Source of the DNA: a virus
Lineage: Duplodnaviria; Caudoviricetes
IMG/VR virus record: IMGVR_UViG_3300046169_000103
Coordinates: 1,924-65,923 of that record
Strand: one strand, 5' to 3'
Length of the DNA stretch: 64,000 bases
Position 1 is the stretch's first letter. The number at the start of each line of letters is the position of its first letter. Position numbers and translations under genes: made by a program. Under the pieces are notes generated by a model, which was given only the letters and a program-made list of their open reading frames with translations, was not told the DNA's origin and did no database searches. Positions 1 through 64,000 of the stretch are shown here, in pieces.

Positions 1-297
1 ATGCATTGGGTCTTTTTGGCTCTTTGCTCTAACCTATGTGTACTTCTCATGAAGACTCTCTCTTATCCCCCCTCTAAGCTATCTAAGCATATGACATATC
101 TTATGTCCCATCAGGCTTCCAGTTCCTGGACTCCCGATGAGGATAGAATGAGCCGTGCGGTGCTGAATCGTTTAGCTGAAGCCCATGGCGTGATGGGTGG
201 TGAAGACATGGATCCGATGGCAAGGGCTCGCTACTATTGCCTGTGTAAACAATCTCTCGATAATGGTTGTCTTTTAGTTTCTAAAAGCATGACCTAA
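1..297 (+). CDS. Hypothetical protein (true start uncertain, window edge)
   Basis: ORF track; co-oriented with early arm. Confidence 0.35.
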   Translation: MHWVFLALCSNLCVLLMKTLSYPPSKLSKHMTYLMSHQASSSWTPDEDRMSRAVLNRLAEAHGVMGGEDMDPMARARYYCLCKQSLDNGCLLVSKSMT

Positions 298-309
298 TTT
301 AATACATCA
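290..309 (+). promoter_or_regulatory. 20-bp motif copy TGACCTAA-TTTA-ATACATCA
   Basis: Matches recurring motif; 14 nt before ATG 324. Confidence 0.55.
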
Positions 310-323
310 TAATATCAAATACT

Positions 324-701
324 ATGGATAAAGAAAAATCAGTATATCAGCATGTCATTGATGGCACTGCTAATTTCCCGGGTCTAAAGTCACTTGGCTC
401 ATCCACTTATTGGGGTGGTTGCTATTGTGCTATTTGTGGGGACAGGGAATATCAAAAGGAAGAACCATACTACGCAGGACTTGTGCCTCGTCATGTGAGG
501 TTCTGGGACTGCGATGACGGGTGGAAGTCAGGTGTGTTGTGCAAGCATTGCCTTGATGAAGTCGCACATCGTGGACCAAGGGATGATGACTATGCTAGTC
601 AAGATGCTCGCACAAATGAGGATGCAGTCAATGAACTAGCAAGCCTCATGGGTGATGATGCCGATGGACTCCAATCAATGTTGGAGGACTTTAATCTATG
701 A
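324..701 (+). CDS. Hypothetical protein with two CxxC pairs (possible Zn finger)
   Basis: CAIC and CKHC motifs; ATGA overlap with next gene. Confidence 0.65.
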   Translation: MDKEKSVYQHVIDGTANFPGLKSLGSSTYWGGCYCAICGDREYQKEEPYYAGLVPRHVRFWDCDDGWKSGVLCKHCLDEVAHRGPRDDDYASQDARTNEDAVNELASLMGDDADGLQSMLEDFNL

Positions 702-997
702 TGGAATCACCAGACAAATCACCAGACATATATGATGTTTATAGTGGTACGCATGACATAGATATACCACTGCATTTCACGCAAGAGGTTAACATATCTG
801 ATTCAGTTGTAGGCACTGAGCTATCCATCGCTACGCCCAAAAGTGCCACTACGCACTCTATTGTTACTATTATCTCTCATCTCGCAGATCAACTAGAGGA
901 TAGATTTGGTAGTGGGCATCAACGCAACAGGGCTAAGAAGTTAGTCAAACTATTGGACATGATCAAGAAGTATGAGGGGGTGACAGATGAGTACTAA
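698..997 (+). CDS. Hypothetical protein
   Basis: Coupled ORF in early operon. Confidence 0.6.
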   Translation: MMESPDKSPDIYDVYSGTHDIDIPLHFTQEVNISDSVVGTELSIATPKSATTHSIVTIISHLADQLEDRFGSGHQRNRAKKLVKLLDMIKKYEGVTDEY

Positions 998-1817
998 ATC
1001 TACTATTTCTCTATCCATTGACCCTGACAATATACAGGGGAGTCTAGCTTACGATAAAGGCTATTCTAATGAATATGTTGAGATGTCATCTGTTCGCATA
1101 GGTAGGCTACACAAGGATAGAAATAATGTAGGTGTATGGGATGCTGTGGCTGTTGAGCGATTTGCTATGTTCTGTGCCGCCTGTGCAGGTAAGAATAGTC
1201 ATCAACAATCAGCCAAACTAGATCGGTTTAGTGAAGACCTATTCGATGTAGTGCATGAATGGGTGGTGGATTACAAGGCTGAGCTTATCGATATCAACAT
1301 AGAAGATATCGGTATGGTAAGCATGTTTGGCTTAATGCGTTCCATTGCTGGATATGACTATATATCCGAGGCGATTAAGCGTAGTAAGCTAGGCAAGTGG
1401 AATCTATTAGCTCCGGGCTTCAAGGCTATGGCTATGGATGACACATTTCCAGGTAAGATGGGCGATAGACTAGATAAGGTAGCTAAGTACTCAGGGTATG
1501 GGTTAAAGACTGCCTCCCTATTTAATATGCATGTCTTTCATGAGCCGTGTGCCTGCTTAGATACATATATACTTAGATGGCTTGCTGGTGACACCATGTT
1601 CCATGATGCCCCAATAGATATACTGCCCCCTTCATACAAGGGTGTGCCACGCCAATCGATCAGTAATTGGGATGTATACAGCCGATGGGAGGATGCCTTC
1701 CTATCAGAGTGCGTGCGTCGTGGGATGTCCCCCCTTGAACTTGATAAACAAATATGGATACACGCCCGTATCAAAACAGAAAAACCTAATAAAACACAGG
1801 AATTATGCCTAACTTAA
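987..1817 (+). CDS. HhH-superfamily DNA glycosylase/AP lyase, Ogg2-like
   Basis: SGYGLKTASLF (HhH with catalytic Lys), CLDTYILRWL (catalytic Asp), Y..WE..F and ELDKQIW resemble Ogg2 motifs. Confidence 0.7.
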   Translation: MSTKSTISLSIDPDNIQGSLAYDKGYSNEYVEMSSVRIGRLHKDRNNVGVWDAVAVERFAMFCAACAGKNSHQQSAKLDRFSEDLFDVVHEWVVDYKAELIDINIEDIGMVSMFGLMRSIAGYDYISEAIKRSKLGKWNLLAPGFKAMAMDDTFPGKMGDRLDKVAKYSGYGLKTASLFNMHVFHEPCACLDTYILRWLAGDTMFHDAPIDILPPSYKGVPRQSISNWDVYSRWEDAFLSECVRRGMSPLELDKQIWIHARIKTEKPNKTQELCLT

Positions 1818-2059
1818 CTATAGTTGGACTCGAGGATAGTTGCCACTCGGATTATCAATGCTTCGTCTTTGACGGAATTAAATCAGCTGAGTCACCTGAC
1901 ATTGCTAAATTTATCACCCGATGGGTGGATGAGCAATTCTCACACCGCAAGACAATCCCACCTGTTGAGGGGGAAGATTACCATGTGAATATCAGACACA
2001 TCAATGCCATCACTGATGCCAGCACCCATGATGTGAAAGAACCGCACTTACATCTTTAA
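1805..2059 (+). CDS. Hypothetical protein
   Basis: ORF preceded by AGGA, overlapping upstream stop. Confidence 0.6.
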   Translation: MPNLTIVGLEDSCHSDYQCFVFDGIKSAESPDIAKFITRWVDEQFSHRKTIPPVEGEDYHVNIRHINAITDASTHDVKEPHLHL

Positions 2060-2066
2060 CCACTTT

Positions 2067-2194
2067 TGGGGTTCCCGAGAGGAGTCTATTTATCGCAACG
2101 TGACGCTAGTTAATCGGGCGTTGTTATAGATCAAGGGATAAAGCATGCAAAGTCTTGGACTACGAGCGCCTTGAACCATGCCAAACCTGCCCCA
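2067..2194 (+). ncRNA. Candidate structured RNA with two possible pseudoknots
   Basis: Intergenic; several short complementary pairs (see findings). Confidence 0.35.
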
Positions 2195-2218
2195 TTTCAC
2201 TTTACCACACCTACATTT

Positions 2219-2572
2219 ATGACAATAGACGATATAAAACTAAAGGGTTTCGCAGGCTTAAGCTCTGTGGAAACAGAACCAATGAAAACATCCGATGAGG
2301 ATTCTGAATTCATGCGTGTAATGAGCAATGGTGAGTACCTTGCCCATATATGCCAATACACCAATCCAATGGTGGGTCCATTCATTATTCAAGCAATCAA
2401 TGAATTCTGCGAGGCAACCATCAAGAAGGGGGATGAGCTTATTGCTAATGAGAAAAAGCAAGAGGAGGAAGGCGTAATCAATCTCATGTCCAATGAGCTA
2501 TGGGTTGAGGTAGCCAAGTGGCTACGCCTACAAAACTACTACCAATACGAGGAGGAAGCCAATGTCAGCTAA
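2219..2572 (+). CDS. Hypothetical protein (ATG 2219 preferred over TTG 2171)
   Basis: In frame with ORF 2171..2572. Confidence 0.6.
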   Translation: MTIDDIKLKGFAGLSSVETEPMKTSDEDSEFMRVMSNGEYLAHICQYTNPMVGPFIIQAINEFCEATIKKGDELIANEKKQEEEGVINLMSNELWVEVAKWLRLQNYYQYEEEANVS

Positions 2573-2774
2573 ACCAGAAGATATACTATCCACACCTGCT
2601 CATGTCCGTGAGATGCAAGAGGAGGCAACTAAGAGCGAGGACGAGGAATGGGTGACTGTCGCATCAGGCAAGACTGAGCGTGAGCCAGTCAAGCAATCTA
2701 AGCGTATCAAACGGCTTACTCGTAGAAAAAACTACGGCACATGCCTTTCAACCATATCCCCTCACAGATCATGA
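2562..2774 (+). CDS. Hypothetical protein
   Basis: GAGGAGG SD upstream; overlap with previous ORF. Confidence 0.55.
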   Translation: MSAKPEDILSTPAHVREMQEEATKSEDEEWVTVASGKTEREPVKQSKRIKRLTRRKNYGTCLSTISPHRS

Positions 2775-3455
2775 ACTACGCAAGACCGGAATCAATGGGC
2801 TATATTCATGGCGAGAGTGACTTACTAAAGTGCCCGCCACGATTCTTAGCTGAATATAAATATAATGGATGGGCAATAGGTGTATCCCCTAACAAGGTAG
2901 AGACTAGGCATGGTAAATCATTGCCTCCTATCATTGCCGATCAGTGCCGTGACAACATTGAAAAGTTGCGTGGTATGATCGACTGGGATTTCTGCTAATA
3001 TGGTCCACGCTGAATTGATGTGTATCACCGAGCGTGGGTGTCCAAAAGATACAATTATTGTTCATGATTGTATGGGTGGGTTCTCAAGTGAATGCACTCA
3101 TTACGATAGAGTTTCTTTAATGTGGCTATCCACACCACTCGTGTTCCATGCAGGTAATCTATTAAAGCCTTATCTGCAGAGTGGTGAGCTACCCAATGGT
3201 TGGGAGGGGAGAGTGGCGGGGTCTGGCGGCCAAAGCGAGTAAGATATTACGAGCATGATGACCACGGGCACTCCCCTAATCTTTCATCAGCACTCAAAGG
3301 AGCAGCTTAGGTTCAACGCACAATGCGGTGAGCATTTCTATGAGGGCTTTGTGTATAAAAAAATTAGTGCTCATTACGGAGCACGAAATGCGTGGTTCAA
3401 GCAACGCATTCAAAATCAAATACTAAAATATAATAAGGAGGAAGTATATGCCTAA
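2741..3455 (+). pseudogene. ATP-dependent ligase-like nucleotidyltransferase, broken into three ORFs
   Basis: Motif I AEYKYNGW (2741 ORF), HAELM and IVHD (3000 ORF), YEGFVYK and WFKQR (3255 ORF); frameshift near 2998 and in-frame TAA at 3240. Confidence 0.6.
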
Positions 3456-3461
3456 AACCAG

Positions 3462-3653
3462 ATGTATTCGTTGTCGTCAGACAACCTAAAGGGGGTCGCC
3501 CAATGTTGGCGTACCCAGGAGCCGTATTCAACACTCACGCCAGAAGCTATTGATGCTATGCGTACGCATCGTGCATCTCTAGCTCAGTATTCCAAGAGGG
3601 ATTCTTTGGAAGTGTATGTTCACAGAACAAATAACAAAAATCGTATCAGATGA
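3462..3653 (+). CDS. Hypothetical protein
   Basis: ORF track; start uncertain. Confidence 0.4.
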   Translation: MYSLSSDNLKGVAQCWRTQEPYSTLTPEAIDAMRTHRASLAQYSKRDSLEVYVHRTNNKNRIR

Positions 3654-4114
3654 TTACAAAAACTGATCTATTACAAGAGTTTCAAAACTCCCTCATATGC
3701 GTGAAGTTATATGAGACTAGGATGCATGACCGATTGGATTTGATTAGGCATCTATCCTTGAATGGGTGGAAGATTCCAGCGTTTGATGTGCCTAATTGGT
3801 TAATAGATAATAACTTCTTGGAGCAAGATATCAGCATTGTATCCCTCAATGATCGTGGCGAAGAGTACCTCAAGATACTTGAAACCGCAGAGGGTGACCG
3901 ACCAGGTAGTATGTACTTCAATAGTACTGAAGCTGAGAAGAATAAGGAAGGTTCTATGTATGGGCATCCATTGTTCAGTGAATGCTCACTATATGAGGAT
4001 GTTACCCACTCTACTCCTAGTTCTAAACTTAGCCTATATCTTAACCCCACTGGTAGAGCATTTGATGCTAAATGGGTAAAGTATGATGGTGGTACGGAGT
4101 ACACACGAAAGTGA
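3650..4114 (+). CDS. Hypothetical protein
   Basis: ATGA-coupled ORF. Confidence 0.6.
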   Translation: MITKTDLLQEFQNSLICVKLYETRMHDRLDLIRHLSLNGWKIPAFDVPNWLIDNNFLEQDISIVSLNDRGEEYLKILETAEGDRPGSMYFNSTEAEKNKEGSMYGHPLFSECSLYEDVTHSTPSSKLSLYLNPTGRAFDAKWVKYDGGTEYTRK

Positions 4115-4275
4115 GTGCGGTAGTTAACATAATGGATGGATCTGTTTCCATCACCCTGTCCCCTAAACAATTAGAATCACTTCTCTATGATGGTGGGGAT
4201 ATCGTTGTGAAGGTTGATGTGGATGGTGCTGAGTCAGATATAACAATCAAGAAAGGAGAATGGAATGGGATATGA
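4111..4275 (+). CDS. Small hypothetical protein (54 aa, not in ORF track)
   Basis: GTGA overlap with upstream stop; open frame MSAVVNIMDGSVSITLSPKQLE... Confidence 0.45.
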   Translation: MSAVVNIMDGSVSITLSPKQLESLLYDGGDIVVKVDVDGAESDITIKKGEWNGI

Positions 4276-4450
4276 TGTTGAGGACCTAGCTAGGGATGCA
4301 ATGCGTGTTCCTATCATTGCCGAACAAATCAATCAATCTGTCCAACAAATGGGCGAAGTTATAAATAAATTCGAAGAATATCTAGATGCATCTGCACCTG
4401 TTATCTCGATTAAACATAAGGAGGAAAAAGAAAATGTCGACGAAGTCTAA
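4265..4450 (+). CDS. Hypothetical protein
   Basis: AAGGAG SD upstream. Confidence 0.55.
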   Translation: MGYDVEDLARDAMRVPIIAEQINQSVQQMGEVINKFEEYLDASAPVISIKHKEEKENVDEV

Positions 4451-5090
4451 AGAGTGGCAATTATTCAAGAAATGCAGGGAGGATATTATGTCCAACTATA
4501 CTAGACCTGAGCAGTCTGCTATGAAACAAAAGTGGACTGATGAATGTCTTGTGCCACTTGGATACAATCACGAGTTTGAGTTTGTTCGTTGCAAGGAGAA
4601 ATCCGATGACGAAAAAGCCAAGCTATTCAATGAGTGGTCAGATATGTTCAGGGATGGCAAGTTCAACCCTGATCGTAAGACAAAAGTAACCAAGAAGGTA
4701 AAGCCTAAGCGTGGTGCATCATTGGATGACCTGAGCTTGGATGAACCTGTGGTCAATACGCCTGACACTACAAATATTAAAGAACCAACCGAGGTTGATA
4801 AAGTTGTCGACCAACAGGTAAAGGAAATGCCTGACTTGGTTGAGCTTACTGAACAAAAACCTAAACCTAAACCAAAGGAGGATAAGGCTATGCCAAAATC
4901 AAAGAAAGAACTACTCCTCGAGGCAATCAGTGCCTTAGAGGAAGAAGAGAGTACCGGAATAACAGAGGAGCAAGTGGAGGAAATCTCCAAGCGTGTTGCT
5001 GTTAAAGTATTTACTGACCTATTTTCTGAGGTCAGTGAAACAATAACAAGCACTCTCTCTAGCTATGTGGAGGATACAAAGAACCAATGA
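4434..5090 (+). CDS. Hypothetical charged protein (start MSTKSK preferred)
   Basis: AAGGAGG upstream of ATG 4434; in frame with ORF 4386..5090. Confidence 0.65.
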   Translation: MSTKSKEWQLFKKCREDIMSNYTRPEQSAMKQKWTDECLVPLGYNHEFEFVRCKEKSDDEKAKLFNEWSDMFRDGKFNPDRKTKVTKKVKPKRGASLDDLSLDEPVVNTPDTTNIKEPTEVDKVVDQQVKEMPDLVELTEQKPKPKPKEDKAMPKSKKELLLEAISALEEEESTGITEEQVEEISKRVAVKVFTDLFSEVSETITSTLSSYVEDTKNQ

Positions 5091-5230
5091 GAACTATGAG
5101 TGTGGACAAAATAGCTGAAAAACTAATGGACGAGACAGATTCCATGTGGCGCAAGAATGAACTCACTACCGAGGAATATTATGCAGCCCGTCACTTCATA
5201 AGGAGGTTTAAAGATGAAATTGGGAAGTAG
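5087..5230 (+). CDS. Small hypothetical protein (47 aa, not in ORF track)
   Basis: ATGA overlap; MRTMSVDKIAEKLMDE... Confidence 0.45.
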   Translation: MRTMSVDKIAEKLMDETDSMWRKNELTTEEYYAARHFIRRFKDEIGK

Positions 5231-5414
5231 TGGTAATTTCAATCACCCGATGGGGGACTCTCCCCCTGACGATGACCGCTCGGACGAGGCAATAGACTCA
5301 TGCCGTGAGTGGGTGAAGCATAAAGACGAAATGGAACAACTAGAGGTATATCTACTTAGTGATTTCGATATACATAAACACCAAATAGAGGAAATAATAT
5401 TACAAAATGATTAA
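5214..5414 (+). CDS. Hypothetical protein
   Basis: AAGGAGGT SD upstream. Confidence 0.6.
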   Translation: MKLGSSGNFNHPMGDSPPDDDRSDEAIDSCREWVKHKDEMEQLEVYLLSDFDIHKHQIEEIILQND

Positions 5415-5483
5415 AGAACTAATAACGACCCACAACCTTGGGCTTGATGTACGGATCAAAGATAATGCAAGGGAGGATAACCA

Positions 5484-5762
5484 ATGAGACTAATACAATT
5501 CCATATAGGGGGCGATGAGTGGTTTATAAACCCTGACAATATACTCCATGTTCATCAGTGTATGCTAGGGAATAGTAGTAAGAACAATACAACCATATCA
5601 CTGGTAGACGAGTCATACATAACCGTCGACGAGACGCTCAAGACTGTAGTCGCTCGAATAAACAATCAGGAACTCAATGTAGCCTATGACTGCATGGGTG
5701 AAATCGAGCGACTTAAGCAAAAGGTTAAGAACCTACAAAGTAGCACGCAACCCAGTGAATGA
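5484..5762 (+). CDS. FlbD/SwrD-like small protein
   Basis: WFINPDNILHV...TTISLVDESYITVDETLKTVVARI resembles the FlbD family pattern. Confidence 0.5.
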   Translation: MRLIQFHIGGDEWFINPDNILHVHQCMLGNSSKNNTTISLVDESYITVDETLKTVVARINNQELNVAYDCMGEIERLKQKVKNLQSSTQPSE

Positions 5763-5765
5763 ATT

Positions 5766-7172
5766 ATGATATCTAAAAGAAAAATCGTAGCCGCTGACCT
5801 ATTCTGTGGGGCAGGTGGTACTAGTGCGGGTCTTCGTGATGCCTGTAAACAACTCGGATATGATACTGAGTTGGTTGCGGTCAATCATTGGCCCGTAGCA
5901 ATAGCAACGCATGAGGCATCCCATAGGTTTGCTCACCACTTATGTGAGAACCTAGATAATGTCGATCCACGCAAAGTATTCCCTAGTGGTAAGATTGATC
6001 TGCTTGTCGCTTCCCCAGAGTGTACACATTTTAGTGTCGCTCGTGGCGGTAAGCCTAAGTCCGATCAGAGCCGTGCAAGTGGTTGGCATGTACTAAGATG
6101 GGCAGAAGCATTACGACCTGATGTTGTAATTGTGGAAAATGTCAAGGAGTGGGCATCATGGTCGCCCCTAGATGCTGATGGTAACATCGATCCAGAATGT
6201 GAGAAAGGTTCTACCTTTCGTGGATGGGTAAGTGCCCTTGAGGGCTTAGGCTATACAGTAGAGTGGAAGGTACTATGTTGTGCTGACTATGGTGATGTCA
6301 CTAGTCGCCAACGCTTATTCGTTATGGCTAAGCGTGGTGGCAAGATTGTTTGGCCCGACCCATCCCATGCCAAGCAACCCGATATGTTTGTTCAACAAAA
6401 GTGGCGGTCTGCTCGTGAGATAATTGACTGGGATAATCAAGGTAAGTCAATATTCAATCGATCGAAACCCCTGTCGCAGAATACACTCAAGCGTATCGTT
6501 GCAGGGATTGAGAAGTTCTGCCCAGAGGTAAATGAATTCTTGGTGAAGATAAATGGCAACGATGCTGAGTCTATCAAGCATTCACCCAAGTCTGTTGAAG
6601 AACCATTGCGTACCATTACTGCCGGAGGTAAGCACTTCGCATTAGTGAAGACTAACTTTCTTGTACAGCTTAGTGGCACAGGGGAATCACAGATTAAATC
6701 TACGGCACAGGATGCTGACCAACCACTCACTACTATACATGGAGGCAAGAAACATGGGTTGGTTCAGCTTGAACCATTAGTGGTACAGATCGATAACCAT
6801 TCAAGCAAGGGTCACAACTGTCGAACGACTGATGAACCAATCAGTACAGTAGTTTCCAAAGGCAGGCACTGCCTCGTGCAACCCTTCCTATCAAAATACT
6901 ACGGCACTGGCGAAAATGTCTACTCGGTAGACGAACCTGTCCACACCCTAACCACTAAGGCACGACACGCATTGATCGAGCCGACTATGGAGCATGGTGT
7001 CTTGGATATTAAGTTCAGGATGCTAACCAATGATGAATTAGCCAAAGCCCATGGTATGGGAGACTTTGACTTCCAAGGCACATCTGCGGAAGTCACTAAA
7101 CAAATCGGTAATAGTGTACCGAGAAACATGGCGAAGGCACTCTGCCACGCCCAACTAACCAACCTAAATTAA
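5766..7172 (+). CDS. DNA (cytosine-5) methyltransferase
   Basis: Motif I DLFCGAGG, IV SPEC, VI ENV, VIII R.RLF, X QIGNSVP. Confidence 0.92.
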   Translation: MISKRKIVAADLFCGAGGTSAGLRDACKQLGYDTELVAVNHWPVAIATHEASHRFAHHLCENLDNVDPRKVFPSGKIDLLVASPECTHFSVARGGKPKSDQSRASGWHVLRWAEALRPDVVIVENVKEWASWSPLDADGNIDPECEKGSTFRGWVSALEGLGYTVEWKVLCCADYGDVTSRQRLFVMAKRGGKIVWPDPSHAKQPDMFVQQKWRSAREIIDWDNQGKSIFNRSKPLSQNTLKRIVAGIEKFCPEVNEFLVKINGNDAESIKHSPKSVEEPLRTITAGGKHFALVKTNFLVQLSGTGESQIKSTAQDADQPLTTIHGGKKHGLVQLEPLVVQIDNHSSKGHNCRTTDEPISTVVSKGRHCLVQPFLSKYYGTGENVYSVDEPVHTLTTKARHALIEPTMEHGVLDIKFRMLTNDELAKAHGMGDFDFQGTSAEVTKQIGNSVPRNMAKALCHAQLTNLN

Positions 7173-7174
7173 TT

Positions 7175-7858
7175 ATGCCATTAGGAGTAACTAGCGAAGA
7201 AGACACCCAGGTAGATGAGAACTATCCTTACTTACCTGTAGATGCGGATATTGAAGAAATAATCAAAGAAGAGATATCTCACCGCATACATGTATGTAAA
7301 GAAATCGAAACACTAAATGGTGTTAAGAAAATGATCGATGGAAGTATCCATGAAATTGTTAACGAACATCTGTACGAGCATGAAACTGCAGATTCCCTAC
7401 GTAATGGATACTTGGTTGAGGGCGAAGATGGTGAGGAAGTACAAATCCAAATCAGAAAGGCATATCGCTCCAAGAAGTGTGCAATCAAGCAGAAGAAGGG
7501 ACAAGAACCTAAGGAAACTAACAAGGATATCATGGCACTAGCTGAGATATTTGAATTAAAGAAAAACAAGGACGGGACATTCCCCTTCCCTGCCGGAACA
7601 TTCCTGTACAGGGACACAATAGTAGTAGACCCAACCAAGGTTCACCCTGATATGTTTGAGGACTTCGTTAAAGATGTCCGTGCCCTCGGGGAAAAGTACA
7701 AGCAGGGAAAACTGAACCCAGTGAGTGAGGATACGGAATTAGTAGCATCACCCACATTCCACTTGGGTAGGCTAAAACTATCCAAAGCAATCAACCTGAG
7801 GCTACATCAGTTGTTTCAGAATATAGCAATAAAACTAACAAATGAGGAGGAGAAATAA
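7175..7858 (+). CDS. Hypothetical protein
   Basis: Long coupled ORF. Confidence 0.7.
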   Translation: MPLGVTSEEDTQVDENYPYLPVDADIEEIIKEEISHRIHVCKEIETLNGVKKMIDGSIHEIVNEHLYEHETADSLRNGYLVEGEDGEEVQIQIRKAYRSKKCAIKQKKGQEPKETNKDIMALAEIFELKKNKDGTFPFPAGTFLYRDTIVVDPTKVHPDMFEDFVKDVRALGEKYKQGKLNPVSEDTELVASPTFHLGRLKLSKAINLRLHQLFQNIAIKLTNEEEK

Positions 7859-8427
7859 TGAAATCTACACTAGTTAAAATAACTCCAATAGGACATGACC
7901 CTGAGTTCATGGTAGTGACTACTGAGTCATCTGCCCATGAATTTATAAAGAGTTATGCCAAGGACAACGGATATCGAATCGAAGAGCGTGCGTGTGCAAA
8001 TAGATTCCAGTGCATACTACAGGACTTAAAGCGGATTGAGGAGACTCTAGAAAAATATGCTCCTGTCGTACTCAAACTACCTGCACTCGATGGTGGCGAA
8101 CCATACAACGACCATCTATCGCAATGCTTCTGGAATATTGAAACAGCTTGTGATGAGGAGGCAAGCGAAGTTGAGCATGAATGGCTTGCCTCTGGGGAGC
8201 TTCCCACATTTGGAGAGTACACCAAGAATATGACGCTCGAGCAAATGATGGAGATGTACTACGACATAGATATTTGGGAAGCTGGTGACAAGGCTGAACT
8301 ACCTCGCAAGGTATGGACATATAAGGATGTCGCTCATGCAGTAGATAACGCTGACTGGCTCCCTGACTTTGAAAAGAAGTTCAAGGAGTACCTAATAGAA
8401 AGGGAGTACATAAGAGATGACAGCTGA
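7858..8427 (+). CDS. Hypothetical protein
   Basis: TAATG overlap, GAGGAG SD. Confidence 0.7.
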   Translation: MKSTLVKITPIGHDPEFMVVTTESSAHEFIKSYAKDNGYRIEERACANRFQCILQDLKRIEETLEKYAPVVLKLPALDGGEPYNDHLSQCFWNIETACDEEASEVEHEWLASGELPTFGEYTKNMTLEQMMEMYYDIDIWEAGDKAELPRKVWTYKDVAHAVDNADWLPDFEKKFKEYLIEREYIRDDS

Positions 8428-9247
8428 TGTAACAAATAATAAACTACTACGCTTTCAGTTTGGTAACGCTAAACTAAGTAAGCTAATCGCCCACGTATCT
8501 CTACCTGCAGGCTTTACTTGCCCGGGTGCTAAAGAGTGCCTGACTTTTGCGAACCGCAAGACTCGCAAGCTCAAGGATGGTCCTGATACTCAGTTCCGTT
8601 GTTATGCAGCCGGAATGGAAGCTAGGTCTCCTGCCTACCACGATATTGTTTGGCATAACTTTGACCTAATAAATCAGGTCAAAAATGATGAGGATGCATT
8701 GTTTGAGTTGTATGCTGAGAGTTTAGCAATGATTCCAAACGCACTAATTGTTCGTAGTGGTGTAAGTGGTGACTTCTTCACCCAAGAGCAAGCCAATGCA
8801 GTAATGAGACTAGCGGATGCAAATCCAAACATACTGTTTTATGCCTACACTAAATCAGTTCCATTCTTCGAGGAACACTTGGATTGCGAAGGGAGGGTTA
8901 GGGATAACTTCATAGTTACCTGCTCTATCGGTGGCAAACATGATGAGGATGTGTACCGCAGGGAATACAAGTATGCAGTTGTGGTTAAGGATAAGGCGCA
9001 CGCTGACCGACTTGGTCTTGAGTGTGACCATGATGACACTCTTGCAATGCAACCTGGTGCTAGTTTCGCTCAACCCATTCATGGTGGTCAACCTGCTGGC
9101 AGTGAGTGGGGTCAATACTCACGCAAGAATGGATACAACAAATCTAAAAAAGACCCACTAATTGATGTAACAACCTATAACATATGGAAGGAAGTAATAC
9201 ATGGCAGTACTAGACATACGACAAAGCGAGCCGTCTCAACCATCTGA
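8417..9247 (+). CDS. GP88-like protein (divergent radical-SAM-like)
   Basis: GNAKL, SLPAGFTCPGAKEC-x20-CYA, R..VSGDF, FYAYTK motifs. Confidence 0.75.
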   Translation: MTADVTNNKLLRFQFGNAKLSKLIAHVSLPAGFTCPGAKECLTFANRKTRKLKDGPDTQFRCYAAGMEARSPAYHDIVWHNFDLINQVKNDEDALFELYAESLAMIPNALIVRSGVSGDFFTQEQANAVMRLADANPNILFYAYTKSVPFFEEHLDCEGRVRDNFIVTCSIGGKHDEDVYRREYKYAVVVKDKAHADRLGLECDHDDTLAMQPGASFAQPIHGGQPAGSEWGQYSRKNGYNKSKKDPLIDVTTYNIWKEVIHGSTRHTTKRAVSTI

Positions 9248-9872
9248 GTTGATCGGTTCACAAATACAAAAGACAGCATCTGCTTTATGGCAGAGCGCAG
9301 AGGACACACTATCGGGTGACGAAGAGTATCCGTTAGCTATTGTTCTTACAGGTGCGCCCGGTATCGGTAAGACCACGCTGGCTAATATGCTTGCGTTGAA
9401 GCTAACAGGTAGCAACTTCGCAGTTACTACCGAGAATGGTAAGGAGGTGGGTGTCGATCGGGTCAGGGATTTCATGGACAACATGAACAACTCCACCCTG
9501 TTTTCTGTTACTGGTCATCAATGTTGGATTATCAACGAGGGTGATAACATAACAGAGGCTGGACAAGTTGCGTTCCTATCATTACTCGACTCATGCCCGT
9601 CCAACTACCACATCATTCTCACATCCAACGAAGACTTAGATAATTGGAGTGAACGCTTTCAGACTAGGTTTGAAGTGTATAACATCCCATCCCCCGATGA
9701 CGATGAAATCGCAAAGGGTCTAGAGGATAGACTGCGTCCCGAGAATATGACCCCTCAACTAGAGCAACTCTGGCCGAAAGTTGCACAGACTGCATCCGAG
9801 GGATGTGGTGGCAATGTCCGTCAGGCAATCATGGAGATACGAGCATGGAAGCGGAAGAACAGGATATCATAG
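9201..9872 (+). CDS. AAA+ ATPase, clamp-loader clade
   Basis: Walker A GAPGIGKT, Walker B variant IINEGD, sensor ILTSN, QTRF, GNVRQA. Confidence 0.8.
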   Translation: MAVLDIRQSEPSQPSELIGSQIQKTASALWQSAEDTLSGDEEYPLAIVLTGAPGIGKTTLANMLALKLTGSNFAVTTENGKEVGVDRVRDFMDNMNNSTLFSVTGHQCWIINEGDNITEAGQVAFLSLLDSCPSNYHIILTSNEDLDNWSERFQTRFEVYNIPSPDDDEIAKGLEDRLRPENMTPQLEQLWPKVAQTASEGCGGNVRQAIMEIRAWKRKNRIS

Positions 9873-10387
9873 AGGTAGATAAATCCATAATAGAAGGAAA
9901 AGGTTACACCTTTGATAAAAGTGTGCCAGGACATGGTGGGTACAAAGCCCAAGGGAAGCACCTGAAAAACTTTTACTCTGGAGAGTCAATATCAAAACCT
10001 AAGCCAACAGGTAAGGTGTATGAGAATGACGGGAAATACTACCTCGTCACAGGCTACAATGAGAATGAAGTGAAGGGGCAAGAAGTAGTTCCTTTGGAGC
10101 CTGGTATGCCTAGCCTTCACTATGGTGAATGGGCAGCCATTCAGACTTGGGTAGAAGGTTATGGCGAAATCAGTGACGAGTTGGCTGAGTTAGCCATGAA
10201 GGTAGAGCAGTATTTCAAACAAGAAATAGGTAGGGGAAATGGGTACATAGGCGTGAGGTTTGAGTCACGCAAGCGGATATATGTAACCACCCCAAGAAAT
10301 GTAAAATTTGTAGCCAAGAAGCATGGGAATCAAATACAGGATGCATTCGCATGGGCTAACCCCGCACAGGAGGAAATGAAATTATGA
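9803..10387 (+). CDS. Hypothetical protein (start likely MEAEEQ at 9845)
   Basis: ORF track; GGAG upstream of 9845. Confidence 0.6.
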   Translation: MWWQCPSGNHGDTSMEAEEQDIIEVDKSIIEGKGYTFDKSVPGHGGYKAQGKHLKNFYSGESISKPKPTGKVYENDGKYYLVTGYNENEVKGQEVVPLEPGMPSLHYGEWAAIQTWVEGYGEISDELAELAMKVEQYFKQEIGRGNGYIGVRFESRKRIYVTTPRNVKFVAKKHGNQIQDAFAWANPAQEEMKL

Positions 10388-11226
10388 AAATAATACAGAC
10401 AAAAATAACGCCCTCGCAAGCAAGCGAGTTGTTAGGCAACAATCCAAACAACAGACTAGTGTCTCCTACTACCGTAAGGGATTATGTAAGAGACATGAAG
10501 GATCGGAAGTGGATGCCTAATGGAGAGACAATAAAGATATACAACGATACCAAGAATCGTAAGTTACCCATAACCAAGCATAGGTTAATTGATGGACAGC
10601 ACAGGCTAACTGCTTGCGTAAAATCAAACATACCCCTTGATGCGGTTATTGCGGTTGTTGATAGCCCTGATGTCTTCAAGACTATTGATACAGGCAAGAA
10701 ACGCAGCACAAAGGACTGCCTAGATATACTTGGCTTCACGAACACTGCCTGTCTGGCTGCTTCTTTAGCTTTGATCAAAAAAGTAGACACAACAGGGATA
10801 TCTGCAGTTACTAAATCACCAGGAGGTGGATCAACATCTAAGGTTAGAAATCACGAGATTGAGCAACTTGCTGATGAATATCCAACAATGCCGGAGTCTG
10901 TAGCATACGCAAACAGAGCGCGGACGCTACTAAAGACAAGACCTGCAACTATGTCAGTAATTCACTACAAGTTGTCTCAGGTCGATCAAGACCTAGCCGA
11001 GGAATTCTTAACTGCATTCCATGGTGGGGAAGGATTGAGCGGAACATCTCCAGTGCTTCATGCTAGAAATAGAATAATTAAGCGACTTATGTCTGATAAG
11101 ATTCTTACTCCATTCTATCTAATGAAGGTGGTGTTCACTGCTTGGAATCACTGGATTAGTGGCAATGAGATAACCAAGTTGCAGATTACCAATACTGAAA
11201 GCCTACCTAAACTAAAACACTCATAA
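10384..11226 (+). CDS. ParB/Srx-like N-terminal domain protein
   Basis: N..NR, LIDGQHRL, ID.G..R motifs. Confidence 0.75.
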   Translation: MKIIQTKITPSQASELLGNNPNNRLVSPTTVRDYVRDMKDRKWMPNGETIKIYNDTKNRKLPITKHRLIDGQHRLTACVKSNIPLDAVIAVVDSPDVFKTIDTGKKRSTKDCLDILGFTNTACLAASLALIKKVDTTGISAVTKSPGGGSTSKVRNHEIEQLADEYPTMPESVAYANRARTLLKTRPATMSVIHYKLSQVDQDLAEEFLTAFHGGEGLSGTSPVLHARNRIIKRLMSDKILTPFYLMKVVFTAWNHWISGNEITKLQITNTESLPKLKHS

Positions 11227-12104
11227 TGAAAGAATACTATACAGGAATTGATGACCCTAAGCGTGCCATACTACTTAATGAGCATAGAAATATTGAGTTA
11301 GGCTTCATGCTCTCTACTAATCGCATAAAGAGAAGGAAGAAAGAGATACTCAATAAGGGTAAGTGGATGCTCGACTCAGGGGCATTCACGCAGATTAAGG
11401 ACAATGGTAAGTTCATCATTCCTGTTGAGAAGTATGTGGAAATCATCAAGCGACACGAGGATGAGAACCTAGTGTGTGCTGTCACTCAGGACTATATGTG
11501 TGAACCAGATATGTTAGAAATAACAGGCAAGACAGTCCGTGAGCATATCAGGATGACCGTCCAGAGATACTTCCGTATTCTTAAGCTTATGAGAAAGCGT
11601 GGATGTAGCACAATGCTACTCCCTGTATTACAGGGCATGGAGGCACAGGACTACATCGAATGCTTGGACTTGTACGAGGAGGGGTGGCGAAAGCTGGAGA
11701 ATAGGTATGGGTTTCTGTACAGATTCGGGGGTGAGCAATTCACCCGCCCTACTCGTATCGGTTTTGGATCTATGTGCAAACGCAATGGCAACCCTGGTCC
11801 TGTCGAATCAATACTTGATCAGATGGAGCATAGGCTAGGGAATTTTAAAATCCATCTATTCGGTTTTAAAACAACAGGCTTGAATATTAAGTGGGAGATT
11901 GCTTCACGCATCCACTCTGCCGACTCCTTTGCATATAGCATGAGAGACAGGAAATACAATGCACATGAAGCACCGGAAATTAATGTGAGAACTAATGACT
12001 CACGAGCCGAGCTTGCTATCGAACATGGTAGAAAGATGGCAAGACTCGTAGAGAAAACACAAACAACACTAAACCTAAACCTAGATTATGGAGTAACAAT
12101 ATGA
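11226..12104 (+). CDS. dpdA: DpdA/TGT-like DNA-guanine transglycosylase
   Basis: WMLDSGAF, QDYMCEP, PVLQG, GFGSMCKR, IHLFGFK, SADS: TGT-barrel motifs. Confidence 0.75.
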   Translation: MKEYYTGIDDPKRAILLNEHRNIELGFMLSTNRIKRRKKEILNKGKWMLDSGAFTQIKDNGKFIIPVEKYVEIIKRHEDENLVCAVTQDYMCEPDMLEITGKTVREHIRMTVQRYFRILKLMRKRGCSTMLLPVLQGMEAQDYIECLDLYEEGWRKLENRYGFLYRFGGEQFTRPTRIGFGSMCKRNGNPGPVESILDQMEHRLGNFKIHLFGFKTTGLNIKWEIASRIHSADSFAYSMRDRKYNAHEAPEINVRTNDSRAELAIEHGRKMARLVEKTQTTLNLNLDYGVTI

Positions 12105-12457
12105 GCGGAGAAGGTCATTATGCGTCCTTTAGGAGGACAGACGAAACACAGGAGGATAACGAAGATTTATGTAAAATGTTCGAAAGACTCATCCTGACAT
12201 CACCAGTAACTAAACACATGAAGTTCTACCCTGATTCTGTTGGGCAAGTTACGCTTTACGAAAAAGACGGAAGCGATACGCCTCAATGGCTAAAAGAACG
12301 CTTAGAAGATGGAGAATTTTGGTTTTACATTTCGACTTATGAATCGTGGTACGAAGACGCAGATATATACGAATCAGAGGACCGAGAGGATAGCTTTGTA
12401 TCAATTGCTAAAAAATTCGCAGTAAATAACAACCTAAATATGGAGTAACAGTATGAG
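12087..12457 (+). repeat. 19-bp direct repeat TATGGAGTAACARTATGAG at 12087-12105 and 12439-12457
   Basis: 18/19 identical; flanks ORF 12101..12448. Confidence 0.8.
12101..12448 (+). CDS. Hypothetical protein (repeat-flanked cassette)
   Basis: GGAG SD within the repeat. Confidence 0.65.
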   Translation: MSGEGHYASFRRTDETQEDNEDLCKMFERLILTSPVTKHMKFYPDSVGQVTLYEKDGSDTPQWLKERLEDGEFWFYISTYESWYEDADIYESEDREDSFVSIAKKFAVNNNLNME

Positions 12458-12574
12458 AGAGAAAGACCTCAAAAAAATAATAGCAACAGACAGATATAAC
12501 CTGCTCAGAGGCAAGGAAAGTCGAATCGGGTACTGGCTGAAGAAAATTAAATACAGAATAGAGTTATTTATTTC

Positions 12575-12594
12575 TGACCTAATATAATAGATAT
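12575..12594 (+). promoter_or_regulatory. 20-bp motif copy TGACCTAA-TATA-TAAGATAT
   Basis: Overlaps SNF2 start codon. Confidence 0.5.
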
Positions 12595-15097
12595 GTCTAA
12601 ACCAAGACCAAATGTATATCTGACCCCAACGGGGTCATTGCGGATAAATACCGATGGGATAACTAATTACTCCCTAGTATGGCGTTTACAGCAAGCACAT
12701 GGCACAACTGCTATGGCTCTGACTACGAACAATTCCGACAGGATGTTGCTCAATACCATGCTCGAGGAGTACGAGAAGTATTCATCTAGTGGTAATGCAA
12801 GATTCATTGTTTCTCCTGAAGCAGCTGAGTCGATCGATGAAGCAATTACTGCAAGCTCTGAACCCATCCCCCCTATCCTGCCACTTAAACCCTACGAGAA
12901 ACTGGGTGCCATCTCAGAGATTGGTAAGTTACAGGCACGGACATCCTTCGGTTCATCCGGTAATAATAAAGAACCATACATTATTAAGAACGAGATGTAT
13001 GAATTCAATGTATCCACTCGTGACTACGAGAAGGAATACCCTCGCACCAAAATGCATGCCAAGAAGAAGACAGGCGAAACCTATACAATGGTGCATACCT
13101 GTCGACTTGAAGGCACTGACTCATCTTTTACATTCAGGGATGAGAATAGCGAGTGGTGGACATTCAGGGAGCATCCCGAGACTAGACTAGAATTGAGCGA
13201 GAAGAAACTCTGGGAGTACTTCCTTGAGCCGGAAATCGCATCAATCAAGGAACTCTATCCTGAAAAGTGGGAGGAGCATAACGAGATGCTTGATATGCTT
13301 GAGGACTTGGGTGATGGCACTTGGAAATACTTCGAGGGTCAACGCAAGTTCCTCTCCTCCTTCTCCATGCTGGACTCTGGTCTGCTTGCTTGGGAGATGG
13401 GTGGTGGTAAGACCCTTGCCGCTTACTCAATGTTCTACCTCAAGAATGCTAAGCGTGCATTATTTATTGTACCCAAGGGCACTAGTGTGAGTGAGGATGG
13501 CAGAAAGGTTAAGTTTGATGATGTTCCTCAGTGGGTAGCCGAGGCACAAAAGTTCGCCCCTGATGTCCCTGTCCACAATCTCTTTACTAAAGAACAATAC
13601 GAGAATCTGCTAGACGAGCATGGTCAATTGCCCCGTGGTATATTCCTCACCTACCCTCATGCCCTGTTTAATAATGGTGGTGCATTTGAGAATATGCCAA
13701 AGACCAAGGCATGGAAGAATGAAGCAGGCGAGAAAAAGTTCTGCGAGAAGTATGGCATCGAATACAAGGAGGAGTTTGGCATTCGCTACACCACTGGTAT
13801 CGGTGAGGAAATCAATGGCATACATTGCGTGGCTACTCCATCCCTTGCCACCCTGTGCCACCAGCAATTTGATATGGTGATGGTGGACGAAGCACACCTG
13901 ATGTGCAACCCCCACTCTAATATCACCCGTGGTTTGCTCAGGATGCAACCTAAGTACAGGTATGCAATGACTGCTACCCCTATCCCTAATTATGTTTACA
14001 ATATCTTCCCCATCATGGGTTGGCTTGCCGTAGATAACTGGCGATTGGACAGGCGACGCTCACCAAGATGGCCTTTTGGATTGCAGGAGATTAGTAGATT
14101 TAAATCTGCCCATGTCTCCAAGGAGAGAGACTTAACCCAGGAAGAATTGGCAGAGAAGTTCGATGAGTCAAAACCATCACCGAAAGATTCTGCCACCATT
14201 TCGCAGGTCCCCAATCTTCTCTATCTCATTCGTAAGACTTGTGGCTACATGTCTAAGAAGGATATCAATCCAGACATAGTCAAATGTGACATAAATACTA
14301 TCCGTGTCCCCATGGGTAGCCAGCAACATAAGTTGTATGCCCACTACCTCCAACGAAAGAATATTCCACTTGATAATCCTATTGCGGTTGCAATGACTCA
14401 GCAGACCTACCTTAGATGTCTATGTGCTGATCCATTCGGTGTAGCATACAACAATGTAGAGGACAAGAAGGTGATGTCTAACTACAACCCCAAGACAGTC
14501 GCCACCCTCCAGATGATTGCCGACTACATCAACAAAGGTGAGCAAGTTGTGTATGTCGCTTTTAATAACGGTCAGATTGATGAGATTCGTAAGCGTCTAG
14601 ATATGGCAGATGTCAGGTACTCAATGATTCGTGGTGATGTCAAAGATCAGTCGAGTCAATCCGCTAGGTTTAAGCGTGGTGAAACCATGGTCATGCTGAT
14701 GAATATATTCTGTGCCCAAGCCCACTCCTTTGAGAACTGCAAGCATATGATTATCGGTAGCCTTGAGTGGAGTTATGGTAAGTTCGCTCAGGCTTGCGGT
14801 AGAATTCATCGAATCAATAGCCCAGAGGATGTGGATGTAAATGTTATACTCCACGAACACACTATCGAGGAATTATTGTTCGAGAAGGTAGGCACTAAGG
14901 AAGATGCAGCTACCATCTGCATGAAAGCAGAGCATAGCAACAGTGATGTTAAGCCTGTCGACCCTAGTGAGTTGCTTGCTGAACACTTCGAGAACTTTCG
15001 ATCCGGCAATCAGGATGTCATGGATGAAGAGGATTGCGAAAGACAATGGCCCGACCTGATGTACAAACTCAAAAACGGATGTGAAATAGCTTTATGA
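12593..15097 (+). CDS. SNF2-family SF2 helicase/translocase
   Basis: EMGGGKT, MVDEAH, MTATP, QACGRIHR. Confidence 0.88.
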   Translation: MSKPRPNVYLTPTGSLRINTDGITNYSLVWRLQQAHGTTAMALTTNNSDRMLLNTMLEEYEKYSSSGNARFIVSPEAAESIDEAITASSEPIPPILPLKPYEKLGAISEIGKLQARTSFGSSGNNKEPYIIKNEMYEFNVSTRDYEKEYPRTKMHAKKKTGETYTMVHTCRLEGTDSSFTFRDENSEWWTFREHPETRLELSEKKLWEYFLEPEIASIKELYPEKWEEHNEMLDMLEDLGDGTWKYFEGQRKFLSSFSMLDSGLLAWEMGGGKTLAAYSMFYLKNAKRALFIVPKGTSVSEDGRKVKFDDVPQWVAEAQKFAPDVPVHNLFTKEQYENLLDEHGQLPRGIFLTYPHALFNNGGAFENMPKTKAWKNEAGEKKFCEKYGIEYKEEFGIRYTTGIGEEINGIHCVATPSLATLCHQQFDMVMVDEAHLMCNPHSNITRGLLRMQPKYRYAMTATPIPNYVYNIFPIMGWLAVDNWRLDRRRSPRWPFGLQEISRFKSAHVSKERDLTQEELAEKFDESKPSPKDSATISQVPNLLYLIRKTCGYMSKKDINPDIVKCDINTIRVPMGSQQHKLYAHYLQRKNIPLDNPIAVAMTQQTYLRCLCADPFGVAYNNVEDKKVMSNYNPKTVATLQMIADYINKGEQVVYVAFNNGQIDEIRKRLDMADVRYSMIRGDVKDQSSQSARFKRGETMVMLMNIFCAQAHSFENCKHMIIGSLEWSYGKFAQACGRIHRINSPEDVDVNVILHEHTIEELLFEKVGTKEDAATICMKAEHSNSDVKPVDPSELLAEHFENFRSGNQDVMDEEDCERQWPDLMYKLKNGCEIAL

Positions 15098-15498
15098 TAA
15101 CAAAGACAAAACCAAATGACCCGAGGTACGAACTTGACGAGAGTCGCTCGGTAGAGGTTTACAGAAACCTACATAAACAATGCTACTCAATAAAACAGGA
15201 CGGACTAGTTAAAGCCCATGCTGATGAGATATCACTTAAAAAATGCACATTCCATGTAAATGAAAAAGGTAGAGACAGGGTGCGTAAGACAAAACGCAAA
15301 GAGGTTCACGCTTGGGTAAAAGGCTTCCTATCAAAACTCTTCGATCTACCCATGGAATACAACCGAATCCATTACAATCCTTATAAAACTGATGGCTTTA
15401 TGCATAGGGTAGAAACTGGTGCTTTTAGCGCCACATTCTGCGAGATAGTTCAAGCTGATCGAGTCAGTCTTATACCAGGAGGAATTTATAAATCATGA
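15094..15498 (+). CDS. Conserved phage hypothetical protein
   Basis: VYRNLH...RKEVHAWV...YNPYK pattern seen in phage proteins. Confidence 0.65.
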   Translation: MITKTKPNDPRYELDESRSVEVYRNLHKQCYSIKQDGLVKAHADEISLKKCTFHVNEKGRDRVRKTKRKEVHAWVKGFLSKLFDLPMEYNRIHYNPYKTDGFMHRVETGAFSATFCEIVQADRVSLIPGGIYKS

Positions 15499-15839
15499 AA
15501 GATAAACTAAAACAGGTTATACCATACCTTGAGTATGTAGCTTCACCTGATACTGCGTATAACGAATATGACCCTGCCGACTACAAGCAGGGTAAACTAC
15601 ATAACCACTGTGGTTGTGTTGCATATGTGATACAAAAGTATTTCGGTGGAGAGATAGTGGTAATGAAAGGTCATTACTGGAATAAAATAGATGGGGTGGG
15701 CTATGATGCCACGCATGAAAAGTTGGACTTTATGCCTCCCTATAGCGTGAGCCGTAAAGTACCTGAACGCAAAAAGGTGAATCCTAGATTCTCAACCTTT
15801 TACAATAGAGTGGAGTGGGCAATCAATGGCCAAGGATAA
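15495..15839 (+). CDS. YunG-like protein (Cys-His-Asp)
   Basis: HCGCVAYVIQKYFGGEI...HYWNKIDG..YDAT. Confidence 0.55.
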   Translation: MKDKLKQVIPYLEYVASPDTAYNEYDPADYKQGKLHNHCGCVAYVIQKYFGGEIVVMKGHYWNKIDGVGYDATHEKLDFMPPYSVSRKVPERKKVNPRFSTFYNRVEWAINGQG

Positions 15840-16177
15840 ACCAGGAGCAGGATGGGGTACTGATTGCGAAGCGCAACTAGAGTACGAGAACGATAATTAC
15901 TACCTACTCACGTGGGATGACCCTTGCTGTATGGAAATCAGGAACACCAATCAAGTTATATCCGCTCTTGGTGTCAGTCTGGTAGAGGATGAATCCAAGT
16001 GGTATATGCATAACAAGGTTCATAGAGAAGGTACAGTCAACGAGAGATATCAAGGAATTATTGGACTGGCTCAACGCAGAGCAAGAAGGACCTGACCGAG
16101 TGCCATCAGAAAACTTTATTACTGATGATTGTGGATATGTATGGATCAGGAGAATACTAACTAAATGCGAATTATGA
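15826..16177 (+). CDS. Hypothetical protein(s); two overlapping ORFs, possibly one frameshifted gene
   Basis: ORFs 15826..16095 and 15989..16177 overlap by 107 nt. Confidence 0.45.
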
Positions 16178-16455
16178 GTGATATAGATACAGAAAAGAAA
16201 TGGACGACCAAAGCAGCTAAGGCTTTGATTGGTAAAAAAATAGTTAAAGTTCAGTACATGACCAAGAAGAACGCTGGTGACCTAGATTGGTATCAGCGTC
16301 CACTTATGCTGAAACTTGATGATGGCTCACTTATATTCCCACAAGCAGATGACGAGGGGAATGATGGAGGAGCATTAGTTCATTATGACAAAGATAAGCT
16401 AGATAACGATAACCACGAGGATTTATATCCCGTATTATGGAGAGAAAAATTATGA
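16165..16455 (+). CDS. Conserved phage hypothetical protein
   Basis: KIVKVQYM...DDEGNDGGAL. Confidence 0.65.
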   Translation: MRIMSDIDTEKKWTTKAAKALIGKKIVKVQYMTKKNAGDLDWYQRPLMLKLDDGSLIFPQADDEGNDGGALVHYDKDKLDNDNHEDLYPVLWREKL

Positions 16456-16883
16456 AAATAGTAAAACAACACAAAAATAGGAGCGCCCATTCTGAGGCGT
16501 TTGGAATATTCTCAGGCAAGACATTGGCTGATATTAAAATAGGTATTAACGAAACTGGATGCACTTATGGAGGTACGAACGATCAGATTGAGTATGTCAA
16601 GGTAGGTGATACTAGTCATGGTGCATTCTTATGGTTTGATGACATAGGAGAAGTCTCACGACTTGGTAGAAAGCTAGTGGAATATGCTGAAGAGTATGAG
16701 AGACGACAGGAGAATGTAGCAGATGGTGAAGGCTTTTTGCCCAAAGGAACTAACATTGATGACTGGATTGAGGAGGAGTCTGGCATTGAGGTGGCAGAAG
16801 CCAGGGAGGGCATACATAATGATTCTCCTATTTACGATGGTACTAACGAGGACGAGTGCGAGGAATACGCCAATAGAGATTGA
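16437..16883 (+). CDS. Hypothetical acidic protein
   Basis: ORF track. Confidence 0.6.
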   Translation: MERKIMKIVKQHKNRSAHSEAFGIFSGKTLADIKIGINETGCTYGGTNDQIEYVKVGDTSHGAFLWFDDIGEVSRLGRKLVEYAEEYERRQENVADGEGFLPKGTNIDDWIEEESGIEVAEAREGIHNDSPIYDGTNEDECEEYANRD

Positions 16884-16884
16884 C

Positions 16885-16904
16885 TGACCTAACATATTAG
16901 TACA
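16885..16904 (+). promoter_or_regulatory. 20-bp motif copy TGACCTAA-CATA-TTAGTACA, followed by palindrome GTACAC-AA-GTGTAC (16900-16913)
   Basis: Fills the gap before the integrase. Confidence 0.65.
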
Positions 16905-16915
16905 CAAGTGTACAC

Positions 16916-17971
16916 ATGAAGTTACTTAAAACCAAAACTGGTTACTCTGTGAGGTATAAGACGGAGTTTGGTATGAGAACTACCAGACTCTCGTCTACCT
17001 CAGAGAAGGATGCTCGTAAGGAAGTAAGGGATGCTAAGATTGCAGAGCTTGAAGCTGCAGCCAATGCCGGAGCATTAACTATGGATGTCATCGCAAAGAT
17101 GATGGCTGGACGAGTCATGACTTGTCAGGACGCTCTAGATGAGTGGAATGAGTGGCGTGAGTCCGAGGGCAAGTCTGCTAACACTATCAATAGTCAGACC
17201 GACTTCATTCATTTATTCTGCAAGGCACAGCACGGCATGGATAAACCTGTTAACACTATCACCCACAAGATGATATCGAAGTGGGTAAATAATCCAAAAT
17301 CCAAGGTAGGTGTCTCCACTAGGAACGCATGGTTGTCCGCAATCTCCGCATTCCTATCATTCTGCTCAACTAGGCAATACATCCCAAAGAACCCCGCTAG
17401 TATAGTATCGGTCAATATGGGCAAGCTATCCCATGAGCAAAAAGAGAAGAAAAGAGTAGTTCCCTTCACAGAGGAGGAGTACAAGAAGTTGTACAACAAT
17501 GCCATTGACTGCTTTAAGAATGATGCAGTAGGTGAATTCTGGGTGGTTGCCTCTACCCTATCCTATTGGCTTGGATTGAGGCTTGGTGATATCATTAACC
17601 TTGAGTGGGATTCATTAGGTAAAACCCACATCACTGTTTGGACAGAAAAGAAAGATGCTAGGGTAAAACTACCAATCAATCATAAACTAACAGGGGGCAA
17701 GGCAATCAGTAAAGCCCTTGCTATGATTTCTTATGATGATGGCAAGTATGTGTTCTCGAAAGAGTATAGAGATAAGATAAATGACCCTAAAAAACGCCAC
17801 TACTTTAGTCAGCAGTTCAGGGAGTTAATGAATCGCCTAGACATAGAGGGCAAATCCTTTCATTGCTTCCGTCATGCTTTTGCTACTAGGCACAAGAATA
17901 TGCCCCTAGAGGATGTAGCCAAGATGCTTGGTCATAAAAGCACCAAGACAACCAAGGGATATACCCACTAA
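16916..17971 (+). CDS. int: Tyrosine recombinase/integrase
   Basis: GLRLGD (R), EKK (K), HCFRH (HxxR), LGH, C-terminal GY; N-terminus resembles an arm-binding domain. Confidence 0.92.
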   Translation: MKLLKTKTGYSVRYKTEFGMRTTRLSSTSEKDARKEVRDAKIAELEAAANAGALTMDVIAKMMAGRVMTCQDALDEWNEWRESEGKSANTINSQTDFIHLFCKAQHGMDKPVNTITHKMISKWVNNPKSKVGVSTRNAWLSAISAFLSFCSTRQYIPKNPASIVSVNMGKLSHEQKEKKRVVPFTEEEYKKLYNNAIDCFKNDAVGEFWVVASTLSYWLGLRLGDIINLEWDSLGKTHITVWTEKKDARVKLPINHKLTGGKAISKALAMISYDDGKYVFSKEYRDKINDPKKRHYFSQQFRELMNRLDIEGKSFHCFRHAFATRHKNMPLEDVAKMLGHKSTKTTKGYTH

Positions 17972-18210
17972 CTCTTCCGCTTAGGCTGAATACTCCTGTT
18001 CTTCTTTTTGCTTACGCAACGGACAGGACCACTTAGCTTGCCCTTGCGCTTGCCACGGACATGGTGTGCCTCTTTGCCCTTCGGGCATTTTGCCTTCTTG
18101 GCATCCTTGTTTCTTTTTGCCCTACGCTTTCTCTGCTCTTTAGTGCCATGGTAAGCATCGTATTCACTACCGGGTGCGCCTTTTTTATATACTCTTTTCT
18201 TTCTTGCCAT
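17968..18210 (-). CDS. Small basic protein, degenerate HNH-like
   Basis: EY..YHGT.EQRKRRAKRN...EAHH...NR pattern. Confidence 0.55.
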   Translation of the reverse strand: MARKKRVYKKGAPGSEYDAYHGTKEQRKRRAKRNKDAKKAKCPKGKEAHHVRGKRKGKLSGPVRCVSKKKNRSIQPKRKS

Positions 18211-19118
18211 TACTTTGCCCTCAATGCCTCAAGGATAGGTGTACATACTGTCTTTCCATCCTTGGATGTTTTACTTGCACTAAACCTTAACCACATAGCA
18301 CCTGTTGGTTTTGGTGGTCCACCTCTCTCGATGTGCCAACCTCCATATCCATCCTTGTACTCTTCTTTATATGACGGAACCTTTAGGTGTAGTTGTTCGT
18401 CGTGATACACAGTGCCTTTATCAGTGAGCCGTATTCGTGGGATTGGGAATTGCCACTCGTTATGCGTGTGACCAGTAGCTACAATGTGAGCGTCAGGAAG
18501 ATACACTGACTGCCTGTTAGTTTGTATCACGCCCTTGGTTACAGGTGCATCCCCTCCATACCCATGGTGATACCACATATTTTTCGTCAAGCATTCACTA
18601 AAACAAATGATTTGAAACTTAATCCACCCACTAAATCCCCCTAATCTGATATTTGATCCATGCCTATCGTTAAGCATGGTAACCAATCTTTCAGTTAGGT
18701 TTGTCTCATGTCTTTTGGAGATTGCAGTTTCGTGGTTACCTGGAGCCATGACTGCAAATAGATCCGCATATGGACCATAGAAATCTGCGGCAGTACCAAC
18801 AAGTTTATCAAGATAATCTCCCGTTTGGTGTTCAGGCTTCAAGTCTCTCTTGTCAGACCTTGGGTCATACTTGCCCTGCATTGCGCAGAATAAGTCACCC
18901 CCATCTATAATTACCGCATTTCGCTTTCGGGCTAACTCAAGATGCCTCTTCTCCATAAGGTTATCCGACTTTGGATTATCGTGGTGTCTATCGAAGCTAA
19001 GTAATACCCAAAAGGAATCTTCGTCCTGAGTGCTTTTAAGTTGATGCTTGATAAAGTGTACATTTCGACCCTTCTCTATTATTTGAGTAGATCCTGGCTT
19101 TAGCTTTTTAACTGGCAT
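18210..19118 (-). CDS. Calcineurin-like metallophosphoesterase
   Basis: DxH, GGD, GNHE, HHG, GHTH motifs. Confidence 0.85.
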   Translation of the reverse strand: MPVKKLKPGSTQIIEKGRNVHFIKHQLKSTQDEDSFWVLLSFDRHHDNPKSDNLMEKRHLELARKRNAVIIDGGDLFCAMQGKYDPRSDKRDLKPEHQTGDYLDKLVGTAADFYGPYADLFAVMAPGNHETAISKRHETNLTERLVTMLNDRHGSNIRLGGFSGWIKFQIICFSECLTKNMWYHHGYGGDAPVTKGVIQTNRQSVYLPDAHIVATGHTHNEWQFPIPRIRLTDKGTVYHDEQLHLKVPSYKEEYKDGYGGWHIERGGPPKPTGAMWLRFSASKTSKDGKTVCTPILEALRAK

Positions 19119-22100
19119 TATAATGAAAGCGACCTTCTGATTAGTTCATCGTATGTCGCGGGTGTTAAGGGTTGTGCTTTCTTAAACTTCTTAGGCTTCG
19201 AGTCGTCCAGTATGTCCACATACTTCTCATGCATGTTCATGGCATTCACTAGTGGTTGTGATGCCTCCTTGTCATATAGACCGAGGATGCTTGCCCACTC
19301 CTCGTCTGATAGTTTGTATCTCGATATTCCTGTTCTCAAATTTCTGCGCTTAAAAGCTTTAATGACGGCATCCTCAGGGTCTTTATCTCCCCTGTCGATA
19401 GATGCCTCTATTGCTTCTGCGTAAGCTATGTTAAACCCCTTGTAGTCATCTGCCTCAGCAGCACGCTCCATGCGCCTCACGGATGCACTGAACCTCGTCT
19501 TCCCGATACTGCCACCAACCATCGGTCTACTCTCAATTCCGAGAAGGTGAATTCCTGCACGAAGTTTGTGCCTATTCCCAATCTGATTACTGATCCGTCT
19601 TTCCTCGCTATCTAAACCAAGGAAATTTGCCATCAGGTTGTATTGCTGGAGTGGACCGTTCATTCCCATCGAGTACATGAGCGGACGAACAACATTTGCG
19701 TAGTCCAAATCGAAATCCATATGGATCCAATTTCTCACTGCCCCACCGATGTTCGTTAATTGACTAGCAAGTAAAATCCTAGAATCTAATGTGAACCCAC
19801 GATTATAACTGTATGTATCAACACCATTGTACATAGTATTAGCAAAATCCAATGCCATGCCTCCGACATTTCCGGCTCTTGCTACACGCTCTAACATTGC
19901 CTTTAGGTTATTCGAAGGGTCTCCCTCTATGAATGGTCCAATCAATGGAATCATGGATGTTTTAGGTAAAGGGCGAAGTGGAGATGCTTTACCCATCAAC
20001 TCTTCATCATACCAGTCCGACCAGAAAAATGTGTACGCAAGACCAAATGGAATCTTTAATGCCACAATTGTAGCAAGCATTAGAAGTGCAGCTTGGGCAT
20101 CAACCTTTCCTGTCTTTTTATTACGAACGCCCTCATTCATTTGATTGACCTTTGTTAAAGCCCACTTCTGCAAAGGTGCAGCCCACCTGACATATGGGCT
20201 ATTAAGAAAGGCAGGGGTTGTGGAAAATCCACCCTCAAGTGCGACCTCGTTCACCCCAATAAGTCCCGCTGTGATTACTTGATCCTTTGTGAGGATACGC
20301 TTATCTCCTTTGTTCCTTCTCTCCATGTAGTCTCTTGCAAGATTTGATAGAGAACCCAAACCGTATGATTCTAAGTCTAGATTTAGAGTATCAAATGCAA
20401 TCTTATCACTTAATATCTTCCCTAAATCCTCGCTGGTTACTTGGTAGTCATCGGGCAGTAATTGACCTCCATTTTCTGCTTGTAACTGATTTACCTCCTC
20501 GATGTAACTAGCAACCTCATGAACTAACTTAGAAACCATCCTCGCATTACCCACCGCAATGCTATGATTGGACAGTGAGCCAAAGTAAGAGAAAGGCTTT
20601 AATACAGATGTTCTAGTGCTGAATGGTGCGTATTTTCTTCTCCCCTCTGAATTCTTTACCTTCATCCCTCTTTGAGAATCGTAATCAAGAAGAGTCTTAA
20701 ATGGGCGAAGAATGTCATACCTGAAATCTTTTCCAAGAACCTGATTCTTTTTTACTGCCCCGCCACCTACATTTAGCATATTTTTTCTAAACCCTGTATC
20801 ATTCTCATGGGTATTGAAAAACAGAGGCATCAAAATATCTGCTTCGTAACTTTGAGTATTAATATCGATTCCAAAGTTTGCCATTATCCCACCAAATAAT
20901 TCTCCGGCTGCAGTCCAACTGCTAAACAATTGGGTCGCAATTGCAGTCGCCCCAACCGCACCACCATACTTGGCATCAAAGTCCCATATGGACATTAGGT
21001 TAGTTATGCCACTCTTGGGTTGATTGAGGACAAAGTAGGCATTAAGTCCGAGTAATTCATAGAATATCTTCTCATCCTGAAATGGACCAAGGTCGCTTTC
21101 GAGGTATGCCCTTAAGTGCCCCATCGCTCCACCACTGTTTGTTTCACCACCCAGTATGCTTTTCATCTGGGATTCTGAATTCTTTAGATTCTGGAACTTT
21201 TCTTTCCCTGTAGCGCCTGGTATGTTAGCAAACTCTGGGTTGTCTTCTAATTCAATATACGCCTTTTGTTTTTGTTGGCGTGTAAACTTCTGCCTTCCTT
21301 TTGGGTTATTTATTGCACCAACATAAGTCGCTAAACTTCCAAACAGTGCCTGCTTACTTTTAAGATCGTCCTTTATTTGCCCCATCTTACTAGCTAAGAT
21401 TTCAGCGTTCCTACCAAAGAATGCATTCTCCAGTGTCTTTGCTACTAATGCTGGAGATGTAACTTCATCGTAAGTGGTGTACTGTAAAAACTCCACGGGT
21501 ATAATTGCATCCTGCGCCCTACTGTCCATTAAGTGCCCAGAAAGGGATATACTTGCATCCAAGCCCTTCTTTCCCTTGTCCTCCACATATTTGTTTAGGT
21601 TACTGAAGCTCCTTTTGTATTTCTTTAAAATTCCATATTTAAATTTAGCGAAATCTGACCTGTCCTTTTTATGCTCGAGTAGGTTATATACATTGTCCAC
21701 CCAAGCATTGAAGGCCTCACTGCCGGTCATTCCATTTACGCCACTAAGGGCATCAACAAGTACATGTCTGGGAATCTTTAATCCCTCCTTGGGTTGATCA
21801 AAAAGTTCCCGAGGAGATGTGTTATTGATATAAGGAATCATGAACTTCTTCCAAACATAGTCATCAATCAACTGCTTGGACGATTCATCAAGGTTCTTTT
21901 CTTTTACCTGATTATCGAGCTCATTGGACTCCATTATCATTTTAAGACCATCCCAGGAGAACTCACTTGAATCCTCCGAGAACTGATTAGCCCAACCCTT
22001 TTCGGGTAGCTGAGTTATTATTGACTGTATTAAATCAGACCTTAAAGACCTAGGTACGGTGATATAACCACGAGTTATTGCGTTACGGAAAAGGTAAGTC

Positions 22101-25100
22101 CCGTACTTTACCTCCTCACCCTTCCCGTCCTTTTCGACCTCAAACAGCCGATCCATATTATCCCGCATCCTAACATTCTCGTCTAGGACCTTTAATCCAA
22201 GTTTTTCTGCTAGGGTTCTATGGAACTCAGAACTTCTTTCATACTCGTTAAAAAGTTTATAAAGCGCATCTCTAGCATTCTCACCTAGACTCTCGGAGGG
22301 AACTAACTTTGTTGCGTGATTCCACGCCTCTTTCTGAAATCTTTCCTTTTCTCCTGACAGTTGAGGTTGATCCTCATTCCATTTAATGAGCGGCCCGATA
22401 ACATTGTCCATGAATAAGTGACCTTCATTAAACCCAAAAGCCTCCCTAGCCTTATCGAATGCACTGTTCCAGTCTCGCGCAAGCCCCCTTGCCTCTGGGG
22501 CGTATTGCTTGTACCCCATTTCAAATCTCAGAATCATTTGAGATATATCACGACCAAGTTGTCCCGCATTTTGAAATCTTTCACGAGCCGACTTTAGGGC
22601 ATTCATCCTAAACATACCGCCAGTCTCGTACTGAGCATTCCATATCGTCATGGTCTCGGCATTCATGACCATCTGCTTCACAAAGCGATAGTCATTATCT
22701 TCCTGTACGGTTGGGTCTTTTAGGTATTTCTTATTTAATTGGATTGCTTCTTTTAATTCATTGAAGTTCTCAAACTGCATGAGATTGCTCATGCGAACCT
22801 TAATTTCAGACATTGTATACCTGCCATCAACCTTGGTCATGACAGGGAATCTGTCTCCATTATTCAATTGCTTAGCCGGGTTATGACCAAGAAGCATGCG
22901 AAGTCTCTGAGATTCTACATTAAATTCATTATATAATTCTTCGTATACAAATTGATTTTGTAGTGCTCTTTCTCTATCTGCCTCTGCCTTGAGTAGTTCG
23001 ATTCTGTCGTTGACGAACTGAGTTTGAATAAGCCTTTCAAGTTGACTTCCCTGCGGAAAGTAAGAGCTAGAATCTGAGGATGATAAAACTTTAAGCTCGC
23101 CCATGGTAGCACGAGAGAGACTCTGAAGTTTAGCATTCAACCCACGCCTACCTTGCACATCTTGACTCTGACTAAGTTTAGCTAAGTAAACTAAGTCTTT
23201 CCTAAGATTGATTACGGCAGAGACTATGATTGCCCGGTTCTTATTAGTGAAAGTCGGGCTGATGATTTCATATATCTTTATTGCACTTAAATCGTTTACA
23301 TTACTAACCTTGCTGACCTCTAGTATTAGGTCAGATAACTTATTGGATGCTATCCCCCCACCACTTGCAGTGGATACAATATTGTCTAGTGCTTTATGAA
23401 ACTCAGCATCAGTCTTAGGTTTACCCGTGATATCCCTATATGCGTTCAGGATTATATCTGTTACTTCCTCTCCTGTTTCATCCACTACCGCTTGTGCAGT
23501 TGTGGATACCCTTGTATCTATTGCCCTTCTCGTCTCATCACCATATCTTGTACGATCAAAGAGATGGGCTTCATCAAGGATAGTACGCTCTTCAAACTTA
23601 GCAATACTGTCTGCAATACTACCTGGTCTTGTTGGGTCCAAACTAGCATCAATGTCCGCAGATTCTTTTTTAACATGAAACATCTGATTCTCGATCTTTC
23701 TCAGAGCATCTACCCTTGCTTGGTCTCTTGTGTTTTCAGAATTTTTATGAAGCTCGATTGTTTGATACTCCATTTCTTCCCCATACTTTTTGATCAGTTC
23801 ATTGATCTGTTGAGTTGGAGTTTTTCCTTTCAGGAATGTGTTCCATATATCATCCACCGAAAGGTCGGGCGTATCAAGTATTCTCCTAATTTGCTGGGCA
23901 GCATAAGCAACAGGGATACTTGTTTCATTAACTGCAGCTGCAGTTGCTTTCCCTAATGCTATTGAGTTTTCTTCCGGCATCACATTCCCGTTTATTGGGG
24001 CGATTGGGTCGGACATGGACTGTGTGTCCATAAGGTTATCAATCCTTATTTGGGTTTTATTGAACACAACATAGACGGTGTCATTAATTGGATCAAAAGT
24101 GTTCTTTAGGATAACTCCATCATGCCCTTCCTTCTTGGCCTTATTGATTGCCTTAATGAAGTCGCCACGCTTTCTCCCTGAGCCCTTAAAATCTATAGTT
24201 TTTGGGTTCTCCATTACTAATGTAGCATCAACCACCCCAGCATCAGACTTATTTAAAAGAAGGTCTCCTGCCCAATTGAGTTCCTGGATCATATTATCCT
24301 TAACTAACTTAACTGCAACCTCCCCGTGTTGCCTATAAGTCCAGCCTCGAATAACCTACTTGTTACAAAATCATAACCTTTTTTCTGCTCAGGGTTTTGG
24401 CTTAAAGCGTTCCTGTAGTTGTCGTAAGATTCTCTGATCGGGGCTACATTAGATTGGACTGGTTCCTCTGCGTATATACCAATTTTCTCAATGAGTCTGC
24501 CAAGTAGACCCTTTGTTTGTGAATACTTACGGGCAGTCTTGATCTTCTTAGCAAAAAAGAATCCAAGCTTAGCTGACTCCGCACCCGTGTATGAACCAAG
24601 CTTGGCTGGATCAAACCCTTCAATTGCAATAGTTCTAGCACTCTTTGATCCATGGAATGCATTTACCACAACTCTTGTGCTTAATTTTCTATACTCGGCA
24701 TCCATTTGCCTGTTTAAGTCAAGCAATGCTTTTAAAGCACTACCATCCGCATCTATCCCTAGTGCTCTGAGTAACTTTAGGTAGGCACCGTATAGGGCAT
24801 CCAATACGCTAGTAATAAATCCCTGACCATTCTTATCTACTCTTTGCTGAAGTTCTTTTGAGACTTTTATTCCTGCCAGGAATTCAGCAAAGCCTCTACT
24901 GTTCCATGCACGATTTAAAATCTCTCTGCGAGAGTTAGGATTAGATGCTAGGAATAAAGAGGAGAACTCAGTACCCTTTGCTTCTTCCCCAGCAACCCTT
25001 ATGACTTCATCTATTAGGTCAATAGTTTCCTGTAGCTCACTCTTCTCCCCTCTTAGGGTTTTGGATTCATGAGCATGGAGAGCCTCCTCCATTGTTCCGT

Positions 25101-28100
25101 GCCACAACTCGTGCATGGCAACCAACATAAGAACATCTCTCTCCTTGTTTCCCGTAAGGGGAAAAGGTTTATCTATGATGTCATTTTCACCCAAGTAAAA
25201 GTCTGGGTTAATTAAAACTGTAGGTCTTTCAAAATCAGGAATAAATTGACCACGAGTAATGAACACCAGGTGTAGGAGGGTATTTGTCTTGGTGTTATCG
25301 AATCTAATATTAGGTAGGTCTTGATTCTGCCTGCCCTCGAGCATTTGATTAAGTACCTGCACCATTTCAGCACCAAACTTCTTACCTTCTGCGGTGCCCT
25401 TTTCATTGATTATATTATTAATCGACTCAAGTGCCATTCCGCTGAGGTTTGATCCGGGTAGGTTGCTTGGAAACACTTCCTCCATCGCCTGCGCATTCTT
25501 TATCTTCTGTTCGTCACTTACTGAAGCAATGTTAACGAGGTTGCTTTTCTGGGCCTTAGCTATCTCATCACCATGTGCAATTGATTGCTCTGTAACCTCA
25601 GGCATGATCGGTAGAGATTGACTACCGTATGGGTCTTGCATGTTAGAGACAGGAGGTTTGTTTGGTGCTGATGTTTTATTACCTATTGCACCTGTAGCAA
25701 CCTCTGCCTCTTCAAACTTGCTTTGCAATGTTGTGAGTGGGGCAGACTCTGGAAGCCCGAGGTGCTCTGCCATGAGCCGTGTAAAATGTATTCTTTTCTT
25801 GGGCAATACCTGTTTCCCTTGCGGAGTCTAAGAATTCTATAAATACATCAATTGTCTGCTCGGTAACTTCATTACCCTCCGCTTGAAGTATCTCATCAAT
25901 GAGTTTATTTTTACTAGAGACCTTAGAGTTTTCCAGTGCGTTAAATGCAGGAAATCCATCCTCGCCAAATGCTTCAGATATAGCAAGGAATGCATCCTGT
26001 ATTTCTTTTGTTGCCTCATCTGGCCTTCTGATGGATTTAAGAATAGAAGAATAGGCAGATGAAAGTAAATCCTCCTGCGGTTGGGTTAATTCAGCATCAT
26101 TTCCGATTACACTTCCTAGGTAGCTCCCTCAAATTCATTACGAACAGCAATCTGTAACTTCTGCCCATACTCTCGACTCTCTATCTCGAATGCCTTATCT
26201 GCGTCCATGCTTACGGATGGACTTACTTGTGCTATTAATGCATCAATCGCACTTGGCTCATATGTATCAGCAATATGCTTAAGCATTGCAATTGCAGTAT
26301 TTATAGAGCTCTGGTTCGGGAACTTCTACATTTGCCAAGATTTCATGGAATGTCTGCAGTGTGCTTCTTTGATCTGGGCTCGAGCGTGGAATTGCAGACA
26401 AAACTTCAGGAACAGCACCAGTAGCTTCAATAAGATCCTCCCTTGTGGAGTTTACATCTACAACTTCGATTGCTAGGTCATAGACTACCTGGAGTTGATC
26501 GAGTGTAAAACTTGGGAAGAATACTTTTCTCCCAATCTCTATTGGATCAAGCCCTTCAAATGTTTCTATAACATCATCGATTTCCGCAATTTCGCTTGGA
26601 CTTTTTTCCTCACTTTTTAAATTACTTAGGCCATTATTATTTTCACCCTGGTCAGATGTTTGCTTAACTGCACCCTCTACTTCAAATTGTCTTTTCTTTT
26701 GTTCATACAAGGCATTGACCAATGCCTTTGCTACAGACTTTCTGTTTTGTTTGCTAATGACAGGCGCTCCATTCTTTTGTGCCGTTGAAAAGAATTGCTC
26801 TATTAGCCTGCTATCAATCTGTGGGCTTCCGTCCTCTGTCTCAACACCCTCGCCAATATTCAACAACTCTACAACTGAAGATAAATCTTCATCAGAGAGT
26901 TCACTCTTTTGCCTCTTCTTGTCCTGCAGTATGTCGTTAATTTTCCTGAGCACTGGCTCTATGCTTTGCTGTAGCTGCTCAACAACATCATCCACCTTCA
27001 GGTAGTGCCACGCTGGTCGGGAGCCTTCGGCTTTTATATATGCCCCAAGAGATTCCTTAACTACTAGAGTGCCTTCAGATTCATTAAAAAATACACCGCC
27101 CTCACCTTCTTCTTCATAAAATGTTTCAAAGTATAAATCATGCTCGTCCGTAATTACAGCCTCATCACTCTTATACTCATTAAGAAGTTCGTTCGCTCTT
27201 GGTAAATTAAGTGGGTCTGCGACATTGGTCTCAAAAACTTGAATAGAGTCCATCCAGTTTGTGTACTCGGCAAGACTACTAAAGTTTATTCTTAACTTGC
27301 CCGGGCGAGCAGAAAATGCAGTAACCTCGATCGGCTTAAATCCACTCGGCAGGTTATCATAATTCAGTGTATGGGCGGTTGGTAGTGCGCTAATACTATC
27401 TACCTTCGGTCTCTTTAAGGAAAAGATTTGAAGTATTTTCTTTTTCTTTACTGCCTTTACTGACCTAACAAATACCTGACCTGTGGGTTCATGAAGAATT
27501 GCAATAACCGCCTTACTTTCATTTCCACTTGCGGTTTTATTTTCCCCTGGGAGGTCTTTCCTTTTCTTGTTCTCACTTACACTTCCTTTATAATCCACAA
27601 GGTTCTGTAATTCCTCGGACCTTTGGTCTCCAGTTATCTCATCTCTTTTTTTAACCTGAACATGGTTCTGTTCTTCTAGTAGGTTTGTCTCTTCTCCCTG
27701 AAATATCCAAACGCCATTACTTTCATCCAAGTCAATAGGTATTGGCTCAACTACGGATTCCTTCAGTGAGTAATTAAAAGATACTCCATCGAAGGTAACA
27801 TCAATAATATACTCATCCTCAAATCTTACAGATGATACATCATACTCACTGTAAGACCCTCGCTGAATAAGCTGACCAATTGTTTCTGGACGATTTGCGT
27901 TTCCCCCCGGAAGACTTCCTTTATTAAACTTCCATCCATTCTCTTCTACTACGATTACAGATTTCCTAGAACCGTACTGGACAACATATGTCCCTTCTTT
28001 TACTTCCGGCAAAGACTCCATGTCCTTACCTTGAGACTTAACATTCTCAGACTTATAGGCATCCACCTCCTTGGGTTTCTTTTTAACCTTAGATGTATCG

Positions 28101-31048
28101 ATGTATACGTAATTTCTGCCTAATGTAAGAAAATCTTTCTCTGCCTCTTTTCGGGCATTAGAATCTTTTGGATCAACCCCCCTTCTCCTTATCTCTTCCT
28201 CGATATATTGAACCCCAGGCCAGAATCTCCAATCAGGGTTATTCTCGAATTTTTGACTTGATCCTTGAAGTACTGCATTGCCGGCAAATGTAGACTCCAG
28301 CAGGCCCCCTCTTGTATAAAATAAATCCCCGAGATGATACTCGGATAGTGGTGACTTCCCTTCACGAAAGGCTTTATCTGATGACTTCTCCCTGATTGGT
28401 TTACCAAACCCTCTAGGGTCGCCTACTTTAATTGTGTACCCATCGGTAGATACTTGGACTGTGCCATTCTCTTGATCGATGCCTTCTATTGTCCACTCAG
28501 CATCTGAGAGTTCCGTAGGTAAACCAAATTCTGTTACTGCTTTATTAGCACCACTTGATGTTAGTTTAATTTTCTCACCAACCTTATACGGATTCTTCTG
28601 CAAGTTTATTAACCTTGAATTCTTTAATTCCTCTTGCTTCTGAGTTTCTTTCTCCTGTGCTTGTTGATCAGCTTTATCTCTAGCGGCAACCTTAGCCTTT
28701 TCAGCTTCCGCTTTAGTTTGCTCGGCTAATGCATCACCATTGGTCGGGCGACCCTGTGGATGTATTTTTTTATGAGCACGACGAAACGCCTCAATAAAGG
28801 CATCCTTACCTGGCTGAGTTTCCGCTTTATCATAGTAATTAGAAACCCATTGATTGTATGCCTCAGTGGAAATACGCTTCTTGAGACCATCTGATATTGA
28901 TCCATCTATAAGTCGTTCAGTTGTTAGGTCAGAATCGTATATGTCCCGTAATGCCCTATATGCACCTAAGTCACCCTTGGTTATCTTTGTGCCCGGTTGC
29001 TCGTTTAACTCTACTTCTGTCTCCCTTAACTCCTTTGATGTCTCGAGTCTTATTTCCTTTGTATCCGATTCCGAGGATTTATCTTCCTTGGTTTTCTCCT
29101 GTGCGTCTTGCTTAAATTCGTCTACCACAGACCCTGATTCAGTCTGCCCCTCGGACTCAGGAAGTTGATTCGATTGCCCTACTGGGTCAGATGCAGACAC
29201 TTCCTGCATTGCCTGTCTTCTATTTGCCCGTGTGACCACATTACTGCTCAGGTCTGAGTTAAGAGTAATAAGGGGCATGGGTAGTGAAATCTCGACCTTT
29301 TTACCCTCCTCATTCTGGTAGGTAACTAATCCTCTGCCATCACCGACATTTCGGAGGAATGTAGCCTGCTGACCATTTGGCAGCACAACCGAGTTTCCCT
29401 CCTCTATAGTCTGCCTCTCAAATTGCCTCTTTGCTTTTTCCTCAATCTCTTTCCTTAGATCAGATCGGGTTGCCTGATTTCTCAACCTAGCCTGAGCAAC
29501 TGCATCATCATTATCCTGTCTTTGCCTCAGTCTTTTGGGTAGCTGTATTTCATTATCAAGCGCGGTAAGCATAACCCCTGCACCCCCACCACCAATAAGA
29601 CCCATTGCCCCAGCATCCGCAAGTTGCCATACTTCTTCATCGGTTAGATCAAAACTAACTGAATCAACTAAGTCTCCTGCAAAGCTTTTCTTGTCCCCAA
29701 AGTAATGATTGTCCCCATCTTCTGCACCGCTTGCCTGCCTTATTTTAGCAAACTTTTCTGCGGTCATAGCAAGGAATTCCTGGGTAGCCTCCGTGGCACC
29801 CTCGACCGCCATGCCCATTCCCATCGCTTTAATCAACGACTTCTTCACCATATTGTCTGCACGATCGATATCTATCTGAGACAATGAAGACAGCCTTTTC
29901 TTTGGATAGAATCTTTGTAAGACCTTACCCCCTACCTTGGATGGAAGAATTGAGTCAAGTGCACCAATGGCTGAGCCAAACAAGAAAGAATATCCAACCG
30001 CATCATCTGTTGGAATATAGTCCTCATGAGAAGTCGGAAGTCTTGTGTATGGTATTAGTGAGTTGTATACCTCTCCGACTCCCATCGTTCCACTAGCGGC
30101 AGTTGCGCCAGCTATATTTCCCCAAGCCGAGGCATATGCTCGGGCGACCTTCTGGCCTTCTGACCCAAGAGCAGCAAACGCTTTCCCTTTATCTGCTAGT
30201 AATGCAGACCTGTACGGAGATAAAGGACTAGAGCCGGACATAACGCTTGTCCGCTTGGTGACTCTTTTAATTTCTTTATTAAGTGCCCGCCCTACTATTT
30301 TTTTCTGAAGCACCTCAGGTGCATATTTAAAGGCTTGCGGGGCCACTCTGCCCCCCAGGAAGCCACCTCCCATAATAGCGGCCATTGTTGGTATGACCTC
30401 ACCCACTGCATTTAATCCAAAGTCTGCGGTGTTCTGGAGTTGGCTACCAAAAGACTGCTTTTTGCCTGTCAGTTTTCCACCATCGTCAAACCCTAAGGTA
30501 AATGGTTGAACTAAAGTGCCATCCCTTAAAGACTTTACTGGCCCCCCTGATCTACCTGCTTTCCCTAGTAGTGACTCACCAATGGAGTCACTACCTGGGG
30601 TGGATATACCAGTGAAGTCGCCAACTGCCCCCACTCCGCTTGCGGTTATGCCGCCTGCAATATAAGCCCCTTTCTCAAATCCTTGAAATGGGACAGTGGT
30701 AAAATATAAATTACTATCGCCCCTATTAGCTTCCTGTTGTCCAATTTTTAATACCTGCTCTAAGGAACTGAACTCTTTTAATTTGCCTTCTCTCTGGACT
30801 ATCTTCGCTAGGTCAATTAAAACATCTTTATCTGAAAGACCTTTGGTATTAACCCCTTTTTTCTCAAGGTGTTTTTTGTGATGGTCAAGCAATTGCAGTG
30901 CTTGTTGATTATCATCAACTACAGCTTTCTGATATGAAGTATCCCCATCTAAGGCTTGTTCAATTTCTTTCTTATTGTCTGTTCTAACAGAGAATAATCC
31001 ATCAGGCTTTGAGTAATCAAAGTCCAGAATACTTTTTTCTTCGTCCAT
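19118..31048 (-). CDS. Giant internal virion / polyvalent protein (~3,970 aa), split by about four frameshifts
   Basis: Overlapping open frames link ORFs 26279..31048, 24304..25806 and 19118..24292; the ART-like domain is split across a junction; HELWH zincin motif; N-terminal EGATEATQE/Gly-rich region. Confidence 0.7.
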
Positions 31049-31059
31049 TCCTTTAAGTA

Positions 31060-32838
31060 TTATCTAGGTAAAGAATCTACATAACCTGTACTACCTTTCG
31101 GTCGACCATCTTGAGGGGCAATCGATGGGACAGCCATCATGCCCTGAAGTAGTGGTAATAAATCTTGGGACTCCTCTGCGGTAAGCTCTCTATACCCCTT
31201 GTTTGATCCACCCTCCATAGGGATAAAGTTTACTCCCCCCTTAGTTAGTAAGTCTGAGTTAATTGAGTCCGCACCAGCAAGTGGTTGATTTACCGAATTC
31301 ATTCCCCCTGTGTTTCTGTCATGGTAATGACGCTTACTTTCCACGCCTAGATTCCACCCACTTACTCCACTGAATTTATTATCTCCACCTCCTACGGTAA
31401 TATAAAATCCACCATTTGCTTTTTGGAAAATAGTACCGGGCTTAAACCTAAGGATTTGCTCATCATACTGAACAGGTCTCGGCTGAACGCTTCCTCTTAA
31501 TGAGGGATATTGCTGAAACAGATTTTGCAGACTTGCTCTGCCTGTAGCTATATTATTCATAAGGGCACCATAAGTGCCATCCGACTGCATTAATGCAGAT
31601 ATCCTAGTCTCGCTATCTTTATCTTCCTGAATCAGGCCACCTTGATAAGTTGCCAGTCTTTCAGCAAAAGCACTTTGACCGTTGGCTTTTTGATCCATCT
31701 TCATCAACTCCTCGTACTTTTGATCCAATGGATCATCATCGTCATTAAACTCCTTTAGCTCAATACCAAGTGTTGCTTGTGCGTGATTTACATACCACTC
31801 TTTAAATTCCTGAGTCTCTCTTCCATTCGCATCAGCATATGGATATAGTTGATTGATTGCCTTGATTCTTGTTGGGCCCTGTATATCCCTCATTGCATTG
31901 AGGTTACGAGACAACTCAACTTGCATGCCTTGAGCAGCCCCGAACATAGGTCTAGCAGACAACTCGCCAAGCAGGTGGGTGGTTACCTCCGGGGAATAAT
32001 TCTTTGCATTTACAAACATATCCTCAGACGGAAAGGCTTCCTTGAGATAAGGATCGGACCTGTACATTTTTCTGCGCTTGTCGTCATCTATTTTTGCCAA
32101 TATTTCTTTATTAAAGAAAGCAGAAGCAAACTGCTGGTTGCTTGATAAAAATTTTGCCTGATCCTGTGGTACGCCAGCATTTATTAATGCCGTCTCGATT
32201 CCGGGCTTCATTTCATTCCATTGCTGATTGCGCTCCTCTCGCTCTTTTTCTTGTATTAAAGCCTCGTTAATTTTTAGCTGATTTAAATCTGTAGTTAAAC
32301 CCTTATTCACTATATCAGCAGTCGATGAGCTAATACTAAGTGCGTTAATAGTGTCTTTCGTTTCTTGATCCTTGAGGTCTTGCTCTCTCTGCTCACGCTC
32401 ACCTAGCATACTCATCGCCTTCTTTACCCAAGCAGGGTCTTTCCTAAGGTCACCACCCGGGTCTAGGGTTTCCAGTATTCCTTCAGAAGCATCAGCTCCA
32501 TATATTTCGTTCATTTGAACGACTGCAGCATTGGCATCAGATTCCTTTCTGGACTTTAAAGCATCACGCTTTTGATTCTGTGCTTTTACTTGAGCAACCG
32601 CACCAAATGCAGACGCAATCCCACCCATTATTCCTGTTGGGTCTGCCATAGTTGCAGCTCCAAGATAGGCAAGCTTGGGGTCATCGATATCAGGATCCAT
32701 TGAAAGCTTAGACAAACTACTGCCCAATGCCATGCGTTGTCTCGCATTTCTACTATCCTGATTGGATTTCTTTTCCTCTTCTCTGCGAAGAGCATAATTC
32801 AGGTTTCTTTGCCCTTCTGCTCCAATTACTTTTGCCAT
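31060..32838 (-). CDS. Putative internal virion (ejection) protein
   Basis: Position before giant protein; helical Q/E/K-rich composition. Confidence 0.55.
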   Translation of the reverse strand: MAKVIGAEGQRNLNYALRREEEKKSNQDSRNARQRMALGSSLSKLSMDPDIDDPKLAYLGAATMADPTGIMGGIASAFGAVAQVKAQNQKRDALKSRKESDANAAVVQMNEIYGADASEGILETLDPGGDLRKDPAWVKKAMSMLGEREQREQDLKDQETKDTINALSISSSTADIVNKGLTTDLNQLKINEALIQEKEREERNQQWNEMKPGIETALINAGVPQDQAKFLSSNQQFASAFFNKEILAKIDDDKRRKMYRSDPYLKEAFPSEDMFVNAKNYSPEVTTHLLGELSARPMFGAAQGMQVELSRNLNAMRDIQGPTRIKAINQLYPYADANGRETQEFKEWYVNHAQATLGIELKEFNDDDDPLDQKYEELMKMDQKANGQSAFAERLATYQGGLIQEDKDSETRISALMQSDGTYGALMNNIATGRASLQNLFQQYPSLRGSVQPRPVQYDEQILRFKPGTIFQKANGGFYITVGGGDNKFSGVSGWNLGVESKRHYHDRNTGGMNSVNQPLAGADSINSDLLTKGGVNFIPMEGGSNKGYRELTAEESQDLLPLLQGMMAVPSIAPQDGRPKGSTGYVDSLPR

Positions 32839-32839
32839 C

Positions 32840-34240
32840 TTACACTCCTCTACTAAGTGTGGTTGTCATGCCTTTGGGTGCAGTCCCTGTACCCCCACCC
32901 ATTCCATTTGGAAACATTGCATTCGCCATGAGGTAGGTACTGACTCCACCCGAGATTCCTTGCATTGCACTTCCGAGGAAGCTTTCTTTCACAGGAGCCG
33001 TGTAGGATGGGACACTTACTTCTGGAGTCCTACCCTGACCAATTTGCATACCTGCATTCCTAATGGATCGATTGGTTGCATCTTGTCCTGCATATACCGT
33101 ATTAAGTCCAGCAGTTGCGTTGTTAGATACTGTATTTAACGCTCCTGATATTTGTGCTCCATCTTTTCTATTCGCAAGATTCTGCTCATATAGTGCCATG
33201 TCAGATACCGCATCTTGCTCTCTTGCGTTCGCAAGTCTCTTCGCAGTACCAGTTGCAATTAAGTCAGCATCAGTTGCATTATTAAGAAATACTCTGTTGG
33301 CATCTGTGGCATTATCAAGATATGCCGTGCCTAAGTCTAATGCATTGGCTTCATAAACATCAGCCGCATCTTGCGCATTAAGAGTCCTGTTGTTGGCTGC
33401 ATTTATACCTGCTCGCGCTAATGCCTGCATATTCACTTCTTGCATCCGTGCCAGTGAGTTGGCAGATTGTCCAATTATACCACTTCTTCCTGTAAAGTCT
33501 TGCCTAGCTGCATTCCTTTGGCCCTCATTAAGAATTGCTTGCGCCTCTGCTTGTGATGCAGAAAGTCTTGCCTGCTGAACCTCATCAAGCCCCATCATTC
33601 TAGCACCTGCACTCAAGTCCGCACCAGTTAATCGAGCATCTCCCATAGCTTGAGCACCTGTAAACCGAGCATCTGACTTGCCTTGAAGTCCGGCAACCTG
33701 AGCTGAATTGACACCCCCAATCCCCTGCTCACGAGTATTAAGAATAGTATCTAAATATCCACGACCTTCAGCCAGCTCGGTGCCATCGTATACATTATTT
33801 ACTGCTTGTAGGTATCCCTGCTCTGATGGTGCGAGTCCTTGTCTGATTTGTTGAACTCTATTGAACTCACCCATACCATCGTAGCTTTCCTTTAGTCCAC
33901 CATAGGATGATTGGTAGTCCTCTGCCATCTCTCCCTCAAGCTCGGACAGATATAGAGGAAGTACCGCAGACTTCTTTGCCGACCCATCAGGATTAAACAT
34001 ACTCAGGTCTTCATTATAATTAGAAGACCCAGGTCTGGCAGTCAGCTCATCATATGTCGCACCCATAGCCGCACCACGAGATTGATAGTATCTCTCCATC
34101 TCCATCGCATTTGCCTCTGCCGCTATAGCCGCATTAGCATCGTTTTGACTATTCTGTGCCTTACGCGCACTTCTTCCAGACAGGTAGGATGCTCCTCCCA
34201 TTGCTACTCCACCAATAATTGCTGCTGCTATAAATGCCAT
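32840..34240 (-). CDS. Putative DNA-injection/pilot protein
   Basis: N-terminal MAFIAAAIIGGVAMGG and Ala/Gln-rich coiled region. Confidence 0.65.
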   Translation of the reverse strand: MAFIAAAIIGGVAMGGASYLSGRSARKAQNSQNDANAAIAAEANAMEMERYYQSRGAAMGATYDELTARPGSSNYNEDLSMFNPDGSAKKSAVLPLYLSELEGEMAEDYQSSYGGLKESYDGMGEFNRVQQIRQGLAPSEQGYLQAVNNVYDGTELAEGRGYLDTILNTREQGIGGVNSAQVAGLQGKSDARFTGAQAMGDARLTGADLSAGARMMGLDEVQQARLSASQAEAQAILNEGQRNAARQDFTGRSGIIGQSANSLARMQEVNMQALARAGINAANNRTLNAQDAADVYEANALDLGTAYLDNATDANRVFLNNATDADLIATGTAKRLANAREQDAVSDMALYEQNLANRKDGAQISGALNTVSNNATAGLNTVYAGQDATNRSIRNAGMQIGQGRTPEVSVPSYTAPVKESFLGSAMQGISGGVSTYLMANAMFPNGMGGGTGTAPKGMTTTLSRGV

Positions 34241-34701
34241 TAATTTTCCTCCATTAATAATTTAAGGTCGTGCTCAGATATCTCTGGGTCTTCAAAGTTC
34301 TTTGCGATTACTTCCTCTTCCACTTTTTCTACATCTGTCTCTTTAGTTGCATGTACAGTAACAAAAGTACAAGGGGTGTGGGTGTAGATTATTCTTTGAG
34401 TACCTGGTAAGGTTATGTCGTAGTGGGGAGCAGTGAAGGTATCCTTCCCGTGCTCCGATAGAATGGATAGTTTTCCGCTGAGTAAAAAGAATGGGTGTTT
34501 CTTCTTGTGAATCTTAGTAACACAAAACTCATGAGCCGGAAACCTTACTTCTCTAATGTATAATCCATCTGCGAAAGTATGAGTAAGTGGATTATGCTCA
34601 TCCACTTCATCCCCAGTCATCACATCATCATGCTCAATAAATTCACGATGAAACTCAGTTATAGAGTTACGGAATTCCTTCCTCTCAGCCAATGAATTCA
34701 T
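34240..34701 (-). CDS. Cupin-like phage protein
   Basis: HTFADGLYIRE...IHKKKHPFFLLSG...FVTVH. Confidence 0.65.
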   Translation of the reverse strand: MNSLAERKEFRNSITEFHREFIEHDDVMTGDEVDEHNPLTHTFADGLYIREVRFPAHEFCVTKIHKKKHPFFLLSGKLSILSEHGKDTFTAPHYDITLPGTQRIIYTHTPCTFVTVHATKETDVEKVEEEVIAKNFEDPEISEHDLKLLMEEN

Positions 34702-34720
34702 GAACTAATATATGAGGTCA
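34701..34720 (-). promoter_or_regulatory. 20-bp motif copy TGACCTCA-TATA-TTAGTTCA
   Basis: Last base is the A of the ATG of 34240..34701. Confidence 0.65.
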
Positions 34721-34771
34721 TAACTTACTTTAAGTTACTACTAAGTAAAGTTCAATAAGTAATAATGTTCA

Positions 34772-35734
34772 CTACTTGTAAAACCTGTAAGGTAGCTCAC
34801 CAGCCATGAACGGTTGGCTTTGATTGCGATACCAAACTCCGTGGTTACCTGGAGCTAATTCCATTAAGTGAAAACCTGCAATCTTTCCCGGCGCATAATA
34901 ACCCTCGTACAGCATTTTCGAGGGATTCATCCACCTTGGTTGTGTCAATTTTAGATAGTAATGACTATAGTACGAGAGATATACGTTCTGCTTGAGGCCA
35001 TCATCCAAAATAGTATGTGGATGTACCCAATCCCCATCAGGGGATGTCTCGCCCTCAAAAGTTCGTCGGCTTTTGGGAAGCTCCAAGCCTAGGTGATTTG
35101 GGGTTACCCCAAGGTTCCACTGTGAGTGAGTTGGGTTTGTAATATTATAGGATTCGGGTCGTGCCCAACAATCATACCAACCAAAATCAACATTACTTCC
35201 TGAAAACTTCCATTGTAACCAACCGTTCGCATCTTCCCTGAAGTCTATTCTGTCTACTCCATTAGATAGGGGTGAGTCAGTCCAAGTGGGTGTTCCAAAT
35301 GCGGGAGGATCTGAGACCCCATCAGGGAAATACTCGGGTTGAGGCCCTATCCAATGTTCCGCTGGATAATTGGCTTCTGGATATTCAGCACCACCCATCC
35401 AGCTTGCATATCCTTTATTTGTAGAAGCTGGTTGGAATGAATCTGTCGATGACCAGTATCCATGACCTATCCTAAAATAACTGTCATTCTCTGCTCTCCT
35501 GCAAAAAAACCTTTCAGATGATTCAAAATTTGTAGAACCCTCAGATTCCATCTCGCCGGAAATAAGCCATGTTTGTAAATCACCTTCCCCGGTCATTAAT
35601 TTACTAGCAAGTCCCCGTTGCGCGGTTGCAGCTTCAGGTATTCTTATATCTACCCCTTCTATTGCCACACTATCCGCTACAAGGGTATTATGAGATGCAT
35701 CATGTCCCCTTACTGTTACTGTTGCATTACTCAT
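34772..35734 (-). CDS. Hypothetical tail-associated protein
   Basis: Aromatic-rich; last gene of the fibre cluster. Confidence 0.55.
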   Translation of the reverse strand: MSNATVTVRGHDASHNTLVADSVAIEGVDIRIPEAATAQRGLASKLMTGEGDLQTWLISGEMESEGSTNFESSERFFCRRAENDSYFRIGHGYWSSTDSFQPASTNKGYASWMGGAEYPEANYPAEHWIGPQPEYFPDGVSDPPAFGTPTWTDSPLSNGVDRIDFREDANGWLQWKFSGSNVDFGWYDCWARPESYNITNPTHSQWNLGVTPNHLGLELPKSRRTFEGETSPDGDWVHPHTILDDGLKQNVYLSYYSHYYLKLTQPRWMNPSKMLYEGYYAPGKIAGFHLMELAPGNHGVWYRNQSQPFMAGELPYRFYK

Positions 35735-36588
35735 ATTTTCTTAATTGGATAAATTGCAATTTGACCTGGAAATACTACATTGCCTGCGGCAGCTATATGT
35801 TCTGCTGTAGCTCCGTTATTTACAACATATAGAGCAGACGTGTCGAAACTCGAATTGGTGATGCTATTTGTCGTGTGAGCGTACACGGAGCTGATGGCGT
35901 ACTCGTCTAAATGCTCTTCAGGAAGGCCACTATGTGACCAACAATTTTCAGGATGTATGTAACTTCTATAATTCTGATTAGACACTCCCCCAAGGGCGTA
36001 CCCGTAGTTTGTCAGCTGCTCATCTAGTGTATGCTGGGATGTGCCGTCACTATATCCCATTAAATGCTTGTGGAGTTTAAGCTTAACCGATGAATCAGAA
36101 GAGGATTTATATGGGGATGCGTCTCGGTAATACCACTTTATGTATCCCACACATATATCCGTTTTAAATAAATCTGATAAAGCTGCAGGTGTATAATCTA
36201 AAGGTCTCTCTGCATCAAGTGTACTACTAGGGCCAAAACTTGTTACAAATGTATCACTAGACCCATAACAATAAAATTCATGCACTAGGGTTTGCGCTGA
36301 AGAGCGACCTAATAAATTACTCTCCTCTACCGTTCTCTCCTCGGCTGGTAGGAAATTAACATACCTAACAATATAGTGTTCATTATCATACCTGTAACTT
36401 TCTAAATCCGCATAACCATCACACCTTGCTTGGCTGAAATGGTAATCTGCAGGTAAATTAGCGGCAGCGTATACAGAAATATCCGCATGGTCAGAACCTG
36501 ATGGCATCATATTTTCAGGACCGCCATTCAATGACCAAGACCAATGGTCGCAGTTACGGGAGGTTACATTTATTCTGTGGGTGCTCAT
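35731..36588 (-). CDS. Hypothetical tail-associated protein
   Basis: ATGA-coupled, in fibre cluster. Confidence 0.55.
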   Translation of the reverse strand: MSTHRINVTSRNCDHWSWSLNGGPENMMPSGSDHADISVYAAANLPADYHFSQARCDGYADLESYRYDNEHYIVRYVNFLPAEERTVEESNLLGRSSAQTLVHEFYCYGSSDTFVTSFGPSSTLDAERPLDYTPAALSDLFKTDICVGYIKWYYRDASPYKSSSDSSVKLKLHKHLMGYSDGTSQHTLDEQLTNYGYALGGVSNQNYRSYIHPENCWSHSGLPEEHLDEYAISSVYAHTTNSITNSSFDTSALYVVNNGATAEHIAAAGNVVFPGQIAIYPIKKI

Positions 36589-36591
36589 GAA

Positions 36592-37144
36592 TTAAATCAC
36601 CGCAAAGCAAGACGAGACTCTTGCAGATAAATAATCAGATCGAGATGATGTATGAACAATTCTTAATTGATTATTCAAAATGTATGCATATGCCATGAGT
36701 GTGCTATACGGGCCTGTACCAGCTGCGAAAGCCCCAATGGAATCTAAACTCCTATTATAGTCAGGGATAACAGGAACATCCCAACCAATCTTCATGGCAT
36801 GATAATGTCGGTCTTCATTGAGGGGCAAGTCGGAGTCGGGGCCGCACTATGGTTTTGGCCAAGCTTGCATTTACCAGTCTGTAGGTTTTGCCGGGCAGTA
36901 CAGTAATGGACCCAGCTTGGTTTAAAGTAGAGGCATGACCCGACATACTAGTACTTCCCGAGTATATACCCGTAGTATTAAATGTGTTAAAAATAAGCTC
37001 GGCTGAACTGAAATCGAACTGACTACCTTCAAGATATTTTGTAACATGTCCATCACCACTTGGAATAGCAGCTACTATTTTAGCAGTGCTTACTTCAGTA
37101 GAAGTGGCTTTGTCTGTAATTTCTGATATTTTTTTTGTGCTCAT
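36592..37144 (-). CDS. Tail-fibre-associated protein with N-terminal KISE motif; probably one gene split near 36840
   Basis: ORFs 36815..37144 and 36592..36828 (TTG start) overlap in adjacent frames. Confidence 0.5.
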
Positions 37145-37146
37145 AT

Positions 37147-37653
37147 TTATTCCTGTTCTAAGTATTCTCCTGATTCTGTTGTTAGAAATTCACCGACTTC
37201 TGTTAATATTCCATCATTTGTGGGCACTAATTCCACCACACTTGTTATCTCAATAAATGGTGTGGCTACTGATACTGTGTCTGTTGTAGTGCCTCTGACA
37301 TCATCGCCAATATAGCCTTTGAATGTCACATCCCATATTCCATCAGAATCCACACCAACTACTCCACTATAGGAAGTACTTCCATCAGTAATAAATACCT
37401 CACCGCCATCATTATTATCTGACTGCCTTATTGCCTGGATACTCCACTTAGTGAAACCACCAATACGGTCACCACTGATTTGATAAGTTACTTCCTTGGT
37501 TATCGGATCGTAAGTTGCAGTACCTGTGAACTGTATTGTCTTTTCCCAAATAGTAACTCCATTGAGTATAAGATAGTCAAGGTCATGAGTCTGACCGCCA
37601 TCCACCCATTTTACTGAGTTGGTATCACCTAAAGCTATATTTAAGTTAGGCAT
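37147..37653 (-). CDS. Tail-associated protein with C-terminal ILTE.GEFLTTESGEYL motif
   Basis: Motif typical of fibre-linking proteins. Confidence 0.6.
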   Translation of the reverse strand: MPNLNIALGDTNSVKWVDGGQTHDLDYLILNGVTIWEKTIQFTGTATYDPITKEVTYQISGDRIGGFTKWSIQAIRQSDNNDGGEVFITDGSTSYSGVVGVDSDGIWDVTFKGYIGDDVRGTTTDTVSVATPFIEITSVVELVPTNDGILTEVGEFLTTESGEYLEQE

Positions 37654-37954
37654 TTGCTGATGTAATTACTAATGTTTTAGTATCCGCATTATACTCGAAT
37701 ACAGGTATATTGGCGGTATTTGCCTGAATCTTACCGTCGAGTGTATTTAAGTCGTCGATAATTGTAGTGATTGAATCCTCCTTGGTATCGTCCTTATCAA
37801 TCAGTTTATTTACACGATCAGTAATATTGATAAAGTTATACTCCGCATCCTGCTGAGCTATTGGTCCACCCGAGAACTCTCTAAGTACAACAGAGTCTGT
37901 AGCACTGGGCGTAGGAGCCGTGCCAAGATTGAGAAGTAGTTTATCTACTGACAT
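37646..37954 (-). CDS. Small tail-associated coiled-coil protein
   Basis: C-terminal FEYNADTKTLVI module shared with other fibre genes. Confidence 0.6.
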   Translation of the reverse strand: MSVDKLLLNLGTAPTPSATDSVVLREFSGGPIAQQDAEYNFINITDRVNKLIDKDDTKEDSITTIIDDLNTLDGKIQANTANIPVFEYNADTKTLVITSANA

Positions 37955-37958
37955 CGCT

Positions 37959-38519
37959 CTATGCAGATAGTCCTGCGTTAAAGTCTGCTAAATCACCAAG
38001 TGCTTGAGTAGATGCTCGGGTTCCAATCAATACATCATTAACCGCAATCTTACCCAAGGATACTGTGTCTACATTCGTGCCTGACCCATCTGCTGAAGTT
38101 GTACCAAATTCAAATCTGTCATTAGTTTCCTCAAACAAAAATGTGGCATTATCTACTCCTGACTTACGCTCAAATAATAATCCGGAATCAGGTGCATCAC
38201 TACTTGCCTCCTTTGCCCCTTTATTGAGAACTAAAATATTATCTTCAATTGTCGTATTAGCAGTAGAGATTGAAGTTGTCGTTCCATTTACCGTTAAGTT
38301 CCCACCCACCGTAAAATTACTACTAGTGGATGCCTCCCCATAAATGGTTAGAGACTTAGCCTCACCTGACCCTGCTCCACCAACAGTTACATTCTGCTTG
38401 AAATCATTTGTACCTGTCCAGGTGTTATTAGCGGATTTAAGTGCCGTTATTGCGCTTGCTATGTTATTTTTGGTCGCTTGACCAATCTTGTAGAATATTG
38501 AGGTTGTGTCTGCTGGCAT
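37959..38519 (-). CDS. Tail fibre protein
   Basis: GNLTVNGTTT..IEDN..VLNK module shared with 48146..50128. Confidence 0.65.
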   Translation of the reverse strand: MPADTTSIFYKIGQATKNNIASAITALKSANNTWTGTNDFKQNVTVGGAGSGEAKSLTIYGEASTSSNFTVGGNLTVNGTTTSISTANTTIEDNILVLNKGAKEASSDAPDSGLLFERKSGVDNATFLFEETNDRFEFGTTSADGSGTNVDTVSLGKIAVNDVLIGTRASTQALGDLADFNAGLSA

Positions 38520-38531
38520 TGTATTAGTTGG

Positions 38532-38775
38532 TTAAGTAGTTGAAATCTCTGGAAACCAATCATCAGTTGCGGTTTCTATGGCGTATCCAAATGTTCCAAG
38601 GTTCGCGGCATACAGGCACGATATACTTGCTGTCTGTTATGCGTTGTTGCTCTTCTGCCCAGGCAGTGGTTTGTGACTTGTAGTCACCACTAGGGACATT
38701 ATTCATACAAGCATTGAAGCAGTTTGCTAAACATTCATCTGACTCAGCTTTAGTATCTAAAATATAGTACTTCAT
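38532..38775 (-). CDS. Small fibre-associated protein; likely start MKYYILD at 38775, frameshift near 38608
   Basis: ATGA overlap with upstream stop; alternate frame continues [24 protein letters not shown]. Confidence 0.5.
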
Positions 38776-40874
38776 GGTGCAGTTGATTTGTATGGGTGAT
38801 TTGTAGGCAATACGGAAGTTATGCCCCATTTGTGTGCTAAATATCCCTCAACCTTTAACTTTTCTTCTTCAGGGAGTTTTCTAGCAAATGAAATAATCTC
38901 ACATATTGGTCCTCGCCAATTACGATGCCCCAAACGCCTGTCATTACCTATGCAATAACCATTCACGCCCACAGGGTAATTAGAAGAAAGTGAAATAAGA
39001 TTAGTTGAAGCTAAAGTGGGCAAGACATCACTTGTAGTACTTTCAAATCCATTTATGAAAAGATTATCACCCCAGCCTGTACCGTACAGGTGTTTAGTAT
39101 TTTTACGTCCTTGGATGCCATTATCTGAACCTGTATTAATAGTACCTGTAAACAAACCTACGAAGTCAGGAAAAGTTTCTGCGCTATAATCCCATCGAGA
39201 TACTATATAAGTGTCCTGCCAGTTTGCAACTGCTGGGGTCGGGGAGTACATATCCCTACCACCGCCTTCCATCCTGATTGCATTTAATCCATTTACTGAA
39301 AGCATTCCGGTGGCTAGTTGCTTGCTACTTGACGGCTGAATTGCGTGATGCCCATTACCACTTTTATCATTCCATTGACTAACCCTCCTGGTTGCTAAGC
39401 CATTATCAGTGATTGTTGTTTCATCACTAGCATCTAACCATAGGAGAGGTTCCGTTGGGACATATGTCAAGTTACCCTCTATGATGTCATCCATTCTAGT
39501 TGCCGCAGCATAGCCGACACCCACATATGCTTCGGTCTGCCAATGTACTCCATCATACTTACCACCGCCATTCGGTCCCGACCAATCCATTAAATGCTCC
39601 CATGGAGCTACCTCAATAAACTCAACATATGCATCTGCATCAGCTACCTCAGACTGTGCGTCCTGTATCTCTGACATTCCAGAAGTAGATACAGAATTTA
39701 AACCATTAGCATCATCAGCAACTCTGTTATCAACCTCAATTACACAAACAGGTAATTCAGGCGCGTTTACATGAGTGCGAACATCAGTAATTAAAGTCTG
39801 TAATTTAAGTTTATAATCTGCTTTTGCGTTGGCATTACTGGGTTCCCTATCTGATTCGCCCTGCCACCACACGAACCCTTTCCATTCAAGCGTGTACCCT
39901 ATGTTAGTAGCCCAAGTGATTGCATTGTCTATGGATGCAGTTAATTTATCCCAGTTATTTCTATTACCACTACCAACCTCGGCAACACTTTGAGTTTTAT
40001 CCCAAGTGTCAATTGAGGAGCCACCAGAGGAGTACTTAACCAGGAATTGTTTCTTAACTCTTACATGGTCAAGTCCATCTAAGAAAGAAGCTTCTATTCC
40101 GTGCGAACCTCCAGGATTGAGAGAGCCGGGTGTACCCGACTGGTCGGAGCTATGATTATTTGAAAATAAAATATCACTTCTTGTGTCACTTAATGTTCCC
40201 TCGCCATCAAGCTGAGTATAACTAGAAAGGTTGCTTGCACTTGCTGTACCTCCTGCATTTGACTGACCTGAGAGAATGTAAACTTCTACCACTCTATCTG
40301 CTACCAATGTATCATCAGATAACTTCAACCACCTTCCGTCCTTAAAGTAAGTGTGGGCAGATATTGTGGTGTCGAATGCTATAGTTCCATTAGATGCACT
40401 TCCTGGCAATTCTTCTGTAGTGTAGCCTTCAATTGAAGTCCCATCCTGTCCGGCAGGACCTGCGGGACCTTGTGGCCCAACCTCTCCGTCCTGACCATCT
40501 TGTCCATTCTGACCATCTTGACCATCTTGACCATCTGCCCCGTCTTGCCCTGCGGGTCCTTGTGCACCATCTGCACCATCTGCACCATCAGCACCATCAA
40601 CCCCGTTCGTGCCATCGATTCCATTAGAGCCATCTGCACCGTCTTGTCCTGCGGGTCCCTGTGCTCCGTCTTGTCCATCCTGCCCTGCTGGTCCCTGTGC
40701 TCCGTCTGCCCCTGCTGGCCCAGCGGGTCCTTGGTCGCCTGTATCTCCTTTGTCGCCCTTATCTCCTTGTGTGCCACTACCTATATTGCCAAGGCTAACC
40801 TTAGTTGCATACAAATCAAACTCTGAGCGAAGAACTTCCCCGAGCTTAAATAAATCTGTTTCGTTAGTACTCAT
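38772..40874 (-). CDS. Collagen-like tail fibre with SGNH/SASA-type esterase and LamG-like C-terminal domain
   Basis: Gly-X-Y run; GQSN, WWQGESD, DGVH motifs; LWLDASD...[10 protein letters not shown]. Confidence 0.8.
40440..40772 (-). repeat. Collagen-like 9-bp-period repeats (GAD/GQD/GPA)
   Basis: Repeated accatctgc / accatcttg units. Confidence 0.85.
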
Positions 40875-41830
40875 TCAAGTAAATCGGCGGTGGTCCCAGA
40901 GGCAGGGAAGTAATCATCATGCATACCTGCGTATTTATTCTGAAGGTAATTTTTAACTAGATTGATTTCCCCAATAGGAAGTAGAGAGTCGAACCAAATG
41001 ACCTCATACATAGTCATCGCATAAGCATGACCTAATTGCCGAATGTCACCACTAGCAGTGCTTGAGATAGTAAGTGGGGTTTTAGTTGTATCTGTCCTAG
41101 CATCTGCCCTCCACACCTTACCACTATTCCCACTTCGCCCACCAATAAATAAGGCGGGCCCAGTTCCACTAGTTGCACTCCCCCAATAAGTAGTGCTAAG
41201 ACCATAGTTAGCAGCCATTGTGGTGCCGAAAAACTTCTGACCACTACTAGATTTATACCAGTCATTATAAGTGTGGGGGGTTATGTATTGTTGGGCATTA
41301 TTAGCGGCTATGACCCAAAATAAAGTACCATCCCCATCTATATATTCCGGTGCTGAACCAACTGTTCCACCACTATGGTTATTTGGATTTGAATTATTTT
41401 TAAAAAAGGTACTTGATAACTTAACCCCACCTAAGCCGGCACCTAGTCTACTTGCTTCCCAGTTGGAATAAGCTGTGTTACTTGATTGGACATAGTAAGC
41501 ATGATTCGCATGAGTCCTGTCGCTCCACACAGGGATATGGTCACCATCACTTAAATCAGTCCTAGTTACGCCATCGACATGCTGGGAATCAAAATGCAAT
41601 ATTGGCGAAGTGGCCAAATAATAGTTTGCATCGGTATTGCTGTATATACCTTGAGCGTAATGAAGCTCATCCTCCCCTCCCGTGGATTGAGTCACTGAAT
41701 CCCTATTGTATACTTGCCACAAAGAGCCGTCCCAAATGATTACCCTATTGGTGTCCGTTTCTAAATACATATCGCCCTGCTCGGGGGATTCAGGTCGATT
41801 CTCAGAAGTTGTTGTTAATAGCTTACTCAT
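40871..41830 (-). CDS. Tail-associated protein with LamG/lectin-like domain
   Basis: LHFDSQ..WSDR...YEVIWFD...NYLQNKY; N-terminal [16 protein letters not shown] module. Confidence 0.6.
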
Positions 41831-43835
41831 CTTGATAATGACTCCACTTATTGAAGCCGTTGTTGTTTAATATATATAAATCATTCGTGTCGGTTCCGTA
41901 TGCAATTGTGCCAGTGTCGTCACCTGTTCTGCCTATAATATTTTCTTCGGTATCAAATACAGATATTTTGAATGTTTGTGGCTGTGGATCATCATCATTG
42001 TCATTGTCATTGTCATTGTCATTAGAACCATCATCACCACCACTAAATGATTGTTGAAAATCGGCAAATGTTCCAGTTGCCCCGCCAGTGCCAGAACCAC
42101 CACCACTTTGACCAGCTGCCTTAACTGCTTGTCCGATCTGATAAAGTATACTACTCGTGTCTATGCCTGTGTCATTACCACCTGTGTCAGTAGGTTCTTC
42201 AGTGGTATTTAATACTAAAATATCAAGCTGGGCAGAGGTGGACCCATAGCTATTAGTTCTTGTGACTGTAGCAGTTTGAGCAACACTCACAGTTACATTT
42301 TTGTATCCTGGAACTTCCTGAGTTGTTCCTACAATGTAGTTACCAGAAAGCGTAAGTGGAGACATTAAATTTGTAACAGTTGTAGTCCAATCACCACCAG
42401 AAGGAGATACCTCATGATTGACTGCCGTGTTCTCATTTACAATTAGGTCAGGAACACTAAAGGCAGCAGGTGGAGAACCCGCAACTTCCTTAACTATCTC
42501 ATAATCAATACCTCTTGTGTTCGCACCGCTAAAGTAAACATGCCTATACGCATCACCTTCTCTTTTAATTAAGAACCTACCATTAGGGTTGTCTACATTA
42601 ACGGCTACATAGTATTCCCCTTGATAAAAAGTTGACTGCCCTGACTGGTTACTAAAGGTCTGGAGTACTCTTATAATGTCGCCACTTACAAGCTCATCAT
42701 TAGGAGCAGTAGTATACGCATCAAGCTCCTCCTTTGTCTGCGTGTAAGTTCCATCGTGCGGAAAATAGTCAATAGTGTCATCTACTCCATCAGAATCAGA
42801 GTCTGTAACAAACTCCCACAAATCACCCTCAATCGACATGGATATATTTCTTAAGCCACCACTTACATTTACCTGGAATGTAGTAGTGCCAATTGAGGAT
42901 ATTTGAGTGATTGTACCCTGTGGTGTTACATCCCCATTGGCCCAAGTTTTTCCAGTGAGGAATCTTATCTGAGCGCCCACTACAAACTCGTCAGAGATTA
43001 CCGTTACTGAACGAGTTACTGCATTTGATGCATTCCCTGCAGCATCAGTATAATTGTATGTAATAGTATATGTACCGACCGTGGAGGTATCCACTGAACC
43101 TGAGGCAGTAGCATCACCCGCTCCATCTACATTATCTGTCCATGTAGCCCCTTGCTCGGTGTATGTGGCTCCTTCGGTAAGTGTGATTTCTGCATCCCCT
43201 GTTAACGATATGATGGGCTTCTCTGTGTCTGATTCACCAGTGTCGCCCGCTATAGTTTGAAAGTGGGGGGTGGTGAGACCCTGTGTTGCTTGATACCTAT
43301 ACACACCATGTGCCCAAGCACCCCCAATACCTTGGTAATCACCTGCGGGGCCAGAGATAGAATTATCCCCCTTAATGGAATACCATGCTTCTGAGTTCGG
43401 CCCATTCGCAGAGCCGTCACCCGAGTAATTAAATACCGCATATATCGTCCAGTTGGTGTTATTAATCGAAGATATTTTATTAAGTGATACATCGATTGAT
43501 ATCTCGCCAGACATATCGGAACTTACATTACAAATGTAGTCCCCTCCCCAACTCGAAGGATGAGAAGAATATGCCGATGTGGTGAAGTTGTGACCGGAGT
43601 TTCGGTCAGCTCCCATAAGCATTGCTAGACGAAACTTCTGTCCAGTTTTTACGTAGTCATACTCCTCAGGAAGAACAATTATCGTATTTATATCTCCATA
43701 GTTGCGTACCAATAACAGGTTGCTTGAAAATTGGGCGATATTACTAGCGCCAATAGAATAAGTTCCATTAGTTAAACTATGCCCTGTCGTAAGCTTAACT
43801 ATTGTGGATGGAAAATTTTGGTACGTGTCACTCAT
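41823..43835 (-). CDS. Multidomain tail-associated protein with DUF5011-like Ig domain
   Basis: DTEKPIISLTG...YTEQGATWTDNVDG...VGTYTITYNYTDAAGN. Confidence 0.7.
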   Translation of the reverse strand: MSDTYQNFPSTIVKLTTGHSLTNGTYSIGASNIAQFSSNLLLVRNYGDINTIIVLPEEYDYVKTGQKFRLAMLMGADRNSGHNFTTSAYSSHPSSWGGDYICNVSSDMSGEISIDVSLNKISSINNTNWTIYAVFNYSGDGSANGPNSEAWYSIKGDNSISGPAGDYQGIGGAWAHGVYRYQATQGLTTPHFQTIAGDTGESDTEKPIISLTGDAEITLTEGATYTEQGATWTDNVDGAGDATASGSVDTSTVGTYTITYNYTDAAGNASNAVTRSVTVISDEFVVGAQIRFLTGKTWANGDVTPQGTITQISSIGTTTFQVNVSGGLRNISMSIEGDLWEFVTDSDSDGVDDTIDYFPHDGTYTQTKEELDAYTTAPNDELVSGDIIRVLQTFSNQSGQSTFYQGEYYVAVNVDNPNGRFLIKREGDAYRHVYFSGANTRGIDYEIVKEVAGSPPAAFSVPDLIVNENTAVNHEVSPSGGDWTTTVTNLMSPLTLSGNYIVGTTQEVPGYKNVTVSVAQTATVTRTNSYGSTSAQLDILVLNTTEEPTDTGGNDTGIDTSSILYQIGQAVKAAGQSGGGSGTGGATGTFADFQQSFSGGDDGSNDNDNDNDNDDDPQPQTFKISVFDTEENIIGRTGDDTGTIAYGTDTNDLYILNNNGFNKWSHYQDE
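41989..42022. repeat. (TCATTG)n microsatellite encoding an NDNDND linker
   Basis: Seen directly. Confidence 0.7.
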
Positions 43836-44514
43836 CCGTAAAAGTAGCCTCTATATAAAGATTGTTATCTAGTTCCAGATTAAGCATTGGATACTCGCTA
43901 GTGTCCTCGCCCTCCCACTTTAAAAATTGATACCCAGATAGAGGCTTCGCCTCGATAATTAAGATAGATCCACCAGGATACTCAGAGGTTTGATTCTTAG
44001 GTACAGATTTACCAAACTTGCCCATAGGTAAGTCATACTCCACTCCACCTATAGATACCTTATCTAGGGCTGAGGCTATATACTCGCTACCACGATTGAA
44101 TTCATTTTCGGCAATAGTGAAGGTCTCAAGCACGCCAAAGCTTTCACCAATACCTACTGAACCTTGTTGAATAACACATTCGATCGAAGCTAACCCCCCT
44201 GATCTACTAGCAATATGTGCAAAGAAAATTGGAGTGTCCTCATTTAGTCCCGCTACAAAGTTCTCAAATCCATTATGAACAATTGCGGTTCTGCTATGGG
44301 TGTACTCCAGTGCGTGTTTCAGGGAGTCTACTTCTATATCAAATACTGTTCCGTCATGAACGAAGCTACCTGACTTTTCAGGAAACGCCATGAGTGTTGC
44401 ATCTGTAACAAATCCTGCACTTATAATATCAGCCAAGGAACTTCTCTTAAGGTAAGAGTCTATATCCCCTGCATCAAAATCTGCTTCGGAAAGTTCGTTA
44501 ATCTGTAAAGCCAT
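43828..44514 (-). CDS. Tail-associated protein, C-terminal B-repeat-like Ig domain
   Basis: A.PLSGYQFLKWEG...IEATF. Confidence 0.55.
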   Translation of the reverse strand: MALQINELSEADFDAGDIDSYLKRSSLADIISAGFVTDATLMAFPEKSGSFVHDGTVFDIEVDSLKHALEYTHSRTAIVHNGFENFVAGLNEDTPIFFAHIASRSGGLASIECVIQQGSVGIGESFGVLETFTIAENEFNRGSEYIASALDKVSIGGVEYDLPMGKFGKSVPKNQTSEYPGGSILIIEAKPLSGYQFLKWEGEDTSEYPMLNLELDNNLYIEATFTDE

Positions 44515-44533
44515 GACCTAATTTATTATGTCA
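44514..44533 (-). promoter_or_regulatory. 20-bp motif copy TGACATAA-TAAA-TTAGGTCA
   Basis: Near-perfect inverted repeat ending on the A of the ATG of 43828..44514. Confidence 0.65.
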
Positions 44534-44556
44534 ATTGTAAAAGTGCGAGTCAATAT

Positions 44557-45219
44557 TCATGTATTTGTAATACTGAGTGTCTTAGTGGTTGCGTCATAAC
44601 TGTATACAGGCTTGTTCGATAAATCCTGATAATTACCACTAAACAAAGAGGGCTTATCACTTAAGTCATTGTAACTACCACTAAACAAAGAGGGCTTATC
44701 GTTAAGGTCACCGTAATCACCACTAGTTGCTACTGAGTGAAATCCTGATGTTTGACTAGCAGGAACGGTATATGCACTAAGAGCCGTGTCCTCTACATTC
44801 CCTAAGCCTACCTGGGCCTTAGTAATAGCATGAGGATTATCAGTCCTCCCAGTATGAGCATCTATAGCTTCGGTTAAAGAAGAGTCTAAGTCCCTGATAA
44901 TTGCCTGAAGTGATGCATCAAGTTCATTACGTGAGCGCCGCTGTCGCTCTGCTTCAGCACTAAGCTCGCCATCTGCAACCTCCTTTGCTTCAGCCACTTG
45001 ATAACTAACCACCATCTGAGTAAGCCTCTCGAGGTTCTCGTGCACGCTACCCCACCACTCCTTCATCTTAATATGGTACTTGTCTGATTCCGTAGGGTCT
45101 TGATTGATCAAAAACTCAGGAAGCATGGGCACTTCATCGGGGCCCAAAAAATCTGGCTCCTTACTTATTCTAGCGATACCAGAACCAACAACTGACGCAG
45201 CTACACTATTACCAATCAT
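44557..45219 (-). CDS. Tail fibre anchor protein
   Basis: NPH.ITKAQVGLGNV, repeated SG.Y.DL.DKP, C-terminal YDATTKTLSI. Confidence 0.65.
   Translation of the reverse strand: MIGNSVAASVVGSGIARISKEPDFLGPDEVPMLPEFLINQDPTESDKYHIKMKEWWGSVHENLERLTQMVVSYQVAEAKEVADGELSAEAERQRRSRNELDASLQAIIRDLDSSLTEAIDAHTGRTDNPHAITKAQVGLGNVEDTALSAYTVPASQTSGFHSVATSGDYGDLNDKPSLFSGSYNDLSDKPSLFSGNYQDLSNKPVYSYDATTKTLSITNT
44635..44700. repeat. 24-bp direct repeat with 42-bp period (DKPSLFSG)
   Basis: accactaaacaaagagggcttatc at 44635 and 44677. Confidence 0.75.
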
Positions 45220-47519
45220 CCTTGATTAGTAGCAGTCTGGGATAGCTTGGAGTCTACCCCGCTTACCTCAAATGTTCTACCGATCAGCTTTACTGGGTTG
45301 TCCTTACCTTCAACTATTATTGCATCACGGAAATATGGTCCCCTTAAGTAAAGAGGAATCATGTTCTCGGAACGAGGGTCACTCAGTAGGGTTTCTGCTT
45401 CTATCCTTTCGCCCGTACTAAACTCATACTCGCCATCTTCATTCAGTTCTACATCAGTGATATCATCGACGGTTGCCTGAGATGTTGGAACCACAGATAT
45501 CCTTACCTTAACCTGAGCCTCTGAGGATGTTCCGTATAGTGTATTTTCGGCTACATGCAGTGCATACGACCTAACATCCTTATCATTAAACTGGTCAGTA
45601 AAATCAATGAGTCCACTCTGCAGGACGGATTTATACTCATTACCATACCGATTGTATACCTGATAGCCATCTGGGCCCTTACCATATCTGACCATAAAAT
45701 GATAAATATCCTCTCCATCAGAATCAAAAGCACTGATATTTTTAACCTTATCACTTAAAGCAAAAACTACCCACCTATGCTCCACCTTCTTACTTGTCCA
45801 TGGCCTAATAATCTGGCAACCCGCAGTAAAAACCTGATCTATCTCAGATACGGTATTATTTTCGTAATCAAAAGCAAATGTCTCATTTGGTGTACAGAAA
45901 AAGACCTCTCTTGTTTCGCTATTGTCTACAGTGAAAACAGATTCAGCAGTCTCCCCACTTAAGTCTTCCCAGAACCTAGTCCCCTTCTCCATGGGTTGAA
46001 GTAGCTTAGGTTGAGAAGCAGCTCTATCCACTTGGTATATGCCATTAAACCCCATAAACACATGAAACCTCCCAGCAACATCAATCAATGTGTTCCTTAG
46101 GTCTACAACTCGTGGACCAGTGTACCTCCTTTCAAACTGAAAAACCTCTTCCGTATTGACTCGTATTGCAGTCATGTAACCAGTATCCCGGTAGATCATT
46201 AACCGATCTACTAGATTTTTCATTTTTAGGATGCGACTACCGTCATCAACTAAATCTACAACACTTGTTTTTCTTCCTATTGAATCGAGTCTTACCATGT
46301 AGCCAGTGACAGAATTCACAACAGGAGTAGCAAGTTCGTCATCAGTGATTGAAGATTCTGCATTTACGGGATTTCCGTCCTTGTCGACAATCGAGTATGT
46401 CTGAGTGCCATCTCCATTATCAGTCACGCTCCCAATACTAATTCTTGAATATGTTAAATCAGAAGAACTATAACCCAGAACATTCCCAACATCATTTCCA
46501 TCTATCTCTGCAATGGTTTGTCCGGCGCCAACTATCAATACTTCTTCTCCTATGGGAAATGTAATATATGGGTGATTATTCTGAGTGTCATAACCACCAT
46601 CCAGTTCAGTCCTTAGCGGGTATTTGGATATAAATTGATTTGTATCTTTCTGCATGGTTCCGTAAAGAGCCGTGCCATACCTCATGCCTTCGCCTGCGTA
46701 ACTCCAAACAATTGAGTACGCACTACGATTAACCTTAGTTTCCCCAATCTTATATGACTCGCTATCAAGCACAGCTCCGTACGGGTCATCGCCCTTCATC
46801 CAATCAACCCAGTCATCTGCTCTGATTTGCTGGATATCTGCAAGCATTAAGAAACCATTAAACTCCGCTATAGTCCCAACTGCGGCAACCCTATACGCAG
46901 GGTTCTCCCTAAGCTCTAATAAAGGAATAACTGCTTCCCACTCCTCCCTGTAAACAACTGGCAAATCTTTGCCATTATTTAAATATAGAGTACTGTTAAC
47001 TACCGCACTTTCCCAGTTAATCGCTTCGTTAGCAAAGTACTCAGTTTCTACTGGCTCATCAATATGATGGAATCCGCTTCCTATCACTTGCCATCTAAAA
47101 TCCGCTGGGGGTTCTGCTATGTAACCTTCCTCAAAGTAGGGACCAGGTGCCCAGTCTGCTGGTGCATTTTTATTAATATACTCAGTGTTCTGATCGTGCT
47201 TATATCTGTATATCGTATCTCCTGCTATAATGACCAAGCATGAAATATTATCTCCCGACCTAAATTGACATATCAATCTTATTGGATGATCTGTGGGTAG
47301 ATTTGCGAAAAGCTGGGGGAATGCCTCGAGTATTTTACCGGAAGGCTTAAATACATCCCACCCTTCTCGTCTTGCCTCACCTTCCTGATGCCTCCTAAAG
47401 TTTAACTTTTTCGTGTAATGCTCTCCGGAGGCACTCTCGCCCGACAAGTTCTCAAGCAACGCACCACCCATCATGGGCTTTAGTGTGCGGTTTATAAACT
47501 TTTTGGTCTTGCTTGGCAT
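45216..47519 (-). CDS. Putative tail nozzle/tubular protein B-like
   Basis: 767 aa, beta-rich, LYLNNG.D.P motif, podovirus position. Confidence 0.55.
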   Translation of the reverse strand: MPSKTKKFINRTLKPMMGGALLENLSGESASGEHYTKKLNFRRHQEGEARREGWDVFKPSGKILEAFPQLFANLPTDHPIRLICQFRSGDNISCLVIIAGDTIYRYKHDQNTEYINKNAPADWAPGPYFEEGYIAEPPADFRWQVIGSGFHHIDEPVETEYFANEAINWESAVVNSTLYLNNGKDLPVVYREEWEAVIPLLELRENPAYRVAAVGTIAEFNGFLMLADIQQIRADDWVDWMKGDDPYGAVLDSESYKIGETKVNRSAYSIVWSYAGEGMRYGTALYGTMQKDTNQFISKYPLRTELDGGYDTQNNHPYITFPIGEEVLIVGAGQTIAEIDGNDVGNVLGYSSSDLTYSRISIGSVTDNGDGTQTYSIVDKDGNPVNAESSITDDELATPVVNSVTGYMVRLDSIGRKTSVVDLVDDGSRILKMKNLVDRLMIYRDTGYMTAIRVNTEEVFQFERRYTGPRVVDLRNTLIDVAGRFHVFMGFNGIYQVDRAASQPKLLQPMEKGTRFWEDLSGETAESVFTVDNSETREVFFCTPNETFAFDYENNTVSEIDQVFTAGCQIIRPWTSKKVEHRWVVFALSDKVKNISAFDSDGEDIYHFMVRYGKGPDGYQVYNRYGNEYKSVLQSGLIDFTDQFNDKDVRSYALHVAENTLYGTSSEAQVKVRISVVPTSQATVDDITDVELNEDGEYEFSTGERIEAETLLSDPRSENMIPLYLRGPYFRDAIIVEGKDNPVKLIGRTFEVSGVDSKLSQTATNQG

Positions 47520-48142
47520 TAGCTGGAAATAGTTAAAGTCTTACTGGATGAATCGTAACTAAATGTAGCGCCAACATCACCCTTATCACCTTTATCACCT
47601 TTAATCCCCTGAATTCCTTGGTCTCCTTGGTCTCCCTTTATACCCTGGATGCCTTGGTCTCCGTCATCTCCCTTTAAGCCCGGTATTCCTTGGATTCCTT
47701 GGTCGCCCGTGTCTCCCTTATCTCCCTTGTCGCCACGAGGTATCGTCAGAACACCACTTGTTGAATTGTAGTTAGCACTAGTTCCTGATGCTCCAGTAGA
47801 TGCTGTTAAGCCCGTAATTGAGTTGGCTGCAGCTTGTGCGTCATTCTTTGCGGATACTGCAGTTTGTGCATCAGTTGATGCATGACCTGCTTGAGTGGAT
47901 GCAGTTGAGGCAGACTGAGCCGCAGCTTGAGCTGATGCTTCAGCATCTATAGTGTCTCCTAATGCATCCTTTAAGGAATTATTACCCTGTCCTACTAAGT
48001 TAACTTTTCCCCTTAGTAGATCAAAGTTTGCATTTACCTCTGCATTAGTAAGAGGACTAGTGCCTCTAATTTTAATCTTTGTCTCATTATGAGTAAAGGT
48101 GCTGTTGTTATCTAAATCTGTATAATCTGCTGGGAGTGACAT
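47519..48142 (-). CDS. Short collagen-containing tail fibre
   Basis: PLTNAEV.ANF N-terminus, GDKG/GIQG repeats, YDSSSKTLTI C-terminus. Confidence 0.7.
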   Translation of the reverse strand: MSLPADYTDLDNNSTFTHNETKIKIRGTSPLTNAEVNANFDLLRGKVNLVGQGNNSLKDALGDTIDAEASAQAAAQSASTASTQAGHASTDAQTAVSAKNDAQAAANSITGLTASTGASGTSANYNSTSGVLTIPRGDKGDKGDTGDQGIQGIPGLKGDDGDQGIQGIKGDQGDQGIQGIKGDKGDKGDVGATFSYDSSSKTLTISS

Positions 48143-48145
48143 ATC

Positions 48146-50128
48146 TTATCCTTGTTGCGAGTATGAATCCTCTATGAATGCAATTGTTTTAATCACAACT
48201 GTATCCCCTGAGACTATCTCTGCTTTCCATCTGCCTGTGGTTTCATCAAAAAATAATCGTGCATTACTTTTATCTCCACGCTCCACCTCAATACCTGACT
48301 GCAAATTGCTGGCAGGGTTACCTGTTTGATTCTTATTAAGGACAACCATATTGTCCTCAATTTCAAGGTTAGTAGTGTCTATGGATGTTGTCGTGCCATT
48401 TACAGTCAGGTTTCCACTTATGGTGGTATTACCATTTACCGATAAGTCGGAATTGGCCGAAGATGTTCCTATGGTTGTGCCTTTAAGATTTGAGTGACCA
48501 GTCACACTCAAGTTGTCATCTATTGTAACTTTGGCTCCTGTTTTTCCTGCAAGTGTTAAATCGCCATCAGTTGCGGTGATATTCCCTGCTACTTGTAATT
48601 TATCATTTACTTGAACATCTCCCCCGACCGCACTGTTTGAATCACCTTCGAGTATTAAATTACCCGTGAGTGCTTTAACCGTATTGTTTGGACGGATTGT
48701 ACCATAAACTACTAAGTCTGCCCCTGCTCCCGTTTCTGGTCCACCAATGGTGGTATCATTCGATACCTTTAGCTCATCATTGATGTGAACAAGAAAATTG
48801 CCATCCTTACCTTTTAGCTCAAGGTTTCCATCAGTGGCTTGTATTAGTCCCTGAACACTTAATTCTCCACCTATCGTAAGGTCACCACTAATTCCTGATG
48901 AACCCGACTCTATATTGCTAAGTCTATCGTGGATATCCTTCTGGGTGATTAAGCCTGTGCTACCAGTTCCGGATGCGGGCAAACTACCAACATGAACCGT
49001 TCTGAATATTTCTAAAAGTTCCTGTATTTTAGCTTCCGTTTCAGCACGAGTAAATGCATCAAAGTCACCTAGCTCAACTGCATGTGGGTTTGCCGTATCT
49101 GCTAGGTGGGTATTAAGAAGTTCAAGAACATTTACATTAGGTACATTAGGAAGTCCAATTGCAGCACCATTAAGTCCGATTATTGTACCTGTGAATGTTG
49201 GGTTATTTAATGTAGCATCATTAAGTATTCCCTCCCTTGATAAGTTTTCCACATCACCGAGCCCTACATCTGCCTTGGTCACCCCGTGTGGATTAGTGGC
49301 ATCGATGTGAGTCTGGAGTCCAGTAGTTGATCCATCTGCAATCTTTTGATCTACTTCTGCCTTTGTGTATTTATCCAGATCGGTAATATTTGCCTCCGTG
49401 TGCGTGTGCGTCGGAACTGATCCATCACTAACCACTCCAGCGAAAAGAGAATCGACCTCTGCCTTAGTGTACTTGTCTAAGTCTGTTATTTGACTCTCGT
49501 TATGAGTATGGGTGGCTTCAGCCTTACCCTGAAGCAATATGGTAGCAGTGGCAGACTCCAAGTAGTTCTTTAAGTCTGATATATCTGACTCAGTATGATT
49601 ATGGGTGGCATTTGCCTTACCTGATATTTGGGATTCTAAATCACTCCTAGTGGAGGCTACCAAGCTTGCATCATTAGCATTATCAAGAGCAGTTTGGAGG
49701 CCACTAATATCTGATATATCATGACCATGAGACTCCACCGAGTAATTAGCAATAAGTGCATCCACCTCCGACTGACTGTAAACAACATCAAGTAGGTCGG
49801 TGATATTAGATGCTAGGTGAGTATGACCAACATCAGACTTTCCTGCCAAGAAGCCACCAAGGTCTGCAGTTAGTAAGTAGTCCTGGAGAGTGGTATCATT
49901 AAGTTCCTCAATAGAGGAAACCCTGAGACCCATGGCATCAACAAGTGTCTTTAGTGCGACACCCTGACGAGCCGACAATGCCTGTACATCTGAATCAGTG
50001 CTAAGGTTGTCTGCTACCTCCTCCTCTATACCTAGAAGGGAATCTATGAGAATTCCAAATTGTGCCTGAGTGGGCGTATCCCCACTTTCAAAGAAACTTT
50101 TTAAGGTCTGCTTGTCTTCTATTGTCAT
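48146..50128 (-). CDS. Tail fibre protein with His-rich repeats
   Basis: LK.FFE.GD.PTQ.QF..LIDS N-terminus; repeated H.H.E..ITDL; NPH.VTKADVGL. Confidence 0.75.
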   Translation of the reverse strand: MTIEDKQTLKSFFESGDTPTQAQFGILIDSLLGIEEEVADNLSTDSDVQALSARQGVALKTLVDAMGLRVSSIEELNDTTLQDYLLTADLGGFLAGKSDVGHTHLASNITDLLDVVYSQSEVDALIANYSVESHGHDISDISGLQTALDNANDASLVASTRSDLESQISGKANATHNHTESDISDLKNYLESATATILLQGKAEATHTHNESQITDLDKYTKAEVDSLFAGVVSDGSVPTHTHTEANITDLDKYTKAEVDQKIADGSTTGLQTHIDATNPHGVTKADVGLGDVENLSREGILNDATLNNPTFTGTIIGLNGAAIGLPNVPNVNVLELLNTHLADTANPHAVELGDFDAFTRAETEAKIQELLEIFRTVHVGSLPASGTGSTGLITQKDIHDRLSNIESGSSGISGDLTIGGELSVQGLIQATDGNLELKGKDGNFLVHINDELKVSNDTTIGGPETGAGADLVVYGTIRPNNTVKALTGNLILEGDSNSAVGGDVQVNDKLQVAGNITATDGDLTLAGKTGAKVTIDDNLSVTGHSNLKGTTIGTSSANSDLSVNGNTTISGNLTVNGTTTSIDTTNLEIEDNMVVLNKNQTGNPASNLQSGIEVERGDKSNARLFFDETTGRWKAEIVSGDTVVIKTIAFIEDSYSQQG

Positions 50129-50130
50129 GT

Positions 50131-50847
50131 CTATCCTATAGTGAACCCACCAGAACCAATACCAGTAGATTGACTCTGTGCATGATCTATTGCGGTGGTA
50201 TGATTAAAGTCTTTCCATACTCTATGTAACTCCTGTCTCTGCTTATTATACATGTCTATGTAAGACTTATATAAACCAACATCCTTATCCACTTCTCGGT
50301 TTAAGTGCGCTTTAATGTAATCAGCAACTGCCTTAGCTGATGAATCATCATATATAACTAAATCATCCGGGTCATAGCTCTGCTTTATCCCAGTCCAGTA
50401 AATATACAGTTTTTGGTCATCAACCAAAGGGGAGCACAAGTATAGCTTGCCATCACCAAAAGTCACCCTTCCCGCATATCCACTATTCCTGGTCGGGCAT
50501 CCATCAATAACACGGAATCGAGAACCCCATGGAACAATCTCTACATAAGAAAACCACCTTTGGGAATCATCATCGCCTTTAAGCCCAGAGACTACAACAG
50601 AATCTATAGTTGCATGAGTAGGCGTAAACTGCACCTCTGATGAATTATTACCCGTTGGAACAGGTAGCATGTCACTTGCAAAAAATGTATTAACATTCCT
50701 AGCTTTAAATGCATCGATATAATCCTGAAGATTTACAACAGCACTAACCATTAATTGATTAATATATTTTTGGATTCCCCTGCCCTTACGATCTGCATCC
50801 ACCAAGAGGTTCACCCTTACTTTATCCTGAAACTCTGACCACTTCAT
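50131..50847 (-). CDS. Putative head-tail adaptor protein
   Basis: Size, position and helical ends typical of adaptors. Confidence 0.5.
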   Translation of the reverse strand: MKWSEFQDKVRVNLLVDADRKGRGIQKYINQLMVSAVVNLQDYIDAFKARNVNTFFASDMLPVPTGNNSSEVQFTPTHATIDSVVVSGLKGDDDSQRWFSYVEIVPWGSRFRVIDGCPTRNSGYAGRVTFGDGKLYLCSPLVDDQKLYIYWTGIKQSYDPDDLVIYDDSSAKAVADYIKAHLNREVDKDVGLYKSYIDMYNKQRQELHRVWKDFNHTTAIDHAQSQSTGIGSGGFTIG

Positions 50848-51308
50848 CGTCTACCCCCTGGAGTGAAATAAAACCCGACAATCATCGGTAATACTACGGA
50901 GCACTCGAATAAACAGAGATGTCCTGTTGTAATGACCAGAGAGGCTTGCTCTGCTGGAAAACTGATGAGCCCGAAAAGAATTTCCGTTCTTCCTTCTCCT
51001 GTGATGTTGGTAGAACTAAGGATTGGGACTGATGGATAAATTGCTGTGAGGCATGTGACGAAGGTGATTGCCCCCATCCCCATGAATGCGAGCATCCGGC
51101 GTGTAGCCCTAGTGAAAGCACCGCCATCACCACTATTAAGACTTTCTTGAAATTTAAGAGCGAATTCATTGTTTCTTGCCTCCCTCGCCATCTCTAGTTC
51201 GTATTTCTGTTGGCGTGTGTCGTTGATGGCACCAAACACACCCTTGAGGACACTTCCCATAGCAGCCGAACCGCCCCCTGTTAAAAATAATGTAAGTAAT
51301 TCGAACAT
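50844..51308 (-). CDS. Membrane protein, holin-like
   Basis: Hydrophobic segments; resembles 3-TM holin architecture. Confidence 0.5.
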   Translation of the reverse strand: MFELLTLFLTGGGSAAMGSVLKGVFGAINDTRQQKYELEMAREARNNEFALKFQESLNSGDGGAFTRATRRMLAFMGMGAITFVTCLTAIYPSVPILSSTNITGEGRTEILFGLISFPAEQASLVITTGHLCLFECSVVLPMIVGFYFTPGGRR

Positions 51309-51310
51309 AG

Positions 51311-51330
51311 TGATATATTATATTAGGTCA
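51311..51330 (-). promoter_or_regulatory. 20-bp motif copy TGACCTAA-TATA-ATATATCA
   Basis: 2 nt before the ATG of 50844..51308; contains TATAAT. Confidence 0.6.
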
Positions 51331-51334
51331 TAAA

Positions 51335-52099
51335 CTAGGTCAATGAATAGTAATTTTGCCAATCACTGAATATCTGATCAACCGATTCACTTGGGATAAC
51401 AAAGTCAGCAATCATCATTTCAAATATTTTACCCTTAAAATTATTGGATGAACTTCTGCCAATATAAACTTCATCAATGGTATCAATTGGTACTTTTCTT
51501 AAACTTCTTCCACTAAACCCAGATGCGTTTCTTATTGATATGGTGCTAGAAAAGTTACCCGAGTACCCTGAATAGGTTATATCGGGGCTATCCATCCCAC
51601 CAAACAATTGATCAATATCGGTGGTTTTATAGTTATCAAACCTCATGTATGCGGACCCGATATCAAAGCAAAGCTCGTGGGTTGAATTAGATGCAGAGAA
51701 TATTGGTGCTCTTTTAGCGTCATCCGCAGGGTCGCATATTGCCAAAACTCCTACATCGCTTTGCATGGAACTTGATATATCAACTTCACCAAATGCACCC
51801 CCGCCCATATTTAAGTAGTAACCCTTGGTTGGGTCATAACCCACGATGGCATCCCCCTGAATTACTACATTAGTTGGCGTATGGTCGTACCTGACCTTCT
51901 GGTCGAATATCTTGACCACGCTTTCACCCACACTATCAGCCAAGTCAGACTCATAAATATCGCCACCCGTAACCTCAAACAGTGGGCCATTATAGCCCTC
52001 CCTGATTGATCTATTTAAAGAGAAAGCAACAAGTGGCTTCCGTGTTATTGCATCAACAGGAAGGTTGTAATCAGCAGACTCAGTAACATAGCCAAGCAT
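51335..52099 (-). CDS. Virion-associated protein, lectin-like
   Basis: AFSL.R...YNGP...FDQ...FKGKIFEM. Confidence 0.55.
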   Translation of the reverse strand: MLGYVTESADYNLPVDAITRKPLVAFSLNRSIREGYNGPLFEVTGGDIYESDLADSVGESVVKIFDQKVRYDHTPTNVVIQGDAIVGYDPTKGYYLNMGGGAFGEVDISSSMQSDVGVLAICDPADDAKRAPIFSASNSTHELCFDIGSAYMRFDNYKTTDIDQLFGGMDSPDITYSGYSGNFSSTISIRNASGFSGRSLRKVPIDTIDEVYIGRSSSNNFKGKIFEMMIADFVIPSESVDQIFSDWQNYYSLT

Positions 52100-52758
52100 T
52101 ATGCAGTCAGGTCACCAATCGCATACCAACTACTGTTGTGCCTATACACATGACAGGCAGAGTATGGTTGGGATAATCCTGTTCCCTTAGCCTTTAATTG
52201 CCCTTGGTCGGGTACGAGAGTCGTAAACTTACCCTCTAGGCAATTTACTACCTCAAAGAAGAAACCATCAGGTATTCCTGTCGATGGAAGAGTTAAAGTG
52301 ACAGAAGCACCAGTTGGTTCAATATTCAGAATCTTGGACTTATCACCTAATGATATAATTTTATCACCAGTTACCGTCTCGATAGATCTGTCATAGGAAA
52401 TGCTCCCTGACATACCTCCGGATGCCACCAAACTGCCCTTAATCTCTACATCCTCGTAGAAAGTTGCCGAGTCTGCATAGATGTCATACTCGTTGGCAAC
52501 TACAGGTAGTCTTATGGCGTTTGCATACGGATGTATACTAACATCCAAGTAAGGTCTGAACCTTGAGCCATTCAGGGTGTTACTCCAAATCGTAGAATCT
52601 AAATGCGTACCTCCACCTTGATAGTTTTGTTGAATGGAATCAAGCACACCATCACTCAGTTCGCCCGGTGAGTTTAAATTACTCTCCTGTGTCTCATTAG
52701 AGATTCCCGCATTAAGTCCAAGAATCTGAGTGTTGGTTTGCTGTACAGGACTAATCAT
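52099..52758 (-). CDS. Virion-associated fibre-like protein
   Basis: VTLTLP...W.AIGDL C-terminal module. Confidence 0.55.
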   Translation of the reverse strand: MISPVQQTNTQILGLNAGISNETQESNLNSPGELSDGVLDSIQQNYQGGGTHLDSTIWSNTLNGSRFRPYLDVSIHPYANAIRLPVVANEYDIYADSATFYEDVEIKGSLVASGGMSGSISYDRSIETVTGDKIISLGDKSKILNIEPTGASVTLTLPSTGIPDGFFFEVVNCLEGKFTTLVPDQGQLKAKGTGLSQPYSACHVYRHNSSWYAIGDLTA

Positions 52759-53732
52759 GACTGTGCGTAAAATCCTGAAATAAATATTGGGTCTTCAGTA
52801 TCTGCGTACCCCCCTACTGAAGAGCCGAGATTCCTAATCATAATCTCATCGCATGAATTCACTACTGGATAGGTTACTGATGAACCCGATATTATATGTT
52901 CAAAGTTTAGACTACTGTTGTTGAGTTTATAAAACAGGAACTGGTCTACTATAGAATCCACACACTCAGCACCAACCCTCCACGAGGAGTAGCTTAGCAG
53001 TACATTACTGATATTTGGTTCAGTACCTGTGCTTATTAACTGCCTTCCATTACCTTGGTATGCATATGCCTTATACAGTCCACTTGAAGGCGCGAATACT
53101 ATTTCCAGTCTTATCTCATCAGACTCGACCTTAATGTCAGAATCATACTCTCCGTCTGGTGTCTTAATTCCAAAGACTCCATCTTTGGTGTAGATGCCTA
53201 GCTTTAAGTCCTTGCCTGAATCATAAATTCCTAGCCCAATATTTAGCTCTCTGGTTCTTGGACGGAAAAGGCATGCAATCTTACTTCCATCATTAGCTTG
53301 AGGGGCTTGCTTAGTTAGTTTTCCACTAATAAAAACAGAGCGTCTCCCCTGAAGTACACCCAATACAGGACTTCGCAATTCATCATTCCGATCATCAGGG
53401 GTGGTTGTTCCATTTCCCTCCCAACCATCAACTCCATTTACAGAGCGACCATCCTCAAAAGGTGCATTATCAAAATTACCTAAAACCACTTCATCCCATG
53501 TCTTGGATACCGCAATTTCATATTGAGTATTATTTGTGAGACGAACTTCACTTGCCTCATTATAAGGAAGCTTAGCATACTTATCGTCACACATGACATT
53601 AAATGTACCAAACCCAGAAGGTGACTGAGTCACCATCATGCGACCATGATTGCTTACCAGGATAGGTGCATCAGAGTCTTGAATAGTGGGGTACTTAGGT
53701 GGATATCCGTCTTGCTCCCTTAATGTATTCAT
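52755..53732 (-). CDS. Hypothetical virion-associated protein
   Basis: Coupled ORF in the late operon. Confidence 0.6.
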   Translation of the reverse strand: MNTLREQDGYPPKYPTIQDSDAPILVSNHGRMMVTQSPSGFGTFNVMCDDKYAKLPYNEASEVRLTNNTQYEIAVSKTWDEVVLGNFDNAPFEDGRSVNGVDGWEGNGTTTPDDRNDELRSPVLGVLQGRRSVFISGKLTKQAPQANDGSKIACLFRPRTRELNIGLGIYDSGKDLKLGIYTKDGVFGIKTPDGEYDSDIKVESDEIRLEIVFAPSSGLYKAYAYQGNGRQLISTGTEPNISNVLLSYSSWRVGAECVDSIVDQFLFYKLNNSSLNFEHIISGSSVTYPVVNSCDEIMIRNLGSSVGGYADTEDPIFISGFYAQS

Positions 53733-53893
53733 TTCTTCAATAAGTTATAGATTTTAATGGATGTCCAAATGCAGGTAAGGAAAAGAAGGGCAATAGAAAG
53801 AATTGCTTCAATACTAGTTAGGGACACAACGCCAAGAACGCCAGTATTCACACCAAGTACCGGAACTAATTCCTGAATATCTTCCTTGGTCAT
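53729..53893 (-). CDS. Small membrane protein (54 aa), holin-like; not in ORF track
   Basis: MTKEDIQELVPVLGVNTGVLGVVSLTSIEAILSIALLFLTCIWTSIKIYNLLKK; ATGA overlaps at both ends. Confidence 0.7.
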   Translation of the reverse strand: MTKEDIQELVPVLGVNTGVLGVVSLTSIEAILSIALLFLTCIWTSIKIYNLLKK

Positions 53894-54279
53894 TTCTTAC
53901 CTTTCTTGGCTCTTGCCCTTGGCTTTGGTTTTGGCTTTTCCTCAATTTCCCTAACTTCAATCTCTTCAACTTCCACAAACTCCGCATCCACTGCTTTTTC
54001 CTTGTACTCTGCGTGGACTGGTTTCGTAGGATCCATCGAAACTTGGATAGTTTTGTAATTTTGATTCTCGCTCTTTTTTTTTACAACTTGGGCGTAAAAC
54101 TCTTCATCAATCTCACGCACTTGCATCGGATTAACTTCAAGTATGTCCTTAGCGAGTTCATCATTGCATCGAAAAACACCAACCCACCCAAATACGGTCT
54201 GGACTGCTTCAAATTTGTAGTACTCCCTACCCTTTCCTTTATATTCTTGAGTAGCATTATCAGTATATAAATATTTCAT
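53890..54279 (-). CDS. Hypothetical protein downstream of capsid
   Basis: ORF track; basic C-terminal tail. Confidence 0.65.
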   Translation of the reverse strand: MKYLYTDNATQEYKGKGREYYKFEAVQTVFGWVGVFRCNDELAKDILEVNPMQVREIDEEFYAQVVKKKSENQNYKTIQVSMDPTKPVHAEYKEKAVDAEFVEVEEIEVREIEEKPKPKPRARAKKGKK

Positions 54280-54283
54280 GTGT

Positions 54284-54326
54284 AAAAATAAGGAGGGAGG
54301 CCCCGCATACGCAGTGCCCCCCTCCT
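54284..54326 (-). terminator. Rho-independent terminator after capsid gene
   Basis: AGGAGGGGGGC...GCCTCCCTCCT stem followed by TATTTTT on - strand. Confidence 0.75.
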
Positions 54327-54362
54327 ATTAGTTAACTATGGAACGAACGAAGAGGGACTACC

Positions 54363-56147
54363 TTAGAATGTCAAGCTAGGCTCCGCATCGCTGAAGTTCT
54401 GAATAACAAGGTGACGCTGTGGGCGGTCAAGCATTGTTGTCCAGGTAGTTGAGCGAAGTGAGTACTCCTTGATTACTGCATTCATCCGGCAACGGTATGC
54501 ATCCATAACCTCAGGGGATGGATTGCGACGAGTCACCGAGTTAGTTCCTGCAACACCAATACGGATGTCGGACCAGTCAAGTAACCACAAGGCGCGTGAG
54601 CGGGACTTGAAGTCATTGTTGGTTCCGTCACTCGATGGAGTTGCGGAGATAAGGTCATCAAAGTACTGGTCGTGGAACACGGCCAACTGAATTCCAACTT
54701 CAGGAATGTCATACTTGTTGTAGTTGAAAAGCATGATTCCGTCATGAGTGACTTTACCATTAATCTCAACATTACGAGTGACTTCCCAGTTGTACTTCTG
54801 TCTGTAGTACTGATTCATCTTGGAGAAGATGCTATTCGCAGTGATGCGGTCAGTCATAACATCGATAACCGAGATGGAATCACCATCAGCTTCACGATTC
54901 CGTTTAAGGTAGTAGAGCTGTTGGAATAAGTAATCCAGATCAAGAGCTTGACCCTGACGGTCAACAATACGATTAGAATCAGCAAGTTGAGTGTGAAGAC
55001 CAAGAGCGTTGGACTTGTACTCAAGTACACAATCAGAGCCGTAAGAAGCAGAACCGTCACGACTACCCTCTGGGTCAACAACCGCAGGAAGATTCATGTA
55101 AGTCTCAGGAGTCTGATTTTCATTGATTCTCTGACCATACCATACTGAACGCATCCATGCTTCGTCAGATAACTGAGATGCACGTTTGTTCTGTTCAGCG
55201 ATTGGCTGATATACAAAGTTCTGAAGGAATGGATTAACCTTACCGCTCATGATGGAATCAAGAGTAGCTTTGTACTGATCATCAACAACACGAGATTCAC
55301 GACTGGTTTGCAACCAGTTTACGATGAGTTGATTGGAAAGATCGGAAGGTTGGTTGTGGCACCATTCTTCGTAATCATTAACAGAATTTGCTCCAGTTTG
55401 AACAACACCAACCCCGAATTGATAAGCTTCTTTTTCCTCAGCACTCAAAGCGTTGTAACCACCAGCTGTGATATTTGGCTCAAGTGTAATAGTTGCTTTA
55501 GTTCCGGAACCGTCAGTTGCATCAACTGCACTTACAATCTTGTACACCAAGTCTTTAGTTTTCTTCGTGTCAACATCCCAAGAGGATACAAGAAGGGTGC
55601 TACCTGGTAAGAAGTAACGATTGATAAGCTTGATGTCAGTTGCCCATGGAGAGTCTCCAACATCTACAGAACATTCCCATAGTCCTGGGTGGTTTCCACC
55701 TTGTCCAGCAGTTGCGGAAGCTTGCCCTCCAGAACCAGCAAAGTAATTACTGTTAATGTAGGAGCGTTGACGACGCTGAATGTAAGGAAGAATAAGAGAC
55801 TGTGTCTCGACCTTCTGTTGATTAAGTAAAGGTTTGATATTTGTAATACTACTACGCAACAAAGTTGGTAGACCTTTTTCCTGAACTCCGAGGATTTTTG
55901 CTTCTGCTGCGGATGCTATTACCCGAGCGAGGTCAATTTCCTTGTTCCCAAGGCCCTCAAATTCCGCAGGGGTCATACCCTTAATGGATGCGTTAGTAAG
56001 TGTACAACCTGTCGATCCGTCTACTTTTACGATTCGAGGCAGGAAGTTTCCTGTAGCCCCATCAATCGCACCGGTCTCTTTATAAAGAGTGCCGTTCGAA
56101 GACGCAGATGGCTGCGCTAATTGCGAGTTATCGAATGGATTTGCCAT
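54363..56147 (-). CDS. Putative major capsid protein
   Basis: Follows portal and scaffold; own upstream motif and downstream terminator; assigned mainly by position. Confidence 0.6.
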   Translation of the reverse strand: MANPFDNSQLAQPSASSNGTLYKETGAIDGATGNFLPRIVKVDGSTGCTLTNASIKGMTPAEFEGLGNKEIDLARVIASAAEAKILGVQEKGLPTLLRSSITNIKPLLNQQKVETQSLILPYIQRRQRSYINSNYFAGSGGQASATAGQGGNHPGLWECSVDVGDSPWATDIKLINRYFLPGSTLLVSSWDVDTKKTKDLVYKIVSAVDATDGSGTKATITLEPNITAGGYNALSAEEKEAYQFGVGVVQTGANSVNDYEEWCHNQPSDLSNQLIVNWLQTSRESRVVDDQYKATLDSIMSGKVNPFLQNFVYQPIAEQNKRASQLSDEAWMRSVWYGQRINENQTPETYMNLPAVVDPEGSRDGSASYGSDCVLEYKSNALGLHTQLADSNRIVDRQGQALDLDYLFQQLYYLKRNREADGDSISVIDVMTDRITANSIFSKMNQYYRQKYNWEVTRNVEINGKVTHDGIMLFNYNKYDIPEVGIQLAVFHDQYFDDLISATPSSDGTNNDFKSRSRALWLLDWSDIRIGVAGTNSVTRRNPSPEVMDAYRCRMNAVIKEYSLRSTTWTTMLDRPQRHLVIQNFSDAEPSLTF

Positions 56148-56171
56148 TTTATATGTTTGGTTTGATTAATG

Positions 56172-56191
56172 TGAACTAAGAATTTAGGTCA
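56172..56191 (-). promoter_or_regulatory. 20-bp motif copy TGACCTAA-ATTC-TTAGTTCA
   Basis: 24 nt upstream of capsid ATG. Confidence 0.65.
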
Positions 56192-56420
56192 TCTTTTCTG
56201 ATAATAACCTACAAATCCCACCAAACGGATAATTCGCTAAATTTTTCTAATTTTTTTTACTTTTCTGTAAATTTTAGATTTCTTTTTCTTTTTAAAATTA
56301 AGTTTTAAGACTTAAAAGATAATAGCAGGTGTTCAATGAAAAGGGATAAAACACGGCATAACCCATACCGCAAAAAGACCTCCGTTCGTATTCATCATAC
56401 GACTCTATGCCCTGCTAAAA

Positions 56421-57731
56421 TTATAAACCTAGAGCGGATAAAACTGGATTCTTTGCTTGAGTTGATTCCGCTTGTGGTGTTGCCATACTTGGCCCCCGCC
56501 TTGGTTGAGGCTTAACAGGCTTGGGTGTAGGTGCTTGCTGAGTAGGAACAGGCTGTCTGCCTGACTTTGTGTACCCAGATTTCCTCAGCTTAGCCTCAAA
56601 GGCATTCAACTCCTGAGTAATATATTTCTTAGCAGAACTGTTTGCATGATCAACTATCTCCTCATGTGTCAATGTGTAAGCTTTAGATTTCTCCTTATGT
56701 GACAAGCTATGATAATCAGCAAGGCTCACAAACTTCCTTCCGTCCTTTTCGGGCATACTTGACTCAAGTTGATCAAGAAACCCAGCTAACCTTACATGGT
56801 CACGGTTGGATGGGTCGTAATTTGCGAGACCATTAGATATCTCATGAAATGCAAACATAGTTTTCTGGTGAGTGGTAACTACCCTGTCCACTATTTCGTA
56901 CTCTACAGGGTTGCTTTCATATGCGGATTCAGCACCCTCACTATCCATTTTCTCACGAATAAATTCAGGCACCATGTCTTTTATGTCTGACATCGTCTTC
57001 TGCTTTAAAGAATCCACCACTGGCTTGACCTGAGACTTGCGTTGATCCTCCTTAATTGCATCCAATTCAGGCTTGAGTTCATCCATCGCTTCCTGCTTTG
57101 CGAGTCTCCTCGTCCTAAGCTCAACTACACGCTCTAAGTCGTCCTGGGTGAATTTAGGCTTTTTTCTCTTTAGGAATTTCTGATAGTCATGATCAGTATC
57201 ATCAAGAGACGCATCAGGGTCATCCTGTAATCTCGTATCTAGATATTCTTTCTGGTCTTTAAAGAACTGAATATACTCCGACCTCTTTCCTTTATATTCC
57301 TCAAAGTTTTGCTCTGCGAAATCAACAAGTTGAAGTCTTTTATTCTGCTCGGGGGTCAACCAACTTAATTCATCCTCGGATTGCTTTACGGGCTCAGGTT
57401 CTTTCTCGAGTTCCTGCTCGGGCTCTATGATACTTTGAGGCTCCACTTCCTTGAAGAGAGATTTATCAAGCTTGGATAGAGACTCCTCAACTTCCTCCTC
57501 CTGCACTGGAGTCTCTTCCTTTGCATCTTGAGTAGTTTCTTCGGATTGCTCGTTATTCTGGTTAGCTAATTCAATCGCATCCGACAATCCGTATACACTT
57601 AATTCCCCTGACTCCTGTGGTTGCTCCTCTTGTGGTTGCTCCTCCGGTGGTTCAGCAGAGTCTACTTTCTCAAATAGTGCTGACATTAAGGACGAGCCAA
57701 CATTTTCGTTCTGTTCCTGTTCTTCGCTCAT
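56421..57731 (-). CDS. Putative scaffolding protein
   Basis: Very acidic E/Q/P-rich N-terminus, helical, between portal and capsid. Confidence 0.6.
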   Translation of the reverse strand: MSEEQEQNENVGSSLMSALFEKVDSAEPPEEQPQEEQPQESGELSVYGLSDAIELANQNNEQSEETTQDAKEETPVQEEEVEESLSKLDKSLFKEVEPQSIIEPEQELEKEPEPVKQSEDELSWLTPEQNKRLQLVDFAEQNFEEYKGKRSEYIQFFKDQKEYLDTRLQDDPDASLDDTDHDYQKFLKRKKPKFTQDDLERVVELRTRRLAKQEAMDELKPELDAIKEDQRKSQVKPVVDSLKQKTMSDIKDMVPEFIREKMDSEGAESAYESNPVEYEIVDRVVTTHQKTMFAFHEISNGLANYDPSNRDHVRLAGFLDQLESSMPEKDGRKFVSLADYHSLSHKEKSKAYTLTHEEIVDHANSSAKKYITQELNAFEAKLRKSGYTKSGRQPVPTQQAPTPKPVKPQPRRGPSMATPQAESTQAKNPVLSALGL

Positions 57732-57733
57732 AG

Positions 57734-60028
57734 TTATCTAGTTGGTGGTTGTTCTACTCCTGCCACTTCCTGAGGTGGCATTCCTGGTTGAAATTGTCCC
57801 TGTGGTGGTCTTTGTACTTGAGGTTGAGGTTGTTGTGCTAGCGCACCCTTGATTGTTTGCACCTCTTGATTCATGCCTTGGATAATTTGTGTAATTTGAG
57901 GAACAGTCTGCTTGAGTTGCTCCACAAATTGAGAGTTTGCAAGAGATAGATCCTCTTGAGTGTCAGTTTCCACATTGAGGTCATAAGCTGCACCTGAGAG
58001 ACGAAATATTTCATTCATAATCTCAAGAACCTTCTCCGTGCCTACTGCCTGCATAATTGGCTGAACTGAAACTATCTGTTGAAGTAGTCCCGCTAGAGTC
58101 TGCGCAGATTGCGTATTAACTGCTCTTTCCGCACCATCCCTTGATGAGAAATTATACTCATGTAGAAGTACATCGGGCGTTCCTATTACTGTCCTCTTTG
58201 CCTGAGGGTTTAAGTAGTCAGAACTCGACCCATATGGTGCCTCCTGGAATCCAGCATTCTTTACAATCTCTTTAGTGTATCTTCCTTGTACGGGAACCCG
58301 AAACTCCTCATCACTGCAGGAAACCAAATGCTCGAATAACATCTTCTTTGCTCCTGCACGAAGCTCATCAATACCTTCTGATATGAATGAATAAATTGCC
58401 TGCGTAGTTGTTGCTATCTCCGTTACCTCTGTAGCAGATATCTCACGAGGAGCAGGTTGCCCCAGTTCCTGTGGCGATAGTATGAGTAGTCTTTCTACTA
58501 AGTTGAGTAGCTGTGTAGTAGACTGAATAGCTTGATTTACTGATGCCGCCATCTCACTTTGTACCTCTATTACTGATACAAAATCTTTAGCATTTAAACC
58601 TAGGTCTGCCATCTTAGCACCAGAGTAGAATAACGCATGAGGTTTTGTGTACATCGTACCCTCATTCATTGCATCCTGAATATATGCCTTAACATCATCA
58701 TCTAATGCATCCTGATCGATAGCGAAGATTTTCATCATGCTAATCTTCATATCATGGAGCATTTTATTCATGATATTATTCATCTGATCCTGAAATGGCA
58801 TCAATTCATGTGCTACAGAAATGTTTACCATTCTTGCATCATTCTGATTCAATCCACCATATATAGCGGGTATACTTGGAAGAAACTCAGCGTGTAGCAC
58901 TGTATTGTCACTAGCTACTACCATTTTCATCCATACATCATGAGGATAATCCCCTATACCCTCTTCTGCCGGATTTATCCTACAGAAGTAATTGGATAGA
59001 AATATACCTTTATCCTCATCCTCAGAGCCGTAAACACCAGTGTTTGCAGTTCTGTCATTCTTCATAGCCCACTCCGATTTCCTGTTAGGAAACCTCATAG
59101 TCTCTGGGTCTAAGTAATAACTAAAGAACTCTTTATGGGAGTCGTATGCACCAAAAAGGTTGCTATTAAATGAAATATCATCCGTGTTCCAATAACCGGG
59201 ATTGTCAGAGATATCTTCAAACTTTAATACATCCCAATAGCCAATCCAGTCAGGACCGTTGTCTGTATTAATATCAGCAAGAGGTTTTGATTGGTCATGC
59301 ATGATTCTGGTTGGGTGAGGTTTAACAAAGTCTACACCCTCCCTGCATACATAACTTTCTATACCTTCGGCCTTCATCTTGTTATGCCTCCAAGTAGTTG
59401 CCCTAGTCCAAGCACTCTCGGGAAACATTACAACAAAACCGTACATAAACATATCCCGAATACCCTGACCAAAAAGATGCCTATAATTAAACTGGTCACA
59501 CATCATCTCTACCCTCTGGGATAATACATCTGCCCTCAACTTATCCTCAGCAGAAGTACCACGAGGTTCATACTTAAAATATGGAAAAAGATTAGAGAAT
59601 CTTGATACCTGTGCCGCCACCCTTCGGGTCACATAGGATCGTATGATGTTAACAGAAACCTCATACAACCTAAGTAGGTTTATGTTTTTTAATGTACCTT
59701 CATCATTATACTCACAAAATTGATCTGCAGTCCCTATTCCCTCAAGGCACTCTGCGGTGTCCTCTATAGATATTTTACCTTGTGCATACTGTAATAACGG
59801 AATGGTTGACTTATTAATTGGTAGCGAATCCCAAGCTAAATCTACCGACATAAAAAGATTACTATTCTTAGCAGAATGAAATATCCCCTGGCGCACACGA
59901 GACTCAATTTGGTCTTCGAACTTTGAACGAATCCTGAAATTATCTGACGATTCATCGGTTTCTGTGAATATTTCACGCAACCTATCGTGCGTGCATCCGT
60001 ATCTTTTAAGTATGTCTAAGTCTACCAT
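57734..60028 (-). CDS. Putative portal protein
   Basis: 764 aa after terL; SATEV motif, Q/P-rich C-terminus. Confidence 0.7.
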   Translation of the reverse strand: MVDLDILKRYGCTHDRLREIFTETDESSDNFRIRSKFEDQIESRVRQGIFHSAKNSNLFMSVDLAWDSLPINKSTIPLLQYAQGKISIEDTAECLEGIGTADQFCEYNDEGTLKNINLLRLYEVSVNIIRSYVTRRVAAQVSRFSNLFPYFKYEPRGTSAEDKLRADVLSQRVEMMCDQFNYRHLFGQGIRDMFMYGFVVMFPESAWTRATTWRHNKMKAEGIESYVCREGVDFVKPHPTRIMHDQSKPLADINTDNGPDWIGYWDVLKFEDISDNPGYWNTDDISFNSNLFGAYDSHKEFFSYYLDPETMRFPNRKSEWAMKNDRTANTGVYGSEDEDKGIFLSNYFCRINPAEEGIGDYPHDVWMKMVVASDNTVLHAEFLPSIPAIYGGLNQNDARMVNISVAHELMPFQDQMNNIMNKMLHDMKISMMKIFAIDQDALDDDVKAYIQDAMNEGTMYTKPHALFYSGAKMADLGLNAKDFVSVIEVQSEMAASVNQAIQSTTQLLNLVERLLILSPQELGQPAPREISATEVTEIATTTQAIYSFISEGIDELRAGAKKMLFEHLVSCSDEEFRVPVQGRYTKEIVKNAGFQEAPYGSSSDYLNPQAKRTVIGTPDVLLHEYNFSSRDGAERAVNTQSAQTLAGLLQQIVSVQPIMQAVGTEKVLEIMNEIFRLSGAAYDLNVETDTQEDLSLANSQFVEQLKQTVPQITQIIQGMNQEVQTIKGALAQQPQPQVQRPPQGQFQPGMPPQEVAGVEQPPTR

Positions 60029-60326
60029 TTTTTAGTGCCCCTGATAATACATTTGGAATGGTGTCATTTACGAAATCCCCAATGACTTGATCCTCCAAAA
60101 TAGTTAAAAGGATACATGCTGGCATAGATATCCCCCTTCTTGCTAGTTGTCTGAAAAAAGTATCCTCGTTTATCCCAAGAAGTGCCGCCAGTTCCTGTTC
60201 CGTAATTCGAAGAAAACCACAGATTCTTTTTACCCTTCTTTCGTTCCATTTGTCCTGTAGGTTTAACCTTTTATAGTGAATTTCTATAGCAACCGCAGAT
60301 GGTGCTTTGACTGACTCCTTAGCCAT
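60006..60326 (-). CDS. HTH (XRE-like) DNA-binding protein
   Basis: ITEQELAALLGINEDTF. Confidence 0.55.
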   Translation of the reverse strand: MAKESVKAPSAVAIEIHYKRLNLQDKWNERRVKRICGFLRITEQELAALLGINEDTFFRQLARRGISMPACILLTILEDQVIGDFVNDTIPNVLSGALKNGRLRHT

Positions 60327-60606
60327 TAATCATGCTTCTTAAAATTCCTCCAGGAATCTCAGACTCCGGTTCGAGGTCATCATCTTCTTCGATTTCCTCA
60401 TTAGAGTCATTCTGGTCATCTATATCTGATGACATTCGTCGTACATCCTCTACTGGCATACGCACTGTTCCAGCTATTCTCTTGTCCGATTTCTCTGAAA
60501 TTAATACTTGGAGTGTTACCTCTACAGTTTGACCTTCAGCCACATTTGCAAATGCATTTTGAGTAGCTTCGTCATCCGTTGTGTCCAAAAGTAATGTGTT
60601 TGCCAT
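60319..60606 (-). CDS. Hypothetical acidic protein
   Basis: ORF track. Confidence 0.6.
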   Translation of the reverse strand: MANTLLLDTTDDEATQNAFANVAEGQTVEVTLQVLISEKSDKRIAGTVRMPVEDVRRMSSDIDDQNDSNEEIEEDDDLEPESEIPGGILRSMING

Positions 60607-60611
60607 ATATA

Positions 60612-60631
60612 GAATCTAATATTTTAGGTCA
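60612..60631 (-). promoter_or_regulatory. 20-bp motif copy TGACCTAA-AATA-TTAGATTC
   Basis: In the 30-bp gap after terL, 5 nt before ATG. Confidence 0.6.
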
Positions 60632-60636
60632 TAAAA

Positions 60637-62172
60637 TCAAGCATTGATTTCCATTATACTTGTTTTACTACCAACCTGAGTAAATGCACCTGGTCCTGCA
60701 TCGTAATATATAATTGGATAGGTTAGTGCATCGTGGGCATGAACATAGATGCTCCTTCTTGGTTTAAATCCTATATTAGGATCATATGTCTTCCTTGATT
60801 GCTCGGAAACTAAGTTAAAGAACATCTTCTTTAAGTGAGTGCAAGAGCCGGACAGAATAAACTCCTCGTTCTGTAATTTTGCTACGAGTAGCCTAACCCT
60901 CGCCTCTACTGAACCACTAAACTTTGGTGCTGCCTTCAACTTTATTGGCTCTAGTCCATCAAAGTGTTCCACCCTACTTATTGATATATGCTCTATATCT
61001 TTAACATCATAACTTCCTGTTTTTGCCCGAAACTGATTAAAGGCAGAGTTATCTGATATATGTATAAAGTTAAATTCATGGTCACACTCTTTATTCCAGA
61101 ACATCATCTTCCTCATGACCTCAGGAACTAGAACGGTATAGGGAATATGTTTGTTTACATGTACAATCTCATCGAATACCAACCACACAGGTTTACCCTT
61201 CATTATTATATTCTGCATGAAAATTATGGCATTATTAACAGAACCTGGGTCCCACCCACATATAATCGGATATCTTGTAGATGGTATTAACCTTTGCTTC
61301 TCACTGCCCATTATATGGACACCTTCAATAAAGTAGGGCTTATAAATTGCGTCACCAGCAGGTCTATCAATCCATTCACCACGAACCATACGTGCTTCCT
61401 CGATGGGGTCGGATGATACTGCCTCCATAATTCGGTCATAGTAGCCGGGAGGTAAGTGCTTGATGTTATCCTCAATCTTTAGGTGGCGAACAAAATAGTC
61501 CTTATTATATTTGCCATTCTTACCTAATGGTTTTTCAAAAAACCTCTTATAAACCCAATGAGATGGCCCATCAGGGTTACAAGCTGCGGTGTATTGCATG
61601 GGAGAATCAATACCGGGTCTTCGACCCAACTGTTGCACTACCGCATCAAAATAGTCAGGTGTATCCAAGTTGGTCAACTCATCCACAAATACATAACTTG
61701 GCTCAAAACCTTTAATCCTGTCTTTAATGAATGCACCATAAGGAACAGAGATGAGCACAACCCTACTTGTCCCGCCAAATCTATTACCTACATCTATATA
61801 TAAGTTTTTCTGTGAGTCTTGCCTCTCTCCTGACACATGCATACCTATACCATCTTCCCATAACGGCATGATTTCAGTCTGTAACTTATGCCACACCCCT
61901 CCCATAGTTGCCTGTGAGCGAATACCTACTATCAGAACTGCTAGTGCATTGAAGTTCTCCCATAGGTGGCGAACGAGTTTATGACCACCAAGAATATAGG
62001 TTTTTCCTGTACCACGCTCGCCATAAGCAAGTATGTAAAGAGCCGAACTATCAAACATCTCCTGCTGGGTGGGGGTTAGACTAGGTGTCCATGGGGGAGT
62101 ATCTTTCTTCTCCTCTTGATTTACCGCCTGCCCTAGCCTTTCGGCCAGTAAATCTTTATCAAGCTTACTCAC
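60637..62172 (-). CDS. terL: Terminase large subunit
   Basis: Q motif PTQQE, Walker A GERGTGKT, Walker B FVDE, NP.G..HWV, nuclease GWDPG and HAHDA. Confidence 0.9.
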   Translation of the reverse strand: MSKLDKDLLAERLGQAVNQEEKKDTPPWTPSLTPTQQEMFDSSALYILAYGERGTGKTYILGGHKLVRHLWENFNALAVLIVGIRSQATMGGVWHKLQTEIMPLWEDGIGMHVSGERQDSQKNLYIDVGNRFGGTSRVVLISVPYGAFIKDRIKGFEPSYVFVDELTNLDTPDYFDAVVQQLGRRPGIDSPMQYTAACNPDGPSHWVYKRFFEKPLGKNGKYNKDYFVRHLKIEDNIKHLPPGYYDRIMEAVSSDPIEEARMVRGEWIDRPAGDAIYKPYFIEGVHIMGSEKQRLIPSTRYPIICGWDPGSVNNAIIFMQNIIMKGKPVWLVFDEIVHVNKHIPYTVLVPEVMRKMMFWNKECDHEFNFIHISDNSAFNQFRAKTGSYDVKDIEHISISRVEHFDGLEPIKLKAAPKFSGSVEARVRLLVAKLQNEEFILSGSCTHLKKMFFNLVSEQSRKTYDPNIGFKPRRSIYVHAHDALTYPIIYYDAGPGAFTQVGSKTSIMEINA

Positions 62173-62497
62173 CCCTTACAGACCTCTCGATAAGACCCTG
62201 CATAGCAAGTGGCTCTTCTAGGATTGTCTTAGGCTTCAGTAAGCCTTCCTTTACGAGAACTAGCCTTGTATCCTCTATACCATCCTCTATTGAGCAAAGA
62301 TAAAACCATAAGTCCATTACCTCCTCTTTGGCACATTTTACCCTCTCTTTCATTGACATCATGCACATACCTTTATCCCCTTTAGGATTATGCTCTTTTA
62401 TGCCTCCCATGAATTTCTTCTTAGCCTTTTTACGAAATTCTTTCAGGGCTTTATCCATTAATACCTGATCATGAATCTGTGTACCTTTAAGACTCAT
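62165..62497 (-). CDS. MazG-like all-alpha NTP pyrophosphatase (putative)
   Basis: GIKEH...EEVMDLWFY (EExxD). Confidence 0.45.
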   Translation of the reverse strand: MSLKGTQIHDQVLMDKALKEFRKKAKKKFMGGIKEHNPKGDKGMCMMSMKERVKCAKEEVMDLWFYLCSIEDGIEDTRLVLVKEGLLKPKTILEEPLAMQGLIERSVRGE

Positions 62498-63197
62498 TTT
62501 CTGCCTCCGCTTTAAGTTTCTGTAAGTTCTTGAGTGGCTGGAAGCCTGCTTTCTTCTTGGACTTAGATTGCTCCTCGTTATGCATCTTTAGCATTATATT
62601 AATACCAGAAAGCGAACGATCATACCCCTTGCCAATTTCAGATGATATTTGAGCCAAGCACTTAATGTATTGAATCTTCATCTCAGGATCCATCTCCGAC
62701 TCATCTAAGTCTTTCTTTAAGTCCTGTGATACCTCAAATAACTGCATATTCTGTTGAATATTCAGACTTAAATACCCCTTGAGTGCTTCTACCATTAGGA
62801 GTCCTGTATGCTTCTCGAACTTCTCGAAAGCCCTTATTGAGGTAATAGTCTCATCCGTGAGCCCTAACTTCTTCAATCCTTTCAGGTACTCCCCTTGGGG
62901 TTTTATAGCCGCCACAACCTCGGACTCTGTCGGTTGATCCTCTTGCCTAGTAAGTAGCTCAACGGGTTGAGGTGTTACACCGCCAACCTTACTGGGAGTA
63001 TACAACGCACTCAATTTATCTGATTTTCCGATAATCCGATTTAAGTGGTTGGGGGTGACACCCAGAATTTCAGCTGCTTTAGGTTTAGACTGGTTGGCTT
63101 TCTTCATGGCTGCTCCAACCTCCTCATCGCTTATTGCTTTTTCTCTTGGCATTTCTCTTTGTAAAGCTTGATCAGTGGAAGGAATGTACTCTCCCAA
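62487..63197 (-). CDS. HTH-containing protein, candidate terminase small subunit
   Basis: Fis-like KAAEILGVTPNHL; upstream of terL. Confidence 0.5.
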   Translation of the reverse strand: MGEYIPSTDQALQREMPREKAISDEEVGAAMKKANQSKPKAAEILGVTPNHLNRIIGKSDKLSALYTPSKVGGVTPQPVELLTRQEDQPTESEVVAAIKPQGEYLKGLKKLGLTDETITSIRAFEKFEKHTGLLMVEALKGYLSLNIQQNMQLFEVSQDLKKDLDESEMDPEMKIQYIKCLAQISSEIGKGYDRSLSGINIMLKMHNEEQSKSKKKAGFQPLKNLQKLKAEAENES

Positions 63198-63505
63198 TGA
63201 GGGTGATTCTGTAGAAATGTAAACTGAGGGTTAGAGCGCATGTATGCTCCTGCCCTGTTCCTATCATCTGCGGACAAAGGATCAAACCTGCACCCCCTGC
63301 AGAACTTTTGGGCTATTCCTATTGAAATGCTATCCCACGACAATGAGTTGGATATCGCCCTAACTTCTAGGGTTGTCAGGCCTTCACTTTGTATAGCTAC
63401 TTCCTGATCGGATAACGCCCTAACTGCTTTACCTCTTGCCTTTTGTCTAGCCAAACACCTCACCAATGGTGGTGGAAATTGTTCAAGTTTGTCCCATATC
63501 TTCAT
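63131..63505 (-). CDS. Hypothetical protein
   Basis: ORF track. Confidence 0.55.
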   Translation of the reverse strand: MKIWDKLEQFPPPLVRCLARQKARGKAVRALSDQEVAIQSEGLTTLEVRAISNSLSWDSISIGIAQKFCRGCRFDPLSADDRNRAGAYMRSNPQFTFLQNHPHWESTFLPLIKLYKEKCQEKKQ

Positions 63506-63695
63506 TTTTCTTATACGCCCAATCCATTACTAGTTTATAGATTCCCTTCATTTCTTTGTTCCCTGGCGTTACAGAAGCTACGACCATGCGTTGCTTCTTT
63601 CCCGCTTTCTTTCCTAGGATTATGTACTCATCGAAGAATTCACTCAATGTGCCATCTACTGCTTCTTGCAGGACTTCACTATCGTTCTTTTCCAT
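63483..63695 (-). CDS. Hypothetical protein, first gene of - strand arm
   Basis: ORF track. Confidence 0.55.
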   Translation of the reverse strand: MEKNDSEVLQEAVDGTLSEFFDEYIILGKKAGKKQRMVVASVTPGNKEMKGIYKLVMDWAYKKNEDMGQT

Positions 63696-63794
63696 ATTAA
63701 AACCTAAAACAATTTCTAAAAATATTGCAAGTCTTTGTCACGAATTGTCACGAATAGCCCGCAATCCCACTGTTTATAGTGTATAGTATATTGT

Positions 63795-63839
63795 CTGAAA
63801 ATCCTTGTGTCCCCGGTTCGATTCCGGGTTTCGCCACCA
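63795..63839 (+). other. attP core: 3' half of tRNA-Phe(GAA)
   Basis: CTGAAAATCCTTGTGTCCCCGGTTCGATTCCGGGTTTCGCCACCA: anticodon loop, T arm, CCA; no 5' half upstream. Confidence 0.88.
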
Positions 63840-63848
63840 CCGAAGAAT

Positions 63849-63891
63849 ACACCTCAGACCACTAAGTATCAGTAGTCTGGGGTGTTTTTTT
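63849..63891 (+). terminator. Rho-independent terminator after tRNA fragment
   Basis: ACACCTCAGACCACT / AGTAGTCTGGGGTGT stem followed by a T run. Confidence 0.8.
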
Positions 63892-64000
63892 GTGTTGACT
63901 AGTGTATGCTAATTATTCGTAAGATTTGTCACGGAGTTGTCACGGGGACTGCTTTTTGGAATAAATTGTCACGAATTTGTCACGGAAAATTACATGAAAC

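Follow-up and report, generated by a model that had tools for sequence, protein, structure and literature searches.

The early phage arm described here probably encodes a stand-alone DpdA that works with a host-made base, its neighbours being separate early genes. The region belongs to a 64,000-nucleotide stretch of DNA (the window) from an IMG/VR record of 65,923 bases (CheckV completeness 88%), and it forms the early arm of a temperate marine phage that has not been cultured (Table 1). Within it, DpdA is the sole gene with a DNA-modifying role predicted from sequence. The first-pass annotation had placed GP88, AAA+, unknown, ParB-like, DpdA and SNF2 genes here, and all of them are present. 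We computed family membership, the conservation of catalytic residues, the absence of que genes and the absence of conserved linkage between DpdA and its neighbours.

Table 1. Genes of the DpdA region, with positions in the window and best family matches
Product	Length (aa)	Position	Strand	Family match or remark
GP88-family protein	276	8417..9247	+	PF17338, E 1.2e-29
Small AAA+ ATPase, clamp-loader type	223	9201..9872	+	phrog_5846, 1.4e-20
Hypothetical protein	194	9803..10387	+	familyless
ParB/Srx-fold protein (predicted), DGQHR motif, helical C-domain	280	10384..11226	+	phrog_5931, 1.5e-47
DpdA, predicted DNA guanine / 7-deazaguanine transglycosylase	292	11226..12104	+	PF23859, E 2.5e-27; phrog_1279, 1.2e-37
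Hypothetical protein	115	12101..12448	+	4-base overlap with dpdA end
SNF2-family helicase	834	12593..15097	+	PF00176, PF00271
Phage_L5_gp82-family protein	134	15094..15498	+	PF25735, 2e-30

The sequencing runs containing the phage DNA carry seawater or marine labels. Megablast found no near-identical phage record, and the terminase had only three distant matches among 50,697 phage records. RNA runs contain only 0.05–0.07 of the words of the stretch; stretches without contig cover in single runs carry no meaning. For neither hypothetical protein did Pfam, PHROGs, NCBIfam or PADLOC give a family. For the larger one, Atlas scores were below 0.9 and the Atlas record begins at residue 15, and a start of the gene at 9845 is more likely; a tblastn search with the smaller one found nothing in the nearest relative. 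The AAA+ protein matched Pfam AAA and DNA_pol3_delta2 and, weakly, NCBIfam delta'/RFC models, all below cut-offs, and Atlas searches added nothing to the Pfam names.

The DpdA protein scored 96 bits against PF23859, for which the curated cut-off is 27, and 92.6 bits in the six-frame search of the record, where it served as positive control for the que-gene and relative searches. Across 37 sequences D50-S-G-A-F54, Q88-D89, V-L-Q-G 134–137 and H210 are invariant, and D233 is kept in at least 90%. The spacing of D50 and F54 equals that of Asp95 and Phe99 in the DpdA of Salmonella Montevideo as given by Gedara et al. 2023 (PMC10164549), and by order and spacing D89 and D233 are the putative counterparts of Asp130 and Asp256. 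Loss of the TGT catalytic aspartates, which had been raised as a possible objection, is therefore not the case. Neither as single sequences nor as profiles did DpdA, the ParB-like protein or GP88 retrieve anything above chance level from PDB sequences, and the DpdA profile matched no PDB chain. Among phage records, 406 match DpdA, of which 398 are mycobacteriophages.

[quoted passage not shown] Such genes could still sit in the missing part of this 88%-complete record, which counts against our reading. A lone DpdA is the norm in its clade, which extends over many phyla, in temperate phages as well as prophages: among the 40 of 82 IMG/VR DpdA loci that lie on contigs of at least 34 kb, QueC was found in two viral records (2/27 among those with a completeness of 90% or more) and QueD in one. 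Among 30 bacterial genomes in which DpdA sits in a prophage, 26 encode QueC (two of the matches being weak, ~4e-7; the genomes were hand-picked from 70 loci, and one, G069, is unpublished), which makes host-made preQ0 the likely donor. An intact DpdA together with the lack of preQ0 genes likewise suggests a host-derived 7-deazaguanine as the natural donor. This part of the earlier proposal is thus supported, but its companion, that GP88 finishes the inserted base, is not, there being no conserved linkage.

Neither the arrangement nor the supply idea is new. Hutinet 2019 (PMC6884629) already describes "DpdA only" phages as its third group and proposes that phages with a lone dpdA use host preQ0, so the present DpdA is not of an undescribed kind and the label "undescribed system" does not apply to it. 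When phage DpdAs are expressed with no partner, they incorporate preQ0 that Escherichia coli has made (PMC6884629, PMC10516641).

If the enzyme works like TGT and bacterial DpdA, its D233 would attack C1' of the target deoxyguanosine in double-stranded DNA, forming a covalent intermediate between DpdA and DNA, and D50 would act as general acid/base. D89 and Q136 would read the base edge and F54 would stack on the base. A free 7-deazaguanine base, most likely preQ0 and perhaps preQ1, would then take the place of guanine; the host queuosine pathway is its probable source because the phage record lacks que genes. Modification would then be partial, confined to certain motifs and made after replication, and it would blunt host restriction. 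GP88, AAA+, ParB-like and SNF2 would be separate early genes with nucleotide, replication or recombination functions, brought near DpdA through synteny and mosaicism. The activity of DpdA, DNA as its substrate, the identity of the base and its supply by the host are what we infer.

It is possible, if unlikely, that this DpdA gives no useful modification of the phage genome, being a relic, acting on another substrate (such as a tRNA or another base) or acting only in certain hosts, as with Mycobacterium phage Orion. The two orphan-DpdA phages measured so far (Hutinet 2019, PMC6884629) gave little, which speaks for this possibility and against our preferred reading: Mycobacterium phage Orion, whose gp20 is the closest tested relative of the window DpdA (31% identity over 245 residues, E 3e-27), had no 7-deazaguanine in its DNA, and Salmonella phage 7-11 had only trace dADG. 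The same source offers an explanation for the blank in Orion, whose host lacks the 7-deazaguanine pathway. Across a large clade the catalytic residues do not vary, and the gene is retained in several environmental clusters, at 80–98% identity, and by many phages with complete genomes, which argues for selection.

The protein encoded just upstream of DpdA belongs, by its predicted fold, to the ParB/Srx superfamily. In its model (pLDDT 89.7) the N-domain was matched by Foldseek to Noc, KorB and ParB (probability 0.9–0.99) and by VIA to sulfiredoxin (Z 6.5), PadC (6.2) and KorB (5.7), the top six VIA rows all falling in this superfamily (Z 5.2–6.5 over residues 1–105). Residues G71-Q-H-R74 of its DGQHR motif are invariant in 40 sequences. 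No Pfam model matched (ParB_N none at E ≤ 0.01) and no NCBIfam model, and in PADLOC neither this protein nor DpdA matched any model at a meaningful level. The TAATG said to join the two genes was confirmed by direct reading at 11224–11228, and contigs from three further runs, made in other studies, span it with no difference.

These features would fit a two-part machine in which the ParB/Srx protein is the phage counterpart of DpdB, an NTPase loading or activating DpdA on DNA, with the TAATG junction keeping the two proteins in step. In bacteria, DpdA depends on DpdB, a ParB-like ATPase with a DGQQR motif (PMC10164549), and in phage Rosebush, whose DNA contains dPreQ0 (PMC6884629), the ParB-like gene gp1 overlaps dpdA (gp2); both precedents tell against a DpdA that stands alone. 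We nevertheless regard such a machine as quite unlikely here. The ParB-like family (phrog_5931) is missing from 38 of the 40 DpdA-clade records and lies 20–30 kb from DpdA in the two that have it, one being the nearest relative, L003, while ParB_N was found in one of the 40, below cut-off. The family occurs in 83 isolated-phage records, and the one copy whose surroundings were read, that of Bipper, adjoins RecE/RecT. No PADLOC model matched the ParB-like protein, even though DpdE models matched SNF2 (weakly, 6.7e-7; ZorD did better, 5.4e-16), and other phage DpdAs are active alone in the studies cited above. Nor is the TAATG junction special, since 10 of the 12 junctions of the arm (between 5766 and 15839) overlap. 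A predicted complex of DpdA and the ParB-like protein gave no answer either way (score 0.52, control 0.34). Judged from gene content in relatives, the ParB-like protein is probably a neighbour of DpdA, not a conserved partner.

GP88 scored 104.3 bits against PF17338 (cut-off 24.4), a family with 1041 representatives at E ≤ 1e-3 (>1000 at 50% identity). In its translation C35-x5-C41-x20-C62 was read, and all three cysteines are invariant in 61 sequences. Its predicted fold (pLDDT 92.6) resembles the radical-SAM partial barrel: each of the first 18 VIA rows is a radical-SAM enzyme, QueE leading, at Z 4.8–6.4, although values below 8 may reflect merely a common arrangement, and Foldseek returned only weak, assorted TIM barrels. 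By sequence, GP88 does not qualify as a radical-SAM enzyme, having Cx5Cx20C in place of CxxxCxxC and no Radical_SAM match in any of the 61 members; an hhalign comparison with QueE gave a probability of 0.06%, against 0.35% for DpdA as a control. A 230-residue ORF between QueC and FolE in one genome (G029) was considered as a relative of QueE or GP88 and rejected as low-complexity (hhalign 0.18%). GP88 is also fused to NUDIX or MazZ-like domains, which, like its neighbours, suggests a part in nucleotide metabolism. It does recur with the gene of the Phage_L5_gp82 family, a PF25735 homologue lying within 6 kb at 17 of 80 GP88 loci. A whole-word literature search found no published chemistry for GP88/PF17338; among the matches listed, gp88 meant progranulin or unrelated phage gp88 proteins. 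It is very unlikely that a DpdB-like DGQHR protein drives DpdA while GP88, as a radical-SAM-type enzyme, alters the base or the nucleotide pool and so yields an undescribed 7-deazaguanine derivative or other base.

The genes beside DpdA probably do not form one new modification system, as far as gene linkage among relatives tells. The first-pass annotation had read GP88, AAA+, ParB, DpdA and SNF2 as one module and had named conserved linkage in relatives as the point on which this would turn. In the IMG/VR neighbourhoods that linkage is absent beyond the closest relative, and the five-gene system is thus unsupported. GP88 is present in 2 of the 40 DpdA-clade records; neither DpdA nor the ParB-like gene lies within 6 kb of GP88 at any of 80 GP88 loci; and no neighbour family occurs at more than 8 of 85 DpdA loci. 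SNF2 is near DpdA, together with an integrase, at 7 of 84 loci, all of one lineage and with varying gene order, and is a core early gene of the phage lineage. A multi-step system whose inserted base is changed by GP88 is highly improbable. In its favour, the five genes follow one another on the same strand, mostly with overlaps; L003 (DpdA 85% identical) keeps GP88, AAA+, DpdA and SNF2; and the GP88 model is most like QueE. Against it, L003 has no ParB-like gene at the locus, another relative (L143, CheckV 83% complete) keeps GP88, AAA+ and SNF2 with no DpdA match, and GP88 profile and context lead elsewhere.

The stand-alone DpdA bears on what lone DpdA genes do, one tested phage being unmodified and another having traces (Hutinet 2019). 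In the clade of the window DpdA the gene is almost always alone (QueD absent from 39 and QueC from 38 of 40 long viral records), and the idea of host supply can be tested directly with a small, self-contained gene. A tempting five-gene system is removed as unsupported. For GP88 the model provides a first structural lead, together with a context of nucleotide metabolism. ParB-like genes abut dpdA in three unrelated settings, and this pairing and the GP88 lead may matter more than the main finding.

Among known systems, the bacterial Dpd of Salmonella Montevideo (PMC10164549) has, like the window, a TGT-fold DNA transglycosylase with its Asp and Phe at the same distance, and beside DpdA it also encodes a member of the ParB superfamily carrying DGQ-x-R. 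In contrast, the window has no DpdC–K, SNF2 giving only the weak DpdE matches, and its ParB-like partner is not shared by most relatives. The structural likeness of GP88 to QueE (4njg, 5tgs) extends over 179 and 163 aligned residues at Z 6.4 and rmsd 4.8, with Cx5Cx20C in GP88 as against the CxxxCxxC or Cx14CxxC of radical-SAM enzymes. In Rosebush, gp1–gp6 encode ParB-like, DpdA, QueC, QueD, QueE and FolE, the ParB-like gene likewise overlapping the start of dpdA, and dPreQ0 makes up ~28% of G (Hutinet 2019, PMC6884629). Rosebush thus has the whole preQ0 pathway, which the window phage lacks throughout its record, and BLAST finds no similarity between its ParB-like protein or DpdA and the window counterparts. 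The "DpdA only" phages Orion (gp20) and 7-11 (gp032) are alike in having dpdA alone, without genes for making preQ0 or G+; of the two proteins only Orion gp20 has BLAST similarity to the window DpdA. In Orion-type phages dpdA lies among structural genes, whereas in the present phage, a member of a marine, uncultured, temperate lineage, it is in the early arm beside a ParB-like gene.

Open reading frame calls and family searches confirmed the genes and families that the first-pass annotation had described between positions 8417 and 15097. The virus record, of which the window covers bases 1924-65923, is linear, 65,923 bases long and 88% complete according to CheckV. A plus-strand early arm spans bases 1-17971 and terminates in a tyrosine integrase gene, and the terminase, portal, tail-fibre and further virion genes are all on the minus strand. 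The start of the protein without a family is probably internal to its ORF because the protein Atlas product runs from residue 15; as called, this ORF shares 70 bases with the AAA+ gene. An "Ogg2-like glycosylase" label previously attached to 987-1817 was not confirmed by Pfam (no match at E<=0.01) or PHROGs (phrog_11575, function unassigned, 2.7e-14). The terminase and SNF2 helicase have few and distant matches among 50,697 phage records, and DNA of the window is present in seawater and marine viral metagenomes from several studies.

Features of the early arm, in window coordinates
Feature	Position	Strand	Family match or remark
GP88	8417-9247	+	PF17338, E 1.2e-29
AAA+, 223 aa	9201-9872	+	top PHROG "clamp loader", 1.4e-20
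Protein without family	9803-10387	+	true start probably 9845
ParB-like protein, 280 aa	10384-11226	+	phrog_5931, 1.5e-47; Pfam: none
DpdA	11226-12104	+	PF23859, 2.5e-27
115-aa protein of unknown function	12101-12448	+	
SNF2 helicase	12593-15097	+	
Phage_L5_gp82-family gene	15094-15498	+	PF25735
YunG-family small protein	15495-15839	+	PF24585, 1.8e-11; immediately after gp82-like gene
Tyrosine integrase	16916-17971	+	end of early arm

Conserved linkage with DpdA, fixed beforehand as the test of the proposal that GP88, AAA+, the ParB-like protein, DpdA and SNF2 form one new base-modification system, was not found for GP88, the ParB-like gene (2/40 whole records each) or AAA+ (3/84 loci), and these counts leave the five-gene system unsupported. 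The 84 loci, all compared by tblastn with the window's 13 early proteins, comprised 82 from IMG/VR with DpdA relatives (among them the best 80 out of 155 that were confirmed) and the annotated phages phiLM21 and DelRivs. SNF2 and integrase occurred near DpdA in seven of the 84 (L003, L005, L006, L008, L010, L021, and L048), in variable gene order, and are core early-arm genes of the lineage. GP88 was found at only two loci (L003 and L039, the latter copy being 7 kb off on the opposite strand) and the ParB-like protein at one (L070, 4 kb from DpdA); the clamp-loader-type AAA+ has no tie to DpdA. Even the nearest relative, L003 (DpdA 85%, GP88 84%, AAA+ 60%, SNF2 62%, integrase 79%), has two different small genes at the place of the ParB-like gene. 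The whole-record search took in 40 loci on contigs of at least 34 kb, 27 of these records being at least 90% complete; GP88 scored above cut-off in the record of L003 only, both phrog_5931 matches were 20-30 kb from dpdA, and ParB_N appeared in a single record, under its cut-off. Clustering of ORFs within 5 kb of dpdA at 85 loci yielded no neighbour family in more than eight loci.

The view from GP88 is similar. This family has 1041 representatives at E<=1e-3, with relatives confirmed in 546 of the 600 IMG/VR stretches scanned. Among the best 80 GP88 loci, DpdA and the ParB-like protein lay within 6 kb of GP88 in none, and AAA+ and SNF2 in one each. This was the same locus, L143, belonging to a 62-kb record (83% complete) of the same phage lineage that carries GP88, AAA+ and SNF2 and has no DpdA match.

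The DpdA itself appears intact. Alignment of 37 relatives (33-86% identity) revealed invariant D50-S-G-A-F54, Q88-D89, V134-L-Q-G137 and H210, with D233-S234 present in at least 90% of the sequences. Gedara et al. (2023, PMC10164549) described the active site of Salmonella Montevideo DpdA as Asp95 (general acid/base), Phe99 (base stacking), Asp130 (base binding) and Asp256 (nucleophile). The spacing of D50 and F54 equals that of Asp95 and Phe99, and judging by order and spacing, D89 and D233 would correspond to Asp130 and Asp256. The reported absence of preQ0 synthesis genes holds for the entire record, over which models for QueC, GTP cyclohydrolase I, PTPS/QueD, Radical_SAM and QueF gave no matches, leaving ~12% of the genome as a possible hiding place. 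The models were positive in 10-14 control genomes, and the same type of search recovers the DpdA of the record.

The "ParB-like" label, for which the sequence libraries Pfam, NCBIfam, PADLOC and PDB sequences returned nothing, is valid at the superfamily level according to the predicted fold. The first matches of the N-domain (residues 1-105) in a model built on 40 homologues (pLDDT 89.7) were ParB/Srx proteins. Foldseek retrieved Noc, KorB, ParB, sulfiredoxin and PadC (E 3e-3 and weaker, probability up to 0.99), and an exhaustive aligner retrieved sulfiredoxin (Z 6.5, 83 aligned, rmsd 3.7), PadC (6.2), a serine kinase (6.2) and KorB (5.7). Within its DGQHR motif, G71-Q-H-R74 is invariant. The family is found in 83 isolated-phage records with varied hosts, and in Bipper a member adjoins RecE/RecT.

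It is conceivable, but unlikely, that this protein serves the window's DpdA as an analogue of DpdB, the ParB-superfamily ATPase with a DGQQR motif that is required by bacterial DpdA (PMC10164549) and occurs in 92% of dpdA-harbouring genomes (PMC5699537). Such a role stays under consideration because dpdA has a ParB-superfamily gene directly beside it in three unrelated settings; in Rosebush the gene for gp1, annotated "ParB-like partition protein," and dpdA (gp2) share 4 bases. However, 38 of the 40 relatives are without such a ParB-like gene, and published work found lone phage DpdAs to be active (PMC6884629, PMC10516641). The left end of Rosebush (NC_004684, L249 1-4363) encodes a ParB-like protein, dpdA, queC, queD, queE and folE, and dPreQ0 makes up ~28% of its G (PMC6884629). 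Neither its ParB-like protein nor its DpdA has BLAST similarity to those of the window. Orion, from the sister subcluster, has no ParB-like gene at its left end, and Hutinet et al. (2019, PMC6884629) do not use the term "ParB" in their main text.

The junction of the two genes in the window, TAATG, in which the ParB-like stop and the dpdA start have one base in common, is no assembly artefact since contigs of three more seawater runs from other studies cross it without difference. It is also little sign of a special tie between ParB-like protein and DpdA, because genes overlap at 10 of the 12 junctions from 5766 to 15839. Inside the ParB-like gene, at 10586-10622, contigs of runs X2 and X5 have the same loose ends, which suggests that related seawater phages diverge from the window here, matching the mosaic gene content.

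The Cx5Cx20C motif noted in GP88 was borne out as C35-x5-C41-x20-C62, all three cysteines being invariant in 61 aligned family members. Foldseek searches with a GP88 model (pLDDT 92.6, 61 sequences) gave weak, mixed TIM barrels only. The top 18 rows of the exhaustive aligner were all radical-SAM enzymes, including spore photoproduct lyase, TYW1, lipoyl synthase, viperin and PFL activase and led by QueE of Burkholderia multivorans (4njg, Z 6.4, 179 aligned, rmsd 4.8) and Bacillus subtilis (5tgs, Z 6.4), with Z values below 8 falling within the range of common arrangements. The invariant cysteines come before the first long helices, and G118-D119, likewise invariant, lies past the next strand. 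These features make a very divergent radical-SAM-like partial barrel a fair lead for the predicted fold, though only a lead. GP88 is not a hidden QueE, because its cysteine spacing is non-canonical for radical-SAM enzymes, Radical_SAM models match none of the 61 family members, and comparing its profile with an alignment of nine QueE sequences gave a probability of 0.06%.

Domain fusions and the gp82-like neighbour favour a GP88 function in nucleotide metabolism, perhaps exerted jointly with the gp82-like protein, over the previously proposed finishing of a base in DNA. Long GP88 members (P0248, P0332, and P0208) carry extra domains, namely NUDIX (2.2e-19) or a MazZ-like dATP/dGTP diphosphohydrolase N-domain (7.2e-11), and one long member has a weak ParB_N. 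A gp82-like homologue (PF25735, phrog_586) occurs within 6 kb of GP88 at 17 of 80 GP88 loci (range L094-L165) as opposed to 1 of 84 DpdA loci, and the two families may be a functional pair. Both family names derive from mycobacteriophage L5 genes. In Synechococcus phage S-EIVl, GP88 sits between ThyX and DNA polymerase A.

Lone status is normal for this DpdA clade and already published. QueC was detected in 2 and QueD in 1 of the 40 whole viral records, and the only pathway-bearing record is that of a 111-kb phage (G029), in which QueE is encoded 3.5 kb upstream of dpdA. The left end of this phage (L240, G029:C1, 17-4874) carries QueD, QueC, a low-complexity 230-aa ORF and FolE, followed by a 434-aa protein with an N-terminal DNA_pol3_beta domain. 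Hutinet et al. (2019, PMC6884629) placed 76 phages in a third group, their largest, whose members [quoted passage not shown] and suggested host preQ0 or uptake as the source. Expressed on their own in E. coli, phage DpdAs inserted host-made preQ0 or preQ1 (PMC6884629, PMC10516641). We examined host supply in 30 of 70 bacterial and archaeal genome loci with the DpdA clade as apparent prophages, a hand-picked, non-random set of isolates and long contigs, one of them (G069) unpublished; a QueC match was present in 26 of these 30 genomes and strong in 24. Of the earlier interpretation, an intact orphan DpdA, probably with host-made 7-deazaguanine as donor, is retained, and the new five-gene system is not, for want of conserved linkage.

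Among known phages, 406 records match the window DpdA, of which 398 are mycobacteriophages; Orion gp20 is 31% identical (E 3e-27). Hutinet et al. reported finding no 7-deazaguanine in DNA of Orion, whose host is without the pathway; in phage 7-11 they measured dADG at about 50 per million nucleotides (PMC6884629). The window DpdA is a marine addition to the known DpdA-only group and not new in kind.
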